This document shows positions 1 to 54,844 of a stretch of 54,844 bases of DNA, in pieces. The notes below the pieces were generated by a model. That model saw only the letters and a list, made by a program, of their open reading frames with translations, was not told the origin of the DNA and searched no databases. Position 1 is the first letter of the stretch. Every line of letters starts with the position of its first letter. A program made the translations under genes and the position numbers. Source of the stretch: an uncultured bacterium (GTDB lineage Bacteria; CSSED10-310; CAZUFC01); contig CAZUFC010000020.1 in the NCBI GenBank assembly GCA_964619725.1, positions 1 through 54,844 on the forward strand, read 5' to 3'.

Positions 1-18
1 ATGCTTAATGGATTTTCT

Positions 19-41
19 GTTGCCTTCAGGGCAACTTTTTT
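19..41 (+). terminator. Intrinsic terminator of a gene upstream of the window
   Basis: GTTGCC-TTCAG-GGCAAC hairpin followed by TTTTTT. Confidence 0.6.
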
Positions 42-255
42 AACGAACTCTGAAGATCAGGATAAGCGCTTATTTTTCATATCTGACCGAGGTACTGGAG
101 AAAGCTTGCATATTCCTGGACTATCCGTATAACGACTTTGATTTTCTAATACGTTATCAGGCGCTCAAGAACAGTTGTCCCGAGCTGTTGCAGATAGCCC
201 CTGGTCAAGCGCAGTGTTAATTTTTCTCTCCATAAAAGGCAAATTTTTCCGGTAT

Positions 256-414
256 TGATCAAAAACGCCTCTTTTGAGGTTACAATGCGACAGAATCGTC
301 TGTCATTTTGTTTCGATTTCGATCACGATTGCGATACCGACCCCGATACCGATTGCGATGTCGACACAAATTGTCAAAAGTTTTGAAAGAATTGTAACCC
401 CGGCTTGATCAGTC
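256..414 (-). repeat. Dispersed ~150-bp intergenic repeat, family A, full copy 1
   Basis: Reverse complement aligns end to end with 34226-34368 (GACTGATCAA..GGTTAC..CTTTCAAAACTT.TGACA..[ATCGNN]n ATCGAAAC.AAATGA..ATTGTAACC.CAAAAGAGG..TTTTTGATCA). Confidence 0.85.
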
Positions 415-491
415 TCATTTTACCTAATGCTGCGGCAGGCTGCGGTCCATACGGTTCGTCGAGAAAAAGACAAACATTAATTTATATCCCG

Positions 492-528
492 GAAGCGCTC
501 TGCCCCCCATGGAGCCCCCCATCGGACC
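492..528 (+). repeat. Short intergenic repeat, family B, copy 1
   Basis: GAAGCGCTCTGCCCCCCATGGAGCCCCCCATCGGACC matches 24809-24845 GAAGGGCTCTGCCCCCCTGGCAAACCCCTGTCGGACC. Confidence 0.6.
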
Positions 529-554
529 CGGTTCCTCCGTTATAAATAGAGAGC

Positions 555-590
555 AAAAAGGACTTTCAACACAATGTCGAAAGTCCTTTC
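555..590 (-). terminator. Intrinsic terminator of the cohesin/dockerin operon
   Basis: Minus strand GAAAGGACTTTCGAC-ATTGT-GTTGAAAGTCCTTTTT, ~30 bp after the stop at 619. Confidence 0.85.
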
Positions 591-618
591 ACTCAATAAA
601 TGATCAAAGGTTTTTCGT

Positions 619-3600
619 TCAGTTTTTTTTCTTCCTAACGGTATGAAAGATCATTCCGAGAAGGAGGATCAGCAGCAGAGAGCCTTCAGTGGATAATGCC
701 GGTATGGGCGCCTGGGTGGGAATCTGTGTGGGGGTTCGTGATATTTCGGGAGTAGGGGAAAGGAAGGGGGTTTCGGTGAAGTGCACGGTGGGTATTTCTG
801 TGGGGAATTGTGAAGGGGTCATTGACGGTTCCGGGGTCGGTTCTGTGGTAGGCGTTCCGGTAGGTTGGCCGGTTGTCGTCGGTTCCCGGGTGGGTTCTGC
901 AGAAGGTGACGGTTCGATGGTCGGAGCTTCAGTGGGGACGGTGGTAGGGGGTTCGGTCGGCATTTCGGTGGGCGCATCAGTTGGAACGGGAGTCGGAGCG
1001 AGGGTCGGCCCCTGTGTGGGGGTACCGACGGGACCGCCGCATAATTCTGCGTTATCGACAATTACTGAAGCATCGCCGTCCCAGCCTTCGGAAACGTCGT
1101 ACATGCGAATCTGAAAAACGCAATAAGCGGCATCGAGAGGGGCTTCCTGCTGCAAAATATCGAAGGTTTGCCAATCGTCCATATCGATGGAGTATCCGCC
1201 GTCGACGACATCCAGGATATATCCTTCGCTGTCTTCCCATACGATCCATAACCTGATGCGTCCTGCGGGGTCGAAATCGTAACACCGGAGTTTAACATCG
1301 TATAATTCTCCGGGTATGATTTCCGTTCTCTGGTAAAGTTCTCTGGTGCTGTCGCTGGTCCATTCCAGGGCGCATGCGGCATTGCCGTCCCAGACCATAT
1401 CCGATTCCATCAATGCATGGAATCCGTTTGTATCGCTGAGGCGCCAGTCATCGGGCGGCCCACCGGAGCCGTGTTCAATCCACGACTCGAATCCTGGATT
1501 CTCTAATGCGTTATTATCGCACATAGTCGGAACAGGAGTAGCGGTCGGGGTATCGGTCGGAAGCGGTGAAGGGGTTAAGGTAGGTGATGCGGTGGGAGTC
1601 GGGGAGTCGGTGGGCGTGGGGCTGGGCGTATTGCTGGGCGAAAGAGTCGGCGTTCGAGAAGGCGTATGAGTGAAGGTGGGTGATGGAGTAGGCGTATGGG
1701 GAATATTTCCGCAGACTTCCACGTTATCGACGATAACTTGTGCATTGCCGTCCCAGAAATCGGGAACGTCGTACATCCTTATTTGAACCCGGCAGAATGC
1801 CGCAGATGCCGGGGAAGTTTCATCCGTCATCTCAAACATCTGCCACTGTTCTGAATCCCTGGAGTATCCCCCATCAACGGTATCGATCAGTCCTCCAGTT
1901 GCGTCTTCCCAGCGTATCCAGTATCTGATGCGGCCTGCGGTATCATCATCCAGATATCGCAACCTGAAGTCATACGATTCATTGGGATAGACAGCGAAAA
2001 CCTGGTAAAGTTCCTTAGTCAGCGTATTGGTCCATGCCAGCCTGCAGGAATAATTTCCATCGAACACTCTGCCGGTTTCCCTGATAGCGGAATATCCGAT
2101 GACGGCGCCGATATGCCAGTTGTCCGGCGGACCAAAAGGACCGTTTTCGTACCAGTTTTCGAAGCCCGGATTCACGGGAGCGTTATCCGGACACATTGAT
2201 GGAACCGGCGTATGCGTCGGTGAGGCGGTAGGCGTCTCAGTCGGCGTATCCGTGGGTGAAAATGTGGGTGACGGGGTGAATGTCGCGGTTGATGTGGGTG
2301 AATTTGTCGGCGGGGGCGTCGGGGTTAGGGTAACTGTGGGAGAATTCGTCGGGGACGCCGTAGGCGTCGACGTTCCGCAGTAATAGGAGAATGTTCCGGA
2401 TTCTCTGCCCCATCCTTCCAGATCATCGGTCAAGTGTGAAATGAAAAGTTCGCACTCATCGCCGTTAATGCAGTCCGGACAATTGACCTGAAAGGTAAAA
2501 ACAACCAGGCTGCCGGAACTGTCTGCCGGAATAGCGTCATCCGGATGAACGAATCCTGTCGTCCGAATCTCTCCTGCTACCGGTTCATTGCAGCCGAACA
2601 TAACCCATCCGGGGTCCAGAGTTCCCGGGCTGCATTCGACGTATTGAAGCTGATCCGTACAATAGACCAGGTGAAAACCGAACGCATCAACGGGAGTATC
2701 CGGATTGGAAATGTTCACCGGGACATTAACCGTATCGCCGTGGCATCCCGCGAAGTCACTCACAGTGATGCCATCATATGTAGCAGGCGTCGGGAACGGC
2801 GTCGGCGTGCAAAAGTATGCGAACGAACCGTTTTGGATAGTCCAACCGTCAAGATCAGCCGTCAAATTGGAAAATGCAAGTTCGCATTCGGCGCCCGGCA
2901 CGCACTCCGGGCATGTGATCTGAAATGTAAGCGTCACCAGGCTGCCTGAACTGCCGGCGGGAACAGCATCGTCGGGATGCACAAATCCTGTGGCTCGAAT
3001 TTCCCCGCTTTCCGATTCATTGCAGCCGAACATCGTCCAGCCAGGGTCCAACTCGCCTTCAGAACATCCCATATACTGCATCATATCGGTGCAATACTGA
3101 AGATAGAAACCGAACGCATCCACCGGGGTTTCCGGATTAGAAATCACGACATCGACGTCAATGGTTTCCTGCGTGCATCCAGTAAAGTTTTCCAGCATGA
3201 TGACGTCAGCAGGCGTCGGCGTAGCGGTCGGCGTCGGAGTGCAATAATAGACGAAGGTCCCGGCTTGTCCGATCCAGCCGGAAAAATCATCCGTCAGATT
3301 GAACAGAGTAACCTCAAACTCATCCCCGATACTGCATGATTCGCATTTAACGCGGAACCTCAGCGCCGCCAAGCTGCCGGAGCTTCCTGCGGGGATGCTG
3401 CCGGAATGAGAAAAGCCTGTAGCTCTTATTTGTCTCGGGACCGGTTCATTGCAGCCGAACATGGTCCAGTCAGGGTCCAGATCGCCTTCGGTGCAATTAA
3501 GAAATTCCAGGGCATCGGCATCATATCCGGCGTAAAGTCCGAAAGCATCCACAGCCGTATCTGGATTGGTCAACATAACTGTCATCATTATCGTGTCGTC

Positions 3601-4176
3601 CGAGCATCCCTGAGCGTCTTCAATCCACACGAGATCGTTGGTCGTTGGAGTGGGAGTCGGGGGGCATGAGTAAGTAAAAACTGCACCCTGTTGTTCCCAT
3701 CCATCGATATCTGCAGTCAAGTCAGACAATGATACGATGGATTGGTCATTCATGATGCAATGCCAACAAGTGACCTGAAATGTCAACGTTATGATGCTGC
3801 CGTTGCTGCCGGCGGGTATGACTCCAGGATAGGCAAAAGCCGTCGTCCTGATTTCTCCTTCCTCTGGTTCATTGCAGCCGAACAGAACCCATCCCGGATC
3901 AAGGTCGCCTTCAGCGCACTCGATGTAATCCAGCATTCCTGCATCGTAATGAATATAGCAGCCGAATGCATCCACAGGCGTATCCGCATTCGAAATCATA
4001 ACGTTTACTTCGATCATATCGCCCATGCAACCGGAAAAATCCTCAATCCAAATCATGTCTCCATTGAAGGGCGGCTCCTGGCCTCCGGAAGCTCTTGCAT
4101 CACCGTGAAAGCTCCCGAAAGCCGACGACAAAACGCAGCCGATTAAAATACCGACCCAAAAGCTATAGCGTTTCAT
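619..4176 (-). CDS. Scaffoldin-like surface protein: signal peptide, 4 cohesin-like domains, 2 CBM4/9-like domains, Pro/Thr linkers, IPTL-CTERM-like sorting tail
   Basis: Four ~130-aa repeats (approx. nt 4056-3666, 3633-3241, 3204-2809, 2772-2378) with V.V.ISNPDTPVDAFGF.L.Y..D.L.Y..C..G.LDPGW..FGCNEP..GEIR...IPAGSSGSLV.LTFQV. Two NPGFE.W...PD.W...VDNVE domains. C-terminus IPALSTEGSLLLILLLGMIFHTVRKKKN. AAGGAG RBS. Confidence 0.8.
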   Translation of the reverse strand: MKRYSFWVGILIGCVLSSAFGSFHGDARASGGQEPPFNGDMIWIEDFSGCMGDMIEVNVMISNADTPVDAFGCYIHYDAGMLDYIECAEGDLDPGWVLFGCNEPEEGEIRTTAFAYPGVIPAGSNGSIITLTFQVTCWHCIMNDQSIVSLSDLTADIDGWEQQGAVFTYSCPPTPTPTTNDLVWIEDAQGCSDDTIMMTVMLTNPDTAVDAFGLYAGYDADALEFLNCTEGDLDPDWTMFGCNEPVPRQIRATGFSHSGSIPAGSSGSLAALRFRVKCESCSIGDEFEVTLFNLTDDFSGWIGQAGTFVYYCTPTPTATPTPADVIMLENFTGCTQETIDVDVVISNPETPVDAFGFYLQYCTDMMQYMGCSEGELDPGWTMFGCNESESGEIRATGFVHPDDAVPAGSSGSLVTLTFQITCPECVPGAECELAFSNLTADLDGWTIQNGSFAYFCTPTPFPTPATYDGITVSDFAGCHGDTVNVPVNISNPDTPVDAFGFHLVYCTDQLQYVECSPGTLDPGWVMFGCNEPVAGEIRTTGFVHPDDAIPADSSGSLVVFTFQVNCPDCINGDECELFISHLTDDLEGWGRESGTFSYYCGTSTPTASPTNSPTVTLTPTPPPTNSPTSTATFTPSPTFSPTDTPTETPTASPTHTPVPSMCPDNAPVNPGFENWYENGPFGPPDNWHIGAVIGYSAIRETGRVFDGNYSCRLAWTNTLTKELYQVFAVYPNESYDFRLRYLDDDTAGRIRYWIRWEDATGGLIDTVDGGYSRDSEQWQMFEMTDETSPASAAFCRVQIRMYDVPDFWDGNAQVIVDNVEVCGNIPHTPTPSPTFTHTPSRTPTLSPSNTPSPTPTDSPTPTASPTLTPSPLPTDTPTATPVPTMCDNNALENPGFESWIEHGSGGPPDDWRLSDTNGFHALMESDMVWDGNAACALEWTSDSTRELYQRTEIIPGELYDVKLRCYDFDPAGRIRLWIVWEDSEGYILDVVDGGYSIDMDDWQTFDILQQEAPLDAAYCVFQIRMYDVSEGWDGDASVIVDNAELCGGPVGTPTQGPTLAPTPVPTDAPTEMPTEPPTTVPTEAPTIEPSPSAEPTREPTTTGQPTGTPTTEPTPEPSMTPSQFPTEIPTVHFTETPFLSPTPEISRTPTQIPTQAPIPALSTEGSLLLILLLGMIFHTVRKKKN

Positions 4177-4332
4177 ATATCATCGGTCTCCTTTCCTGAC
4201 GACTTTGCCTGTCTTTTCATCTTATTTCTCGAAAGAACGCGCATTTCCCTTCCTGTTAAAACTGATTCTTCTGTTATTTTCATGATCATGATCTCAGGCA
4301 TATCGTCACGGTCTGGAATTTTAATCCAGCTG

Positions 4333-7300
4333 TTATTGTTTCAGGGCTCTCATCGGCATCAATAAAGTCCTTCCATCCAGATATTCTTCAGTCAATTGCG
4401 AGGACGTTAATTCACAGTAGACGAATGAAGCGCCCAATCCGTTCGCTTCTGACAGATCGTCCGTCAGATAGGAAAACTGCAATTCACAGCGTTCTCCGAT
4501 ACGGCATTCTGCGCATGAAACCTTGAATTTTAGGGTCATCAATATTTCATTGCTTTCAGCGGGCAGAGCATCATCCGGGTGCAGGAAACCGGCTGAACGT
4601 ATTTCACCTGTTGCGGGTTCATTGCAGCCGATCATGATCCATTCCAGATCGGGTCTTCCCGTCTCGAAACCGACATATTCCAGCATATCCGTGCAGTAAT
4701 GCAGTGAGAATCCGAATGCATCGATCGCCTGGTCGTTTCCGCCGATTCTGATGGGAATCTCAATCAAATCGCCTTCGCAGCCTGAAATATTTTCGATCCA
4801 TACAGCGTAATCGCTTTCAATCATTTCAGCGATCTGCATAACATCTATTTCATTGAGATTCACGGACAGGTAACCGGCCGACAGGACATCGGCATTTTTC
4901 AGAGGACTCTTCGCATCACCGGATTTCTTGCCGTCGGGTATCGAATCGGCGCATTCGCAGGCCAAACCCAGGTAGAACATGTACATGCACTGGGCATCGC
5001 CTATGGTTATTTCTCCCTCACCCGTGCAATCGGCTGAACATGTTTCTTCAAAGGTGGGGGTATATTCGCCGAGCACAATCATGTAAGTGATCTGAGCATC
5101 CTCAATGGTGATGACGCCGTCGTTGTTGACGTCTCCATCGTTGATGCAGGCAGGAGTAGCGGTGAAAGTCGGAGCCCAGCTCGGCGTCGTCGTCGGTACC
5201 GGCGTCGGTATTTCGGTGAGTATGGGGGTCGGAGTGAAGTCAAAGTCTATCCATCCGCTGTAATCCACATCGTCGGAAACCCTTTCAGCTCCTGGATTCT
5301 CGTTGCCGTCATTCATGCATCCGTCTGCGACGAACCAGTTGTCTCGCGGTCCGCCGGCCATTCCCCAAAAATTGTATCTCGCATCCACGCATGTGCTCGA
5401 AGTATCATTGTAGACAGCGTAACCCACATGATTGCTGAACGAATTCCTCTGCGACGCGAAGCCGCCGATAATCGGAAGCGCCGAACCCGTAACGTAAACA
5501 CCGACTCCCAGACCTCCAGAATTGTTGTCGTGAATGTTGCAGTTTCTGATAAGCGGAGCAGCATTGCTTCCGTTGACGTAAATGCCGTATCCGCCGTGAT
5601 TGTAGCGAATTTGAGTGCCCACGACGGAACTGGAAGAGCCTGACGTCCCCGGACTGATATATACTCCGTATTGCGGATTCAACTCAATGATACCGCCGCT
5701 GATCTGGACGTTGCCGGGACTGGCGTAAACCCCGGAAGAGGTATTATCGTGGATGTGGCAGTCGATCAAAGTCGGATTCGCATCGCTGGCGCTGCAATTC
5801 ACTCCGTGGCCGCTTCCGAACCTCAGTTCGCAATTCTCCAGCACAGGCGAAGACCCGTTGCAGCAGACATTGTCGTAAGGATCACTGTTGCCGCCATATT
5901 CAACGATAACATGCTTCAGCGAAGTCACTAGATCATCGCAGTATTTCGCAAAGTATAATCCTTTCCAGCTTCCGAGACTGGGCGGAAATGATGCTGTAGT
6001 AAACACTATCGGCTCCATCGCTGACCCTTCCGCAATTAAAGCCCCTGGCTCCGAACTGTTCGAATCATGACCGATGTAGAAATAGTAGTTCCCTGAAAAC
6101 ATGACGACAGCGCCCGGTTCGATCGTCAATGCAGTAACGTTATCCCCGCCGTCCTGACCCCGAACATAGATATGACCGGTTATATAATAAGGTATGTCCT
6201 GACTCGGCCATATCGTATCCTGGCTTATGTTTTCTGCAGTCACGTAGATTATCTGGTTGCCGTTATCGATGTAAGTGCAGTCGGTTATTCCCTGTAATTT
6301 CTGCGCATGCATCCTTATGGGATAACTGTTGTTTGAGATAAATGCACAGTTAGACACAATCGCTGAATCATTGGCGCCTGTGCAGTATAACCCGTAACTG
6401 CCGTTGCGGGATATGCTTGTGTTTGAAACAGATACGTTCGACGTGCTTGTGACGTATATTCCGTGCGAAGAGTTTTCTTCAACGGAGCTGTTCGTTATTT
6501 CAGCTTCTGCATTCCCATTGCAATAAACGCCGTAACTGTTGCTTCTGCTTATCTCGCAGTTTTCTATAACGGGACTGGAGTAGTTATTCGAATAGATGTT
6601 GCTGCTGCTAGCGAATAATATCTTACAGTTGCGTATCGTCGGGGATGCATAGGTACATTGTACATTATGGCTTGCATAGGAAATCTCGCAATGGTCCAGC
6701 ATACAGATGGAGTCGTCCGCATAACGCCGGATGTGTATGCCGCTCCAATTCCCGGGTGATGGGTGACGATTGTGCGAAGTAATTATTATTGGCTCCGATG
6801 CAGTACCGACTGCGACGAGAGCTCCCGGCTGATAAAAGTTAGAATCGTCACCGACATAAAGATAGTGGCCGGAAAACCGCAATTCGCATCCTTCCTGAAG
6901 CGTCAGCGTCGTAACATTATCGGGACCGTCCGTGCCTTCGATGTAAATATGACTGCTGACATAATAGGGTAACGCATTCTGCCAGTAGCAGTCCTCATAA
7001 ATGTAACCGCCCCTGACCTCAATTTCTTCGTTTATATTCCCGCTGAACGTGCAGTTCTGTATTCCGTCTGCCTGGTCGGCATAGAGCGAAACGGGATATT
7101 CGCCGTGATTGGTGAATGCGCAACCGTTAACGATCACCTCGTCTGACGTGCTGTTGCAGTATAAACCATTCCTGCCGTTACGATCTATAGTGCAGTCAAC
7201 AAGGTTCAAGTAACTGGTTCCATTGGTGTATATCCCGTAACTTGAATTGAATCTTATCGTTGAAGATGAAATTGTCGGATTCCCGTTGCTGTAAGAGTAA

Positions 7301-10300
7301 ATTCCGTAACTGGAATTATGGTAGATGTCGCAGCCGGTTACTTGAGGAGCAGCGTTGTTGGTGCTGTAAATCCCTGACGAGGAGGCATAGGCGATCTCGC
7401 AATTTTCAATATTGGGCGCTGCATTATTGGTACAGTAGATATTGTTTCCTTCGCCGTACATAATACGACAATTCCTGATTGTCGGAGATGAATCATAGCA
7501 ATAGATATTCTCATAGGAACCGTATCCGCCGTATTCCACATCGCAGTATTCCATTATGCACAAAGCATCGTCAGCATAGCGTCCGAAATAAATGCCGTCC
7601 CATTCGCCCGGTATGGGGTAATCGCACTGGGTAGTGAAGAGAATACGATTCCCGGCCTCGCCCACGGCATGCAAGGCGCCTGTGTCCGTTGCAGAATCAT
7701 TGCTGCCGATGTACAGTTGATAATACTGACCGAATCGCAGTTCAATGCCCGGCTCCAGAGTCAGTGTAGTCACATTATCGGGTCCGTGGGTTCCGCGCAC
7801 ATTAATATCGCCTCCCACATAGTAAGGCAGCAGTGAATATTGTTCCCAAAGCGTATCCTGGGTGATTGTTCCTCCACCGATGTACAGGACCTGGTTGTCG
7901 TTTCCGGTGTAGCTGTTGCCTGCCAGAACCACAGCATGCGCCTGCGCAGCGTTGATTCTCACCGGATAAGTATTGTAAAGGAAGGAGCACCCAGTGAAGC
8001 TCGCCGTATCGGCGTAACCGTTGCAGTATAGTCCATAGTAGTTGTGAGAAAGAACAGTATCGGTCATATCCGCGTTTGAGGAATTGTTGACATGGACTCC
8101 TGAGCTTTCATTATGATGAAAGTAACAATCGGCGAGGATGACATTCGAATTTGCGTCAATGTAAAGACCGTGATTCGAATTATAAGCAAATTCGCAGTTT
8201 TCCAGCACAGGATTCGACCAGTTGTATGCGTAGAATCCTGGTCCCGTTCCGAAAAAGGACCGGCAATGTCTGAAAGTAGGCGAAGAAGCGTTGCAATGGA
8301 TATTTTCATAGCTCCGCCCTCCGTAGTAGACATCGCAGTATTCCATAAGACATATAGAATCGTCGGTATAATCGTCGAAATATATTCCCTGCCAGTAATT
8401 TTCCAGGGAATAGGCGCCGGTGAACGTAATGCGTTCGGTATCCGTACCGACGGCGATGAGAGCGCCGGGATCATCTATTGTGGTGGAGCCGATATGCAAT
8501 CTTCTATCATAATAGAACTGGAGTTCAACACCTGGTTCCAGCGTTAATGTCGTTACATTGTCCGGACCATCCTTTCCCCTTACATAAATATTGTTGGAAA
8601 TATAATAGGGCGTTCCGTGATCGCGCCAAATCGAATCGGAATTGATCGTGTCTCCGACGACATATATCCAGTCCGTCAGGGGCGATTCGATGATCACGTT
8701 TGCGGGCGGTCCCATTCTGGTGACGTTCCTGGCGTAAATATAGACCGGAGCATGATGGTGCTGGGTAAAAGTATTGCCGTTGATGTAGGGAGCGGATATC
8801 TCGTTCTGACAATAAATACCGTAATTGCTTCCATAAGCGATGAAATTACCGCTGATTTCCGGTTCGCAGGCGCCGGTTAAACGAATGCAATCATGCGACG
8901 GTCCGGGATCAGAAACCACTCCATCCAGAACGTAGCCGTCGCTTTCATTAAAATAAATGCAATGTTCGCCCGTATCGAAAATGGTGCACTGTTCGATTAT
9001 AGGCGCTCCGTGATCTATGTATATGCCCATGTGTTCTGCATGTCGTATTACGCAACCGTAAAGCACGGGACTCACGTAATTGCAATGTACCGCATAATGG
9101 TCGGAGCCTGAAAAATTTTGCCCTGCATACTCGATGGTCGCGTAATTAAGTTCACAGAGTGTGTCGTCAGCGTACCGCGCAAAATAAACGTCTCCCCACG
9201 AACCGGGACCGGGCGTATCACTGTCGGCCGTCAAAATAACCGGGTTCATTTCTGTTCCCTCAATGATTAAGCCTCCGGGCCTGCTGCCGTCGCTGTCATG
9301 CCCGATATACAGTCTCGCCTGCGAGGGAAATCGGAGGACAGCGCCTTCAAGGATCGTCAGGGTCGTAACGTTGTCCGGTCCTGATTGACCGCTGACGGTC
9401 ATGCCGGCTGACAGGATATAATCGGTATCCTGACCTTCCCAGGTCGTATCGTCAGTAATATTCTGAGCAATGACGTCAATGTCCTTGTCAAGAGTTACGC
9501 CTGTAATATTTCCGCAGTAACCGGCGTAAAGCCTTAAGGAATAATCGGCGGCGTTGTTAATTATATTGCCGCCGCTGATCTGGATTCCGCTGGTCGAATC
9601 GTTGCAGTATACCCCATGTCCTGTGTTATCGCTTATTATGCTGCTTGAGATTGAGACCAAACAGGGACCTCCCGTTACATGAATCCCATGCCCGTTCGAT
9701 TCGTTTATCTCGCAGTCGACCAGGGAGAGCGATGCGCTGTTGGATGTTATTCCGTGAGTATTGCTGTATTCGATCAGGCAATTATTCAGCATTGAATTAT
9801 CGCCGCTGTATTGAGAAAAGTATATCCCGTTCCAGGTTGTTGAAACGCCTGTTCCCGTAAAGATAATCTGATCGCCGCCTGAACCGTCCGCGGACAAAGC
9901 CCCGGTTTGCCCGGACTGGCTGTCGTGTCCCACCGTGATGCCAAAGCCCGATTCGAATTGTAGTTCAACGCCTTCCTGAAAATACATCGTCGTTACGAGA
10001 TCAGGACCGTCCTGCCCCCTGACGTATATCTCACCGCTTATACGAAACGGTAAACCCTGATCCTCCCATACGCAGTCATGAGTCGCGGTAGCCCCGATAA
10101 CTTCTATATAGTCGGCTCCGTTGGCGGAAAACGTATTGCCTGACAAAAACCCGGCCCTGTTTGCTCCAACACGCACCGGGATGGAACTGTTGCCGCTTAT
10201 TACGCAATCCGTCACCGTGATCATGGAATACGCAGCGCTGCAGTATATCCCATACCCGTTATTGTCGCTGATCTCCGTATCGCTGATCTCCGGAAAACCG

Positions 10301-10959
10301 GTCGCTGAAATGTATATACCGTCGTCCCCGTTGCTCTGACAGAAAGAATCCGATACCGCAGGAATTCCCGAACCTTCAAAAGCGAATCCATAAGAACCGT
10401 TGTCGTGCACCGTGCTGAATGAAAACGACGGATCGCTCTCCCCCATCGTTCGCACGCCTGACGTGCTGCTGTGGCCTATATGGCAATGCATGAATCCAGC
10501 ATCAGAGTCGTCAAGAAATACAAGAGCGCTGTTGGCGTTGCCTCCGTATTCTATGATCGTGTAATCCAGAACGCTGTCGTCCGAGTTCTCCCGAAAATAC
10601 AGACTACGCCAGTATCCGGGCGTATGCGTCGCCTGATTCGACGTCATCGTCACCGGTTGAGCAATTGTACCGTCGCACTGCAAGCTCCCGTATTCCCCGG
10701 ATGACCCGCCCACGTATAAATTCACGTTCTGATTGAATCGAACTTCCACTCCCGCTTCTATCGTCAATTCTGCTCCATCCGTCACCGTCACGTCGCCCGT
10801 CACTATATAAGTCCCGTCCGGCGCAGGTGAGGTCAATCCCCATGTCGCATCCGCAGAAATATCTCCTGAAACGTCCACCGAACCGTTAACTCCCGCAGCA
10901 CAGAATACGAAAAGTATTCCCGCCAAAAAAATACTTGATTTTTTCCTTAATTCCGACAA
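4333..10959 (-). CDS. Giant secreted right-handed beta-helix repeat protein with C-terminal dockerin plus cohesin
   Basis: Seven tandem modules with G.DGPDNVTTLTLEPG.EL.F...GAL.A.G...I.FT...W.GIYF plus PbH1-like G(I/V)Y...N...I..C.I..N repeats. Duplicated Ca-binding loops GDVNNDGVITIEDAQ / ADCTGEGEITIGDAQ (~5140-4960). Cohesin homologous to those of the neighbouring gene (~4803-4410). Start moved from 11004 to TTG at 10959 because AGGAGG lies 6 nt upstream. Confidence 0.8.
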   Translation of the reverse strand: MSELRKKSSIFLAGILFVFCAAGVNGSVDVSGDISADATWGLTSPAPDGTYIVTGDVTVTDGAELTIEAGVEVRFNQNVNLYVGGSSGEYGSLQCDGTIAQPVTMTSNQATHTPGYWRSLYFRENSDDSVLDYTIIEYGGNANSALVFLDDSDAGFMHCHIGHSSTSGVRTMGESDPSFSFSTVHDNGSYGFAFEGSGIPAVSDSFCQSNGDDGIYISATGFPEISDTEISDNNGYGIYCSAAYSMITVTDCVISGNSSIPVRVGANRAGFLSGNTFSANGADYIEVIGATATHDCVWEDQGLPFRISGEIYVRGQDGPDLVTTMYFQEGVELQFESGFGITVGHDSQSGQTGALSADGSGGDQIIFTGTGVSTTWNGIYFSQYSGDNSMLNNCLIEYSNTHGITSNSASLSLVDCEINESNGHGIHVTGGPCLVSISSSIISDNTGHGVYCNDSTSGIQISGGNIINNAADYSLRLYAGYCGNITGVTLDKDIDVIAQNITDDTTWEGQDTDYILSAGMTVSGQSGPDNVTTLTILEGAVLRFPSQARLYIGHDSDGSRPGGLIIEGTEMNPVILTADSDTPGPGSWGDVYFARYADDTLCELNYATIEYAGQNFSGSDHYAVHCNYVSPVLYGCVIRHAEHMGIYIDHGAPIIEQCTIFDTGEHCIYFNESDGYVLDGVVSDPGPSHDCIRLTGACEPEISGNFIAYGSNYGIYCQNEISAPYINGNTFTQHHHAPVYIYARNVTRMGPPANVIIESPLTDWIYVVGDTINSDSIWRDHGTPYYISNNIYVRGKDGPDNVTTLTLEPGVELQFYYDRRLHIGSTTIDDPGALIAVGTDTERITFTGAYSLENYWQGIYFDDYTDDSICLMEYCDVYYGGRSYENIHCNASSPTFRHCRSFFGTGPGFYAYNWSNPVLENCEFAYNSNHGLYIDANSNVILADCYFHHNESSGVHVNNSSNADMTDTVLSHNYYGLYCNGYADTASFTGCSFLYNTYPVRINAAQAHAVVLAGNSYTGNDNQVLYIGGGTITQDTLWEQYSLLPYYVGGDINVRGTHGPDNVTTLTLEPGIELRFGQYYQLYIGSNDSATDTGALHAVGEAGNRILFTTQCDYPIPGEWDGIYFGRYADDALCIMEYCDVEYGGYGSYENIYCYDSSPTIRNCRIMYGEGNNIYCTNNAAPNIENCEIAYASSSGIYSTNNAAPQVTGCDIYHNSSYGIYSYSNGNPTISSSTIRFNSSYGIYTNGTSYLNLVDCTIDRNGRNGLYCNSTSDEVIVNGCAFTNHGEYPVSLYADQADGIQNCTFSGNINEEIEVRGGYIYEDCYWQNALPYYVSSHIYIEGTDGPDNVTTLTLQEGCELRFSGHYLYVGDDSNFYQPGALVAVGTASEPIIITSHNRHPSPGNWSGIHIRRYADDSICMLDHCEISYASHNVQCTYASPTIRNCKILFASSSNIYSNNYSSPVIENCEISRSNSYGVYCNGNAEAEITNSSVEENSSHGIYVTSTSNVSVSNTSISRNGSYGLYCTGANDSAIVSNCAFISNNSYPIRMHAQKLQGITDCTYIDNGNQIIYVTAENISQDTIWPSQDIPYYITGHIYVRGQDGGDNVTALTIEPGAVVMFSGNYYFYIGHDSNSSEPGALIAEGSAMEPIVFTTASFPPSLGSWKGLYFAKYCDDLVTSLKHVIVEYGGNSDPYDNVCCNGSSPVLENCELRFGSGHGVNCSASDANPTLIDCHIHDNTSSGVYASPGNVQISGGIIELNPQYGVYISPGTSGSSSSVVGTQIRYNHGGYGIYVNGSNAAPLIRNCNIHDNNSGGLGVGVYVTGSALPIIGGFASQRNSFSNHVGYAVYNDTSSTCVDARYNFWGMAGGPRDNWFVADGCMNDGNENPGAERVSDDVDYSGWIDFDFTPTPILTEIPTPVPTTTPSWAPTFTATPACINDGDVNNDGVITIEDAQITYMIVLGEYTPTFEETCSADCTGEGEITIGDAQCMYMFYLGLACECADSIPDGKKSGDAKSPLKNADVLSAGYLSVNLNEIDVMQIAEMIESDYAVWIENISGCEGDLIEIPIRIGGNDQAIDAFGFSLHYCTDMLEYVGFETGRPDLEWIMIGCNEPATGEIRSAGFLHPDDALPAESNEILMTLKFKVSCAECRIGERCELQFSYLTDDLSEANGLGASFVYCELTSSQLTEEYLDGRTLLMPMRALKQ

Positions 10960-11264
10960 CTTACACCTCCTATTTTTCCTTCTCCTACTGGATCGCTCAT
11001 TCAAGATCGAGCGAAACCGTTATTCTGATTAGTCCTAAGTCATGCCATTAACCGCACTCGAAATCTCTCATTTACCATAGTGTGGTTATGCGGCAGTCAG
11101 TCCGAAGTTCACCTCCTTTCCTGAACTCATATCTCGATACTTCCCCTGGAAACACCATGCTTCTCAGTTCCTTTACGGAAAAGCGATTATGGAAAAGACC
11201 GGAAGGATATCTTTTACTTGCCTCACAGAAAGCGTCAGTGATGATCTTTTGTAGATATCATTTT

Positions 11265-11292
11265 TTTATAATGATTTTTTCAGTAAAGTCAA
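11265..11292 (-). promoter_or_regulatory. Putative sigma70 promoter for the beta-helix/scaffoldin operon
   Basis: TTGACT-16 nt-TATAAA on the minus strand in an AT-rich intergenic region. Confidence 0.4.
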
Positions 11293-11504
11293 ATTTTTCT
11301 CATCTTTTTTTTAAATGCTTATGCAAATTTAGCTGAATGGTCCGATTGAAAGAGGAAAGCGCTCGCTGCCGGAAAGCATGAATAAAAATGGGTCCAACAA
11401 TCGCTATCCAGCATCCGCGACCCAGAATCCTTTTGCTTTTTAAGAAAAATTTCTTTAGTATTAGTCATGGTTTTTTAATTTCCTTTTTTTTCAAAGGAGT
11501 TTGA

Positions 11505-12599
11505 ATGACTTACCAGGTACTGTCGATTAATCCGGGCGGGGGTTCGACGAAGGTCGGTCTTTTTCGATTCGGCGAGGTTGAGGAAGTAATTTGGAAGGAA
11601 ACGATCCGTCACACGCGAGAGGAATTATCCCGGTTTGAGAGCGTATTGGAGCAGTGGGAATGGCGTCGGGATTTAATCGGCGATATTTGCGAAGCGCGGG
11701 GAATGGACTGGGGGGCGTTATCGGCAGCGGCGGGCCGAGGGGGACCTTTTCGCCCCTTGCCGGGCGGCGTTTACGCTGTTTCCGACTACATGATCCGTGA
11801 TATGGAGAAGGGCGATTATCAGGCAGAGCATCCCAGTCTGCTGGGGGCGCCGTTGGCGAGGACTTTTGCCGACAAGGCGGGCGTACCCAGTTATATAGTA
11901 GACCCGGTATGCACAGACGAGTTCATAGCGGAATCGAGGATCAGCGGTCATCCGGAGATACAGCGCCGCAGTTTGACGCATGCATTAAATTTAAAAGCGA
12001 TGTGTCGCCGGGCGGCTGTTGAGATGAACAGGAGATATGAAGAATTGCGTATAGTAGCGGTGCATCTGGGCAGCGGAGCCTCCGTAAGCGCTCATATATC
12101 GGGCAAAATAATTGATGCCAATGATTCAAGCGGCGAAGGGCCTTTCTGCACCCAACGAAGCGGCGGCTTACCGTGCCGTGAATTGATCAAGTGGCTGTTC
12201 AGGACCGGCAACGGGCTGAGATACATGGAAAAGACTCTCTTACAGAGAAGTGGGATATTCGCGTATATAGGGACGGATTCGTTTCCAGAGCTGAAAAAAC
12301 TGATGGACAAGGGTGATGGAAAGGCGTTTATGATTTACAAAGGATTATTGCATCAATTAAAGAAGGAAATAGCTGCCTATGCAGGAGTCCTGGACGGAAA
12401 AGTCGATCTTATTGTCATAGGCGGCGGATTGTTGTTTGATGAAGATTTCGCCGAAGAATTGAAGGAAGCGATAGAGTGGATAGCGCCGGTAAAAATTTAT
12501 CCCGGTGAAGATGAATTGCTGGCGTTGGCCCAGGGAGCGTACCGGGTCCTCGCCGGATTGGAAAAACCCAGGGATTATGCTGCTGAGATTATAAAATGA
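11505..12599 (+). CDS. buk: Butyrate (branched-chain carboxylate) kinase
   Basis: INPGGGSTK, GRGG, IVDPV..DE, HALNLKA, HLGSGASVSAH, PGEDELLALA motifs of the acetate/butyrate kinase family; AAGGAG RBS. Confidence 0.92.
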   Translation: MTYQVLSINPGGGSTKVGLFRFGEVEEVIWKETIRHTREELSRFESVLEQWEWRRDLIGDICEARGMDWGALSAAAGRGGPFRPLPGGVYAVSDYMIRDMEKGDYQAEHPSLLGAPLARTFADKAGVPSYIVDPVCTDEFIAESRISGHPEIQRRSLTHALNLKAMCRRAAVEMNRRYEELRIVAVHLGSGASVSAHISGKIIDANDSSGEGPFCTQRSGGLPCRELIKWLFRTGNGLRYMEKTLLQRSGIFAYIGTDSFPELKKLMDKGDGKAFMIYKGLLHQLKKEIAAYAGVLDGKVDLIVIGGGLLFDEDFAEELKEAIEWIAPVKIYPGEDELLALAQGAYRVLAGLEKPRDYAAEIIK

Positions 12600-13498
12600 G
12601 ATATGAAGATTTAAAACAGAGGGCGCTGAAGGGGCCAAAACCCGTGGTAGCGCTGGTGGAAGCGGCTGATGAAGCTGCGCTTAAGGCATTATATAGAATG
12701 AAACGGGAAAAACTGGCCGACGCTTTGCTTATCGGCGACTCTGCGAAGATCAGCAGGAGCCTGCAAGAGCTGAATTGGGATTTCCCTAACGAAAGCATCA
12801 TTAACGTTCATAATTCTGCGGAGGCTATTGATAGGGCTTGCCGGGCCGTGAGGGAAAAAGAGGCTGATCTAATCATGAAAGGAAAAATCGGCACGGGCGA
12901 TCTGATGAAAGGGGTGCTGAAAAAGCAGAATGGATTCGTAACGGGAAGCCTGCTGACGCATGTGGCGGTATTTCAAGTTCCGGTTTACGACCGTCTTTTG
13001 TGTTTAAGCGATACGGGGCTGGTTATTCAGCCTTCATTTGAGGAAAGAGTCGCCATCGTCCGCAATGCGATTGATTTTATGAGGCGAGCCGGTATAGAAA
13101 AACCCAACGTTGGCCTGGTTTCTGCGACGGAAAAGCCCAATCCTGCGATGCCCGACAGTCTCGATGCAGCGAGAATAATGGAAATGGCAGACCGCGGCGT
13201 ATTTCACGGTGCGAACATTCAAGGCCCCATAGACGTCTCAATAGCCTTGTCGCCGGAAGCAGCGCGCATTAAAAACGTTGACGATTCTTTTTCTGGAAAA
13301 TTCGATATTTGGATCGTTCCGGACATGATAGGGGGCAACATACTGGGCAAGACCCTGATCCACCTGGCCGGAGCGGAAGCCGGTGGAGTCATCGTAGGCG
13401 GAAGGACCCCTATTGTACTTTTATCCCGGGCATCCAGCGATGCAGACAAATTTAATTCCATCCTGCTGGGGCTGATAGGCGTAAAAACGGCGGAGTAA
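12596..13498 (+). CDS. ptb: Phosphate butyryltransferase / phosphate acyltransferase
   Basis: ADLIMKG, LLTHVAVF, GNILGK, PIVLLSRA motifs; overlaps the buk stop (ATGA). Confidence 0.88.
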   Translation: MRYEDLKQRALKGPKPVVALVEAADEAALKALYRMKREKLADALLIGDSAKISRSLQELNWDFPNESIINVHNSAEAIDRACRAVREKEADLIMKGKIGTGDLMKGVLKKQNGFVTGSLLTHVAVFQVPVYDRLLCLSDTGLVIQPSFEERVAIVRNAIDFMRRAGIEKPNVGLVSATEKPNPAMPDSLDAARIMEMADRGVFHGANIQGPIDVSIALSPEAARIKNVDDSFSGKFDIWIVPDMIGGNILGKTLIHLAGAEAGGVIVGGRTPIVLLSRASSDADKFNSILLGLIGVKTAE

Positions 13499-13537
13499 AA
13501 AATCCGATAAAACATCGGGATTAAAAAGGAATGAAAC

Positions 13538-15436
13538 ATGTCTCAAGTAACTGAAAAAACGAAAATTGAAACTGAACAGGAGTTTCTTTTAGGCAACGCG
13601 GCCATGGCCTGGGGACTGATAAAACACGACTGCCGCTTCGCTGCCTCCTATCCGGGAACCCCCAGTTCGGAAATATTAAAAGCAACGGCTTATCTGGCTG
13701 ATCGTTTTAAAGCATCGATTTATACGGAATGGTCGGTGAATGAAAAAGTGGCCGTGGAAACAGCCCTGGCTTCTTCTCTCACAGGAAAACGCTCGGCAGC
13801 CATCATGAAACAGGTGGGACTAAACGTGGCGGCTGATCCTCTTTTGAGCGCGGCTTATACGGGAGTAGTCGGCGGATTTGTCGTCATATCCGCGGACGAT
13901 CCGGGGCCTCATTCTTCGCAGACGGAACAGGATACGCGCATTTTCGGGAGGTTCGCCAAGGTTCCGGTATTGGACCCGTCATCGCCTGCCGAAGCTGTCG
14001 ATATGTTGGGCGATGCCTTCCGTATTTCCGAAAAATACCGGATTCCCGTTATCCTGCGTCCTTCACTGCGCATCTGTCATGCCAAGCAAAACATCCGTTA
14101 CAGCCGTATCGAAAGGGAAGAAAAGCCGGCTCAATTCGTCAAAGACCCCAACCGTTGGGCAGCGACTCCTCCTGAACGTTTTAAGTTGCATAAAGAATTA
14201 AATGAAAAACTGTACGAACTGAAAAATTCTAAAGAAATCAACGTCAAGCTGAACTTCATCAAACAGGGTACCGGCAAAAAAGGCATTATCGCCTGCGGCG
14301 TAGCCTACGCTATGCTGACGGACAGGCTTGATGAGCTGGGTATGCTCGATGAAGTTCCCGTGATGAAAATAGGCATGCCTGTGCCGCTCAACGTGCATGA
14401 AATAGAACTTTTTGTTGATGAACTTGACCGGGTGCTAATTCTGGAAGACCCTGACGTTGCAGTTGAAGAACAGATTACGCTCAGGAATAAAATCAACGGA
14501 CGCCTGGACGGGACCGTGCCCTCCGAAGGAGAATTGACGGCCGGTTTGCTCAACAAACTTATTTCCGATTTTCTTGATGTTCCGGAATCGTCGCCTGATG
14601 ACGAGGAGCCGGCGAAGGCCCTAGCCCTCGAAGGACTAGAATTGCCGGTGCGGCATGCTGTCCTTTGCGCAGGCTGTCCGCATCGAGCCTCCTTCTGGTC
14701 GATCAAAAAATCTTTTCCTGAAGGCATTTTCGCTTCTGATATAGGCTGTTATACGCTGGGTCGAAATCAGCAGGCCGTAGATACCTGTGTGGACATGGGG
14801 GCATCGGTCAGCATGGCTTCCGGCTTCTATCATGCTTTTAAACAGGATGATGCTGCCGTACCGCCGATTATCGCGACCATCGGCGATTCCACATTTTTCC
14901 ATTCAGGCTTGACCGGCCTGGCTAACGCCGTCTATACCGATGCCAGAATCATCCTGGTCATACTCGACAATTCCATTACAGCCATGACCGGCGGTCAACC
15001 GGTCCCCACATCAGGAATGCTCGCCGACGGCTCCCAGGGAAATGAATTACTTCTGGAAAAAGCCGTCGAAGGATTAAACGTAAAGTTCATACGCACTGTC
15101 GATCCTTATCGGACAAAAAAATTCCAGAATGTCCTGAAGGAAGCTCATGAATACGTCAATTCAGAAGAAGGCGGACCGGCAGTCATTATCTCCCGGCGTC
15201 CCTGCGTGCTCCACGACCCCGGATCGCTGGGCGATAAAACCGGTATGAAACTCGTCGTTACCGAAGAATGCGACGGCTGCGGCTGCTGCATTTCCGCCTT
15301 TGAATGCCCCGCTCTTAAATTCAACGCAGATGAGTCCAGGGTCGAAATCGACCATCCGCTGTGCGTTAAATGCGGGGTTTGCATCCAGGTCTGCCCTAAC
15401 CATGCTCTGCGATTCGTAAAGGAGAAATTATCGTGA
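13538..15436 (+). CDS. iorA: Indolepyruvate:ferredoxin oxidoreductase alpha subunit
   Basis: YPGTPSSEI, NEKVA, MKQVGLNVAADP, LCAGCPHR, DIGCY, IGDSTFFHSG (TPP) and C-terminal 2x[4Fe-4S] motifs. Confidence 0.93.
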   Translation: MSQVTEKTKIETEQEFLLGNAAMAWGLIKHDCRFAASYPGTPSSEILKATAYLADRFKASIYTEWSVNEKVAVETALASSLTGKRSAAIMKQVGLNVAADPLLSAAYTGVVGGFVVISADDPGPHSSQTEQDTRIFGRFAKVPVLDPSSPAEAVDMLGDAFRISEKYRIPVILRPSLRICHAKQNIRYSRIEREEKPAQFVKDPNRWAATPPERFKLHKELNEKLYELKNSKEINVKLNFIKQGTGKKGIIACGVAYAMLTDRLDELGMLDEVPVMKIGMPVPLNVHEIELFVDELDRVLILEDPDVAVEEQITLRNKINGRLDGTVPSEGELTAGLLNKLISDFLDVPESSPDDEEPAKALALEGLELPVRHAVLCAGCPHRASFWSIKKSFPEGIFASDIGCYTLGRNQQAVDTCVDMGASVSMASGFYHAFKQDDAAVPPIIATIGDSTFFHSGLTGLANAVYTDARIILVILDNSITAMTGGQPVPTSGMLADGSQGNELLLEKAVEGLNVKFIRTVDPYRTKKFQNVLKEAHEYVNSEEGGPAVIISRRPCVLHDPGSLGDKTGMKLVVTEECDGCGCCISAFECPALKFNADESRVEIDHPLCVKCGVCIQVCPNHALRFVKEKLS

Positions 15437-15999
15437 ATTGCCGTATCGTTCTTGTAGGAATCGGCGGCCAGGGAATACTCTTCGCCGGACGCACCATCGG
15501 AGAAACTGCCATGAGCCTGGGTCATGGAGTCATTGGTTCAGAAACCCACGGAATGAGCCAGAGAGGCGGCTTCGTTATCTCTCATCTTAAAATTGGCCGC
15601 TTTAACGGTCCCCTCATCGCTGAAGGTTCCGCTGATATCATGTTCGGGTTCTCCTTTGAAGAAACTCTTAAAAACCTTAGCTTCCTCAAACCGGGCGGCG
15701 CATGCATCTTTAATAAATCTGCTGACGCGGAAATGCCTTACTCCATCTCTGAGTATATTGAAAAAAAATCCATTAAAGCCGACGGGTTCGACGCTTTCAA
15801 GATTGCTTTTGAACTGGGAGGGCCTAAATCTGCCAACCTGGTTCTTCTCGGAGCTGCAACCATTTTACGCGACTTTCCGTTGACGATAGATCAGTTGAAA
15901 GAAACCGTCCGTAAAATATCGCCGCCGAAATTCCTGGAAAGCAACCTGAATGCACTCGATGCCGGCGCCAGAGAAATGTCTCTCATGATAACCGCTTGA
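15433..15999 (+). CDS. iorB: Indolepyruvate:ferredoxin oxidoreductase beta subunit
   Basis: GIGGQGI, SETHGMSQRGG motifs; GTG start overlapping the iorA stop. Confidence 0.92.
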   Translation: MNCRIVLVGIGGQGILFAGRTIGETAMSLGHGVIGSETHGMSQRGGFVISHLKIGRFNGPLIAEGSADIMFGFSFEETLKNLSFLKPGGACIFNKSADAEMPYSISEYIEKKSIKADGFDAFKIAFELGGPKSANLVLLGAATILRDFPLTIDQLKETVRKISPPKFLESNLNALDAGAREMSLMITA

Positions 16000-16146
16000 A
16001 ATTAACTATTCCGGCAATGATCAAAAATGCAGGTTTAACGGCAACAATTCGCATGCAGTCTTGATTGTTCAAGGAACGTTGAAAATCTGATAGAGCAAAA
16101 AATATTGGGCGAATGGCAAGTCGTTTTTCATTGGGAGTAATTCCGT

Positions 16147-16842
16147 TCACTTACAGGACTTCAACTCACAGGAAATTTTCCTGCATTGTTGCAGCAGGTC
16201 TTTTTTTGATTTAGTATTGTAAATGACGTAATCAGCCCGGTCGACCTTTTCTTTCAACGGCATCTGAGTCCTCAGCATCTTGCGGGCTTCCGTCATGCTT
16301 AAACCTCTCTTTTGCGTCAACCGCATCAACTGATCCCCTTCATAAGAAAAAACGACTATGATTTTATCGAACTTGTCCTGGAGACCCGTCTCGAACAATA
16401 AGGGAGTTTCGCACATAATGAGGTCATTACGTTCTTTTTCGTAGTATTCTATTTGCTCTTCCATGGCCCGGATAATGAAGGGATGCGTTATTGCGTTGAG
16501 CTTTTTCATGGCGGAATTATCGCTGAGGACAATTTTGCGCAATTTGGAACGGTCTATTTCGCCGGAATCCGAGCAGATATTGCTGCCGAAAATCCGTTTG
16601 AGCAGACCGCTCACTTTCCCTCCCGGGGCCATCACCTGATGCGCCAACCGGTCTGCGTCGACCACAGGGATCGATTCGCATCTGAAAAATGAAGCGGCGA
16701 GGGATTTGCCTGAAGCTATTCCGCCTGTCAAACCTACGTGCAGAACTTTTTTATCGTTGGATTTGCATCTGGTCAACTGACTATCGCCTCGGTTCGTAAT
16801 GAACTCCAGTCTAATTATGCATTGCTCTCCGGGAATAGTCAA
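16147..16842 (-). CDS. coaE: Dephospho-CoA kinase (true start may be ~20-30 codons downstream)
   Basis: GLTGGIASGKS, DAD.LAH, ITHPFI, PLLFE, ADYVIYN; directly after polA. Confidence 0.93.
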   Translation of the reverse strand: MTIPGEQCIIRLEFITNRGDSQLTRCKSNDKKVLHVGLTGGIASGKSLAASFFRCESIPVVDADRLAHQVMAPGGKVSGLLKRIFGSNICSDSGEIDRSKLRKIVLSDNSAMKKLNAITHPFIIRAMEEQIEYYEKERNDLIMCETPLLFETGLQDKFDKIIVVFSYEGDQLMRLTQKRGLSMTEARKMLRTQMPLKEKVDRADYVIYNTKSKKDLLQQCRKISCELKSCK

Positions 16843-16843
16843 A

Positions 16844-19546
16844 TCAATGCGCTTCGTCCCAATTCTTGCCTGCGCGTACGTCCACCTTCAGCGGTATGCT
16901 AAGTTTTACGGCGCTCTCCATGATTTCGACGACGATTTCTTTCAGATCATCCGCCTCGTTTTCCGGTAATTCGAATACCAGCTCGTCATGCACCTGCATG
17001 ATGATCCGGGAACGCATTCCGCGCTTTTTCAGTTCCGCATCTATTTCAATCATAGCCTTCTTTATGATGTCCGCGGCCGTTCCCTGAACAGGCATATTGA
17101 TGGCTCGTCGCTTGCCCATCTCGAAAACATTGCTGCGTTCGCTCTGCAACTCCGGTATTCTCCGCTTTCGACCCATCAATGTCTCAACATATCCTGTTTC
17201 CGTCGCCTTTCTGACCGTTTTTTCTATGAATTCCTTCACGCCGGAAAACCGCTCAAAATATCGATCTATATAATGCTGCGCCTCTATCACAGGTATTCCC
17301 AACCTCTGCGAAAGTCCATACGCCGTCATACCGTAGTCGATCCCGAAATTAACCGTCTTGGCCTTTCGTCTCTCCTCGACATCCACCTCATCCAGAGGCG
17401 TACCGAATAATTCGGATGCCGTCGCCGCATGAATGTCCGCATCCGACTTAAAATTTTTCATCATAACAGCGTCCTCGGACATATGAGCTAAAATGCGCAA
17501 TTCCATCTGAGAATAATCCGCTGACATCAACAGCGCATCGGAAGTCCCCGGTATGAAAACGCGCCTTATCTTCGATCCCCATTCGCCTCTTATCGGTATA
17601 TTCTGCAAATTAGGCGAACTGCTGCTCAAGCGCCCCGTCTCCGCTACCGCCTGATTATAAGTCGTATGTATCCTCCCTGTTCGCTCATTTATCAGCGACA
17701 ACAATGAATCCACATACGTCGACTTCAGCTTTGCGAAATTCCTGTATTCCAGAACCTTCTTCGGGATCAATCCATGAAAATAACTCATGCTCGCAAGCTT
17801 CGACAAAGCCTTCTCATCCGTCGACCATCCATGCACCGTTTTTCTTATTCCATCTGTCGGCATGTTGAGCTTTTCATATAAAATATGACTCATCTGCTTC
17901 GAAGAATTCAGATTGAACTCCTCTCCCGCAAGCATGTATATCTCCTTCTCCAGCTTTCCGATCTCCAACTCCAATTCCTTCGACAACTCCTCCAATATCA
18001 CCGGATCAACCTTTACTCCCGTCTCCTCCATTCCCCTTAAAACCTCGATCAACGGCAACTCAAGCTCCTGGAATAATCCCATCAGTCCTTCTTCTGACAG
18101 TTCCTCCTTATATATATTATACAATCTCAACGTCGCATCAGAATCCTCGCCCGCATACTCCGCCGCCGCCTTAATACTCGTCTCATCCATGCATATCTGC
18201 TTTTTGCCCGTTCCTATCAGTTCTTTAATCGACGTTTTCTGCGCATTGAGACGGTCCAGGGTCAGATCATCCAGGTTATGGCGTCTTCGCTCCGGTTCGA
18301 GCAAATAGGAGGCCAGCATCGTATCGAAAATCACATTTTTTATAGTTAACCCGGCCCTTTTTAAAACGTGTAAATCATATTTTATATTATGTCCGATTTT
18401 CCCCGTTCGTTCATTCTCCAGCACGGGTTTCAAAACGGCGGTAACTTCTTCGATGGACAATTGCTTTTCGACCTTTTTATGCCCGACAGGAATATAAAAA
18501 GCGGCATTTTCCTGAATGCTGATGGAAATTCCTACAAGATCGGCCGAAACGGCATCCGTGGAGGTCGTTTCCGTATCGATCGAAAAATATTCCGCCTCAT
18601 CCAATTTTTTTCGCAGAGAATGCAGCCCCTCCGCAGAATCGATCACTCTGTAGTCGGCATCCTTCTTCAACAGAGGGACGTTCAATTCATCCAGTAAATT
18701 TCTGAAATCCAGTTCCATAAAAACATTGCGCAGTTCGTCTGAAGCAGCCTTACGAACCTTTAAGGTTTGTGTAGCAACGTCCATTTCCACATCTGTTCTA
18801 ATCTCCGCCAGGTATTTCCACAACGGCAAATCTTTTTCATAGGCCTCCAGCTTTTTGCGAACGCTCTTGTTTTTGACCTGATCGATATTTTCCAGCAAAG
18901 TTTCAACATCGCCGAATTGTTTGATGAGTTTGACGGCGGTCACCGGACCTACGCCTGGAATTCCCGGAATATTGTCGCTTTTGTCGCCCATTATGGCCAA
19001 CAAATCAGGTATCTTGGCAGGCTCAACGCCGTATTTTTCTTTCACTTCGCCCGGCCCGTAATGTTCCAGGTCGGATATTCCCTTGCGAATGAAAAGAACA
19101 CTTACATTGGAAGATATTAATTGAAGCAGGTCTTTATCTCCCGATACGATGATAACCTGATAACCTTGATCTGCGAATTTACCCGCGACGGTTCCGATCA
19201 GATCATCCGCTTCATATCCCGGTTTTTCCAGAATATTCAATCGATAACCCTCGATGATCTTCCTGACCCACGACAATTGATTCCGTATCGGTTCCGGCAT
19301 GGGCGGCCTGTCCTTCTTGTAGTCCTCGAATGCCTTCTTTCTTATGGTTTTTTCCTTAGAGTCAAAAGCAATCCCCAGATACTCCGGATTATACTCCTTC
19401 AACAGCTTTATCAGCATGCGCGTAAAACCGTAACATACGCCCGTTTCCATTCCCTTTTTATTCTGTAAGTTCGCATTACCCAGAGCATAATGCGCCCTGT
19501 AAAGCAAATTGTAAGCATCTAAAAGAAAAAGTTTCCTATAACGCAT
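16844..19546 (-). CDS. polA: DNA polymerase I
   Basis: 5'-3' exonuclease (LLDAYNLLYRAHYA, EADD, GDKSDNIPG), 3'-5' exonuclease (DTETT), polymerase motifs (TGRLSSSSPNLQNIP, ADYSQMELR, RRKAKTVNFG, QVHDELVFE). Confidence 0.97.
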   Translation of the reverse strand: MRYRKLFLLDAYNLLYRAHYALGNANLQNKKGMETGVCYGFTRMLIKLLKEYNPEYLGIAFDSKEKTIRKKAFEDYKKDRPPMPEPIRNQLSWVRKIIEGYRLNILEKPGYEADDLIGTVAGKFADQGYQVIIVSGDKDLLQLISSNVSVLFIRKGISDLEHYGPGEVKEKYGVEPAKIPDLLAIMGDKSDNIPGIPGVGPVTAVKLIKQFGDVETLLENIDQVKNKSVRKKLEAYEKDLPLWKYLAEIRTDVEMDVATQTLKVRKAASDELRNVFMELDFRNLLDELNVPLLKKDADYRVIDSAEGLHSLRKKLDEAEYFSIDTETTSTDAVSADLVGISISIQENAAFYIPVGHKKVEKQLSIEEVTAVLKPVLENERTGKIGHNIKYDLHVLKRAGLTIKNVIFDTMLASYLLEPERRRHNLDDLTLDRLNAQKTSIKELIGTGKKQICMDETSIKAAAEYAGEDSDATLRLYNIYKEELSEEGLMGLFQELELPLIEVLRGMEETGVKVDPVILEELSKELELEIGKLEKEIYMLAGEEFNLNSSKQMSHILYEKLNMPTDGIRKTVHGWSTDEKALSKLASMSYFHGLIPKKVLEYRNFAKLKSTYVDSLLSLINERTGRIHTTYNQAVAETGRLSSSSPNLQNIPIRGEWGSKIRRVFIPGTSDALLMSADYSQMELRILAHMSEDAVMMKNFKSDADIHAATASELFGTPLDEVDVEERRKAKTVNFGIDYGMTAYGLSQRLGIPVIEAQHYIDRYFERFSGVKEFIEKTVRKATETGYVETLMGRKRRIPELQSERSNVFEMGKRRAINMPVQGTAADIIKKAMIEIDAELKKRGMRSRIIMQVHDELVFELPENEADDLKEIVVEIMESAVKLSIPLKVDVRAGKNWDEAH

Positions 19547-19688
19547 TCTTCAGACTCCCGCACTATTAATAACCTATCCCCTCACATCCATCATTCAGAA
19601 CCGCTGTAACTGCTGCTCCGCTTCCGGACCGTAAACTGAATATTTTTTTGAATCGTTCCCCGTCAAACCGAACGACCGATCAGCTTGA

Positions 19689-21047
19689 TCACTTCGCAAA
19701 ACTCATCAAAGACGCTGATCGACAAGGACTTCTCAATTTCTTCAACGCTCCCGCCTCTATCTGCCTTACCCTCTCCCGCGTCAATCCGATATGCCGGCCT
19801 ATTTCATCCAACGTCCATTCCTTTTCTTCGTCTATCCCATATCTTAACTGCAATACCGTCCTCTCTTTTTCCGACAACAGATTAATCACCTCCCGGACGT
19901 GACGCTTCAATTCTTCCAGTCCCGCCTTCTCCTCCGGATGCAAGCTGTTCTTGTCCACCAGCACGTCCTGTAAGCTCCCGTCCTCCTCGTCATTGAAAGG
20001 CGCAAAAAGCGAAAAAATGTGACGATCAATATTGATGACCTGGTGCAAAATTTCCGGCGACTTCCCCAGAAGTTCACCCAGTTCGCCCATCGACGGCTTC
20101 CTCTGCTCTTCCTGCAATATCCTGTTCTGCACTCGTGAAATAGTGTTTATTATCTCATTCAAATGCACCGGCAACCTGATCAATCGACTCTGATTAGACA
20201 ACGCCCGCTTGATCGACTGCTTTATCCACCACGTTGCATAAGTGGAAAATCGGCATCCCTTCCTGAAATCAAACTTCTGCACTGCCTTCATCAATCCCAT
20301 GTTGCCTTCCTGCAATAAATCCGAAAAAGGTATCCCCCTGTTGCAGTATCGCTTCGCTATACTCACTACCAATCGTAAATTACCTAACGTCATCCTGTCT
20401 TCCGTTTTCCGCAAATAATACTGCAACTTACGGTATCGCTTGAAAGTCCCGTAAAATTTCTCCTGATATTCCGCGCTCCGGTACTCCAAATTCCTCTTTA
20501 ATCGCTTCTCAATTAAAAATACAAATGAATTCCGCGGCTCCAACTCACTGAATAACTTCAATATCCGCGCACTCAACTTGCGCATTATCATTCGCTCCTC
20601 TTTGCCAGACGCAATCAATGCGCGCTTCTTATAAAATAAAGTCTCCAGTTCCTCAATCTGCTCCATGACCCAGCGGTCCTTCTTCTTTTTATCGCGAGGC
20701 GCAAACAAATCCACACGGCTCGCCGCAAAATATTCACTCGGCCTCTTCTCTTCATCAAACTCCCTGAAATAACTGATGACCGCCTCAATAAACGGGTCCC
20801 ATTTCGTTAATACTCCGTTCTTCATCTTCACCAGGCGCTCCCGCTTACGGGCCAATCGCCCCTCATCCTCCCGGTTTAATCCGCTTTGAACTTTCATGTC
20901 CTTAAAATACAATACTACCGGGTCCTCATTATGACGGGACGAATATCCATGATCTTTAGATTTACCCTTTTTAGGGGATTTAGTTCCCGTGCAAGCCTCT
21001 TTCGGCCAGGCGCCGGTTCCTCTTTTTACCGAAGATATTTTATCCAT
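19689..21047 (-). CDS. RNA polymerase sigma70 factor, RpoD/RpoS family, probably non-primary (group 2-like)
   Basis: Region 1.2 [11 protein letters not shown]; region 2 [40 protein letters not shown]; region 4 [16 protein letters not shown]; basic N-terminus with no acidic region 1.1. Confidence 0.88.
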
Positions 21048-21122
21048 CTTTTTTCCCCACCCTAGACAATTTTCAGCGTATCAAACCAAACCCTTGAAAG
21101 TCTCGTAACCTTTTACTCTAAT

Positions 21123-21151
21123 ATAATAATTCCATATAATTTGAGAGTCAA
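21123..21151 (-). promoter_or_regulatory. Sigma70 promoter of the sigma factor gene
   Basis: TTGACT-17 nt-TATTAT on the minus strand, ~75 nt upstream of the ATG at 21047. Confidence 0.65.
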
Positions 21152-21259
21152 ATTTTTTTACTGATATCAGGATCGCACAGAATTTTTTTTAAAAATCGCC
21201 CAGTTCGTTTGCCCCTTAACGGCAAATTTCACAGTAACCTGAAATTACAGCGGCCGCAA

Positions 21260-21457
21260 TCATGTGAAATGCACCATTCGCTCAGCCTGACATATGCCTT
21301 TAAGCCAACTCACCGATTGCTGACAGGTTTCGCAACAACGATCCCCCAAAACATGCGCCGCCCCTTCCTTGTTCGCCCCTTGATTCGGGATGATTCCCGC
21401 TGCTGCTTGTTTTTTCAGAAACCTCAGTACCTGCCCGTTAATGGATATATCTTTCAT
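21260..21457 (-). CDS. Small hypothetical protein, 65 aa, Cys-containing
   Basis: ORF directly downstream of the 84-aa ORF on the same strand; weak RBS; CCETC..C cluster. Confidence 0.35.
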   Translation of the reverse strand: MKDISINGQVLRFLKKQAAAGIIPNQGANKEGAAHVLGDRCCETCQQSVSWLKGICQAERMVHFT

Positions 21458-21481
21458 AAAGCCTTTGTGTAAAAAAACTCG

Positions 21482-21736
21482 CTAATTTCCGCACTCCACC
21501 AACTCTGAAGTCAAATGCTTACCGGGGGCTTTGCCGTTCTTCCCGTTCGATCCCGCACTGCCGTTGCATTTGTTGTTCTCAGTTACGCAGGATATTAACT
21601 CAGCCGTAAACTGAATAATCTGAGAGTCTGAAAAACCATTTTCATTTAATTCTTTAAAAAGCGTCCTGGCCAGCAATTTAGGCGCTTGAGAGGACATTTT
21701 TTGAATTGCCTTGATTTTTTTTGTCATCGGACTCAT
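21482..21736 (-). CDS. Small hypothetical helical protein, 84 aa
   Basis: AGGAGTGAGG upstream; amphipathic core LLARTLFKELNENGFSDSQIIQFTAELISCVT; directly downstream of a sigma54-type promoter. Confidence 0.7.
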   Translation of the reverse strand: MSPMTKKIKAIQKMSSQAPKLLARTLFKELNENGFSDSQIIQFTAELISCVTENNKCNGSAGSNGKNGKAPGKHLTSELVECGN

Positions 21737-21796
21737 TTTCGTTCTACAACCTCACTCCTGTCAAAGCGTTCCGAAATTCATTCCGGCCATGCATGT

Positions 21797-21812
21797 AGCA
21801 ATTATCGTACCG
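21797..21812 (-). promoter_or_regulatory. Sigma54 (-24/-12) promoter
   Basis: CGGTACG-ATAA-TTGCT matches TGGCACG-N4-TTGCW with correct GG/GC spacing. Confidence 0.7.
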
Positions 21813-21943
21813 AAAAAGAAAACAAAAAGTCCGCTCATTTGTATTTTATTCGTTAGAGTTTGATTTACAAATAATTAGGGACAGGCATAACGGGAGATGA
21901 GAGAGTAAAAAGAAGAGCTGATTTGACCTATTAATTTTGAATC

Positions 21944-21983
21944 GTGTCGAAAACGACACAATGAAGTGTTGCAAAAAAGACAC
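21944..21983. promoter_or_regulatory. Candidate enhancer (bEBP) binding sites
   Basis: Perfect palindrome GTGTCG-AAAA-CGACAC (21944-21959) and degenerate GTGTTGCAAAAAAGACAC (21966-21983), ~130-170 bp upstream of the sigma54 promoter. Confidence 0.55.
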
Positions 21984-22000
21984 GTACTGGAGAGTTAATA

Positions 22001-22873
22001 TCATGAAAAATAAAGTATGGCTGTGACGGAGAGTATCCAGAGAGACAAATCGATAATCATGGGTTTATCGCTGAGCAGGATTAGTTCCGGGCTTCCGCCG
22101 AGATTTTTTTTATGTACGAGGTAGAGGTATCGGAAGATGCCGAAGAGAACGAAGGGTATGGTGAACTGGAGATTAGTGGTATGGAATTCAGTGCGAACTT
22201 TTTCTGAGATGGTATAGAGTGCGTATGACATGAAAGCTGAGGCTGTAACGACGGCAATCATCTGGTCGAGGAGTTCGTCAGAGTATTCTTCGAGTACGAG
22301 TCTGTGTTTAGAGGGCATTTCATTAGCGAGCATGAGTTCATTTCTTCTTTTGCATAGACCGAGGAATAGTGCGAGCAGCAGAGTGCAGACGAGTAGCCAT
22401 GGAGAGATTTCGACGTCGATGACGACGGCGCCGGCGACGGCTCTGAGGACGAATCCGACGGCAATGGTGAGGACATCAACGATGACCTGATTTTTGAGAT
22501 AAAAGGAGTATCCCAGATTCATGAAGAAGTAGACCAGGCAGATTATTCCGAATTCGGTATGGAGCAGGAATGCGGAGAAGAAGGAGAGTATGATGATGAA
22601 TCCTGCGATAATTCCTGCGGGTATTCTTCCGAGTTTACCGGAAGCGATGGGTCTTTTTTTCTTTTCGGGATGGTTTCTGTCTTTTTCAGCATCGATGATG
22701 TCGTTAATGATGTAGACGGAGCCGGATACGGCGCAGAAGAGGAGAAAGGCAGCGATGACTTTGCCCAGAAGCAGGAGTTGGAAGATATTTTTTGAAAAGA
22801 GCAGACCTGCGAAGACGAAGGCGTTTTTAGTCCATTGTTTGGGTCTCATTGTTTGAAGAATTAAACGTAACAT
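22001..22873 (-). CDS. Decaprenyl-phosphate phosphoribosyltransferase (UbiA family, Rv3806c-like)
   Basis: MRPKQWTKN, YIINDIID...DRNHPEKKKRPIASG, LFLGLCKRRNEL, FGIFRYL motifs; multiple TM helices. Confidence 0.88.
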   Translation of the reverse strand: MLRLILQTMRPKQWTKNAFVFAGLLFSKNIFQLLLLGKVIAAFLLFCAVSGSVYIINDIIDAEKDRNHPEKKKRPIASGKLGRIPAGIIAGFIIILSFFSAFLLHTEFGIICLVYFFMNLGYSFYLKNQVIVDVLTIAVGFVLRAVAGAVVIDVEISPWLLVCTLLLALFLGLCKRRNELMLANEMPSKHRLVLEEYSDELLDQMIAVVTASAFMSYALYTISEKVRTEFHTTNLQFTIPFVLFGIFRYLYLVHKKNLGGSPELILLSDKPMIIDLSLWILSVTAILYFS

Positions 22874-22882
22874 AATTTCATC

Positions 22883-23869
22883 CTAGATATAAAGAGCGAG
22901 AAAAACGGTTGTAAGCCAGACAGTGGTGTTAATCATCATGGGGGCATCCCGGATAATGACGAGTTCGCTGCCGGTTTTCAGGTCTCTGCGATGTATCAGG
23001 TAGAGGTAACGCAGCACTCCGTAGACGACGAAAGGGAGGGTATAGAGGAGATTCTCAGCGCCCAGGTCGTATCTGACGTGATCCGATACGGTATAGAGGG
23101 TATAGGCTATCAGAACGGCTGATCCTACGATAGCTATCATCTGGTCGAGCAGTTTTCGGCTGTAGTGTCCCAGGACGGGTCTCTTGATGCCGAATTCCGT
23201 GCTCCCGGTCACCAGTTCGTTTCTGCGTTTACCGAGCGACACGATCAAGGCGGCGAGAAAGGTGCAGATAAGCAGCCAGGGGGAGACGCTGACGTCCAGA
23301 ATAGCGGCGCCGCCTGAAGCTTTTATGGAAAATTCCACGCCCAGGACCATCACATCGATCAGAACTACCGGGGTCAGGAAAACGTCATGACAGAAACTGA
23401 CAAGAACGTAAAGCAAACAAAGTATTCCGAATTCAATTCTGATAAAGAAGCAGCAAGCCAGAATGAGTATCAAACTTATCATCAGCAATAAAAGGGGATG
23501 CCTGGTGAAAGAATTGAAAGGATGAGAAACAGATCTTTTTCTGGCCAGCATCGATGAACTGCCGACGACAACGACGACCGTCAGAGCGCTCAAGAGCATA
23601 AATCCGACGATTGAGAGCAAAACGCTGCGCGGTTCGCCCACTTTACCGGCAAAAATTAAACCTGAAAAGAAAACCGCATTCTGAATCAGTTGTCTGCACA
23701 GATTTTTTAATTCGATATCGTTTAGGATGGAACCTGGTTTAATCATGTTCATTGAAAGAAGGGAAAAGGATTCACCTTTTTTCCGGCGACGCCGGTAAGG
23801 AGATATCTTAGGCGAACCTGACGAGTTTTTCAAGTTAAAACGAGAAGCATCATTTTGAAAACTTGACAC
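22883..23869 (-). CDS. Second, degenerate DPPR-synthase-like UbiA paralogue (start uncertain, likely near 23752)
   Basis: C-terminal two-thirds parallel the neighbour (SPWLLICTFL..LGKRRNEL..YS..LLDQMIAIV..YTLYT..PFVVYGVLRYLYL.H), but the NDxxD/HPxKxxRP motif is absent. Confidence 0.75.
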   Translation of the reverse strand: MSSFQNDASRFNLKNSSGSPKISPYRRRRKKGESFSLLSMNMIKPGSILNDIELKNLCRQLIQNAVFFSGLIFAGKVGEPRSVLLSIVGFMLLSALTVVVVVGSSSMLARKRSVSHPFNSFTRHPLLLLMISLILILACCFFIRIEFGILCLLYVLVSFCHDVFLTPVVLIDVMVLGVEFSIKASGGAAILDVSVSPWLLICTFLAALIVSLGKRRNELVTGSTEFGIKRPVLGHYSRKLLDQMIAIVGSAVLIAYTLYTVSDHVRYDLGAENLLYTLPFVVYGVLRYLYLIHRRDLKTGSELVIIRDAPMMINTTVWLTTVFLALYI

Positions 23870-23948
23870 GATTTCAGCGATTTTAGAATATAGAAACCGC
23901 CGACCAAGAGTTGTGCATTGATTTGGAACATTTTATCGCTATGCCCAG

Positions 23949-24776
23949 ATGAAAAGAACGGCCCCAGAAACTTATCAATTCCCTGTTGCGGTGCTGGACT
24001 CCGGCATTGGAGGTTTATCGCTTCTTGTTGAGCTTCGAGAATTGTTGCCGAAGGAAAATTATATATATTTTGCTGATTTTCTTTGCGTGCCTTACGGAAT
24101 AAAATCGAAACGCCAGATAAGCCGTCAGGTCTCGACCATAACGCAGCAACTATATGAAAAGGGGATTAAGGCCGTCACGCTGGCGTGCAATACCGCAACT
24201 TCAGCCGCAGTCGCAGACCTGCGGCGCACATTCCCGATTTCGATCATCGGCATGGAACCTGCGCTTAAACCTGCTGTTGAAATATCGCAAACCGGTTTAA
24301 TCGCTGTTCTGGCCACGCCATTGACCCTGAGAGAAGAAAAATATTCCGCTCTGGCCCGCCGCTTCAAAAGCGAAAAAAAAATCATCCCCGTTCCGTGCGG
24401 CGAACTGGTAAGTTGCATTGAAAACGAAGATTATCTTAGTCCGAGTATCGCTGCAAAACTCCAATCTCTGCTGGAACCCACCCTAAACGCGGGAGCCGAC
24501 GTGATCGTCCTAGGTTGCACTCACTTCAACTTCCTCATCTCTGCCTTGAAATCCTTTATCCCGGCTCATGTAAAAATCCTGGACGGGAACAAAGGTACGG
24601 CGCGTCAATTGAAAAAAATCCTGCAGGAAAATCAAATTCTCAACAGGCAAAATGAAGCCGGCAAAATTCAGTTTCTGGGCAGCGGCGACCATCCCGAAGA
24701 AAAATTGTTAGGTTGCTGGAAAAAAGCCCTTTCCTTGCCCAGGGCTGATCCCGGACCTAAGCAAAGCTGTTCATAA
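23949..24776 (+). CDS. murI: Glutamate racemase
   Basis: DSGIGGLS, VPYG.KS, LACNTATS and VLGCTHF with both catalytic Cys. Confidence 0.95.
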   Translation: MKRTAPETYQFPVAVLDSGIGGLSLLVELRELLPKENYIYFADFLCVPYGIKSKRQISRQVSTITQQLYEKGIKAVTLACNTATSAAVADLRRTFPISIIGMEPALKPAVEISQTGLIAVLATPLTLREEKYSALARRFKSEKKIIPVPCGELVSCIENEDYLSPSIAAKLQSLLEPTLNAGADVIVLGCTHFNFLISALKSFIPAHVKILDGNKGTARQLKKILQENQILNRQNEAGKIQFLGSGDHPEEKLLGCWKKALSLPRADPGPKQSCS

Positions 24777-24808
24777 ATTTTAGCGACATCGGGTAATAAG
24801 ACCTTTGC

Positions 24809-24845
24809 GAAGGGCTCTGCCCCCCTGGCAAACCCCTGTCGGACC
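24809..24845 (+). repeat. Short intergenic repeat, family B, copy 2
   Basis: Matches 492-528; lies between the convergent murI and radical SAM gene ends. Confidence 0.6.
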
Positions 24846-24916
24846 ATCAAAACCAGCATTGCGGTGAGCTCTGCTTATTTGTCGGCGCCTTGCCGTTCGG
24901 GCCAGGTCAGAAGCTG

Positions 24917-26326
24917 CTATGAGAGAGCTTCAGCATACTTCAGGATGACGTTCATACTGGTGGCATACTGAAAGACACGGCAGAGGTTCTGTAATTCCTG
25001 GAACTGTTCCGGGGTCCAGTTGGGATGAAAATAACGTGAGACGGCTTTGTTGGTCAGCAGAGGTTCCTTTTTTATATCTATGTTTAAAATACGCGCCGTG
25101 CGGTCACCGTCGGGCGTACCCGGTATGGGGCTGTAAAAAGCTATTTCCGGGTTGGCTCCGATGAAATGGACGCGCCAGAGAATATCCCTAATTTCCCGGA
25201 ATTCCTGTTCAGGCTCTCCGGTCAGGATATAAACATGAATGTCTGCGGAGCGATAACCTGCTCTCTGAAGGCATTCGACTGCGTTTTTCAATATTCGCAG
25301 TCCTTCTGCGGTATTCAGGGATTCAGGGGATTCAGGTATGCTGAGATAGGGATTCTCGAATCCTGCAGCAAACATCAACTGTGCGATAGCGGGATTGACG
25401 TCACGGGCTGACAGGGCATTCGGCGAATGAATTGAAGGACGGAAAGGCAGTTCAAGCAATTTTTTCAATACCGGTTCGGCATGCTCGTCAGATTTATAAA
25501 GGAAGGCATCATCATATAAAACAGCGTTTTTGTTTTTGTTGAGGTGATAGTGATCATTTACGGCGGACTTGATCTGCTTGGGCGTCAACATATTTTCGAC
25601 GCCCTTAAACAATTTATTGGAGGCGCAATAAGGACATCTGTAAGGGCACCCTCTCCTGGTGAGCAGGACGAGATAATCCTTTCGCACGAAACAGCAATCG
25701 TTTTTCTGCAAGGGAACACGATTTCGCTCTTCCGGTTCATTCTGCGGAACGCCTATTCCCAAAATTTCCAGCGCCTCGAATATTTTTTCCTCTCCAGGAC
25801 CTCTGATAATATGATCGACAGGCATAACCCGTGAAGCATGCTCCGGACATAATGTGGGATAGACGCCGCCTAAAACGACGGGAACATCCCCCATAATTTC
25901 TTTTACAAGCTCGACGACTTCAATGATGCCGGGATACCAGTAAGTCATGCCGGAGGTTATAAGTACGGCATCAGGAATCGCCAGGTCTTTCATCTCGGCT
26001 CTGACAGACTCAATCGGCGCGCCGTATCTCTTAAATTTACGGGGAATATCCGCTAAAGAAGCCGGTTTAGAGATCGTTTCAGAATAAAAACGGCTTCGGC
26101 CCGTTCTCTTTTTTTTGTTCCGCCATCCCGAAGGCAATCCGGGATGCTCCGGATCAAGACAATCCACCGTTTCTATCCGGCACCCGCGGCGTCGTAACGC
26201 CTCTGAAATGATGACGGCGCCCAGCGGCCGATACCAGAGATTAAAGGCGGAAAAATCGTGTATCGAGGGATTGACCATTAATATTCGCGGTCCCTTTTTT
26301 TCCGGTCTTTTCATGGTAAACTGCAT
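24917..26326 (-). CDS. B12-binding-domain radical SAM protein
   Basis: N-terminal NPSIHDF..PLG..TSGMTYWYPG..VVLGGVYPTL cobalamin-binding-like domain; RGCPYRCPYC (CxxxCxxC); YDDAFL. Confidence 0.85.
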   Translation of the reverse strand: MQFTMKRPEKKGPRILMVNPSIHDFSAFNLWYRPLGAVIISEALRRRGCRIETVDCLDPEHPGLPSGWRNKKKRTGRSRFYSETISKPASLADIPRKFKRYGAPIESVRAEMKDLAIPDAVLITSGMTYWYPGIIEVVELVKEIMGDVPVVLGGVYPTLCPEHASRVMPVDHIIRGPGEEKIFEALEILGIGVPQNEPEERNRVPLQKNDCCFVRKDYLVLLTRRGCPYRCPYCASNKLFKGVENMLTPKQIKSAVNDHYHLNKNKNAVLYDDAFLYKSDEHAEPVLKKLLELPFRPSIHSPNALSARDVNPAIAQLMFAAGFENPYLSIPESPESLNTAEGLRILKNAVECLQRAGYRSADIHVYILTGEPEQEFREIRDILWRVHFIGANPEIAFYSPIPGTPDGDRTARILNIDIKKEPLLTNKAVSRYFHPNWTPEQFQELQNLCRVFQYATSMNVILKYAEALS

Positions 26327-26397
26327 TCAAATATTGTTAAGAATTATGCGTTCTGGTACAATTGGCTTCACTCGCCTGACGGCTATGGGAGGTCATT

Positions 26398-26619
26398 ATG
26401 GGAAAAGATGAAAGAACTATTTCTGCAGTGGTGGACAGAATTGAAAAAGACCAGGCCGCCCTGGAAATTGAAGGACGCCTATATACCTGGTTCCCCCTGG
26501 AATTGCTGCCTGAAGGAATCAAAGAGGGAGCGGCATTAAAAATGAGTTTGCGAATCGACAAAGAGGATGAAGAACGACGAAAAAAAAGAATCGAAAAGCT
26601 GCAGGACGAAATGCCGTAA
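26398..26619 (+). CDS. DUF3006-like small protein
   Basis: AVVDRIE..A.LE...FPLELLPEGIKEG..L..RID...RRKKRIEKL pattern; GGAGG RBS. Confidence 0.75.
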   Translation: MGKDERTISAVVDRIEKDQAALEIEGRLYTWFPLELLPEGIKEGAALKMSLRIDKEDEERRKKRIEKLQDEMP

Positions 26620-26647
26620 AGTCTCTGCAGCGGAGTTTTTTTAGAAA

Positions 26648-28564
26648 TCATTCTTCAACCTGTTCGCCGGCAGGCAGATATATCACGAAAAGCGGCCCCG
26701 CGCCAGGTTTGTTTTCTGCTTCGATCCGTCCGTTATGATTGACGATGATCTTCTGCACAATGGCCATGCCCAATCCCGTACCGCCCTCTTTTGTCGTAAA
26801 GAAAGGCTGAAATATTTTTTCCATTACTTTCTGACTTAACTCCGTGCCTGTATTGTGAAAACCGATTTCAGCCATAGGCGCGGCCTGCATCATGTTTTTC
26901 CTGATGTCGACGATAATATTTCCGCCTTCAGTCATTGCTTCGACGGCATTAGTGAACAGATTTACGAACACCTGCGTTAACTGACTGGTATCGCCTTCCA
27001 CCATAAGCCCTTTATTCCCGCGGACAGTAACGCCGATTTTACGGGATTCATCAAGCTTGCTTTTTTCGTTTCGGAGCGTTTCCTCAATAAATTCCCTGAT
27101 GTCTATCCTGTCCAGTCGCGGTTCAGCAGGCCTCACATAATTCAAAAAACTCTCCATGATATGATTCAGTTGCTGCGCATTATCCAGCAACTCTTTCGCA
27201 TAAGCGTGCATTTCATCATGAGGAGACATTTCCTTCTTGATCATCTGGGCATAACCCATAATGGTTGCGAGAGGATTACGGAATTCATGAGCGATCCCAG
27301 CCGCCATTTCGCCCAGCGCTTCGATCCTTTTCTTCTGCTGAATGCGGTTCATCATTTCTTTTTTGTCCGTCACATCCTGTATCAGGACGGTGACGCCGAT
27401 GAATCCTCCTTCCGCGTTTTTCAACGGCGAAGCGGTCAGCTCAAGATGATGCGCCGAACCGCCCGGATCAACGAAATACCATTCGGATTCAGCCCTGGGA
27501 TCGTCTTGCTCAAAACACCGGTTCACAAGTGTCATTATATGCGAATCCGATCCCAGTATCTGTTCGCCCGAATGTTCCAGGACATCCTCTTCGTTCAATT
27601 GGAACAGTTGCTGGGCATAAGTGTTGAAAGTAGTTATTCTGCCTTCCTTATCAAAAGTAATCACTCCGCAGTCAATGCATCTCAATATGTAGTCATTATA
27701 TAATTCGATGGCCCTTGCCCGGTCGTCTGCCGCGGCATAAAGCCCCTGCAGCTCCTTTTCTTTTTCCTTCAGGCTGTTGATGGACTCTTCGAACATATCC
27801 ACAACGAACTGGACGTCCGATTTATAACGGCTTCTCTTTATCCGGGTGGGGTAAGAATTCATGAAATCCGATGCCTTTTTAGATATGATGCGATAAGGCA
27901 ACAAGACATGCCTTATATATATGATGGAAAGTAATATCGTTAATATTATGCTGCCTGTTCGAAACCATCCCGCATATTTGCGGTAATTGTTCAATTGGAC
28001 CACTTCGGACGAAACCAGAGAACCCTCCACGACTACCGCTGTCTCATCGTTCTCAATTAATGGATAAAAAAAGGACTTTACCAGATATCCGTACGCGTTC
28101 TGATACCAGCCGGACCGATACGTTTCCTTCAACAACGCCTTTTCCATTCCTCTATCGATTATATCCTGCTGCTGATCGCTCAACGACAGGTCAGGACGCA
28201 CAAAAGGCGCCGTTACCCGGCCCTCCGTGTTCCTTACCCTTATCATTAAACCGGCAGCGTCCTTTTGCAGAGCGGATATCTCGTTGTTGATCTCCAGACG
28301 GCGCTCCTTGTCCAGATATGACCAGCCCATGAATCCGCGCCGGGCGGTCTTGTCAAGATACTGAGCGATAATTCGGGTCGTGGTCGTCAGTCGATATGCA
28401 TGACTTCTTTCGAGTCCTTCCAGCGTTAAATCCAGTAACGCAATGAATCCCTGATTAAGCAGGACTAAAAAGAGAACCATTAATACCACAAAAAAGCGGA
28501 CTTCCACTTCATAGCTGAATATCTCTCTTAGCTTACTCTTTTTCATCCCGCTTTCCTTATCCAT
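26648..28564 (-). CDS. Membrane PAS-domain sensor histidine kinase (NtrB/PilS-like)
   Basis: Two TM segments, PAS (GVITFDKEGRITTFN), H-box AGIAHEFRNPL, N-box QVFVNLFTNAVEA, FFTTKEGGTGLGM. Confidence 0.9.
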   Translation of the reverse strand: MDKESGMKKSKLREIFSYEVEVRFFVVLMVLFLVLLNQGFIALLDLTLEGLERSHAYRLTTTTRIIAQYLDKTARRGFMGWSYLDKERRLEINNEISALQKDAAGLMIRVRNTEGRVTAPFVRPDLSLSDQQQDIIDRGMEKALLKETYRSGWYQNAYGYLVKSFFYPLIENDETAVVVEGSLVSSEVVQLNNYRKYAGWFRTGSIILTILLSIIYIRHVLLPYRIISKKASDFMNSYPTRIKRSRYKSDVQFVVDMFEESINSLKEKEKELQGLYAAADDRARAIELYNDYILRCIDCGVITFDKEGRITTFNTYAQQLFQLNEEDVLEHSGEQILGSDSHIMTLVNRCFEQDDPRAESEWYFVDPGGSAHHLELTASPLKNAEGGFIGVTVLIQDVTDKKEMMNRIQQKKRIEALGEMAAGIAHEFRNPLATIMGYAQMIKKEMSPHDEMHAYAKELLDNAQQLNHIMESFLNYVRPAEPRLDRIDIREFIEETLRNEKSKLDESRKIGVTVRGNKGLMVEGDTSQLTQVFVNLFTNAVEAMTEGGNIIVDIRKNMMQAAPMAEIGFHNTGTELSQKVMEKIFQPFFTTKEGGTGLGMAIVQKIIVNHNGRIEAENKPGAGPLFVIYLPAGEQVEE

Positions 28565-28630
28565 AAAATGAGCCGAACGGAAAATCCAAACATTTCCATC
28601 CGGCTCATCTTTTCTTTATATTCTTTTGTA

Positions 28631-29236
28631 TCAACGCTCCCTCAGAGTTTCCTCCTCATAGGCATCCTGCTCCAGCATTATCTGCTCTTCGGGAACGCTC
28701 CAGGTCATCTGGGCGACCACAGTTATTTCCATCAACTGTCGCCTGGGATTCTGGATGTTCAGCATCACGCGACCATCACGATAATTCACCGTTCCCGGCT
28801 GATCCATGTAAATCAGCGCGTATCCTTCCGGTAAAATGATGCTGACGTCGTTGATGTTCGTTTTCCTCGTGAAAACCACATACGGGTCCGAATAATCAAA
28901 CGCCTCAGTATCATAGTACACCGCATCGAATTCTATCTCCACCGGCCGGTTACTCGCATCCACGTCGTCAATCTGAGCCGCCATCATGGGATGCGGATCA
29001 TATCTCACTTCCACAGGCAAATAACGTTCCGTATCAGTCAATCTCGCTGAATAATCGTAAAACTCCGTCAAATCTGAGGAACTCATCAAAACCGCCTCAC
29101 CTCTGTTCGCAGGCCGTACCTTCTGAAAAACCTGCACTCCAAAGGAATAAGGAGTATCGAACAGATCGTAATAAACTTCCGCAGCCCACACAGGGCAAGC
29201 AAAAACGATCAGAAATAAAACAACAGCTTTTTTCAT
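28631..29236 (-). CDS. Secreted hypothetical protein
   Basis: GGAGG RBS before ATG at 29236; signal peptide MKKAVVLFLIVFACPVWA. Confidence 0.75.
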   Translation of the reverse strand: MKKAVVLFLIVFACPVWAAEVYYDLFDTPYSFGVQVFQKVRPANRGEAVLMSSSDLTEFYDYSARLTDTERYLPVEVRYDPHPMMAAQIDDVDASNRPVEIEFDAVYYDTEAFDYSDPYVVFTRKTNINDVSIILPEGYALIYMDQPGTVNYRDGRVMLNIQNPRRQLMEITVVAQMTWSVPEEQIMLEQDAYEEETLRER

Positions 29237-29396
29237 GATTTTGCACCTCCTTTTTGCAATTAACAATTGCCTCGCATCTTTTCGCTTTTTTAATCATAAA
29301 TCCAATTCGACATTTTGTAAACCCCCATTCACTGTTCTCCATCCATAAAAATCTTTTTTATCCGGCTGTGTCCCTCACCAGAAAAAAACGGTAAAC

Positions 29397-29425
29397 TTGA
29401 CACAATCTCTGACTTGATTTACCTT
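29397..29425 (+). promoter_or_regulatory. Sigma70 promoter for ctpA-like/yibQ-like genes
   Basis: TTGACA-17 nt-TACCTT. Confidence 0.55.
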
Positions 29426-29558
29426 GAGACACGCAAACCGGCGCCGAACCGGAGTTCCTGCTTATTTTTTCATTTCAGAGAATGGGTATGATTAAAATGC
29501 AATATGAAATATTGATGATGTTCGCCGTGACGGCGCAGCACATTTCAGGGAGAACTTT

Positions 29559-30851
29559 ATGAAAAGAGGTAAAACAATAAAGAAACTACTTCTGATCTTT
29601 TTAATGGGATGGCTTTCGGCGGTTCCGGCCCTGGGAGAAGATCAGCGCCGATTTGAGACCAGGGAAGAATCGCCCGAAGACGCCGTTTATGAAAGTTTTG
29701 AAATTTTCACACAGGTCTTTAAGCTTGTAAAGGACAGTTACGTAGAACCGGTGAACACGGATATACTGTCCGAGGGAGCTGTCAAAGGCATGCTGCTGAA
29801 GGCCGACAAATACGGCATATATTTCGGTCCAAACGAAATGATTGATGTGGAATGGTCTCGCACCGGCTCCGGTTCAGGGATCATCGTAGGCATAAGAAAA
29901 GGAACGGACCCGACAGTCATAGACGTTATGGAGAATTCGCCGGCGGCGGAACACGAAATTCGTCCCGGCGACATCATTTGGTCCATCAACGACACTTTCA
30001 CCGGATATATGACTATAAAGGAAATCCATGAAGCCGCCAATCCTCCCGAAGGTCAGGGAGTCCAGCTTCGTTTCTGGCGAGGGACAGCGCCGGAACCTGA
30101 AACAGAAATCGAGGAACCCGGAGAAGAGGTGATCGAGCGTATCGCTGAAGAAGGAAAACGCATTGACCTGGACATCGTATCAAAGAAACTCGATATTCCT
30201 CCCGTTTTTCAGCCTGTTCTGCTTCAGGAAAACATTGCGTACATAAAGATACCTTCTGTAATCAACGAACGGGTTATCGATAAAATTCTTCAAACTTTGT
30301 CCGCCGGCGAATTCATAAGTACACGAGGCTGGATAATCGATCTTCGGAATAATTGTTGCGGTTTTGAGAGGGACGGAACGACTGCAGCCGATATATTTCT
30401 TAAATCCGAGACAAAAATGTGCACCATACAAAACGGCGAAGGCGAAATAATCTTTGAACTGACGGCAGGCGACCGGAATAAACTGAAAAAAACGCCGTTG
30501 GTTCTTCTGGTGAATGAATCCACCGCAGGCCCGGCTGAAATCATGGCGGCGGCGCTCCAGGCGCATGACAGGGCGCGCATCATCGGCAGAAAGTCTTTCG
30601 GCAAAGGCATTCACCAGGAAAACTTCACATTGAGCAACGGAGGAGAAATTCTTCTGACGGTCGGCTATTACGTGGTCGGCGATACCCGCATCCAGGACCA
30701 TGGGGTAATTCCTGACCTGGTCGTTCAAGATAAGGTTCCGACGCCCGAAGAAGGTGCGGAAAAGCCTGCCGCAGAGGGCGAAGCGTCTCTCCCGACGCGG
30801 GACGTTATGGTGCAAAAAGCTGTTGAATATCTTACAACGCATAAGGAATAA
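29559..30851 (+). CDS. S41 (CtpA/Prc-like) PDZ peptidase homologue with the catalytic Ser replaced
   Basis: Signal peptide, PDZ (SPAAEHEIRPGD.I..IN), IIDLRNN, LVNESTAGPAEI, SFGKG, GVIPD. Confidence 0.85.
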   Translation: MKRGKTIKKLLLIFLMGWLSAVPALGEDQRRFETREESPEDAVYESFEIFTQVFKLVKDSYVEPVNTDILSEGAVKGMLLKADKYGIYFGPNEMIDVEWSRTGSGSGIIVGIRKGTDPTVIDVMENSPAAEHEIRPGDIIWSINDTFTGYMTIKEIHEAANPPEGQGVQLRFWRGTAPEPETEIEEPGEEVIERIAEEGKRIDLDIVSKKLDIPPVFQPVLLQENIAYIKIPSVINERVIDKILQTLSAGEFISTRGWIIDLRNNCCGFERDGTTAADIFLKSETKMCTIQNGEGEIIFELTAGDRNKLKKTPLVLLVNESTAGPAEIMAAALQAHDRARIIGRKSFGKGIHQENFTLSNGGEILLTVGYYVVGDTRIQDHGVIPDLVVQDKVPTPEEGAEKPAAEGEASLPTRDVMVQKAVEYLTTHKE

Positions 30852-32107
30852 TGGCTGCACGAAAATCAAAAAGCTCCGCCAGAAAAGGTAAAAAAAGCAA
30901 ACGGCTGCGCATTAGGTGGATCATTACTCCTCTTTTCCTGTTCTTCCTGGCCCTCGTATCAGCCTTCATTTATTTGATAGGCGCAGGCAGACTGCCCAAT
31001 TACCTGGGACTGCCCATACCAGCCTCACCCGATGATGCTGAAGTCCTCATACATCACTGCTTTTTTAATAACGGCATTTCTTCGGCTGATGTAATTTCTG
31101 AAAAAAAAAGATTCATAAGCGGCAAACTGCTCATTGAGATACAAATAAGCATTCCAGGGGATGCTTCGGAAAACCGCCTGGTGCAAAAACTCAGAACAGC
31201 TTTTAAAACCTGCGGATTAAAGATTTATGACGATTTAAAGAAAAATGCTGCGGGAAAGGCGGCAGCCTGCATAGTCGCCGGAACGTCTGAACGGCCCACG
31301 CATATAATAAAACTTGTTTCATCCCACGCCTCGGCAAAACGCTCCGACTCCTCCGGAAAAAAACACCGACCTTACTCCAACATGTCATCGCCCCGATCAA
31401 AAAAAAAAGCTGATACCTCCAAATTATCTACTTCCTCCCATTCCCAACCCAGAATCGCCCTCATCATAGACGACGTAGGTTCCGCTTTAAAAACCGCCCG
31501 GGATTTCCTCAGCCTGGACATCCCCATAACGCTTGCCGTACTTCCTCATCTTAAGTTTTCAAGAAGCGCAGCCATTTCCGCTCATGAGGCGGGCCAGGGC
31601 ATCATGCTTCACCTGCCGATGGAACCAAGAGACTATCCCAGGATAGACCCCGGACCGGGAAAGCTTCTCGTTGCCATGAGCCCTCCTGAATTGAAACGGG
31701 CATTCAATACTGACTTTGAGAGCGTCCCATACGTTCAAGGCGTAAATAATCACATGGGTTCGCGCTTCACTTCCGATCCCGAAGCCCTGAAGCCTGTTCT
31801 GGAAGAAATCAGAAAAAGAAACCTGTTTTTCGTCGACAGCAGAACCAGCGGAGATTCCGTCGCTTTCGACGAAGCAAAAAAAATGGGTATTAAAACAATA
31901 AAAAGGGACGTATTCCTGGATAACGATTCCGCCTTCAACAGCATTGCGGACATGATGCATGCGCTTCAAAATAAAGCAAAAGCAGCCGGAGCAGCCGTCG
32001 GTATCGCTCATGCTCGATCCTCTTCTTTTTCCGCTTTGAAAAGACTCGTTCCGCAATCCGAAAAGAACGGCTTCAGATTCGTTCATATTTCTCAACTAGT
32101 CGATTGA
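30851..32107 (+). CDS. Divergent polysaccharide deacetylase (YibQ family), membrane anchored
   Basis: IALIIDDVG, MLHLPMEP, GVNNHMGSRFT, FVDSRT, RDVFLDN, VGIAH. Confidence 0.9.
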   Translation: MAARKSKSSARKGKKSKRLRIRWIITPLFLFFLALVSAFIYLIGAGRLPNYLGLPIPASPDDAEVLIHHCFFNNGISSADVISEKKRFISGKLLIEIQISIPGDASENRLVQKLRTAFKTCGLKIYDDLKKNAAGKAAACIVAGTSERPTHIIKLVSSHASAKRSDSSGKKHRPYSNMSSPRSKKKADTSKLSTSSHSQPRIALIIDDVGSALKTARDFLSLDIPITLAVLPHLKFSRSAAISAHEAGQGIMLHLPMEPRDYPRIDPGPGKLLVAMSPPELKRAFNTDFESVPYVQGVNNHMGSRFTSDPEALKPVLEEIRKRNLFFVDSRTSGDSVAFDEAKKMGIKTIKRDVFLDNDSAFNSIADMMHALQNKAKAAGAAVGIAHARSSSFSALKRLVPQSEKNGFRFVHISQLVD

Positions 32108-32131
32108 CAATCACTGAATATTCACTATGCT
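32104..32131 (+). promoter_or_regulatory. Sigma70 promoter overlapping the yibQ-like stop codon
   Basis: TTGACA-16 nt-TATGCT; implies the UbiB-family gene starts at ATG 32172 rather than 32127. Confidence 0.5.
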
Positions 32132-32171
32132 TGAAGATAGTCGAGGACCGACGAAACAAAAGGCGCGGAAA

Positions 32172-33869
32172 ATGCCCCGGAGTATATTCGGAATTACAAA
32201 AACATATAAAAACCTTAAAAGACTCAGAACAATCGTCAACGTGCTTCTGAAACACGGCTTCGGTCAACTCGTCGAACAGCTCAATCTGCAGAATGCCGTG
32301 GGATTCGGAAGAATGATCGTTAAATTCGGAAGATACCAGGAATCAGTGCGACCCCAGTATTCCGCTCCCGAACGCCTGAGGATGGTCATGGAAGAACTGG
32401 GTCCCTGTTTCGTGAAATTCGGTCAGGTCCTCTCCACCCGTCCCGATATCATACCGCGGGAATTCATCGCTGAATTTAAAAAATTGCAGGACGACGTTCC
32501 TCCCTTCCCCTTCGAAGAAGTCAAAGAAAAAGTAGAAAAAGAACTCGACGGTCCGCTCGAATCCCTCTTTTCAAAATTCAATCAGTTCCCCTTCGCCTCC
32601 GCTTCTATCGCTCAAGTTCATGAAGCCGCTCTTCAGGACGGTTCCCCCGTCGTGATCAAAGTTCAAAGGCCGGGCATTGTGGACCTGGTGAACACGGATT
32701 CGGCCATCCTTTATAATCTGGCGGAATTAATGGAAAAATATATAGAGGAAAGCCGGCTGTACCAGCCCACCGCCATCGTTGAGGAGTTCGCCGAATCTAT
32801 CAAAAAAGAGATGAATTTCACCCTTGAAGCCAGAAATACAGATAGATTCGCTCATATTTTTCAAGATAACCCGGATGTTAAAATTCCTCACGTCTACTGG
32901 GACCTTTCAGGCGCTCATATCCTCACCCTTGAACGTCTTGACGGCATTCCGCTTGACGACGTCGATACCATCGTCGAAAAAGGTCATGACCCCAAAGTCA
33001 TTGCAGAAAAAGGCGGTACGATATTTCTTCGAATGGTGCTGGAACACGGCTTCTTTCATGCCGACCCCCATCCCGGCAATTTCCTCCTGGCCGACGGCGG
33101 CGTCATTGCCATGCTCGATTTCGGTCTCGTAGGAAGATTGGAACCCGAACAGAAAGAAAATCTGGCCAACTTGCTTATTGCCCTCATTACACAGGACTAT
33201 GACGCTATGGTCCAGCAACTAATCGCTCTCGACTTTAAAATAGAAGAAGATTTGCAAAAACAATTTAAAACTGAACTCAGAGACCTTATCGAACCCTATT
33301 ACGGTCGCGAATTGAAAAATATCTCCATGAGCGCCGTCGTCACCAGAATCGTCGACATCACCTTTAACCTGCGTATCAGAGTCCCTCCTTCTTTTCTGCT
33401 GCTTACTCGCTCCATCGTCATCCTGGAAGGCGTCGGCCGAACACTCGATCCCGAAATGGACCTCGTCGCTCTCGGAGCCCCCATGGCTACTGAAATTATC
33501 CAGAAAAGAATGCATCCTAAAAGAATCATGATGGAGATGTACAAAAATATCTCCGAGATCAACATCTATGCCAAAAATTTCCCTAAACAGGCGGCACAGG
33601 TCCTCGATAAACTTAAAAACGATGACCTGAAAATCAACTTCTTTCACTCAGGCCTGGAAAATTTGCTCAGAGAATTAGATCGACTGGGCAACCGCGTCTC
33701 CCTCAGCCTCATCATCGCCTCTCTCGTCATAGGCTCTTCCCTCATTATCATCTCCGATAAAGGCCCCACGCTCCTCGGCTACCCCGCATTCGGCATCATC
33801 GGATACAGCCTCGCCGGCATCATCGGTATCTGGCTCCTCGTCTCCATCCTCAGGTCTGGCCGGTTCTGA
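32172..33869 (+). CDS. AarF/ABC1/UbiB family kinase
   Basis: LGPCFVKFGQVLSTRPD, ASASIAQVH, VIKVQRP, FFHADPHPGN, DFGLVG; two C-terminal TM helices. Confidence 0.9.
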   Translation: MPRSIFGITKTYKNLKRLRTIVNVLLKHGFGQLVEQLNLQNAVGFGRMIVKFGRYQESVRPQYSAPERLRMVMEELGPCFVKFGQVLSTRPDIIPREFIAEFKKLQDDVPPFPFEEVKEKVEKELDGPLESLFSKFNQFPFASASIAQVHEAALQDGSPVVIKVQRPGIVDLVNTDSAILYNLAELMEKYIEESRLYQPTAIVEEFAESIKKEMNFTLEARNTDRFAHIFQDNPDVKIPHVYWDLSGAHILTLERLDGIPLDDVDTIVEKGHDPKVIAEKGGTIFLRMVLEHGFFHADPHPGNFLLADGGVIAMLDFGLVGRLEPEQKENLANLLIALITQDYDAMVQQLIALDFKIEEDLQKQFKTELRDLIEPYYGRELKNISMSAVVTRIVDITFNLRIRVPPSFLLLTRSIVILEGVGRTLDPEMDLVALGAPMATEIIQKRMHPKRIMMEMYKNISEINIYAKNFPKQAAQVLDKLKNDDLKINFFHSGLENLLRELDRLGNRVSLSLIIASLVIGSSLIIISDKGPTLLGYPAFGIIGYSLAGIIGIWLLVSILRSGRF

Positions 33870-33947
33870 TACCTCCTCTATCAACGAACGCTCATCAAAA
33901 CCTTGTTTTACCATACCTGGAACACTATCCCCCGCTCAACATCATAT

Positions 33948-33975
33948 TTGACTTTCACTTTTTTTTTCGTTTAAT
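33948..33975 (+). promoter_or_regulatory. Putative sigma70 promoter of the 36-aa ORF
   Basis: TTGACT-16 nt-TTTAAT, ~40 nt before the ATG at 34015. Confidence 0.5.
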
Positions 33976-34014
33976 GGTTATGAAAATCGTTTCCTCACTC
34001 CCGGAGGTCACTTC

Positions 34015-34125
34015 ATGAGTTTCTCACAGATTGTCAGCCGCACATGGTTTTACATTCTCCTTCCTTTTCTGCTTATTCCGCTTCTCACCACACTTCTCGG
34101 ACTGCCCGCCAGTCCCGTCTTCTGA
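34015..34125 (+). CDS. Unannotated 36-aa single-TM small protein
   Basis: GGAGGT RBS 6 nt before the ATG; MSFSQIVSRTWFYILLPFLLIPLLTTLLGLPASPVF*. Confidence 0.55.
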   Translation: MSFSQIVSRTWFYILLPFLLIPLLTTLLGLPASPVF

Positions 34126-34225
34126 TCGTCTCTTAACCTCAATATTTTTTTGTTCAGGTTAAAATCCTGCGCTGTCGTTATGCCGTAAGTTTTCGGGACT
34201 GATCAGATACAGGTTAAATTTTTTA

Positions 34226-34368
34226 GGACTGATCAATTCGAGGTTACGCTACTTTCAAAACTTCTGACAGTTTGTTTTAGTAATCGGAGTCGGTATCGGG
34301 ATCGAAATCGAAACGAAATGATGGGGTATTCTCTCGAATTGTAACCGCAAAAGAGGTATTTTTGATCA
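34226..34368 (+). repeat. Dispersed intergenic repeat, family A, full copy 2
   Basis: Aligns with the reverse complement of 256-414; a duplicate of its left end lies at 34196-34216. Confidence 0.85.
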
Positions 34369-34656
34369 TCACCCACTTTTTTATATTAACAAAAGGTGAT
34401 CTCAGACGTTTCTGATTCAACCTTGTTCATTATGTGAGTTTCACAGCTTCTGTGTCCAATCTCTGAGCAAAATTTTTTTTATCAATAGATTCAATTTGTT
34501 AAGGCGATCTGGCGTTTTCAAGCGAAAATTTTCGTACCGAAAATGAACATGTTCGAAAATGATGCAATTTCGGGAAAGCCGGCAAAAAACGCAAGAGACG
34601 TTATAATGTATTGAGAAGTGGAGGTTTGTGGAGAGAGGAGCAAAAAAAAGCGAAGC

Positions 34657-34672
34657 CGGCACAAAAGTTGGA
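34657..34672 (+). promoter_or_regulatory. Possible sigma54 promoter of the pilin gene
   Basis: CGGCACA-AAAG-TTGGA (GG instead of GC at -12); three CGAAAAT repeats at 34523, 34538 and 34554 upstream. Confidence 0.4.
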
Positions 34673-34747
34673 TAAGAAGAAACGGAGTGAGTTGAACTCA
34701 TGCAAAGTGATCTTTAAACATAAACAGCCACACCCAAGGAGGGGATC

Positions 34748-35140
34748 ATGGGACAGCAACAACTTCTTTTAGTCGTATTAAGCGTCATCGTCGTAGGCAT
34801 GGCCATAGTAGTAGGGATCAACATGTTCAACGAAGGCGCTGAGGCGGCAAACATCGATTCGGTGACGAACGATGTGGTAAACATGGCGTCGAAGGCGCAA
34901 CAGTATTACATGAAGCCGACGGCGATGGGCGGCGGCGGCCGTGCATTCACGGGGCTGGCGATTGCTGACCTCGGTTCAGCGAGCAATGCGAACGGAGATT
35001 CATTCGCAGTAGTTGTGGACAATGCGAATCAGGTAACGATCACGGGTACTTGCGCCCAGGCGGAAGATGCTGACGGCAATGCGGTAACGGTAGTTGCGGT
35101 GGTATCGCCGACGACGATAACGACCACTGTCAACAACTAG
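34748..35140 (+). CDS. Non-canonical type IV pilin-like protein (MGQQQLLL type), likely the major pilin
   Basis: 130 aa with a hydrophobic N-terminal helix and small globular domain; strong AAGGAGG RBS; first gene of the T4P cluster, followed by a stem-loop. Confidence 0.75.
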   Translation: MGQQQLLLVVLSVIVVGMAIVVGINMFNEGAEAANIDSVTNDVVNMASKAQQYYMKPTAMGGGGRAFTGLAIADLGSASNANGDSFAVVVDNANQVTITGTCAQAEDADGNAVTVVAVVSPTTITTTVNN

Positions 35141-35189
35141 CAGTCAAGGGGCGAATCAGAACAATAAGGGTTGACGAAAAAGTCAAGAG

Positions 35190-35217
35190 GGCGAGGGGCC
35201 GCCGGCGGCCCTTCGCC
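35190..35217 (+). terminator. GC-rich stem-loop after the pilin (partial terminator or mRNA stabiliser)
   Basis: GGCGAGGGGCCG-CCGG-CGGCCCTTCGCC with a weak U-tract; TTGAC-GAAAAA-GTCAA palindrome just upstream (35171-35186). Confidence 0.6.
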
Positions 35218-35314
35218 ATATTTGCGTATCGGTTAAAATTTCATATCAGTGTCAGGTGGGGAATTTTTTGGGGAAATCAAACATAAGCCAGAGCAATGAG
35301 GGGGGCGATATTTC

Positions 35315-36661
35315 ATGCCGGAATATCGATATACGGGAATCAGTCCGAGCCGGCAATCGATACAGGGAGTAATCAAGGCGAAGAATCGGCGGGAAGCGGA
35401 CGAGCGGATAAAGGAAGCGGCTTGGAAGAGGAGAATCCAGGTAACGAAGGTACAGCCGAAGAGGACTTATGTATATCGGGTGCGCAAATCTGGTGAGGCT
35501 GTAATCAAGGGGGAAATGGAGGCTTTTTCTTCGGATGAGATTGCATCTGCCTTTTCCCGAATGGGATACAAGATACTGGGGATAAGGAAGAGGTTATTCA
35601 ATTACCGTGTTCCCCCGCCAGTGAAGGACGTAGTGCTGTTTATCCGTTTGAGCGCTGATTTAATCCGTGAAAAGTATCCCTATGACGAGGCGCTTCAGCT
35701 ATTAGCGAATGACGTGTCTCACAAGAATTTACAGAAGGCGATCCGTGAAATCTGCAAGGATTTGAAGGACGGCAAGGAGGGCAAGGAAGTTTTCGCCAGG
35801 CAGGAGAAGATGCTGGGACATTTTCCTGCCTATATGTTGGGAGTGGCGTCTCAAAGCGGCAACATGGCTGAGATATATGAATCGACGGCGAAATTTATGG
35901 AGAGGATACAGGATTTCAAGAAGTCGTTACGGAGTGCGCTGATAATGCCGAGCGTGACGCTTTTTTTTCTTTTTTTAACGGTGCTGTTTTACATCGGATA
36001 TATATTTCCGAAGACCGCAGAGATGTTCGTGAGGTATAATATTCCTTTACCTCCGATGACGTCCGCGGCGCTGGATTTAAGTCGCTTTTTAAAAGAGTAT
36101 GCACTGATTCTCGTCGGGACGGTTTTGATTCTGGGGATTGCAGCGTGGAGATTTTTCTCTTCGGAAAAAGGCAAGCTCTGGCTTGATTCGAAGCTGATAA
36201 GGTTGCCTGTTTTGGGCGATCTGTTTCACAAGACGAGCATAGAGATATTCTGCAGGGTTTTTTATTCTCTGTACAGCGGTTCTGCAGACAACATAGAAGT
36301 TATTCAGGTTGCGGCTGAAGCCTGCCGCAACAAGCATATCATGAAAAGGATCAAGGACGTCAGCATACCGTTGATGCTGAAAGAGGGAAAGGGGTTGATA
36401 GAATCGCTCAAAGCGTCCGGCGTGTTCACGGAGAATGCCTTGACGAGGCTGAAGTCGGGAGCGGAAACCGGGACGTTGAAAACGGCAGCTCTTCAGGTTG
36501 CGAATTTTTACGAGAAGGAGACGAAGTACAAGTTAAAAGCAGCGGTAGATTGGATACAGGTGCTTGTGGCAGTGGTTATAGCTTTAGTTCTGATCATAAT
36601 AACCGTCGTATCATCTGAAACGGCCATTGTGAGACCCAAAATACCCGGAATGACGATGTGA
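35315..36661 (+). CDS. pilC: Type IV pilus platform protein (PilC/GspF family)
   Basis: MPEYRY.G N-terminus, two GspF repeats (SGNMAEIY, GAETGTLK), LPPMT, RLPVLG; 3 TM helices. Confidence 0.88.
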   Translation: MPEYRYTGISPSRQSIQGVIKAKNRREADERIKEAAWKRRIQVTKVQPKRTYVYRVRKSGEAVIKGEMEAFSSDEIASAFSRMGYKILGIRKRLFNYRVPPPVKDVVLFIRLSADLIREKYPYDEALQLLANDVSHKNLQKAIREICKDLKDGKEGKEVFARQEKMLGHFPAYMLGVASQSGNMAEIYESTAKFMERIQDFKKSLRSALIMPSVTLFFLFLTVLFYIGYIFPKTAEMFVRYNIPLPPMTSAALDLSRFLKEYALILVGTVLILGIAAWRFFSSEKGKLWLDSKLIRLPVLGDLFHKTSIEIFCRVFYSLYSGSADNIEVIQVAAEACRNKHIMKRIKDVSIPLMLKEGKGLIESLKASGVFTENALTRLKSGAETGTLKTAALQVANFYEKETKYKLKAAVDWIQVLVAVVIALVLIIITVVSSETAIVRPKIPGMTM

Positions 36662-36674
36662 TTTCGACGAACCG

Positions 36675-38441
36675 ATGAATGAACAGAGATTAGGCGGCAT
36701 ATTGATAAATCGGGGGATAATATCTCAGGAGTTGCTGGAAAAAGCGCAGAAGATATCAGATGAGTCGCCGGATTTGGACTTGAGTCGGGTATTGATCGAG
36801 CATTTCAATATCGACCATGATCTTATTCACCGGGAAATTGCGGAATTTTATGGATTTCGTGAGATAAACCTTTCAGAGGAACGTGTAGACGAGAAAGCAT
36901 TGGAATTTATAAGGGAACGACTGGAAAGCATGCCCAAAAAAATCAGAGACGAATGCATCAGGAAGCAGATCATACCGTTCAAGATTGATCCGTCCCGTCA
37001 CAATTCAGTGATATTCATAACGCCGGAACCGACGCGACTGGAGTTATCGGATTTAATCAAGGAGATAGGGGAGCGTTTTTTTGAGATAACGTATTGTCCG
37101 TTGAGCGATTTTATGCAGATACTGGACCAGACGGCGACTCCGACGAATGAATTTTTAGAGATTTTCAAGGAAGCGAACGAGGAGACGGAATTAGACCTTC
37201 AGGATGAGGATGATGAGGATTTTGATGATGAGCTTTTGGAGGCGGAGATCAACCAGAGCATGCTGACGAATCTGGTTGAGGGTTGCCTGGTGGAGGCTGT
37301 CCGTCAGGGGATAAGCGATATACACATCATACCGGAGGATAAGACGAAGACGGGGTTTTATTTTCGGAAGGATGGCCGGTTATTTTTATGGCACAGGCAT
37401 GAGAATTGCCGTCCGGAGTCCATTGCGGCGATCATCAAGGACAGGACCAAGAATGCTGATCGGTTTGAATGGGACATAGCGCAGGATGGATTCATTCAGC
37501 GAATGGTAGACAATCATCTGATCAGGTATCGCGTATCCATATTGCCGATCGTTTCGGCAGAATTTCGACGTCGATTCGAGAGCGTAGTCATAAGGGTGCT
37601 GGACGACCGCAAAGTCATCACGGACCTGGATAAGCTGGGCCTCTCATCTCAGGCCAAATCTGATTTCATGAAGGCCATAACGAAACCCCAGGGCATAGTC
37701 ATATTAACCGGTCCCACAGGAAGCGGAAAAAGCACCACTCTGGTGGCTGCGCTACACCAGGTAATGACGCCCGAACTGAACATATTGACGGTCGAAGACC
37801 CTGTAGAATACCTGATCAGAGGGGCGCGACAGCTCAAGATAAATCCCCGCATGGATTTTGATGCCGCCATGCGTTCCATATTGCGTCACGATCCGGACAT
37901 CGTGATGGTGGGCGAGATGCGAGACAGGCCGACTGCGGAAATAGCCATCAAGCTGGCCAACACCGGGCATTTGACCTTTTCCACTTTACACACGAACGAT
38001 GCGCCGAGTGCGGTCTCGCGCCTTTACAAAATGGGCATCGAACCGTTTCTGATAGCCAACGCCATCAATATCGTCGTCGCTCAAAGACTCGTAAGAACGC
38101 TCTGTCACCAGTGCAAACAAGTCTATGAACCTGAACCGAACATCCCGTTGAGCCTTGGATTCACCAAGGAAGAAGTCGAGAAAACCGATTTTTATACAGC
38201 CGTGGGTTGCGAAAGCTGCCGCAACGGCTATCGCGGCCGAACAGGCATACACGAAGCCTTGGTTTTTACAAAGGAAATCCGGCAAATTATCCTGGATGCC
38301 AAAGGCGACATCAATGAAGAAAAAATAAGACAAACCGGCATTGAGCAGGGCATGACCAACCTCAGAGCCGCAGGCAGAGAACGTATCAAGGAGGGCGTCT
38401 CCACATTACAGGAAATTGCTTTCGCTACGGCGGAAGATTGA
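36675..38441 (+). CDS. pilB: Type IV pilus assembly ATPase (PilB/GspE family)
   Basis: RLGGILI N-domain, SDIHI, GPTGSGKSTTL, TVEDPVEY, LRHDPDIVMVGEMRD, TGHLTFSTLHTNDA, CxxC..CxxC zinc motif. Confidence 0.92.
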   Translation: MNEQRLGGILINRGIISQELLEKAQKISDESPDLDLSRVLIEHFNIDHDLIHREIAEFYGFREINLSEERVDEKALEFIRERLESMPKKIRDECIRKQIIPFKIDPSRHNSVIFITPEPTRLELSDLIKEIGERFFEITYCPLSDFMQILDQTATPTNEFLEIFKEANEETELDLQDEDDEDFDDELLEAEINQSMLTNLVEGCLVEAVRQGISDIHIIPEDKTKTGFYFRKDGRLFLWHRHENCRPESIAAIIKDRTKNADRFEWDIAQDGFIQRMVDNHLIRYRVSILPIVSAEFRRRFESVVIRVLDDRKVITDLDKLGLSSQAKSDFMKAITKPQGIVILTGPTGSGKSTTLVAALHQVMTPELNILTVEDPVEYLIRGARQLKINPRMDFDAAMRSILRHDPDIVMVGEMRDRPTAEIAIKLANTGHLTFSTLHTNDAPSAVSRLYKMGIEPFLIANAINIVVAQRLVRTLCHQCKQVYEPEPNIPLSLGFTKEEVEKTDFYTAVGCESCRNGYRGRTGIHEALVFTKEIRQIILDAKGDINEEKIRQTGIEQGMTNLRAAGRERIKEGVSTLQEIAFATAED

Positions 38442-38467
38442 CCTCCCCAGACCAAAGGAGCATTCTT

Positions 38468-39733
38468 ATGAAACCAAATAAAGCTTTCGATCAAACAACT
38501 CAAGCCCTCTCCATGGACGAAATCATCAAAAGCAGGCTTCGTAAAATGATGCCCGAATCCACTCACAAAACCAACCGGCTGAATCTGCTTAGAAAAATTC
38601 TGGATGACTGCGAACCCGATATCCTGCAATTCCTGAAAACAAAACTCGAAAAATGGCTGCACTTAATGGTTCCCCTGGAGGCATCGGATATTGATTTCGG
38701 CGGCACAGGGTCCCGGGGTCGCGTCTGGTTCCGCATCCAGGGATTGAAAAGTCCGAAAGAAGACCTGGGCGCTTATTCGGAACTCATTTCCGACCTGCTT
38801 ATCCTCAACCTTCTGACCCCTGATCAGATGGATATTCTTAAGGCCGACAAAGCGGTCGATTTTTCTTATCAGATAATGAAGGATGACCGGCGACTTCGAT
38901 TCAGAGGCGCTGTTTATCTTGATATGGGTCGTCCGGCCCTGAATATGCGCTTCATCACAAATACAATATATCCGTTTCGCCAGTATGGTTTTCACCCGGA
39001 AATCACCAGGAACCTGAGCTGGCAGTATCGAAAGCAGGGATTAATACTACTGACCGGGATAACAGGATCGGGAAAAAGCACAACGCTGGACAGCATTATC
39101 GATGCCAATAATAAAACTGCTGAATGTCACATAGTCATTATCGGGAATCCTGTCGAGTATTTCCATGATTCCAGCAAAGCCATCGTTCGTCACAGGGAGG
39201 TAGGTCGAGACGTCAATTCCTTCAAAGAAGGAACCATACAGGCTCTGCGTCAGGACCCCGACATCATAGTCATAGGGGAAATGCGCGATCCTGAAACCAT
39301 AATGACGGCGCTCGAAGTCACCGACACGGGCCATAAGGTCTTCTCCACGCTGCACACCAGCTCAGCCGTCGAAAGCATTGACAGGATCATCGCCGAATGC
39401 CCGCCTGGAGATCAGCACAGAGTACGCAACAGACTCTCCGACGTTCTCAATATCGTCATTTCACAAAAGTTATGTACCGGTCGCAGCGGCAAAAGAGTGC
39501 TGACCAAAGAAATACTCCTGGTTACCTCGTCCGTTCGCGCCGCCATTAAAAACAATAACCTGGATGAAATTTATCAGATGATGGCTGAAGGCTCCTCACA
39601 GGGTATGAATACCCTCGAACAGGACCTCAGCCGCCTGGTCAAACAACGTCTGATAACCGCAGAAGAAGCCATTAATCAGGCGAATCATAAAAAACGCATT
39701 AAAGACCTTCTCGACAAAGGAACTCTATTGTGA
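38468..39733 (+). CDS. pilT: PilT/PilU-family retraction ATPase
   Basis: GITGSGKSTTL, HREVGRDV.SF, ALRQDPDIIVIGEMRDPET, TGHKVFSTLHT; AAGGAG RBS supports ATG 38468. Confidence 0.85.
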   Translation: MKPNKAFDQTTQALSMDEIIKSRLRKMMPESTHKTNRLNLLRKILDDCEPDILQFLKTKLEKWLHLMVPLEASDIDFGGTGSRGRVWFRIQGLKSPKEDLGAYSELISDLLILNLLTPDQMDILKADKAVDFSYQIMKDDRRLRFRGAVYLDMGRPALNMRFITNTIYPFRQYGFHPEITRNLSWQYRKQGLILLTGITGSGKSTTLDSIIDANNKTAECHIVIIGNPVEYFHDSSKAIVRHREVGRDVNSFKEGTIQALRQDPDIIVIGEMRDPETIMTALEVTDTGHKVFSTLHTSSAVESIDRIIAECPPGDQHRVRNRLSDVLNIVISQKLCTGRSGKRVLTKEILLVTSSVRAAIKNNNLDEIYQMMAEGSSQGMNTLEQDLSRLVKQRLITAEEAINQANHKKRIKDLLDKGTLL

Positions 39734-41385
39734 AAAGAAACAAAAAAATTTTGGCTGTCTGCCTGGAGTCCAACGAAATTAAAGGCGCATTATTGGAAAA
39801 AACAGGATCAGGTTTTTTTGTGAAACAACTTGAAGCCATCAGCTTCAACGGCTCCAGTCCTTCCGGAAGCAACGACGAAAATGAAGGCGATCCCTTCGGA
39901 CTGGAACAGATATTTCAAGAAGCCGTGGAACAAAACTCAACTGACGAAAAACCTGAACAGCAAGTTGAAAGCCTGGAAACTGAAAACAAGAATTATATCA
40001 TGGACCTTCTTCATCGTTTTCCCATTGAAGACTGTTCTCTGGCGCTCAACCTCGCCAAAGCTTCCGTCTCCTTTAACTTCTACGAATCTGATCAAAACGG
40101 AGCCTCTCTTAAAAAAATGAGAAAAGAGGCGCTCCATAATTATGAGGAGGAAAACGGACGGGAAATAGATTCCGAAAGCATTCAAATCGTCAGTACGGGC
40201 AATGGAACTGTACTGGAAATGATTCGTGAAGGCGGACTGAAAACCCTGGACGATACCCTGGAGCTCAAACCTGTCCTCGGTCGCCGGCTTCCTCCTGTCA
40301 GACTCCTGGATACCGAAGAGTGCGCTCTACTGGAATCGCTCGGATCAGCTATTCCGGAAGAGGACGCTGACGTCAGGGCCGTTGCTTTGATAGAACAGGA
40401 ACATTCCCATATTTTCTTCATGCAGGGTAGAAATCTGCTGCGCATTCTGCCGCTTCTCAACCAGGGGTACGCCTCGCCCAACATCGCCGGACGAATCTAC
40501 CGCACAATACTCCTGGAACAGGATTCAGGGCGTCTCCCTGAATTCAAACGTATCATCCTTTGCGGCGATTTCCACTACTGCAATATTGAACAGGACCTGA
40601 CAGAAAAATTCGGAGAGGACAAAATCGTTAAATTCCAGGATTTCGTGCACTATGTCAAAACAGACCAGGATACCAATTCCATGCTGGCTCCCTTCGCCGT
40701 CCCCATTTCCCTGGCCGTTAAAGCCCTTAAAAAACCCAAACACCGCATCCTCCCCAGCAATTTCCTTCCCGCCAAAATCGCTGAAGAACAAAAACTCTTT
40801 AAAATTGCCTGGCACGGACTGCTCATGCTGGGTATCATTTTCATCATCATTACATTACTGGTCTTCCAGGGGCTCGAACGCACCAGGCAACTTAAAATTC
40901 TGCAGGATACCATCGCTGAAAAACAAACCACTCTCGACTCCTGGCTCATCATTAAAGACAGGCTCGAACGTATGCTGGAAGAAATCGCCGTGTACGAAAA
41001 TTACTACAATTCGACTACCGAACTGCAGAAAAGAGTCGTCGACTGGCACATGGTCATCCATGACCTGGACAAGTTTATTCGGGACAATAGAGTCCTCTGG
41101 ATCAAACAATTGATATCAACAAATAAAGGTTTCGACATTATCGGCCTTTCCTACAACAGAAAAGCAGTCTCCAAACTGGCAGACGACTATCCAGACGTCA
41201 TCATTAAAAACGTCGAACGCATGAATGTCAGAGATCGCTATCTATACCGTTTTTATTTCGAAATTATACTGCCGGAAGTCGTCAAGCGGCCTGAAGATAT
41301 GAATAACGATATCATTCGATCGAACGTCAATGAGGATAATCTCCCCGCTGACGATAATCAGGAACCCGAACTCAGGCTGGGATAA
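39730..41385 (+). CDS. PilM-PilN-like fusion alignment protein
   Basis: Cytoplasmic PilM-like N-terminal region (ILAVCLESNEIK, IILCG), then SNFLP (PilN INLLP-like), a single TM helix, coiled coil and periplasmic domain. Confidence 0.6.
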   Translation: MKRNKKILAVCLESNEIKGALLEKTGSGFFVKQLEAISFNGSSPSGSNDENEGDPFGLEQIFQEAVEQNSTDEKPEQQVESLETENKNYIMDLLHRFPIEDCSLALNLAKASVSFNFYESDQNGASLKKMRKEALHNYEEENGREIDSESIQIVSTGNGTVLEMIREGGLKTLDDTLELKPVLGRRLPPVRLLDTEECALLESLGSAIPEEDADVRAVALIEQEHSHIFFMQGRNLLRILPLLNQGYASPNIAGRIYRTILLEQDSGRLPEFKRIILCGDFHYCNIEQDLTEKFGEDKIVKFQDFVHYVKTDQDTNSMLAPFAVPISLAVKALKKPKHRILPSNFLPAKIAEEQKLFKIAWHGLLMLGIIFIIITLLVFQGLERTRQLKILQDTIAEKQTTLDSWLIIKDRLERMLEEIAVYENYYNSTTELQKRVVDWHMVIHDLDKFIRDNRVLWIKQLISTNKGFDIIGLSYNRKAVSKLADDYPDVIIKNVERMNVRDRYLYRFYFEIILPEVVKRPEDMNNDIIRSNVNEDNLPADDNQEPELRLG

Positions 41386-41397
41386 GGAGGAAAACAC

Positions 41398-42276
41398 ATG
41401 TCTCAAGCAGTCAGAACTACGCTCATCATAGGGGTTTTCTGGATTCTGTTGTCCTCGGTCGGACTATACTGGGTTTACGGAAATCTTGACGGTAAAGTCA
41501 CTGCAGCCAGACTACAGAACAAAGAAATAGAAGAAAAAATGGAAAAAATACACGCCGAAATCGTCGAATTCGAAAAAACTGAGTCGGCGCTTAAAAAACT
41601 CAAAAGTGACTGGAAAAACAGGAAAAAAATTATCCCGGCACAGGAAAGTACTACCTTTACATACGCTTATTTCAATAAGATCGCTGAAATGTGCGATTCC
41701 TACCTGGTTTATAATTTCGATCACACAGGTTCCGGCGCTCATAATCAATATTATTATTCTCTATACGAAATCAAAGGCGAATCAACATTCAAAGCCTTTT
41801 ATCGGTTCATTCACGCACTGGAAAACCTGGAGCTTTTCTACGAAATTCACACTCTGGACGTCTCTGCAGCCGAAATTGAAACTGAATTTACCGACGAACC
41901 TTTTCATGGCCTTTCCTTCAGACTCGTCGTCAAAGCTTATTACGGAGGACCCGGCGAATATGAACAGGAAGGAAAATTAGAACCCGTCAATTTTCCTGAA
42001 ACCGGCCACCCCTTTTATCCTCTGGTTAAAGACAAACTGCCCTGTAACGTCCGGGGGCTGGTGAACGTCGAAAAAAGCAGACTGATGGCTCTGACTTCAA
42101 AATGGGCCTATATTGAGGATCAAAATGGAAAACTGGTTAAACTGACGGAAGGCAATGAAGTCTATCTCGGGAAATTGACCGGGCTGGACCTCGAAAAGAA
42201 TGCCTGCCTGTTTACTTTAAATAAAGGCGGTTTCCTGGAAAAAATAAAGCTTTTCCTGGAGAAAAGTTCCGGGTGA
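41398..42276 (+). CDS. PilO-like protein, possibly with a C-terminal PilP-like domain
   Basis: N-terminal TM plus coiled coil, K.IP, KGESTFKAFYRFIHALEN; HPFYP then AYIEDQNGKLVKLTEGNEVYLGKL; AAGGAGG RBS. Confidence 0.6.
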   Translation: MSQAVRTTLIIGVFWILLSSVGLYWVYGNLDGKVTAARLQNKEIEEKMEKIHAEIVEFEKTESALKKLKSDWKNRKKIIPAQESTTFTYAYFNKIAEMCDSYLVYNFDHTGSGAHNQYYYSLYEIKGESTFKAFYRFIHALENLELFYEIHTLDVSAAEIETEFTDEPFHGLSFRLVVKAYYGGPGEYEQEGKLEPVNFPETGHPFYPLVKDKLPCNVRGLVNVEKSRLMALTSKWAYIEDQNGKLVKLTEGNEVYLGKLTGLDLEKNACLFTLNKGGFLEKIKLFLEKSSG

Positions 42277-42318
42277 TCAAACGATTTAAATAGTCAGCTC
42301 GACATTGGGAGGGGGCTC

Positions 42319-43641
42319 GTGAATTGGTCAATGATTTCCAATAAAAAATGGAAAAAAAAGTTCATTCAAATTCGGCCGCGTTTCCCTGCCGTTTTTTCTC
42401 TGAACAACGGCAAAACGGCGCAGAAAAACAAGACATTACAATTGAAAATGGAAGGCGCAGGCAAATATCTTGTAATTACGGTATCTCTGCTCTTTATGAT
42501 TTCCGGTGCATTTTGCATCGATCCCTGCAAAGCAAGGAAATTTCCCCCCGACAATTATACTTCTGTAGATGAAATGGTCTCTTTTTCCGCCGATACGGAT
42601 ATAGCTGCGGCATTGTCCATACTAAGCAAAATGGCTATGGAACATGCAGGTAAGGTGGTCGTAGATCCGGGGCATCACACTGGAGAAATAGGAATAAAAA
42701 TAGATCGGTTGCACTGGCGACAGGCCCTTAAGGTCATACTTCAATCCAACGGGCTCGCTCTGGCGGAACTTGATACTTACTTCGAAGTGATAGACCCTGA
42801 GTCGGAAAGCGAAAAACAAAAGGAAAACGAAACCAATGCGATTGAACGTGAAGTCAGAATTAAAGCTGTTTTTCTGGAAGCCGACAGAGAAATTTTAGAA
42901 GAAACCGGGATTAACTGGAGCACGCTGAAAAACGGACTCGTCAATTTCAGCCTGGGAGCCGGCGGGGCCGACTCAGTAAGCGAAGCTTTTATTTCCGGGG
43001 AATACGAAGCGCAATTTAAAAAAGGCGATAATTACATTAATGTGAATACGCTTCTGAAAGTCATCGAATCGAACGACTGGGGCGAAATTATAGCCAATCC
43101 CCAGATAGTAGTAAAATCGGAAGAAAAAGGAAGAATACAGGTGGGTCAGGACTTCTCCATTCAAACCGTGGATTATGCTGGAAATACCATTGATGAATTC
43201 TACAGCACCGGCACCATCCTTGAAGTGACCCCGGAGGTTATGACCTCGGAAAACGGCGAAAACTGCATAAGGTTACTGGTCCACGTTGAAAGAAGCTCAA
43301 TAGTACCCGGTGCGCAGAGCACGACGATCAACAAAGTACAGGCCGATTCAACCCTATACCTTTCGAATGGCGAACAGACCGTTATCGGCGGTCTTTACAA
43401 TACCGAAAAAAAGAAACTCAGAAAAGGCGTTCCCTTTCTTAAAGACCTTCCCTGGTGGGTGTTTGGACTCAAATTCATCTTCGGATACAACCGCGTGGAA
43501 GAAAACTCCAAGGAACTGATTATCCTGCTCGAAGCTGAACTGCTTCCGCACGTGACAGAACGAAAAACAAGAGAACAAAGGGAAAATTTAATCGACGGTA
43601 TGAGGCAGGAATACCAGTCCATAAAGGAGCTTCACAGATAG
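42319..43641 (+). CDS. pilQ: Short secretin (PilQ/GspD family); start possibly at ATG 42448
   Basis: IIANPQI, GRIQVGQDF, TGTILEVTPEV, GEQTVIGGL, GVPFLKDLP..FIFG, ELIILL secretin motifs. Confidence 0.85.
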   Translation: MNWSMISNKKWKKKFIQIRPRFPAVFSLNNGKTAQKNKTLQLKMEGAGKYLVITVSLLFMISGAFCIDPCKARKFPPDNYTSVDEMVSFSADTDIAAALSILSKMAMEHAGKVVVDPGHHTGEIGIKIDRLHWRQALKVILQSNGLALAELDTYFEVIDPESESEKQKENETNAIEREVRIKAVFLEADREILEETGINWSTLKNGLVNFSLGAGGADSVSEAFISGEYEAQFKKGDNYINVNTLLKVIESNDWGEIIANPQIVVKSEEKGRIQVGQDFSIQTVDYAGNTIDEFYSTGTILEVTPEVMTSENGENCIRLLVHVERSSIVPGAQSTTINKVQADSTLYLSNGEQTVIGGLYNTEKKKLRKGVPFLKDLPWWVFGLKFIFGYNRVEENSKELIILLEAELLPHVTERKTREQRENLIDGMRQEYQSIKELHR

Positions 43642-43697
43642 GGCATGTCTTTAAAAGACGCCTATTGATCCAACAGAAAAAAATCTGCGGAACGTCA

Positions 43698-45391
43698 TCA
43701 TTTCCTAGTAAAACCGTAACGTCGGAAAAAATTCGTTATCATCCCGGGTAATTCCTGAACCGGCGCCAGGTCCGCGGGCAGGAATTGCAGAATACGGCCG
43801 GTGAAAGGTTCAGTGAAAATAACGATTATGCCTTCCGGTTTCTCGTCAATCAGCTCCGTCAAATCAGAGGGCAATATGTTGTAAGGAGCGTGCTTGGGGT
43901 CGGTGTCGAATCCTTTATAGGGGATGACGAATCTCATTTTCAGGTCCGGCGAACGGAAGAACACCCGCAGCATGGATTCCGTGGGAGAAATGGAGTCGAG
44001 TTTTTTCCGCCGGAGCGTATATTGCTCCCCACATAGTATTCGATCCAGCCAACCATGAATAGTGTCGTTTGAGGCGGGAATTTTGCCGGTACTATTTCGG
44101 TGAGATCATTATAGATGTTCCTGGTTCTAAGTCTGAAATCGGCGTTCAGCCATTTCGCATTGATATACTTTTCATTTTTTACATATTGCTTGATCTTTCG
44201 ACCGTCTTGCGTCATAACCATTACCTGTTTCCAGCTCGTCTGATCCTTTGCTTGAATAATCCTGTATTCAAGAAAAGCTGAAACCGCCAGCAGGCAGTAT
44301 GCAATCGTCCATACCGCCGTTTTCGTTTTTTTCGAACGGTCAGTAAAGGCAGTAAAAAAGGAAACAGCGCTTAACGATATGAAAAATGAGGGGATGTAGA
44401 GGTAATAATGGATGGTTCTGCCTTTTAAAAGGAGCATCGGAATAGAAGCAAGGAGAGCTGCTGAGAAGAGCAGTAATCCGCCTGAAGCATAAGAAGAGGG
44501 CGTTTTTCGGGAGGTAAGGCGGATAAGGCCGGGGACGAGAAGCGCTATGATAAAACAAGAGCCTGCGAACCAGAGTGTGTGAGGGTCAGAAATTTTTATT
44601 CCGTAGAGTGTCCAGCAGATGAGATGCATTATTTTCAGGGGATTGAAATTTCCAATTTCGTAAACCGTTTCATAGCCTGCCGTTATTTGAGTCCGCATAG
44701 TCCAGAGTGAAATTCCTGTAATGAAAAAAGCGGCTGTTATTATGATCATTCGCTGCAGGTCATGTCCCTTTGCCGGCGGCCTTACGAGGAGCCATAAAGG
44801 GATAAGCGTTGCTATTATGCAGAAGGCGCCTTCTTTCGATCCTGCGGCGAGAATATAAAGAAGCAGCGAGGTCAACGCATGTTTATAATTTTTTTTCTTT
44901 ACAAGTAAAACGATGCATACTGCGAAAAGGAATGAGAAAAAACCTGCCGTTAATTCCTGTATTCCGGAGACCCAATAAACCGGTACATAAGCCAGGCTTC
45001 TGGAAGCGAAAAAAATTGCGCACCACAAAGCAGCCGTTATGCTGCCGAACAGCATAAGAGCCGTGATGTAGAGGATAACGGCGGAAAAGGCATGGATAGC
45101 AACATTGAAGGCATGATAAGCGAATGCGTTCAAATCTGCAATTTCCTGCATCACTGTGAAATAAAGGACGGTGCTGATCGGACGATAGGTGTTATCTACA
45201 GGACCGACTTTCGCCAGGGCTTCGATCAGTTCAGACCGATCTCCCGTCAAATGTTTTAACCCCTCGAAAAAAATAAAATCGTCCTGCGCGAAAAAATCAT
45301 CCAGACTCCCCTTCCAGAACAGGAAAGAAAAACTCAGAACGAAAGCTAAGCAAATGAAGTGAAAAAATTTTCTGTTTTGATTGCGAATCAA
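43698..45391 (-). CDS. Multi-TM GT-C-like (glycosyltransferase) membrane protein, apparently split by a -1 frameshift near 44000
   Basis: FFAQDDF, YRPIS, YHAFNVAIH, VYWVSG, SKEGA pattern in 45391-43940; the -1 frame is open from ~44100 to 43698 and reads as a plausible C-terminal domain. Confidence 0.6.
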
Positions 45392-45452
45392 CTTCCCGGG
45401 CCTCCACAGTTTGAGGAAGTATAATTTCTAAGGGGATTTATTGCAATAAGTA

Positions 45453-45541
45453 GGATTGATCAAACCGGGGCGACGCGTCTTCCATAACTTTTGATAGTTT
45501 GTTTCAGTAATCTGGATCGGGATCACAATCGAAACAAAATA
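45453..45541 (+). repeat. Family A repeat, partial copy (left half)
   Basis: GGATTGATCAAACCGGGG..AACTTTTGATAGTTTGTTTCAGTAATC..GATCGGGATCACAATCGAAACAAAAT. Confidence 0.75.
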
Positions 45542-45588
45542 TTTGCCTGCTAACCGACTTGGAATTTTGATGGTTGTTGGTGGTTTGA

Positions 45589-45629
45589 CCTCACCCCCCG
45601 GCCCCCTCTCCATGAATGGAGTGGGGGAG
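45589..45629 (+). repeat. REP-like palindromic element
   Basis: CCTCACCCCCCGGCCCCCTCTCCAT-GA-ATGGAGTGGGGGAG hairpin. Confidence 0.5.
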
Positions 45630-45919
45630 TAATATTGGGTTGTTTTATGACTGGTTAGGGGATTTTGTTGATCCGGTCGAAGTCTCAGCATTAGTTTATC
45701 AGAGGGTTTGAGTTCAAACGATTACGATAATCAGCCACAAGCAGCAGCCGGCGGTATTCGGTATCATTTATCAGCATCGCTGCCGCAATCGAAACGAATG
45801 ATGGATTCCCATTGGACAATGACTCTTTTTTTCTATTAATGTAGAAGAGGAGGAGCGGACGCTTTAAGCGAACCGACCAACAATTTTCAACCATCGGGCG
45901 GAGTCAGGAAGATTCAGTA

Positions 45920-46837
45920 ATGAGCGCTTACATCATACGTCGACTGTTGCAGCTTCCTTTGATACTCTGGATTATTGCGACGATATCCTTTTTCCTGATG
46001 CGTATGGCGCCCGGGGGACCTTTCGACCTGGAAAAGAAGGTGCCGCCGGAGATTGAACGTAATTTGAAGGCCAAGTACCGACTGGATGAACCTCTGACGG
46101 CTCAGTATTATTATTACATGAAGGACCTTTTGAAGGGAGACCTGGGGCCTTCCTTCAAGTACCGAAACAGAACCGTTGCGGAAATTATCAGACAGAGCTT
46201 TCCCGTCTCTTTAACGCTGGGAGGAATCGCTTTAATCATAGCCTCACTCTTAGGCGTGACCGCCGGCGTCATCGCTGCAGTCCGACAGAACAATTATGTG
46301 GATTACACGGCCATGGCGGTCAGTCTCCTGGGGGTATCCATACCCAATTTCGTCCTGGGTCCGCTCTTTATATTAGTTTTTGTCTTCTATCTGGACCTGC
46401 TTCCCGTCGCGGGTTGGGGGACCGTTTATCATGTAGTCCTTCCCTCGCTCGTTCTCGCCGCCCCTTACGCAGCTTATATCGCGCGCCTGAGTCGAACCGG
46501 CATGCTTGAAGTGATCAGGAAAGATTTTATCCGAACGGCACGTTCCAAGGGATTAAGCGAACGAGACGTGATATTGAAGCATGCTTTGAAGTCTGCAGTA
46601 TTGCCGGTGATTTCTTTTTTAGGACCGGCGACGGCAGGCATTTTTTCAGGAAGCATGGTTGTGGAACAGATATTCAACGTACCGGGCATGGGGACATTTT
46701 TCGTACAGGGAGCGATCAATCGTGACTATACAGTGGTGCTGGGCGTTGGATTGCTTTACGCATCGCTCTTGATCCTGTTCAATCTCGCGGTGGATATCGC
46801 CTATACCTTTATCGATCCGAGGATAGAGCTGAAATGA
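45920..46837 (+). CDS. oppB: Oligopeptide ABC transporter permease
   Basis: YIIRRLL, APGGPF, GDLGPSF, DFIRTARSKGL (EAA loop), KHALK, NRDY, DPRI. Confidence 0.92.
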   Translation: MSAYIIRRLLQLPLILWIIATISFFLMRMAPGGPFDLEKKVPPEIERNLKAKYRLDEPLTAQYYYYMKDLLKGDLGPSFKYRNRTVAEIIRQSFPVSLTLGGIALIIASLLGVTAGVIAAVRQNNYVDYTAMAVSLLGVSIPNFVLGPLFILVFVFYLDLLPVAGWGTVYHVVLPSLVLAAPYAAYIARLSRTGMLEVIRKDFIRTARSKGLSERDVILKHALKSAVLPVISFLGPATAGIFSGSMVVEQIFNVPGMGTFFVQGAINRDYTVVLGVGLLYASLLILFNLAVDIAYTFIDPRIELK

Positions 46838-47832
46838 AACCGAAACGAATATTTTTCGGCGCTTCTGCGATTGCCGTGGTCGCTGCGTTTATAACAGGCA
46901 TTGAAGTGCTGCCTGTCGCCGGGCTTTTCATCCTCTATTCCGGAATTTTGACCGCTGCATTTACCATAAAAGGGCATTCCCTGTGGGCCGATGCCTGGAA
47001 AAGACTGTTGCGCAATAAAGCGGCGACGGCAAGCGGCGTTATCCTGCTTTTTATCTTTACCATAGCTGTCCTGACACCCTGGATAGCCCCCTATGATTAT
47101 TCGGAACAGGACCTCAAAAACCAGTATCAGCCTCCTTCCTCCCAACACTGGTTCGGGACCGACGGCAAAGGTCGCGACCTGATGACCCGCGTGATGTACG
47201 GTGCGAGAATATCATTACTGGTCGGTTTTCTGGCCACGGGCGTCGCCCTGATCATCGGCATTACCTACGGCGCAGTTTCAGGATATGTGGGTGGAAAACT
47301 GGATAACCTCATGATGCGTATTGTCGACATACTCTATTCTCTGCCGTTCATGTTCCTCGTTATCCTGCTGGTGGTTTTTTTCGGCCGTGAAATTTACAAT
47401 CTGTTCATCGCTCTCGGAGCTATTTCATGGCTTACCATGGCCAGAATAACCAGAGGACAGGTCCTGTCCCTGAAGGAAAAAGAATTCATAGAAGCGGGAA
47501 GGGCGTTAGGCGCATCCAGCGCTAAAATTCTGTTTCAGCATTTGATCCCCAACCTCCTCGGGCCTGTTATCGTCTACGCCACATTGACCGTGCCTCGCGT
47601 CATCCTGGAGGAATCCTTTCTGTCGTTCCTGGGGCTGGGCGTTCAACCCCCGCAAGCCAGTTGGGGATCGCTGGCCACAGAAGGCGCCGCAGCAATAAAC
47701 CCCATCGACATATACTGGTGGCTCATTCTGTTCCCGGGACTGGCCCTGGCCCTCACTCTCTTCTCACTTAACTTCCTGGGCGACGGCCTGAGGGATGCCC
47801 TCGACCCCCTCATGAAAGATACCGGCTCCTGA
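46834..47832 (+). CDS. oppC: Oligopeptide ABC transporter permease
   Basis: HWFGTDGKGRDL, GARISL, EFIEAGRALGAS, HLIPN, ESFLSFLGLG, NFLGDGLRDALDP. Confidence 0.92.
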   Translation: MKPKRIFFGASAIAVVAAFITGIEVLPVAGLFILYSGILTAAFTIKGHSLWADAWKRLLRNKAATASGVILLFIFTIAVLTPWIAPYDYSEQDLKNQYQPPSSQHWFGTDGKGRDLMTRVMYGARISLLVGFLATGVALIIGITYGAVSGYVGGKLDNLMMRIVDILYSLPFMFLVILLVVFFGREIYNLFIALGAISWLTMARITRGQVLSLKEKEFIEAGRALGASSAKILFQHLIPNLLGPVIVYATLTVPRVILEESFLSFLGLGVQPPQASWGSLATEGAAAINPIDIYWWLILFPGLALALTLFSLNFLGDGLRDALDPLMKDTGS

Positions 47833-47931
47833 TTCCTTGTAAACACGGATTATCACGGATAAGAGAAGAAGCGATTCGCGAAAATCTTAACCCCCATTAT
47901 ATCAGTCTCCTTTTTTCAGAAAGGTAATTTA

Positions 47932-47962
47932 AATATTTTGTTTCGATTGCGATTGCGATACC
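47932..47962 (-). repeat. Family A repeat, core-only copy
   Basis: Minus strand GGTATCGCAATCGCAATCGAAACAAAATATT. Confidence 0.6.
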
Positions 47963-48470
47963 TATATAGAATGCTCTCGAAAAAAACGATGCAGATTTTG
48001 CCGAAAAGATATTCTGGGGCAAGATACAGAGGATTTCATTACACCCCTTATTCCTGGATATGCTTGAATTTCCCTGTTCTTCGGAACCTGCCTTATTTAT
48101 CCTGCCCTGAAATCTTGACATCAGCGCTTGCGATTCTTAATAAAGAAATGAGATGCTTTCTCCGCCATTGATCCTGGGAATTAATTTCTTAACCGGTCTC
48201 AAAACGAATGCGTCGCATCATTTCGTTCTATCTCTCAAAGCGGGGATATTGCTGTTTGTTTTGCGGAATTTGGAGATCAGGTAAACCTTGGAATTTCCTT
48301 TCAAAAAAAATCCATAATATTGCCTGGTGATCCAATATTTCAAGTTTTCCTGTCTTGCCGCCAGAGGGAACCTGGCTGCATCCGTTATGTAGATTCCGGA
48401 CGGATAGGTTCTTCGTGAACTGTAACGATTAAGAATTTAATTTCCGGAGCTTATTTAAAAGGGGAGTCAG

Positions 48471-51400
48471 ATGAAAAAAAATTTAAAAGTAAGGTTAATG
48501 AACCGTTTCAGCGTTTTAGTCATTGCCGGAATGGCAATTTGTTTACAGGGATTAATTTACTGCGCCGGCGCCGGCGCCGGAGCAGGTACGCGTGATGCTG
48601 CCGGACCGCCTGAACTGGGGGATGCGGTAAAGGTCCACAAGAATATTTTCCGTATTGACGATCAATTCCGTTGTGCTCCCTGGTTGAGCGACTGGGACAA
48701 CGACGGCGACCCGGACCTTCTGGCCGGTACGAGCCATGGCAATATTTTACTGTGTCTGAACAGCGGAACGTCGACTGAACCGCAGTTGGAGGACGGGATT
48801 CAGCTCCAGAGCGGTTACACCACCATTGATGTGGGTTGGCATGCATCTCCGGTGCATATTGACTGGAATGCCGACGGCAAACGCGATCTCTTGTCGGGTG
48901 AGAGCGGCGGTCATGTGCTTTTCTTTGAGAATACCGGTGCGGACGACAATCCGGTTTTTGCATCGGCAGTAACCCTGCAGGCGGGCGGTTCTTCGCTGGA
49001 TGTGGGAAATGAAGCGCATCCCTTTGTCGTGGACTGGAATAACGACGGAAAGGACGATCTGGTCGTGGGCGCATCAAGCGGCCAGGTTCATCTTTTTATA
49101 AATGAGGGAAGCCAGAGTACACCGGTATTAGGCGCCGGCAATCCCATTCAGATGGGGTACAGCGCTATTGACGTGGGTCATGATGCGAAAGCGTGGGTCA
49201 CGGACTGGAACGGCGACGGCAAAAAAGATTTGATAGCGGGAGGCACGACAAAAATTTCTTTATTTGAAAATACAGGAACGGATGCAACTCCCTCTTTTGA
49301 TGCTGAAACCGTGCTGTATGATCAGAATTCGCCGATCATTATCCGCAGCGCGCCGAAATGGACGTTCGGCGACGTTAACGGCGATGCAAAAGAGGACCTG
49401 TTCAACGCAAGCGGATACAGCTATGCGACCTATCATCCCAATAAAGGCACGAATTCAAACCGGATTTACGAGGAATGTCATTATATTCCGGGAACGACTC
49501 CCGGTTCCTTCTACGATAAACTCAAATCACCCCGCATCATAGACTGGGATGAGGACGGACGCAAGGACCTGGTGGTCAATCCGACGGATGCGGCCAGGGA
49601 CCGCCATTACGTCGTGTTCAATACGAATACGGATGCTACGCCTGAATTCGGGAAGCATCTGCTTCTCACCACAACGACCGGCGAACGGGTAGGTTTTTCC
49701 CAGGGATATCACAGCCCTGAAGTGACCGACTGGAACAATGACGGGAAAAAGGACCTGATAGTCAATCGACCGGATAACGGCTCTTCAGGAGATATTTATC
49801 TCTATTTGAACACGGGAGAAAATTACAGTCCGGAATTCGGCGATCCGCAGAAGCTTGTTTCGGGATACCTAGACATCGGACCTCAAAGAACCCTGGGCGT
49901 CACCGTAACGGATTGGAACCAGGACGGCAAGAAGGACATGCTGGTCAGTTCGGAAAAGCACGTAGGACTTGGAAAACTCTCCTATGTTTATCTGAATGTC
50001 GGCACAGACGCATCGCCGGAGTTCGCCGGCGGCACGGCCTTGAAATACGGACCTGCAGGTTATGAAGAGCTGATTCCCGGCGCCTGGATGTCCACACCGC
50101 AGGTTTGGGACTATGAAGAGGACGGAGACCCCGATATCGTCATCAATTCGGGGATTGACCAGGACAAATTGAAACTTTACGTCAACGACGGAACCCCGGG
50201 GAGTCCACATCTGACGGACCAGGGCTACCTGGAGGCCGGTTATGGATTCGTGGACCTGAATTCGCGTTTCATTTTCGATATAGCTGACTGGGATGAAAAC
50301 GGCAAAAAGGACATTCTGGCGGGCGTTTTTCATGGAATGTATTATTTTCCCAACAATCAATCGAATATGACCTCTCCGCAGGAAATTTCGGGTTTCACGG
50401 TATCTTCCGCTTCGGATAACACGGTATCGTTAACCTGGAGCAACCCGCCGGATGACGATTTCGCCGGCGTTCTGATCGTTCGTTCTGAATCGAGCATATC
50501 CTGGAAACCCTCAGACCGTCAGCGCTATCATGTAATACCCGGAGTTGAAGTTTCACCGGGCGTAACCGTTGTCTACAATTCAGACGCAGACCATTCTGCA
50601 ACGCCCTGGACGGATTCGGGCCTCTCGCCGGCTCATACCTACTATTATAAAGCCTTCAGTTACGATGAAATACTTCCGGCTTACAGCTTAAACGGAATTG
50701 AAGTTTCCGCTTTTACTTCCGGCGACACTCCTACTCCCGCCCCGCCGACAGCGACGCCTCTTCCCACCGATACCCCGACTCCCGGCCCGGCAGGACCGCC
50801 CGTATACGACCAACCCCTGGAGATCAAACGGGAAGCCTTCCATATCATCTGGGCCGGATCACCCTGGCCGACCGATTGGGACAAAGACGGTAAAATAGAC
50901 CTGTTGCTCGGTACGGCTCAAGGACGAATCGCGTTTTGCCGGAATATCGGCGCTGAAGAGTCGCCGAAACTGGACGATCAGGTCTGGGTACAGGATGCTT
51001 ACGGCGACTTAAATCCCGGTTACAGTACTTCGCCGGTTCATTTCGATTGGAATGCCGACGGCAAAAGAGACCTTATTATTGGATACAGGGAAGGTGAGGT
51101 CCTCTATTATGAAAACCAGGGCAGCGATTCCTCACCCCTGTTTGAAACAGGAATTCCGCTCCAGGCCGGATATCAAACTCTGGATGTCGGATGGTATTCA
51201 GAACCTTTCGCCGTAGACTGGAACAACGACGGAGTCCATGATCTGCTCGTAGGAGACAGCGAGGGTTATGTTTCCCTGTTCATCAATGTCGGGACAGCAC
51301 AATCCCCCAGCCTCGATGCGGGAATAAGACTATCTAACGGCTATGGAACGATCGACGTCGGCAGAGAAGCGGCGCCCCGCGTCGAAGACTGGAACGGGGA

Positions 51401-53093
51401 CGGAAAAAACGATCTTGTCGTTCTCGGCGATCAAATGGGTTCAGCCAACAATCATCTGTTTTTGTTCGAAAACATCGGTACTAATGAGAATCCGGCATTA
51501 GGTCCGGAAATCGTTCTGTATCACCCTGTCGGCCCGGTCGGCTTCGGCAACAGCGCCGGTTTCGCTTTCGCCGATATGAATAACGACTCAAAAAGAGACC
51601 TGATCCAGGTTCAATGCATGGGCGCTGTTCTGTATTATCCCAACAATGGTACAAACGCCGAAAGACTCTATAAAATAGGCGAATATATACCTGGCAATGA
51701 TCCCACTGATTTTATCTGGCAATTGAAGGTTCCCAGAATAGTCGACTGGGATGAAGACGGATTGAAAGATATATTCATGAATGTGGGCCTTCCTGACCGC
51801 CATTACGTGATATTCAACACGGGAACACAGACGGAACCCAAATTTACCAAAGAATTGAAATTAACAATTACCGCAGGCGGTTCATATTATTGCCCGGAAG
51901 TTACTGATTGGAACAATGACGGGAAAAAGGACGTCCTGACCGTGACAGGCGATCATTATGGACCGGGGGATGTTCTGCTTTTCTTGAACTCGGGAGAAAA
52001 TTACGATTCGGAATTTAACGCTCCCATCAAATTAACCGCCGACGGCGAAGACCTGGGACCAATTCGAACATGCGGCGTGGAAGTTTTCGACTGGAATTCG
52101 GACGGCAAAAAGGACCTCCTGCTCGGTTCGGAACACTATTGGCAGCCGCATGAACAAAGGTACCAGTATGTCTACATAAATCAGGGAACGGATGCCGCAC
52201 CCTTGTTTTCTTCCGGAACATTATTAAGACACGGAACAGGATACGGATACGGAACCCCCATTCACGGGGCAGACCCCAGCAATCCTCATATCTGGGACTA
52301 TGAAGAGGATGGAATATTCGACGTTCTTATGAGGACCGATGAATCCCGTGATTACGTTAGAAAAATTGCGAATACGGGCGTGCCCGGGGCGCCGCAGTTG
52401 GAAGACGAGGGCTTTCTGGAAGCCGTCTACGGTTATGTGGGATCGAACGGGCATTTCATGCATGATATCGTCGATTGGGATGAAGACGGCAAGAAGGACA
52501 TAATATACGGCCGCAGCAACGGTATGTTTTATTTTCCCAATCAGCAGCAGAAAACCACGTCGCCTGACGAAGCGATCGATTTTACGGTTCACGGCGTTTC
52601 TCATCACACGGTTGATCTCACCTGGACGAATCCGCCGGAGGTTGATTTCGGCGGCGTTTTGATCGTGAAGTCTGGATCGTCCATTACCTGGCGGCCTTCG
52701 GACAGACAACATTATCACGTCGTACCCGGCAACCGGGTTTCTCCTGGAGTGGAAATCGTTTATAAAGGAACGGACGATCATTCCGTCACGCCATGGACAG
52801 ATGAAAATGTGCAGCAGGGTTCCACTCAATACTATCGAGCCTTTACCTTCGATTCGGTTCTGCCCTCTTATTCGATCAACGGCGCTGCGACTGAAGCTGA
52901 AATTCCTGCCGATACGCCTACTCCCACAACCACTCCCACGGAAACGCCTGTTCCGCCGACACCAACACTTACCCCTGAACCGTCGCCGCCGCCTATACCC
53001 GCCGTTAACTCTTTCGGCGCCGGACTCCTGACATTGCTGATGGTTTGGGCGTTGCTGAGCGCAGGAATATCGAGGAAGAAAGAGAAATATTGA
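48471..53093 (+). CDS. Secreted FG-GAP/VCBS-repeat surface protein: tandem duplication of [beta-propeller + FN3-like domain], PT linker, IPTL-CTERM-like tail
   Basis: Repeated P...DW(N/D).DGK.DL..G..G.V.L..N.GT...P.F; two ~730-aa halves each ending V.LTW.NPP..DF.GVLIV..WTD..YYY.AF..D; C-terminus IPAVNSFGAGLLTLLMVWALLSAGISRKKEKY. Confidence 0.85.
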   Translation: MKKNLKVRLMNRFSVLVIAGMAICLQGLIYCAGAGAGAGTRDAAGPPELGDAVKVHKNIFRIDDQFRCAPWLSDWDNDGDPDLLAGTSHGNILLCLNSGTSTEPQLEDGIQLQSGYTTIDVGWHASPVHIDWNADGKRDLLSGESGGHVLFFENTGADDNPVFASAVTLQAGGSSLDVGNEAHPFVVDWNNDGKDDLVVGASSGQVHLFINEGSQSTPVLGAGNPIQMGYSAIDVGHDAKAWVTDWNGDGKKDLIAGGTTKISLFENTGTDATPSFDAETVLYDQNSPIIIRSAPKWTFGDVNGDAKEDLFNASGYSYATYHPNKGTNSNRIYEECHYIPGTTPGSFYDKLKSPRIIDWDEDGRKDLVVNPTDAARDRHYVVFNTNTDATPEFGKHLLLTTTTGERVGFSQGYHSPEVTDWNNDGKKDLIVNRPDNGSSGDIYLYLNTGENYSPEFGDPQKLVSGYLDIGPQRTLGVTVTDWNQDGKKDMLVSSEKHVGLGKLSYVYLNVGTDASPEFAGGTALKYGPAGYEELIPGAWMSTPQVWDYEEDGDPDIVINSGIDQDKLKLYVNDGTPGSPHLTDQGYLEAGYGFVDLNSRFIFDIADWDENGKKDILAGVFHGMYYFPNNQSNMTSPQEISGFTVSSASDNTVSLTWSNPPDDDFAGVLIVRSESSISWKPSDRQRYHVIPGVEVSPGVTVVYNSDADHSATPWTDSGLSPAHTYYYKAFSYDEILPAYSLNGIEVSAFTSGDTPTPAPPTATPLPTDTPTPGPAGPPVYDQPLEIKREAFHIIWAGSPWPTDWDKDGKIDLLLGTAQGRIAFCRNIGAEESPKLDDQVWVQDAYGDLNPGYSTSPVHFDWNADGKRDLIIGYREGEVLYYENQGSDSSPLFETGIPLQAGYQTLDVGWYSEPFAVDWNNDGVHDLLVGDSEGYVSLFINVGTAQSPSLDAGIRLSNGYGTIDVGREAAPRVEDWNGDGKNDLVVLGDQMGSANNHLFLFENIGTNENPALGPEIVLYHPVGPVGFGNSAGFAFADMNNDSKRDLIQVQCMGAVLYYPNNGTNAERLYKIGEYIPGNDPTDFIWQLKVPRIVDWDEDGLKDIFMNVGLPDRHYVIFNTGTQTEPKFTKELKLTITAGGSYYCPEVTDWNNDGKKDVLTVTGDHYGPGDVLLFLNSGENYDSEFNAPIKLTADGEDLGPIRTCGVEVFDWNSDGKKDLLLGSEHYWQPHEQRYQYVYINQGTDAAPLFSSGTLLRHGTGYGYGTPIHGADPSNPHIWDYEEDGIFDVLMRTDESRDYVRKIANTGVPGAPQLEDEGFLEAVYGYVGSNGHFMHDIVDWDEDGKKDIIYGRSNGMFYFPNQQQKTTSPDEAIDFTVHGVSHHTVDLTWTNPPEVDFGGVLIVKSGSSITWRPSDRQHYHVVPGNRVSPGVEIVYKGTDDHSVTPWTDENVQQGSTQYYRAFTFDSVLPSYSINGAATEAEIPADTPTPTTTPTETPVPPTPTLTPEPSPPPIPAVNSFGAGLLTLLMVWALLSAGISRKKEKY

Positions 53094-53378
53094 AATGTTG
53101 GACTAAATAGTGACTGTCCATAAACTCGATTCTCGATTCAAAATTTAATGCCGGACAGTCACTGCGGTTTTTGATCAACGAGGACATTTTCATCTGGTTT
53201 TATCTTTCCGATGCCATTGATGAACCTTTCAAGATCGATTCGCTTAAAAGTTACAGGATATGGATTTGAAAAGACGAATTTTTAAAAAGGCGCCGTCTAC
53301 ACCAGTATTATTAAAGTTCGTTTACAAGCCTATGAATTTGATTTAGACCGAATATTTACTGAATTACAGGCCTAACCG

Positions 53379-54844
53379 TTAAAAATTCTGTTCCAGGACA
53401 GCGAATTTTGATTTTAATTTTTCTATTTCGTCGCCTTGTTTTTTTATTATTTCTAAAAGGTAAAGACTTATTCTGTCGTATTTGACTCCGTCAGGTCTCC
53501 CTTCGGCATCATAAATCACCAAGTTTTCCAGGTTCAAGGCATCCAATTCTTCTGCGACGTATCCGATTTCGTATTGTCCGCTCCTTGTATCTGTATATGA
53601 GCGCGGTTGTGCCTTCAGGATGTCCTGAAAGCTTGCTTTTAACGGTTCGATTTTTTCCTTGTAGCGTTCAGACGAGCCGTCATAGTAAAAATCACCTGTA
53701 GCCGTGTCGACGCGCACGTAGTTATAACTGGATGTAGCCGAGAGACCGGCCACGGCCAACGGCGTTCCGGGGGTGTTGGTGCCGATGCCTACATTCATCG
53801 GATAGGATGCATTGCCTATAATGAATTGATTGGCGCTTCCCGCAACCGTTCCTCTTCCAAAAACAAAAGCGTAGGAATGACCGGAGTTGGTAATTTGCGC
53901 CTGGTAACCGAAAGCGGCAGAATATTGGGCGTTTACGTCGGCATCGCAACCCAAGCCGATGGAATAGTTTGCTGAAACGTTTGTTCCTGTGCCTATTGCA
54001 AGCGCTCGCCAGCCGCCGGCATTAGCTCCGCCGAGATTTATCTGTCCGTCATGACTGCCTATAGCAATACCGCCCCAGCCGCCTGCGGCGCTCTGATTGC
54101 CGATCGATATAGCTCCGTCACCCGTAGCACGCGCATTTGATCCATAAGCGGTGGCGGCATAGTTCGGTGAACTGGCCCGGGCGTATGCTCCAATCGCTGA
54201 AGCATATCTCGGTCCTGCATAAGCGTTATGGCCTATGGCAACAGTAGCAGGTCCCGTCATGCCGCTCGAGTGAGAACCATTGGATGTTGCGCCGTTTCCA
54301 ATCGCAACGTTGGGATTGTTCCCGGGAGCCGTAGCCCCGACTCCTATGGCTAAACGGCCGGCTGTCCCTATACGCGTTTCCGCTCCGTCTCCTGAAATTT
54401 GCATATTTCCTTCAACGTGAAGTTTTTCCGAGGGACTGGACGTTCCTATTCCCACAGACTCCGTAGAATTGATGTAATATACTTCCGCTCCCTCTGCAGA
54501 ACCTCCGTTATTGTATATCATTTGAGTATCCGAACCCCCGATTGATCCCGAAGGTCCCTCCGGACCCGTATCTCCCTGCGGGCCTGTCGGACCGGCCAAT
54601 CCCGTATCGCCCTGCGGACCTATCGGACCGGTCGAACCTTGAGGTCCAGTCAATCCCGTAGCGCCATGCGGGCCCATCAGGCCGGTGTCGCCCTGCGGAC
54701 CTGCTATTCCGGTGTCGCCCTGCGGACCCATCGGACCCGTATTTCCTTGCAGTCCCATCGGACCTGTGTCGCCTTGAGGGCCTGCTGTACCGGTGTCGCC
54801 CTGCGGACCCATCGGACCCGTATTTCCTTGCAGTCCCATCGGAC
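53379..54844 (-). CDS. Fibre-like protein, 5'-truncated: collagen G-X-Y repeats, YadA-head-like AIG repeats, C-terminal peptidase S74 chaperone domain
   Basis: (GPQGDT)n; [21 protein letters not shown] repeats; SSERYKEKI...IGYVAEEL...GVKYDRI...coiled coil. Confidence 0.8.
54709..54844. repeat. Perfect 55-nt direct repeat (period 81 nt) in the collagen-coding region
   Basis: CCGGTGTCGCCCTGCGGACCCATCGGACCCGTATTTCCTTGCAGTCCCATCGGAC at 54709-54763 and 54790-54844. Confidence 0.9.

Follow-up and report, generated by a model that had tools for sequence, protein, structure and literature searches.

Described cohesin-dockerin systems

In the clostridial cellulosome, as in Acetivibrio thermocellus, the CBM-carrying scaffoldin CipA is accompanied by anchoring scaffoldins. 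Adaptor scaffoldins, such as ScaB of A. cellulolyticus and ScaA and ScaC of R. flavefaciens, hold cohesin and dockerin together, which allows hierarchical assembly. Among exosortase-type systems, the signals that go with XrtH are of the IPTL type, and those of ArtB are VPXXXP-CTERM.

Non-cellulosomal cohesin-dockerin systems are already known from ANME archaea, Archaeoglobus, and Chlorobiota. For ANME archaea, such sets have been published with scaffoldin-like proteins, and the accessible parts of these reports describe ANME-1 and ANME-2 sets of dockerin plus up to five cohesins (PMC5244752; PMC9012536). In a Chlorobiota epibiont, that of Chlorochromatium, a cohesin/dockerin gene pair (Cag_2037/Cag_2038) has been published whose interaction was, according to the available text, inferred by structure modelling (10.64898/2026.03.19.712371).

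The DNA considered here (the window) is a stretch of 54,844 nucleotides from an uncultured Gram-negative-type bacterium, in which two neighboring genes encode a scaffoldin and a giant beta-helix protein. A literature search found no description of such a system in this lineage. The sequence-only reading that preceded this analysis had put the system forward as a candidate for an undescribed one; "undescribed" holds for the CSSED10-310 lineage and for the architecture of a dockerin-cohesin (Doc-Coh) tandem paired with a scaffoldin, and not in general, as the ANME and Chlorobiota sets are published.

A scaffoldin and a giant beta-helix protein

The two ORFs are co-oriented on the minus strand, as are all features of the pair given below (619-4176, 1185 aa, and 4333-11004, 2223 aa, in the ORF listing). 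The giant gene is placed at 4333-10959; its ORF is open to 11004, and a TTG at 10959-10957, preceded at 6 nt by a GGAGG box, is the likely start and coincides with the end of the locus in the sequence-only reading. Between the genes lie 156 nt (4177-4332), in which a GGAG box precedes the ATG of the scaffoldin and no terminator-like site was called on the minus strand. An intrinsic terminator lies 3' of the scaffoldin gene at 551-594, recognized from folding against shuffles and from the sequence itself, where a hairpin (-24.6 kcal/mol; z -5.89; equalled by 0 of 200 shuffles) is followed by a U-run, UUUUUGCUCU. This is an operon-like layout for a cohesin-dockerin docking set. The Cag_2037/Cag_2038 pair likewise consists of adjacent giant surface-protein genes in a diderm, one cohesin-bearing and one dockerin-bearing, but the available part of that report describes only one module of each kind, with T1SS/RTX export, and neither a multi-cohesin scaffoldin nor a genome-wide family.

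The scaffoldin gene (619-4176) encodes a signal peptide, four cohesins, two CBM-like domains, PT linkers, and a sorting tail. The signal peptide (4090-4176) is predicted by eye from MKRYSFWVGILIGCVLSSAFGSFHGDARA rather than computed. Pfam Cohesin matches the protein at 86.2 bits (cut-off 24.1) in four stretches, and Pfam and the family HMM both recover cohesin 1 (3649-4065), cohesin 2 (3226-3645), cohesin 3 (2797-3213), and cohesin 4 (2359-2781). The CBM-like jelly-roll domains A (1672-2211) and B (1003-1542) are 53% identical and match no Pfam family at E<=10; the AF2 model of domain A (pLDDT 89, pTM 0.85) finds its best PDB matches in CBM4-2, CBM61, CBM16, and CBM22 (Foldseek probability 1.00, TM about 0.6).

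The C-terminal sorting signal (622-741), read from the sequence, is composed of an IPALSTEG motif, a hydrophobic helix, and RKKKN, and the protein ends in ...APIPALSTEGSLLLILLLGMIFHTVRKKKN, which is of the [IV]PxL + TM + basic type; judging from this tail, the scaffoldin would be membrane-tethered. The tripartite signal (motif, helix, basic cluster), its occurrence on hundreds of secreted proteins, and the single exosortase-family gene resemble exosortase sorting (PEP-CTERM, XrtH, ArtB). A permissive tail pattern flags about 300 ORFs in the genome (313 at true C-termini vs 12 internal), and the only exosortase/archaeosortase-family gene scores 65.7 bits with exo_archaeo (cut-off 23), being nearest to ArtB and XrtH and below every subtype cut-off (XrtH 76.6 vs 86). 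The tail differs from those signals in its consensus, [IV]PA[LFV][SG]xxG, which mostly fails the IPTL_CTERM model: the curated model gave no match to the scaffoldin, and only two ORFs in the genome pass its cut-off. A weak match of the scaffoldin tail is to midcut-by-XrtH (E 0.041). The diderm host is corroborated by a secretin in the window (42319-43641) and six Omp85 matches in the genome. We know of no established route for exosortase substrates across the outer membrane, and the tail helix would lie in the inner membrane, which counts against surface exposure.

The giant protein is built of seven tandem right-handed beta-helix (Beta_helix/NosD-like) units (5305-10872; Pfam Beta_helix 330.9 bits in seven stretches, NosD 163.2 bits), followed by a Cys-rich dockerin (4957-5154) with two Ca-loop repeats, DVNNDGVITIEDA and DCTGEGEITIGDA, identified by Pfam and a paralogue profile. 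Dockerin_1 reaches 24.2 bits when the 289-aa C-terminal piece is scored by itself and 26.2 bits (4987-5136) when the genome is scanned, and the profile of 16 paralogues matches solved type I dockerins with both Ca loops aligned (E 0.002); residues D9, G10, D11, D22, and D56 are invariant among the 16, and both loops are conserved. On the whole protein, Dockerin_1 gives 20.2 bits, under the Pfam cut-off of 22.9, and the second loop of this dockerin is degenerate (T and E vs N and D in paralogues); both points count against docking. A fifth cohesin, overlooked in the sequence-only reading, starts 50 aa after the dockerin at the C-terminus (4405-4806; five-module HMM, 223 bits; AF2) and is 41-47% identical to the four of the scaffoldin. 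Modelled with AF2 (pLDDT 84.8), the Doc-Coh cassette has type I cohesins as its best PDB matches, among them 5nrm_A (E 5e-12, TM 0.77 by target length), and a further match is 2xdh, a cohesin of A. fulgidus that is not cellulosomal.

The multi-cohesin scaffoldin with a CBM-type module, the partner with a duplicated-loop, type-I-like dockerin, and the type I matches of the studied cohesin all recall the clostridial cellulosome. The locus differs from it in its diderm host, in that no cellulase cargo was found in the dockerin census (below), in an exosortase-type tail instead of an SLH or sortase anchor, in Cys-rich modules and a cargo with its own cohesin, and in the CBM4/22-like type of its CBM-like domains. 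To adaptor scaffoldins, of which PDB 4uyp and 5nrm are among the structural/profile matches, it is similar in joining cohesin and dockerin, whereas Doc-Coh here ends giant cargo rather than dedicated adaptors, with the dockerin preceding the cohesin at the extreme C-terminus. The features named by the sequence-only reading (two co-oriented genes with one strong terminator, four cohesins, two CBM-like domains, the TM-plus-basic IPxL tail, an anchor of exosortase-type appearance, and a duplicated Ca-loop dockerin) were all recovered; the giant protein is indeed dockerin-bearing, but it is no simple dockerin cargo, given the Doc-Coh tandem at its end.

Paralogous pairs and candidate docking partners

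With moderate confidence, the pair is read as a cohesin-dockerin operon whose product would be a large surface layer for adhesion or glycan binding rather than a cellulase complex. The signal peptide would export the scaffoldin, and an XrtH/ArtB-like exosortase would handle it through its tail, so that it is kept at the cell envelope, where its four cohesins would serve as sockets beside two lectin-type modules of CBM4/22-like fold. The giant protein would be a secreted chain of beta-helix units whose calcium-loop dockerin plugs into one scaffoldin cohesin, and its terminal cohesin may hold a further dockerin protein or cap its own dockerin. In this reading, the domain content and order, the operon-like arrangement, the paralogous pairs, the occurrence across the phylum, and a cargo other than cellulases are observed, and binding, location at the surface, processing by the exosortase, and the role of the beta-helix units are inferred. 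The earlier idea of a non-cellulosome docking platform is kept along with the domain calls, with its simple-cargo, non-glycolytic, disulfide, and undescribed parts corrected.

The genome (bin 91% complete, 6.5% contaminated) has 33 ORFs with 55 cohesin modules and 30 ORFs with dockerin. At about 11 loci, a dockerin-bearing giant lies directly upstream of a multi-cohesin protein, on which the tail pattern is flagged in 10 of 11 cases, and the gene pair has a paralogue in its entirety at G000:C97:1196-11440. These locus counts are upper bounds, as C86/C122 (dockerins 94% identical) and C276/C277 (alike in their 578-aa architecture and equal in score) may be strain duplicates. With about 11 such pairs in this genome, the set looks like a cellulosome-style kit reused for a non-cellulose role.

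Docking to the scaffoldin was modelled with cohesin 1 (3649-4065), the dockerin, and two Ca, one of the cohesin-dockerin pairings proposed earlier for modelling. The complex scored 0.48 against 0.00 for the best control, which lends weak support to binding: of 80 solved complexes, 58 attain the scoring mark, as do 2 of 110 mismatched pairs, and passes at <=0.60 comprise only 7 of the 80 plus both passing mismatches. The runs agreed in 100% of contacts (partner pLDDT 90); similar complexes are already solved, so the pass may reflect memory. Over the 11 loci, the more alike two dockerins are, the more alike are the cohesins of their neighboring scaffoldins (Mantel r 0.72, attained in 0 of 2000 permutations), a co-variation that whole-locus duplication would also produce.

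The dockerin may instead be occupied intramolecularly by the adjacent cohesin as a folding, stabilizing, or masking unit, leaving the four scaffoldin cohesins to dockerin-only proteins, which exist in the genome (C131, 1848 aa; C116, 821 aa). The tandem closes 19 ORFs and is conserved in each of the 10 cargo proteins that were compared, where the linker measures 41-68 aa, and its single-chain model reaches pTM 0.80 despite a disordered linker, suggesting that the two domains pack together. Terminal cohesins are 21-47% identical to scaffoldin cohesins, compared with 40-63% among the latter, and form a separate, faster-diverging class. Such self-binding is nevertheless judged unlikely: the giant gene is always directly 5' of the scaffoldin at the 11 loci, its dockerin follows the neighboring scaffoldin cohesins in similarity, and the terminal cohesins of C8, C15, and C154 are nearly Cys-free (0-1) at only 22-31 bits, a poor fit to a conserved self-partner.

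That the modules no longer interact and act purely as spacer or stalk parts in secreted proteins is very doubtful. What cohesin/dockerin modules do outside cellulosomes is called unknown in the accessible part of one report (PMC5244752), but the conservation of both Ca loops over the 16 paralogues, the strict adjacency of cohesin and dockerin genes at 11 loci, their co-variation, and a complex model above all controls (if weakly supportive) argue for docking. The cysteines are conserved as the sequence-only reading had noted (six invariant in the dockerin, 6-8 positions in the cohesin); the disulfides it had suggested are doubtful, as the genome, 91% complete, yielded neither DsbB nor VKOR.

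Cargo and distribution in relatives

The window contains no glycoside hydrolase among the 29 large ORFs scanned, as had been noted before. In a genome-wide dockerin census of the kind proposed with the locus, families were listed for 21 proteins: 13 have Beta_helix, one an alpha-amylase domain, and others CBM_4_9 or 3keto-disac_hyd, and no cellulase family is among them. That the cargo is non-glycolytic does not follow, as the binding or cleavage of glycans would be in keeping with both the beta-helix/NosD-like units and the CBM-like modules. The same families could point to a complex of beta-helix lyases or hydrolases degrading a glycan other than cellulose, for example mat exopolymers, targeted by the scaffoldin's two CBM4/16/22/61-like domains (CipA likewise has a CBM); it would be a functional cellulosome analogue, neither coat nor adhesin. 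In relatives, these modules are attached to C25, S8, and M14 peptidases, so this module family does dock enzymes. This degrading role appears rather unlikely, since the seven near-identical tandem units seem structural rather than catalytic, one unit compared with solved structures finds no relative by sequence (best E 0.11), and no classical GH or PL family is listed for the 21 dockerin proteins.

The archaeal sets (A. fulgidus 2xdh, ANME) are likewise, in the portions of the reports available, large expansions with scaffoldin-like proteins in non-cellulolytic anaerobes, with cargo unrelated to cellulose and putative functions. The present set differs in its bacterial diderm lineage and anchoring, in its Cys-rich subfamily modules, and in its operon pairs with beta-helix giants.

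Within the phylum, the cassette profile matches 10 of the 14 genomes, and the closest named loci are CSSED10-310 MAGs. The same pair occurs in a relative, where a beta-helix protein of 1996 aa with Doc-Coh precedes a protein with three cohesins, and this relative's orthologue of the scaffoldin, with three cohesins and a C-terminal dockerin, has exactly the composition of an adaptor scaffoldin.

The paired genes and their modules

The scaffoldin P0001 is encoded by an ORF of 1185 aa (619-4176, minus strand), and the giant beta-helix protein P0002 was called upstream of it as an open frame of 2223 aa (4333-11004, minus strand). The giant gene probably starts at the TTG at 10959-10957, which was also its end coordinate in the sequence-only reading, because this codon has a GGAGG box 6 nt ahead of it. 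The spacer between the two genes is 156 nt long, with a GGAG box ahead of the scaffoldin ATG and no minus-strand terminator-like site called within it. Past the scaffoldin stop, a hairpin at 551-594 on the minus strand (-24.6 kcal/mol, z -5.9, equalled by 0 of 200 shuffles) is followed by a U-run. Divergent from the giant gene, a fermentation block (11505-15999, plus strand) contains acetate/butyrate-kinase-like, phosphate acyltransferase, and 2-oxoacid:ferredoxin oxidoreductase genes. The original observation of a cohesin scaffoldin with a dockerin-bearing beta-helix partner was borne out and enlarged by a fifth cohesin and a genome-wide family. The locus is read here as a docking set at the cell surface, in which giant beta-helix proteins are attached to a scaffoldin that bears lectin-type modules and is sorted by an exosortase, a reading to which we give an even chance.

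The scaffoldin passes the Pfam Cohesin (PF00963) cut-off, with 86.2 bits against 24.1 in four stretches, and its cohesins 1-4 share 50-63% pairwise identity. The fifth cohesin, overlooked in the sequence-only reading, forms the C-terminus of the giant and is 41-47% identical to cohesins 1-4, while taken alone it has no Pfam match. The AlphaFold2 (AF2) model of the dockerin-cohesin tandem (Doc-Coh cassette) reached a pLDDT of 84.8 and a pTM of 0.80, with disorder confined to the linker (residues 79-103). The modelled fifth cohesin is a flattened beta-sandwich whose top match is the type I cohesin 5nrm_A (E 5.4e-12, TM 0.77 by target length), and the cohesin part of the cassette model is also similar to 2xdh, a non-cellulosomal cohesin of Archaeoglobus. 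By homology, we infer that cohesins 1-4 share the cohesin fold. The identification of the repeats as cohesins is upheld by the Pfam cut-off for the scaffoldin and by the beta-sandwich of the modelled fifth cohesin.

The giant consists of a beta-helix region, a PT linker, the dockerin, and, 50 residues on, the fifth cohesin. Its Beta_helix match in Pfam amounts to 330.9 bits in seven stretches and its NosD match to 163.2 bits; a single beta-helix unit compared with solved structures gave chance-level matches only (E 0.11 and 0.28). Against Dockerin_1 (PF00404; cut-off 22.9), the dockerin scored 20.2 bits when the full protein was searched; its score was 24.2 bits for the C-terminal piece alone, and the scan of the genome gave 26.2 bits. 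Aligned with solved type I dockerins (E 0.002), the module shows both calcium loops as two loop and helix repeats; in the cassette model, its helices are at residues 20-30 and 54-64. The second loop reads D-C-T-G-E-G in the window dockerin and D-C-N-G-D-G in the paralogues.

Both modules are rich in conserved cysteines. Six are kept in 16 of 16 aligned dockerins, and in the scaffoldin cohesins (n = 28), Cys occupies six positions in 23-28 modules and a further two in 14-17. Neither DsbB nor VKOR was found in the window's own genome bin, which at 91% completeness leaves their absence unproven. Because these two were not found, the disulfides suggested earlier are not the sole reading of the conserved cysteines, and metal sites are an alternative.

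The two CBM-like domains that follow the cohesins in the scaffoldin are approximately 175 aa each and 53% identical to one another. At a threshold as loose as E<=10, neither matches a Pfam family, and the only weak match in this region was to NTTRR-F1 (23.1 bits, below the cut-off of 70). An AF2 model of the domain built on 10 paralogues (pLDDT 89, pTM 0.85) is a beta-jelly-roll, the best PDB matches of which are CBM4-2, CBM61, CBM16, and CBM22 (Foldseek probability 1.00, TM approximately 0.6; 2y64_A at E 9e-8; top three TM 0.57-0.67 by query length). Phage tailspike lectin-like domains are also among its PDB matches.

Partner fit, gene family, and cargo

The fit between the two modules was modelled with cohesin 1 (alignment of 28 modules), the dockerin (alignment of 16), and two Ca. 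The model scored 0.48 and the best control 0.00; of 80 solved complexes, 58 attain that mark, as do 2 of 110 mismatched pairs, and at <=0.60 it is attained by only seven of the 80 solved complexes and by both passing mismatches. The runs showed 100% contact agreement, with a partner pLDDT of 90. Since cohesin-dockerin complexes have already been solved, the pass may reflect memory, and the model lends weak support to a predicted binding of the giant's dockerin to scaffoldin cohesin 1. Across 11 loci, dockerin similarity correlates with the similarity of the cohesins in the adjacent scaffoldin (Mantel r 0.72, with 0 of 2000 permutations as high), which fits partners that may be co-diversifying and would equally be produced by whole-locus duplication.

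Contig C20, whose first 54.8 kb are the window, belongs to a genome bin (G000) of 9.17 Mb, with 344 contigs, 90.9% completeness, and 6.5% contamination. Pfam scans of this bin yielded 34 Cohesin and 13 Dockerin_1 matches, and HMMs derived from the modules in the window found 55 cohesin modules on 33 ORFs and dockerins on 30 ORFs. The Doc-Coh tandem is present on 19 ORFs of 274-12092 aa and is typically C-terminal. At 11 loci, a giant with Doc-Coh or with dockerin only lies immediately upstream of a protein with one to five cohesins, and the sorting tail was flagged by pattern in 10 of these 11. The entire window pair, CBM-like domains included, has a paralogue at 1196-11440 of contig C97, while the loci on C86/C122 and C276/C277 are so similar that they may be strain duplicates within the bin. 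Three sequence groups are recognised among the loci, on contigs C20/C97/C64, C2/C8/C15/C154, and C86/C122. The largest of the 19 tandem-bearing open frames, of 12092 aa (contig C34, 1691-37966, plus strand), terminates in Doc-Coh and a sorting tail.

Cargo families were scanned in 21 dockerin proteins of the bin, a set that leaves out the 12092-aa C34 protein. Beta_helix was found in 13, NosD in nine, Big_7 in five, and Alpha-amylase in one, and the 25 families listed for them do not include a cellulase family. A preponderance of ordinary cellulases had been named in the sequence-only reading as the result that would speak against it, and these counts point to cargo of another kind. That reading's interpretation is partly supported: what stands is the non-cellulosomal docking set with cargo other than ordinary cellulases. 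A glycan-degrading complex is a live alternative for the window pair.

The terminal cohesin is treated as a separate class, because it is more distant from the scaffoldin cohesins (21-47% identity) than these are from one another (40-63%) in all 10 of the 10 cargo proteins compared and because it is without its Cys in several loci. It may hold another dockerin, or it may cap its own. The latter would make the giant a self-clasp in which its dockerin is held by its own terminal cohesin, a live alternative in view of the tandem arrangement. A more speculative extension of the docking set, which we consider improbable, is that Doc-Coh is a self-extending connector building a modular beta-helix coat, with the Cys clusters as joint-stabilising metal sites or unusual cross-links. 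Each giant would plug into a scaffoldin cohesin and present a new socket to the next giant, so that a few exosortase-sorted scaffoldins could seed branched, multi-megadalton beta-helix chains. The Cys clusters of both modules would then stabilise the joints in an anoxic, sulfidic setting, without ordinary disulfides or a DsbB/VKOR pathway.

Sorting tail and cell envelope

The scaffoldin ends in APIPALSTEG, a hydrophobic helix, and RKKKN, a tail that resembles the exosortase type. The families reported for the protein include none of SLH type, and no LPXTG is present in its tail. The tail has a weak similarity to 'midcut-by-XrtH' (E 0.041) and no match to IPTL_CTERM (TIGR04174); it was not classed as the latter because only two ORFs genome-wide exceed the IPTL_CTERM cut-off. 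A permissive tail pattern was found at the true C-terminus of 313 ORFs of the bin and at an internal control position of 12, with the consensus TPPP[IV]PA[LFV][SG]xxG, the G being present in 183 of the 313. The reversed-N-terminus control gave 152 matches and was discarded, because reversed signal peptides resemble the tail pattern.

The bin has one gene of the exosortase/archaeosortase family, encoding 190 aa, which carries the exo_archaeo signature at 65.7 bits (cut-off 23). Its nearest subtypes are archaeosortase B (ArtB; 78.2 bits against a cut-off of 150) and exosortase H (XrtH; 76.6 bits against 86). This gene is located at 13003-13455 (minus strand) of contig C134 (L044:1453-2025), where it overlaps a same-strand ORF for a 214-aa membrane protein of no family; a secreted PT-rich protein is encoded beside it on the opposite strand.

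The sorting signal is used well outside the cohesin proteins, since a 1540-aa FG-GAP-repeat protein of the window (48471-53093, plus strand; FG-GAP_3 at 215 bits in nine stretches) has the same type of tail, PPIPAVNSFG followed by a helix and RKKEKY. An ORF at 53379-54839 on the minus strand, which continues past the end of the window, encodes a collagen-triple-helix repeat protein; it matches the YadA head weakly and is likely another surface adhesin.

Judged by its genes, the host is diderm: the bin has seven secretin matches, of which one falls within the window, and six Omp85 matches. The window also has a type II secretion/type IV pilus-like block (35315-43641, plus strand) composed of T2SSF, two T2SSE ATPases, two family-less ORFs, and a secretin. 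Another secretin of 845 aa, on contig C12 (72043-74580, plus strand; L103:4044-6581), has TPR, Secretin_N, and Secretin (121 bits) and a cohesin-like end at aa 728-809, which scored 21.8 bits against Pfam Cohesin in one scan and 25.6 bits in the genome scan and had no match with the Cys-rich cohesin HMM. Its neighbours are ECF sigma, anti-sigma, and TPR protein genes upstream and two PmbA/TldD genes downstream. This secretin could be an outer-membrane docking point.

Known systems and spread beyond the genome

Cohesin-dockerin assembly has so far been known from Gram-positive cellulose degraders, with additional genomic hints in archaea. The window pair is like the clostridial cellulosome in having a multi-cohesin scaffoldin with a CBM-type, putative substrate-binding module and dockerin partners, but differs in that no cellulase cargo is listed and an exosortase-type tail takes the place of SLH or sortase anchoring. 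Proteins of the window family that hold both cohesin and dockerin recall adaptor scaffoldins. ANME archaea are reported to have non-cellulosomal sets, among them proteins that combine a dockerin with up to five cohesins (PMC5244752, PMC9012536), and a Chlorobiota epibiont is reported to have neighbouring cohesin/dockerin genes for giant proteins (10.64898/2026.03.19.712371). The 'Dockerin-type' giant proteins described for Omnitrophota in a giant-gene preprint are unlike the window system. The whole text of the CSSED10-310 genome announcement mentions neither cohesin nor dockerin (PMC8248873). Among papers on cohesin, dockerin, and the cellulosome in candidate phyla, none concerns this phylum by title or abstract, and the literature search turned up no account of a cohesin-dockerin system that is linked to an exosortase or rich in Cys. 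The window pair is new in its occurrence in a diderm candidate phylum, its Cys-rich subfamily of modules, its Doc-Coh tandem at the C-terminus of giants, and its operon pairing with tailed scaffoldins.

The cassette profile has matches in 10 of 14 searched genomes of the phylum, the window's own included, and none in the other four, which are 86-96% complete. With 31-90 matches per genome in phylum genomes of 2.6-4.6 Mb, cohesin-dockerin is apparently a main organiser of the surface proteome in the phylum. If the docking reading is true, cohesin-dockerin assembly would be extended to a whole diderm candidate phylum. The new Cys-rich subfamily, whose members seem to fall into several distinct specificity groups, could supply useful orthogonal connectors in protein engineering. 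The questions raised are by which route exosortase-sorted proteins, with their inner-membrane-type tail, reach the surface and what role cohesin-dockerin pairs play beyond cellulosomes.

The closest public loci belong to 'candidate division CSSED10-310 bacterium' MAGs, 'uncultured bacterium' MAGs, one KSB1 MAG, and one 'Cytophagia' MAG. In a relative with the orthologous pair, a 1996-aa beta-helix Doc-Coh protein is followed by a protein that has three cohesins and a PT linker and ends in a dockerin; this second protein is an adaptor scaffoldin and not a tailed one. Against 1.84 billion representative proteins, the profile gave 3989 matches at E<=1e-3, 1662 at E<=1e-10, and 273 at E<=1e-30. 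From the best 150, a shared-12-mer filter removed 15, because most of their 12-mers also occur in the window's genome. The commonest architectures of the remaining 135, with C for cohesin and D for dockerin, are C-D-C (37), D-C (20), and C-C-D (18). Forty of these 135 were chosen for a cargo scan by a long region before the modules and had a T9SS sorting domain at the end in 11, Beta_helix in four, Calx-beta in four, and Peptidase_C25 in two. Judged from these matches, the module subfamily is common to other diderm lineages, with an anchoring device that varies by lineage. A MAG assigned to CSSED10-310 encodes an M14 carboxypeptidase bearing a dockerin. In a relative MAG, two peptidases, one of them C25 and gingipain-like and the other an S8 subtilase, are encoded side by side (L061:4062-14136), each ending in Doc-Coh, which hints at docked protease sets in this relative.
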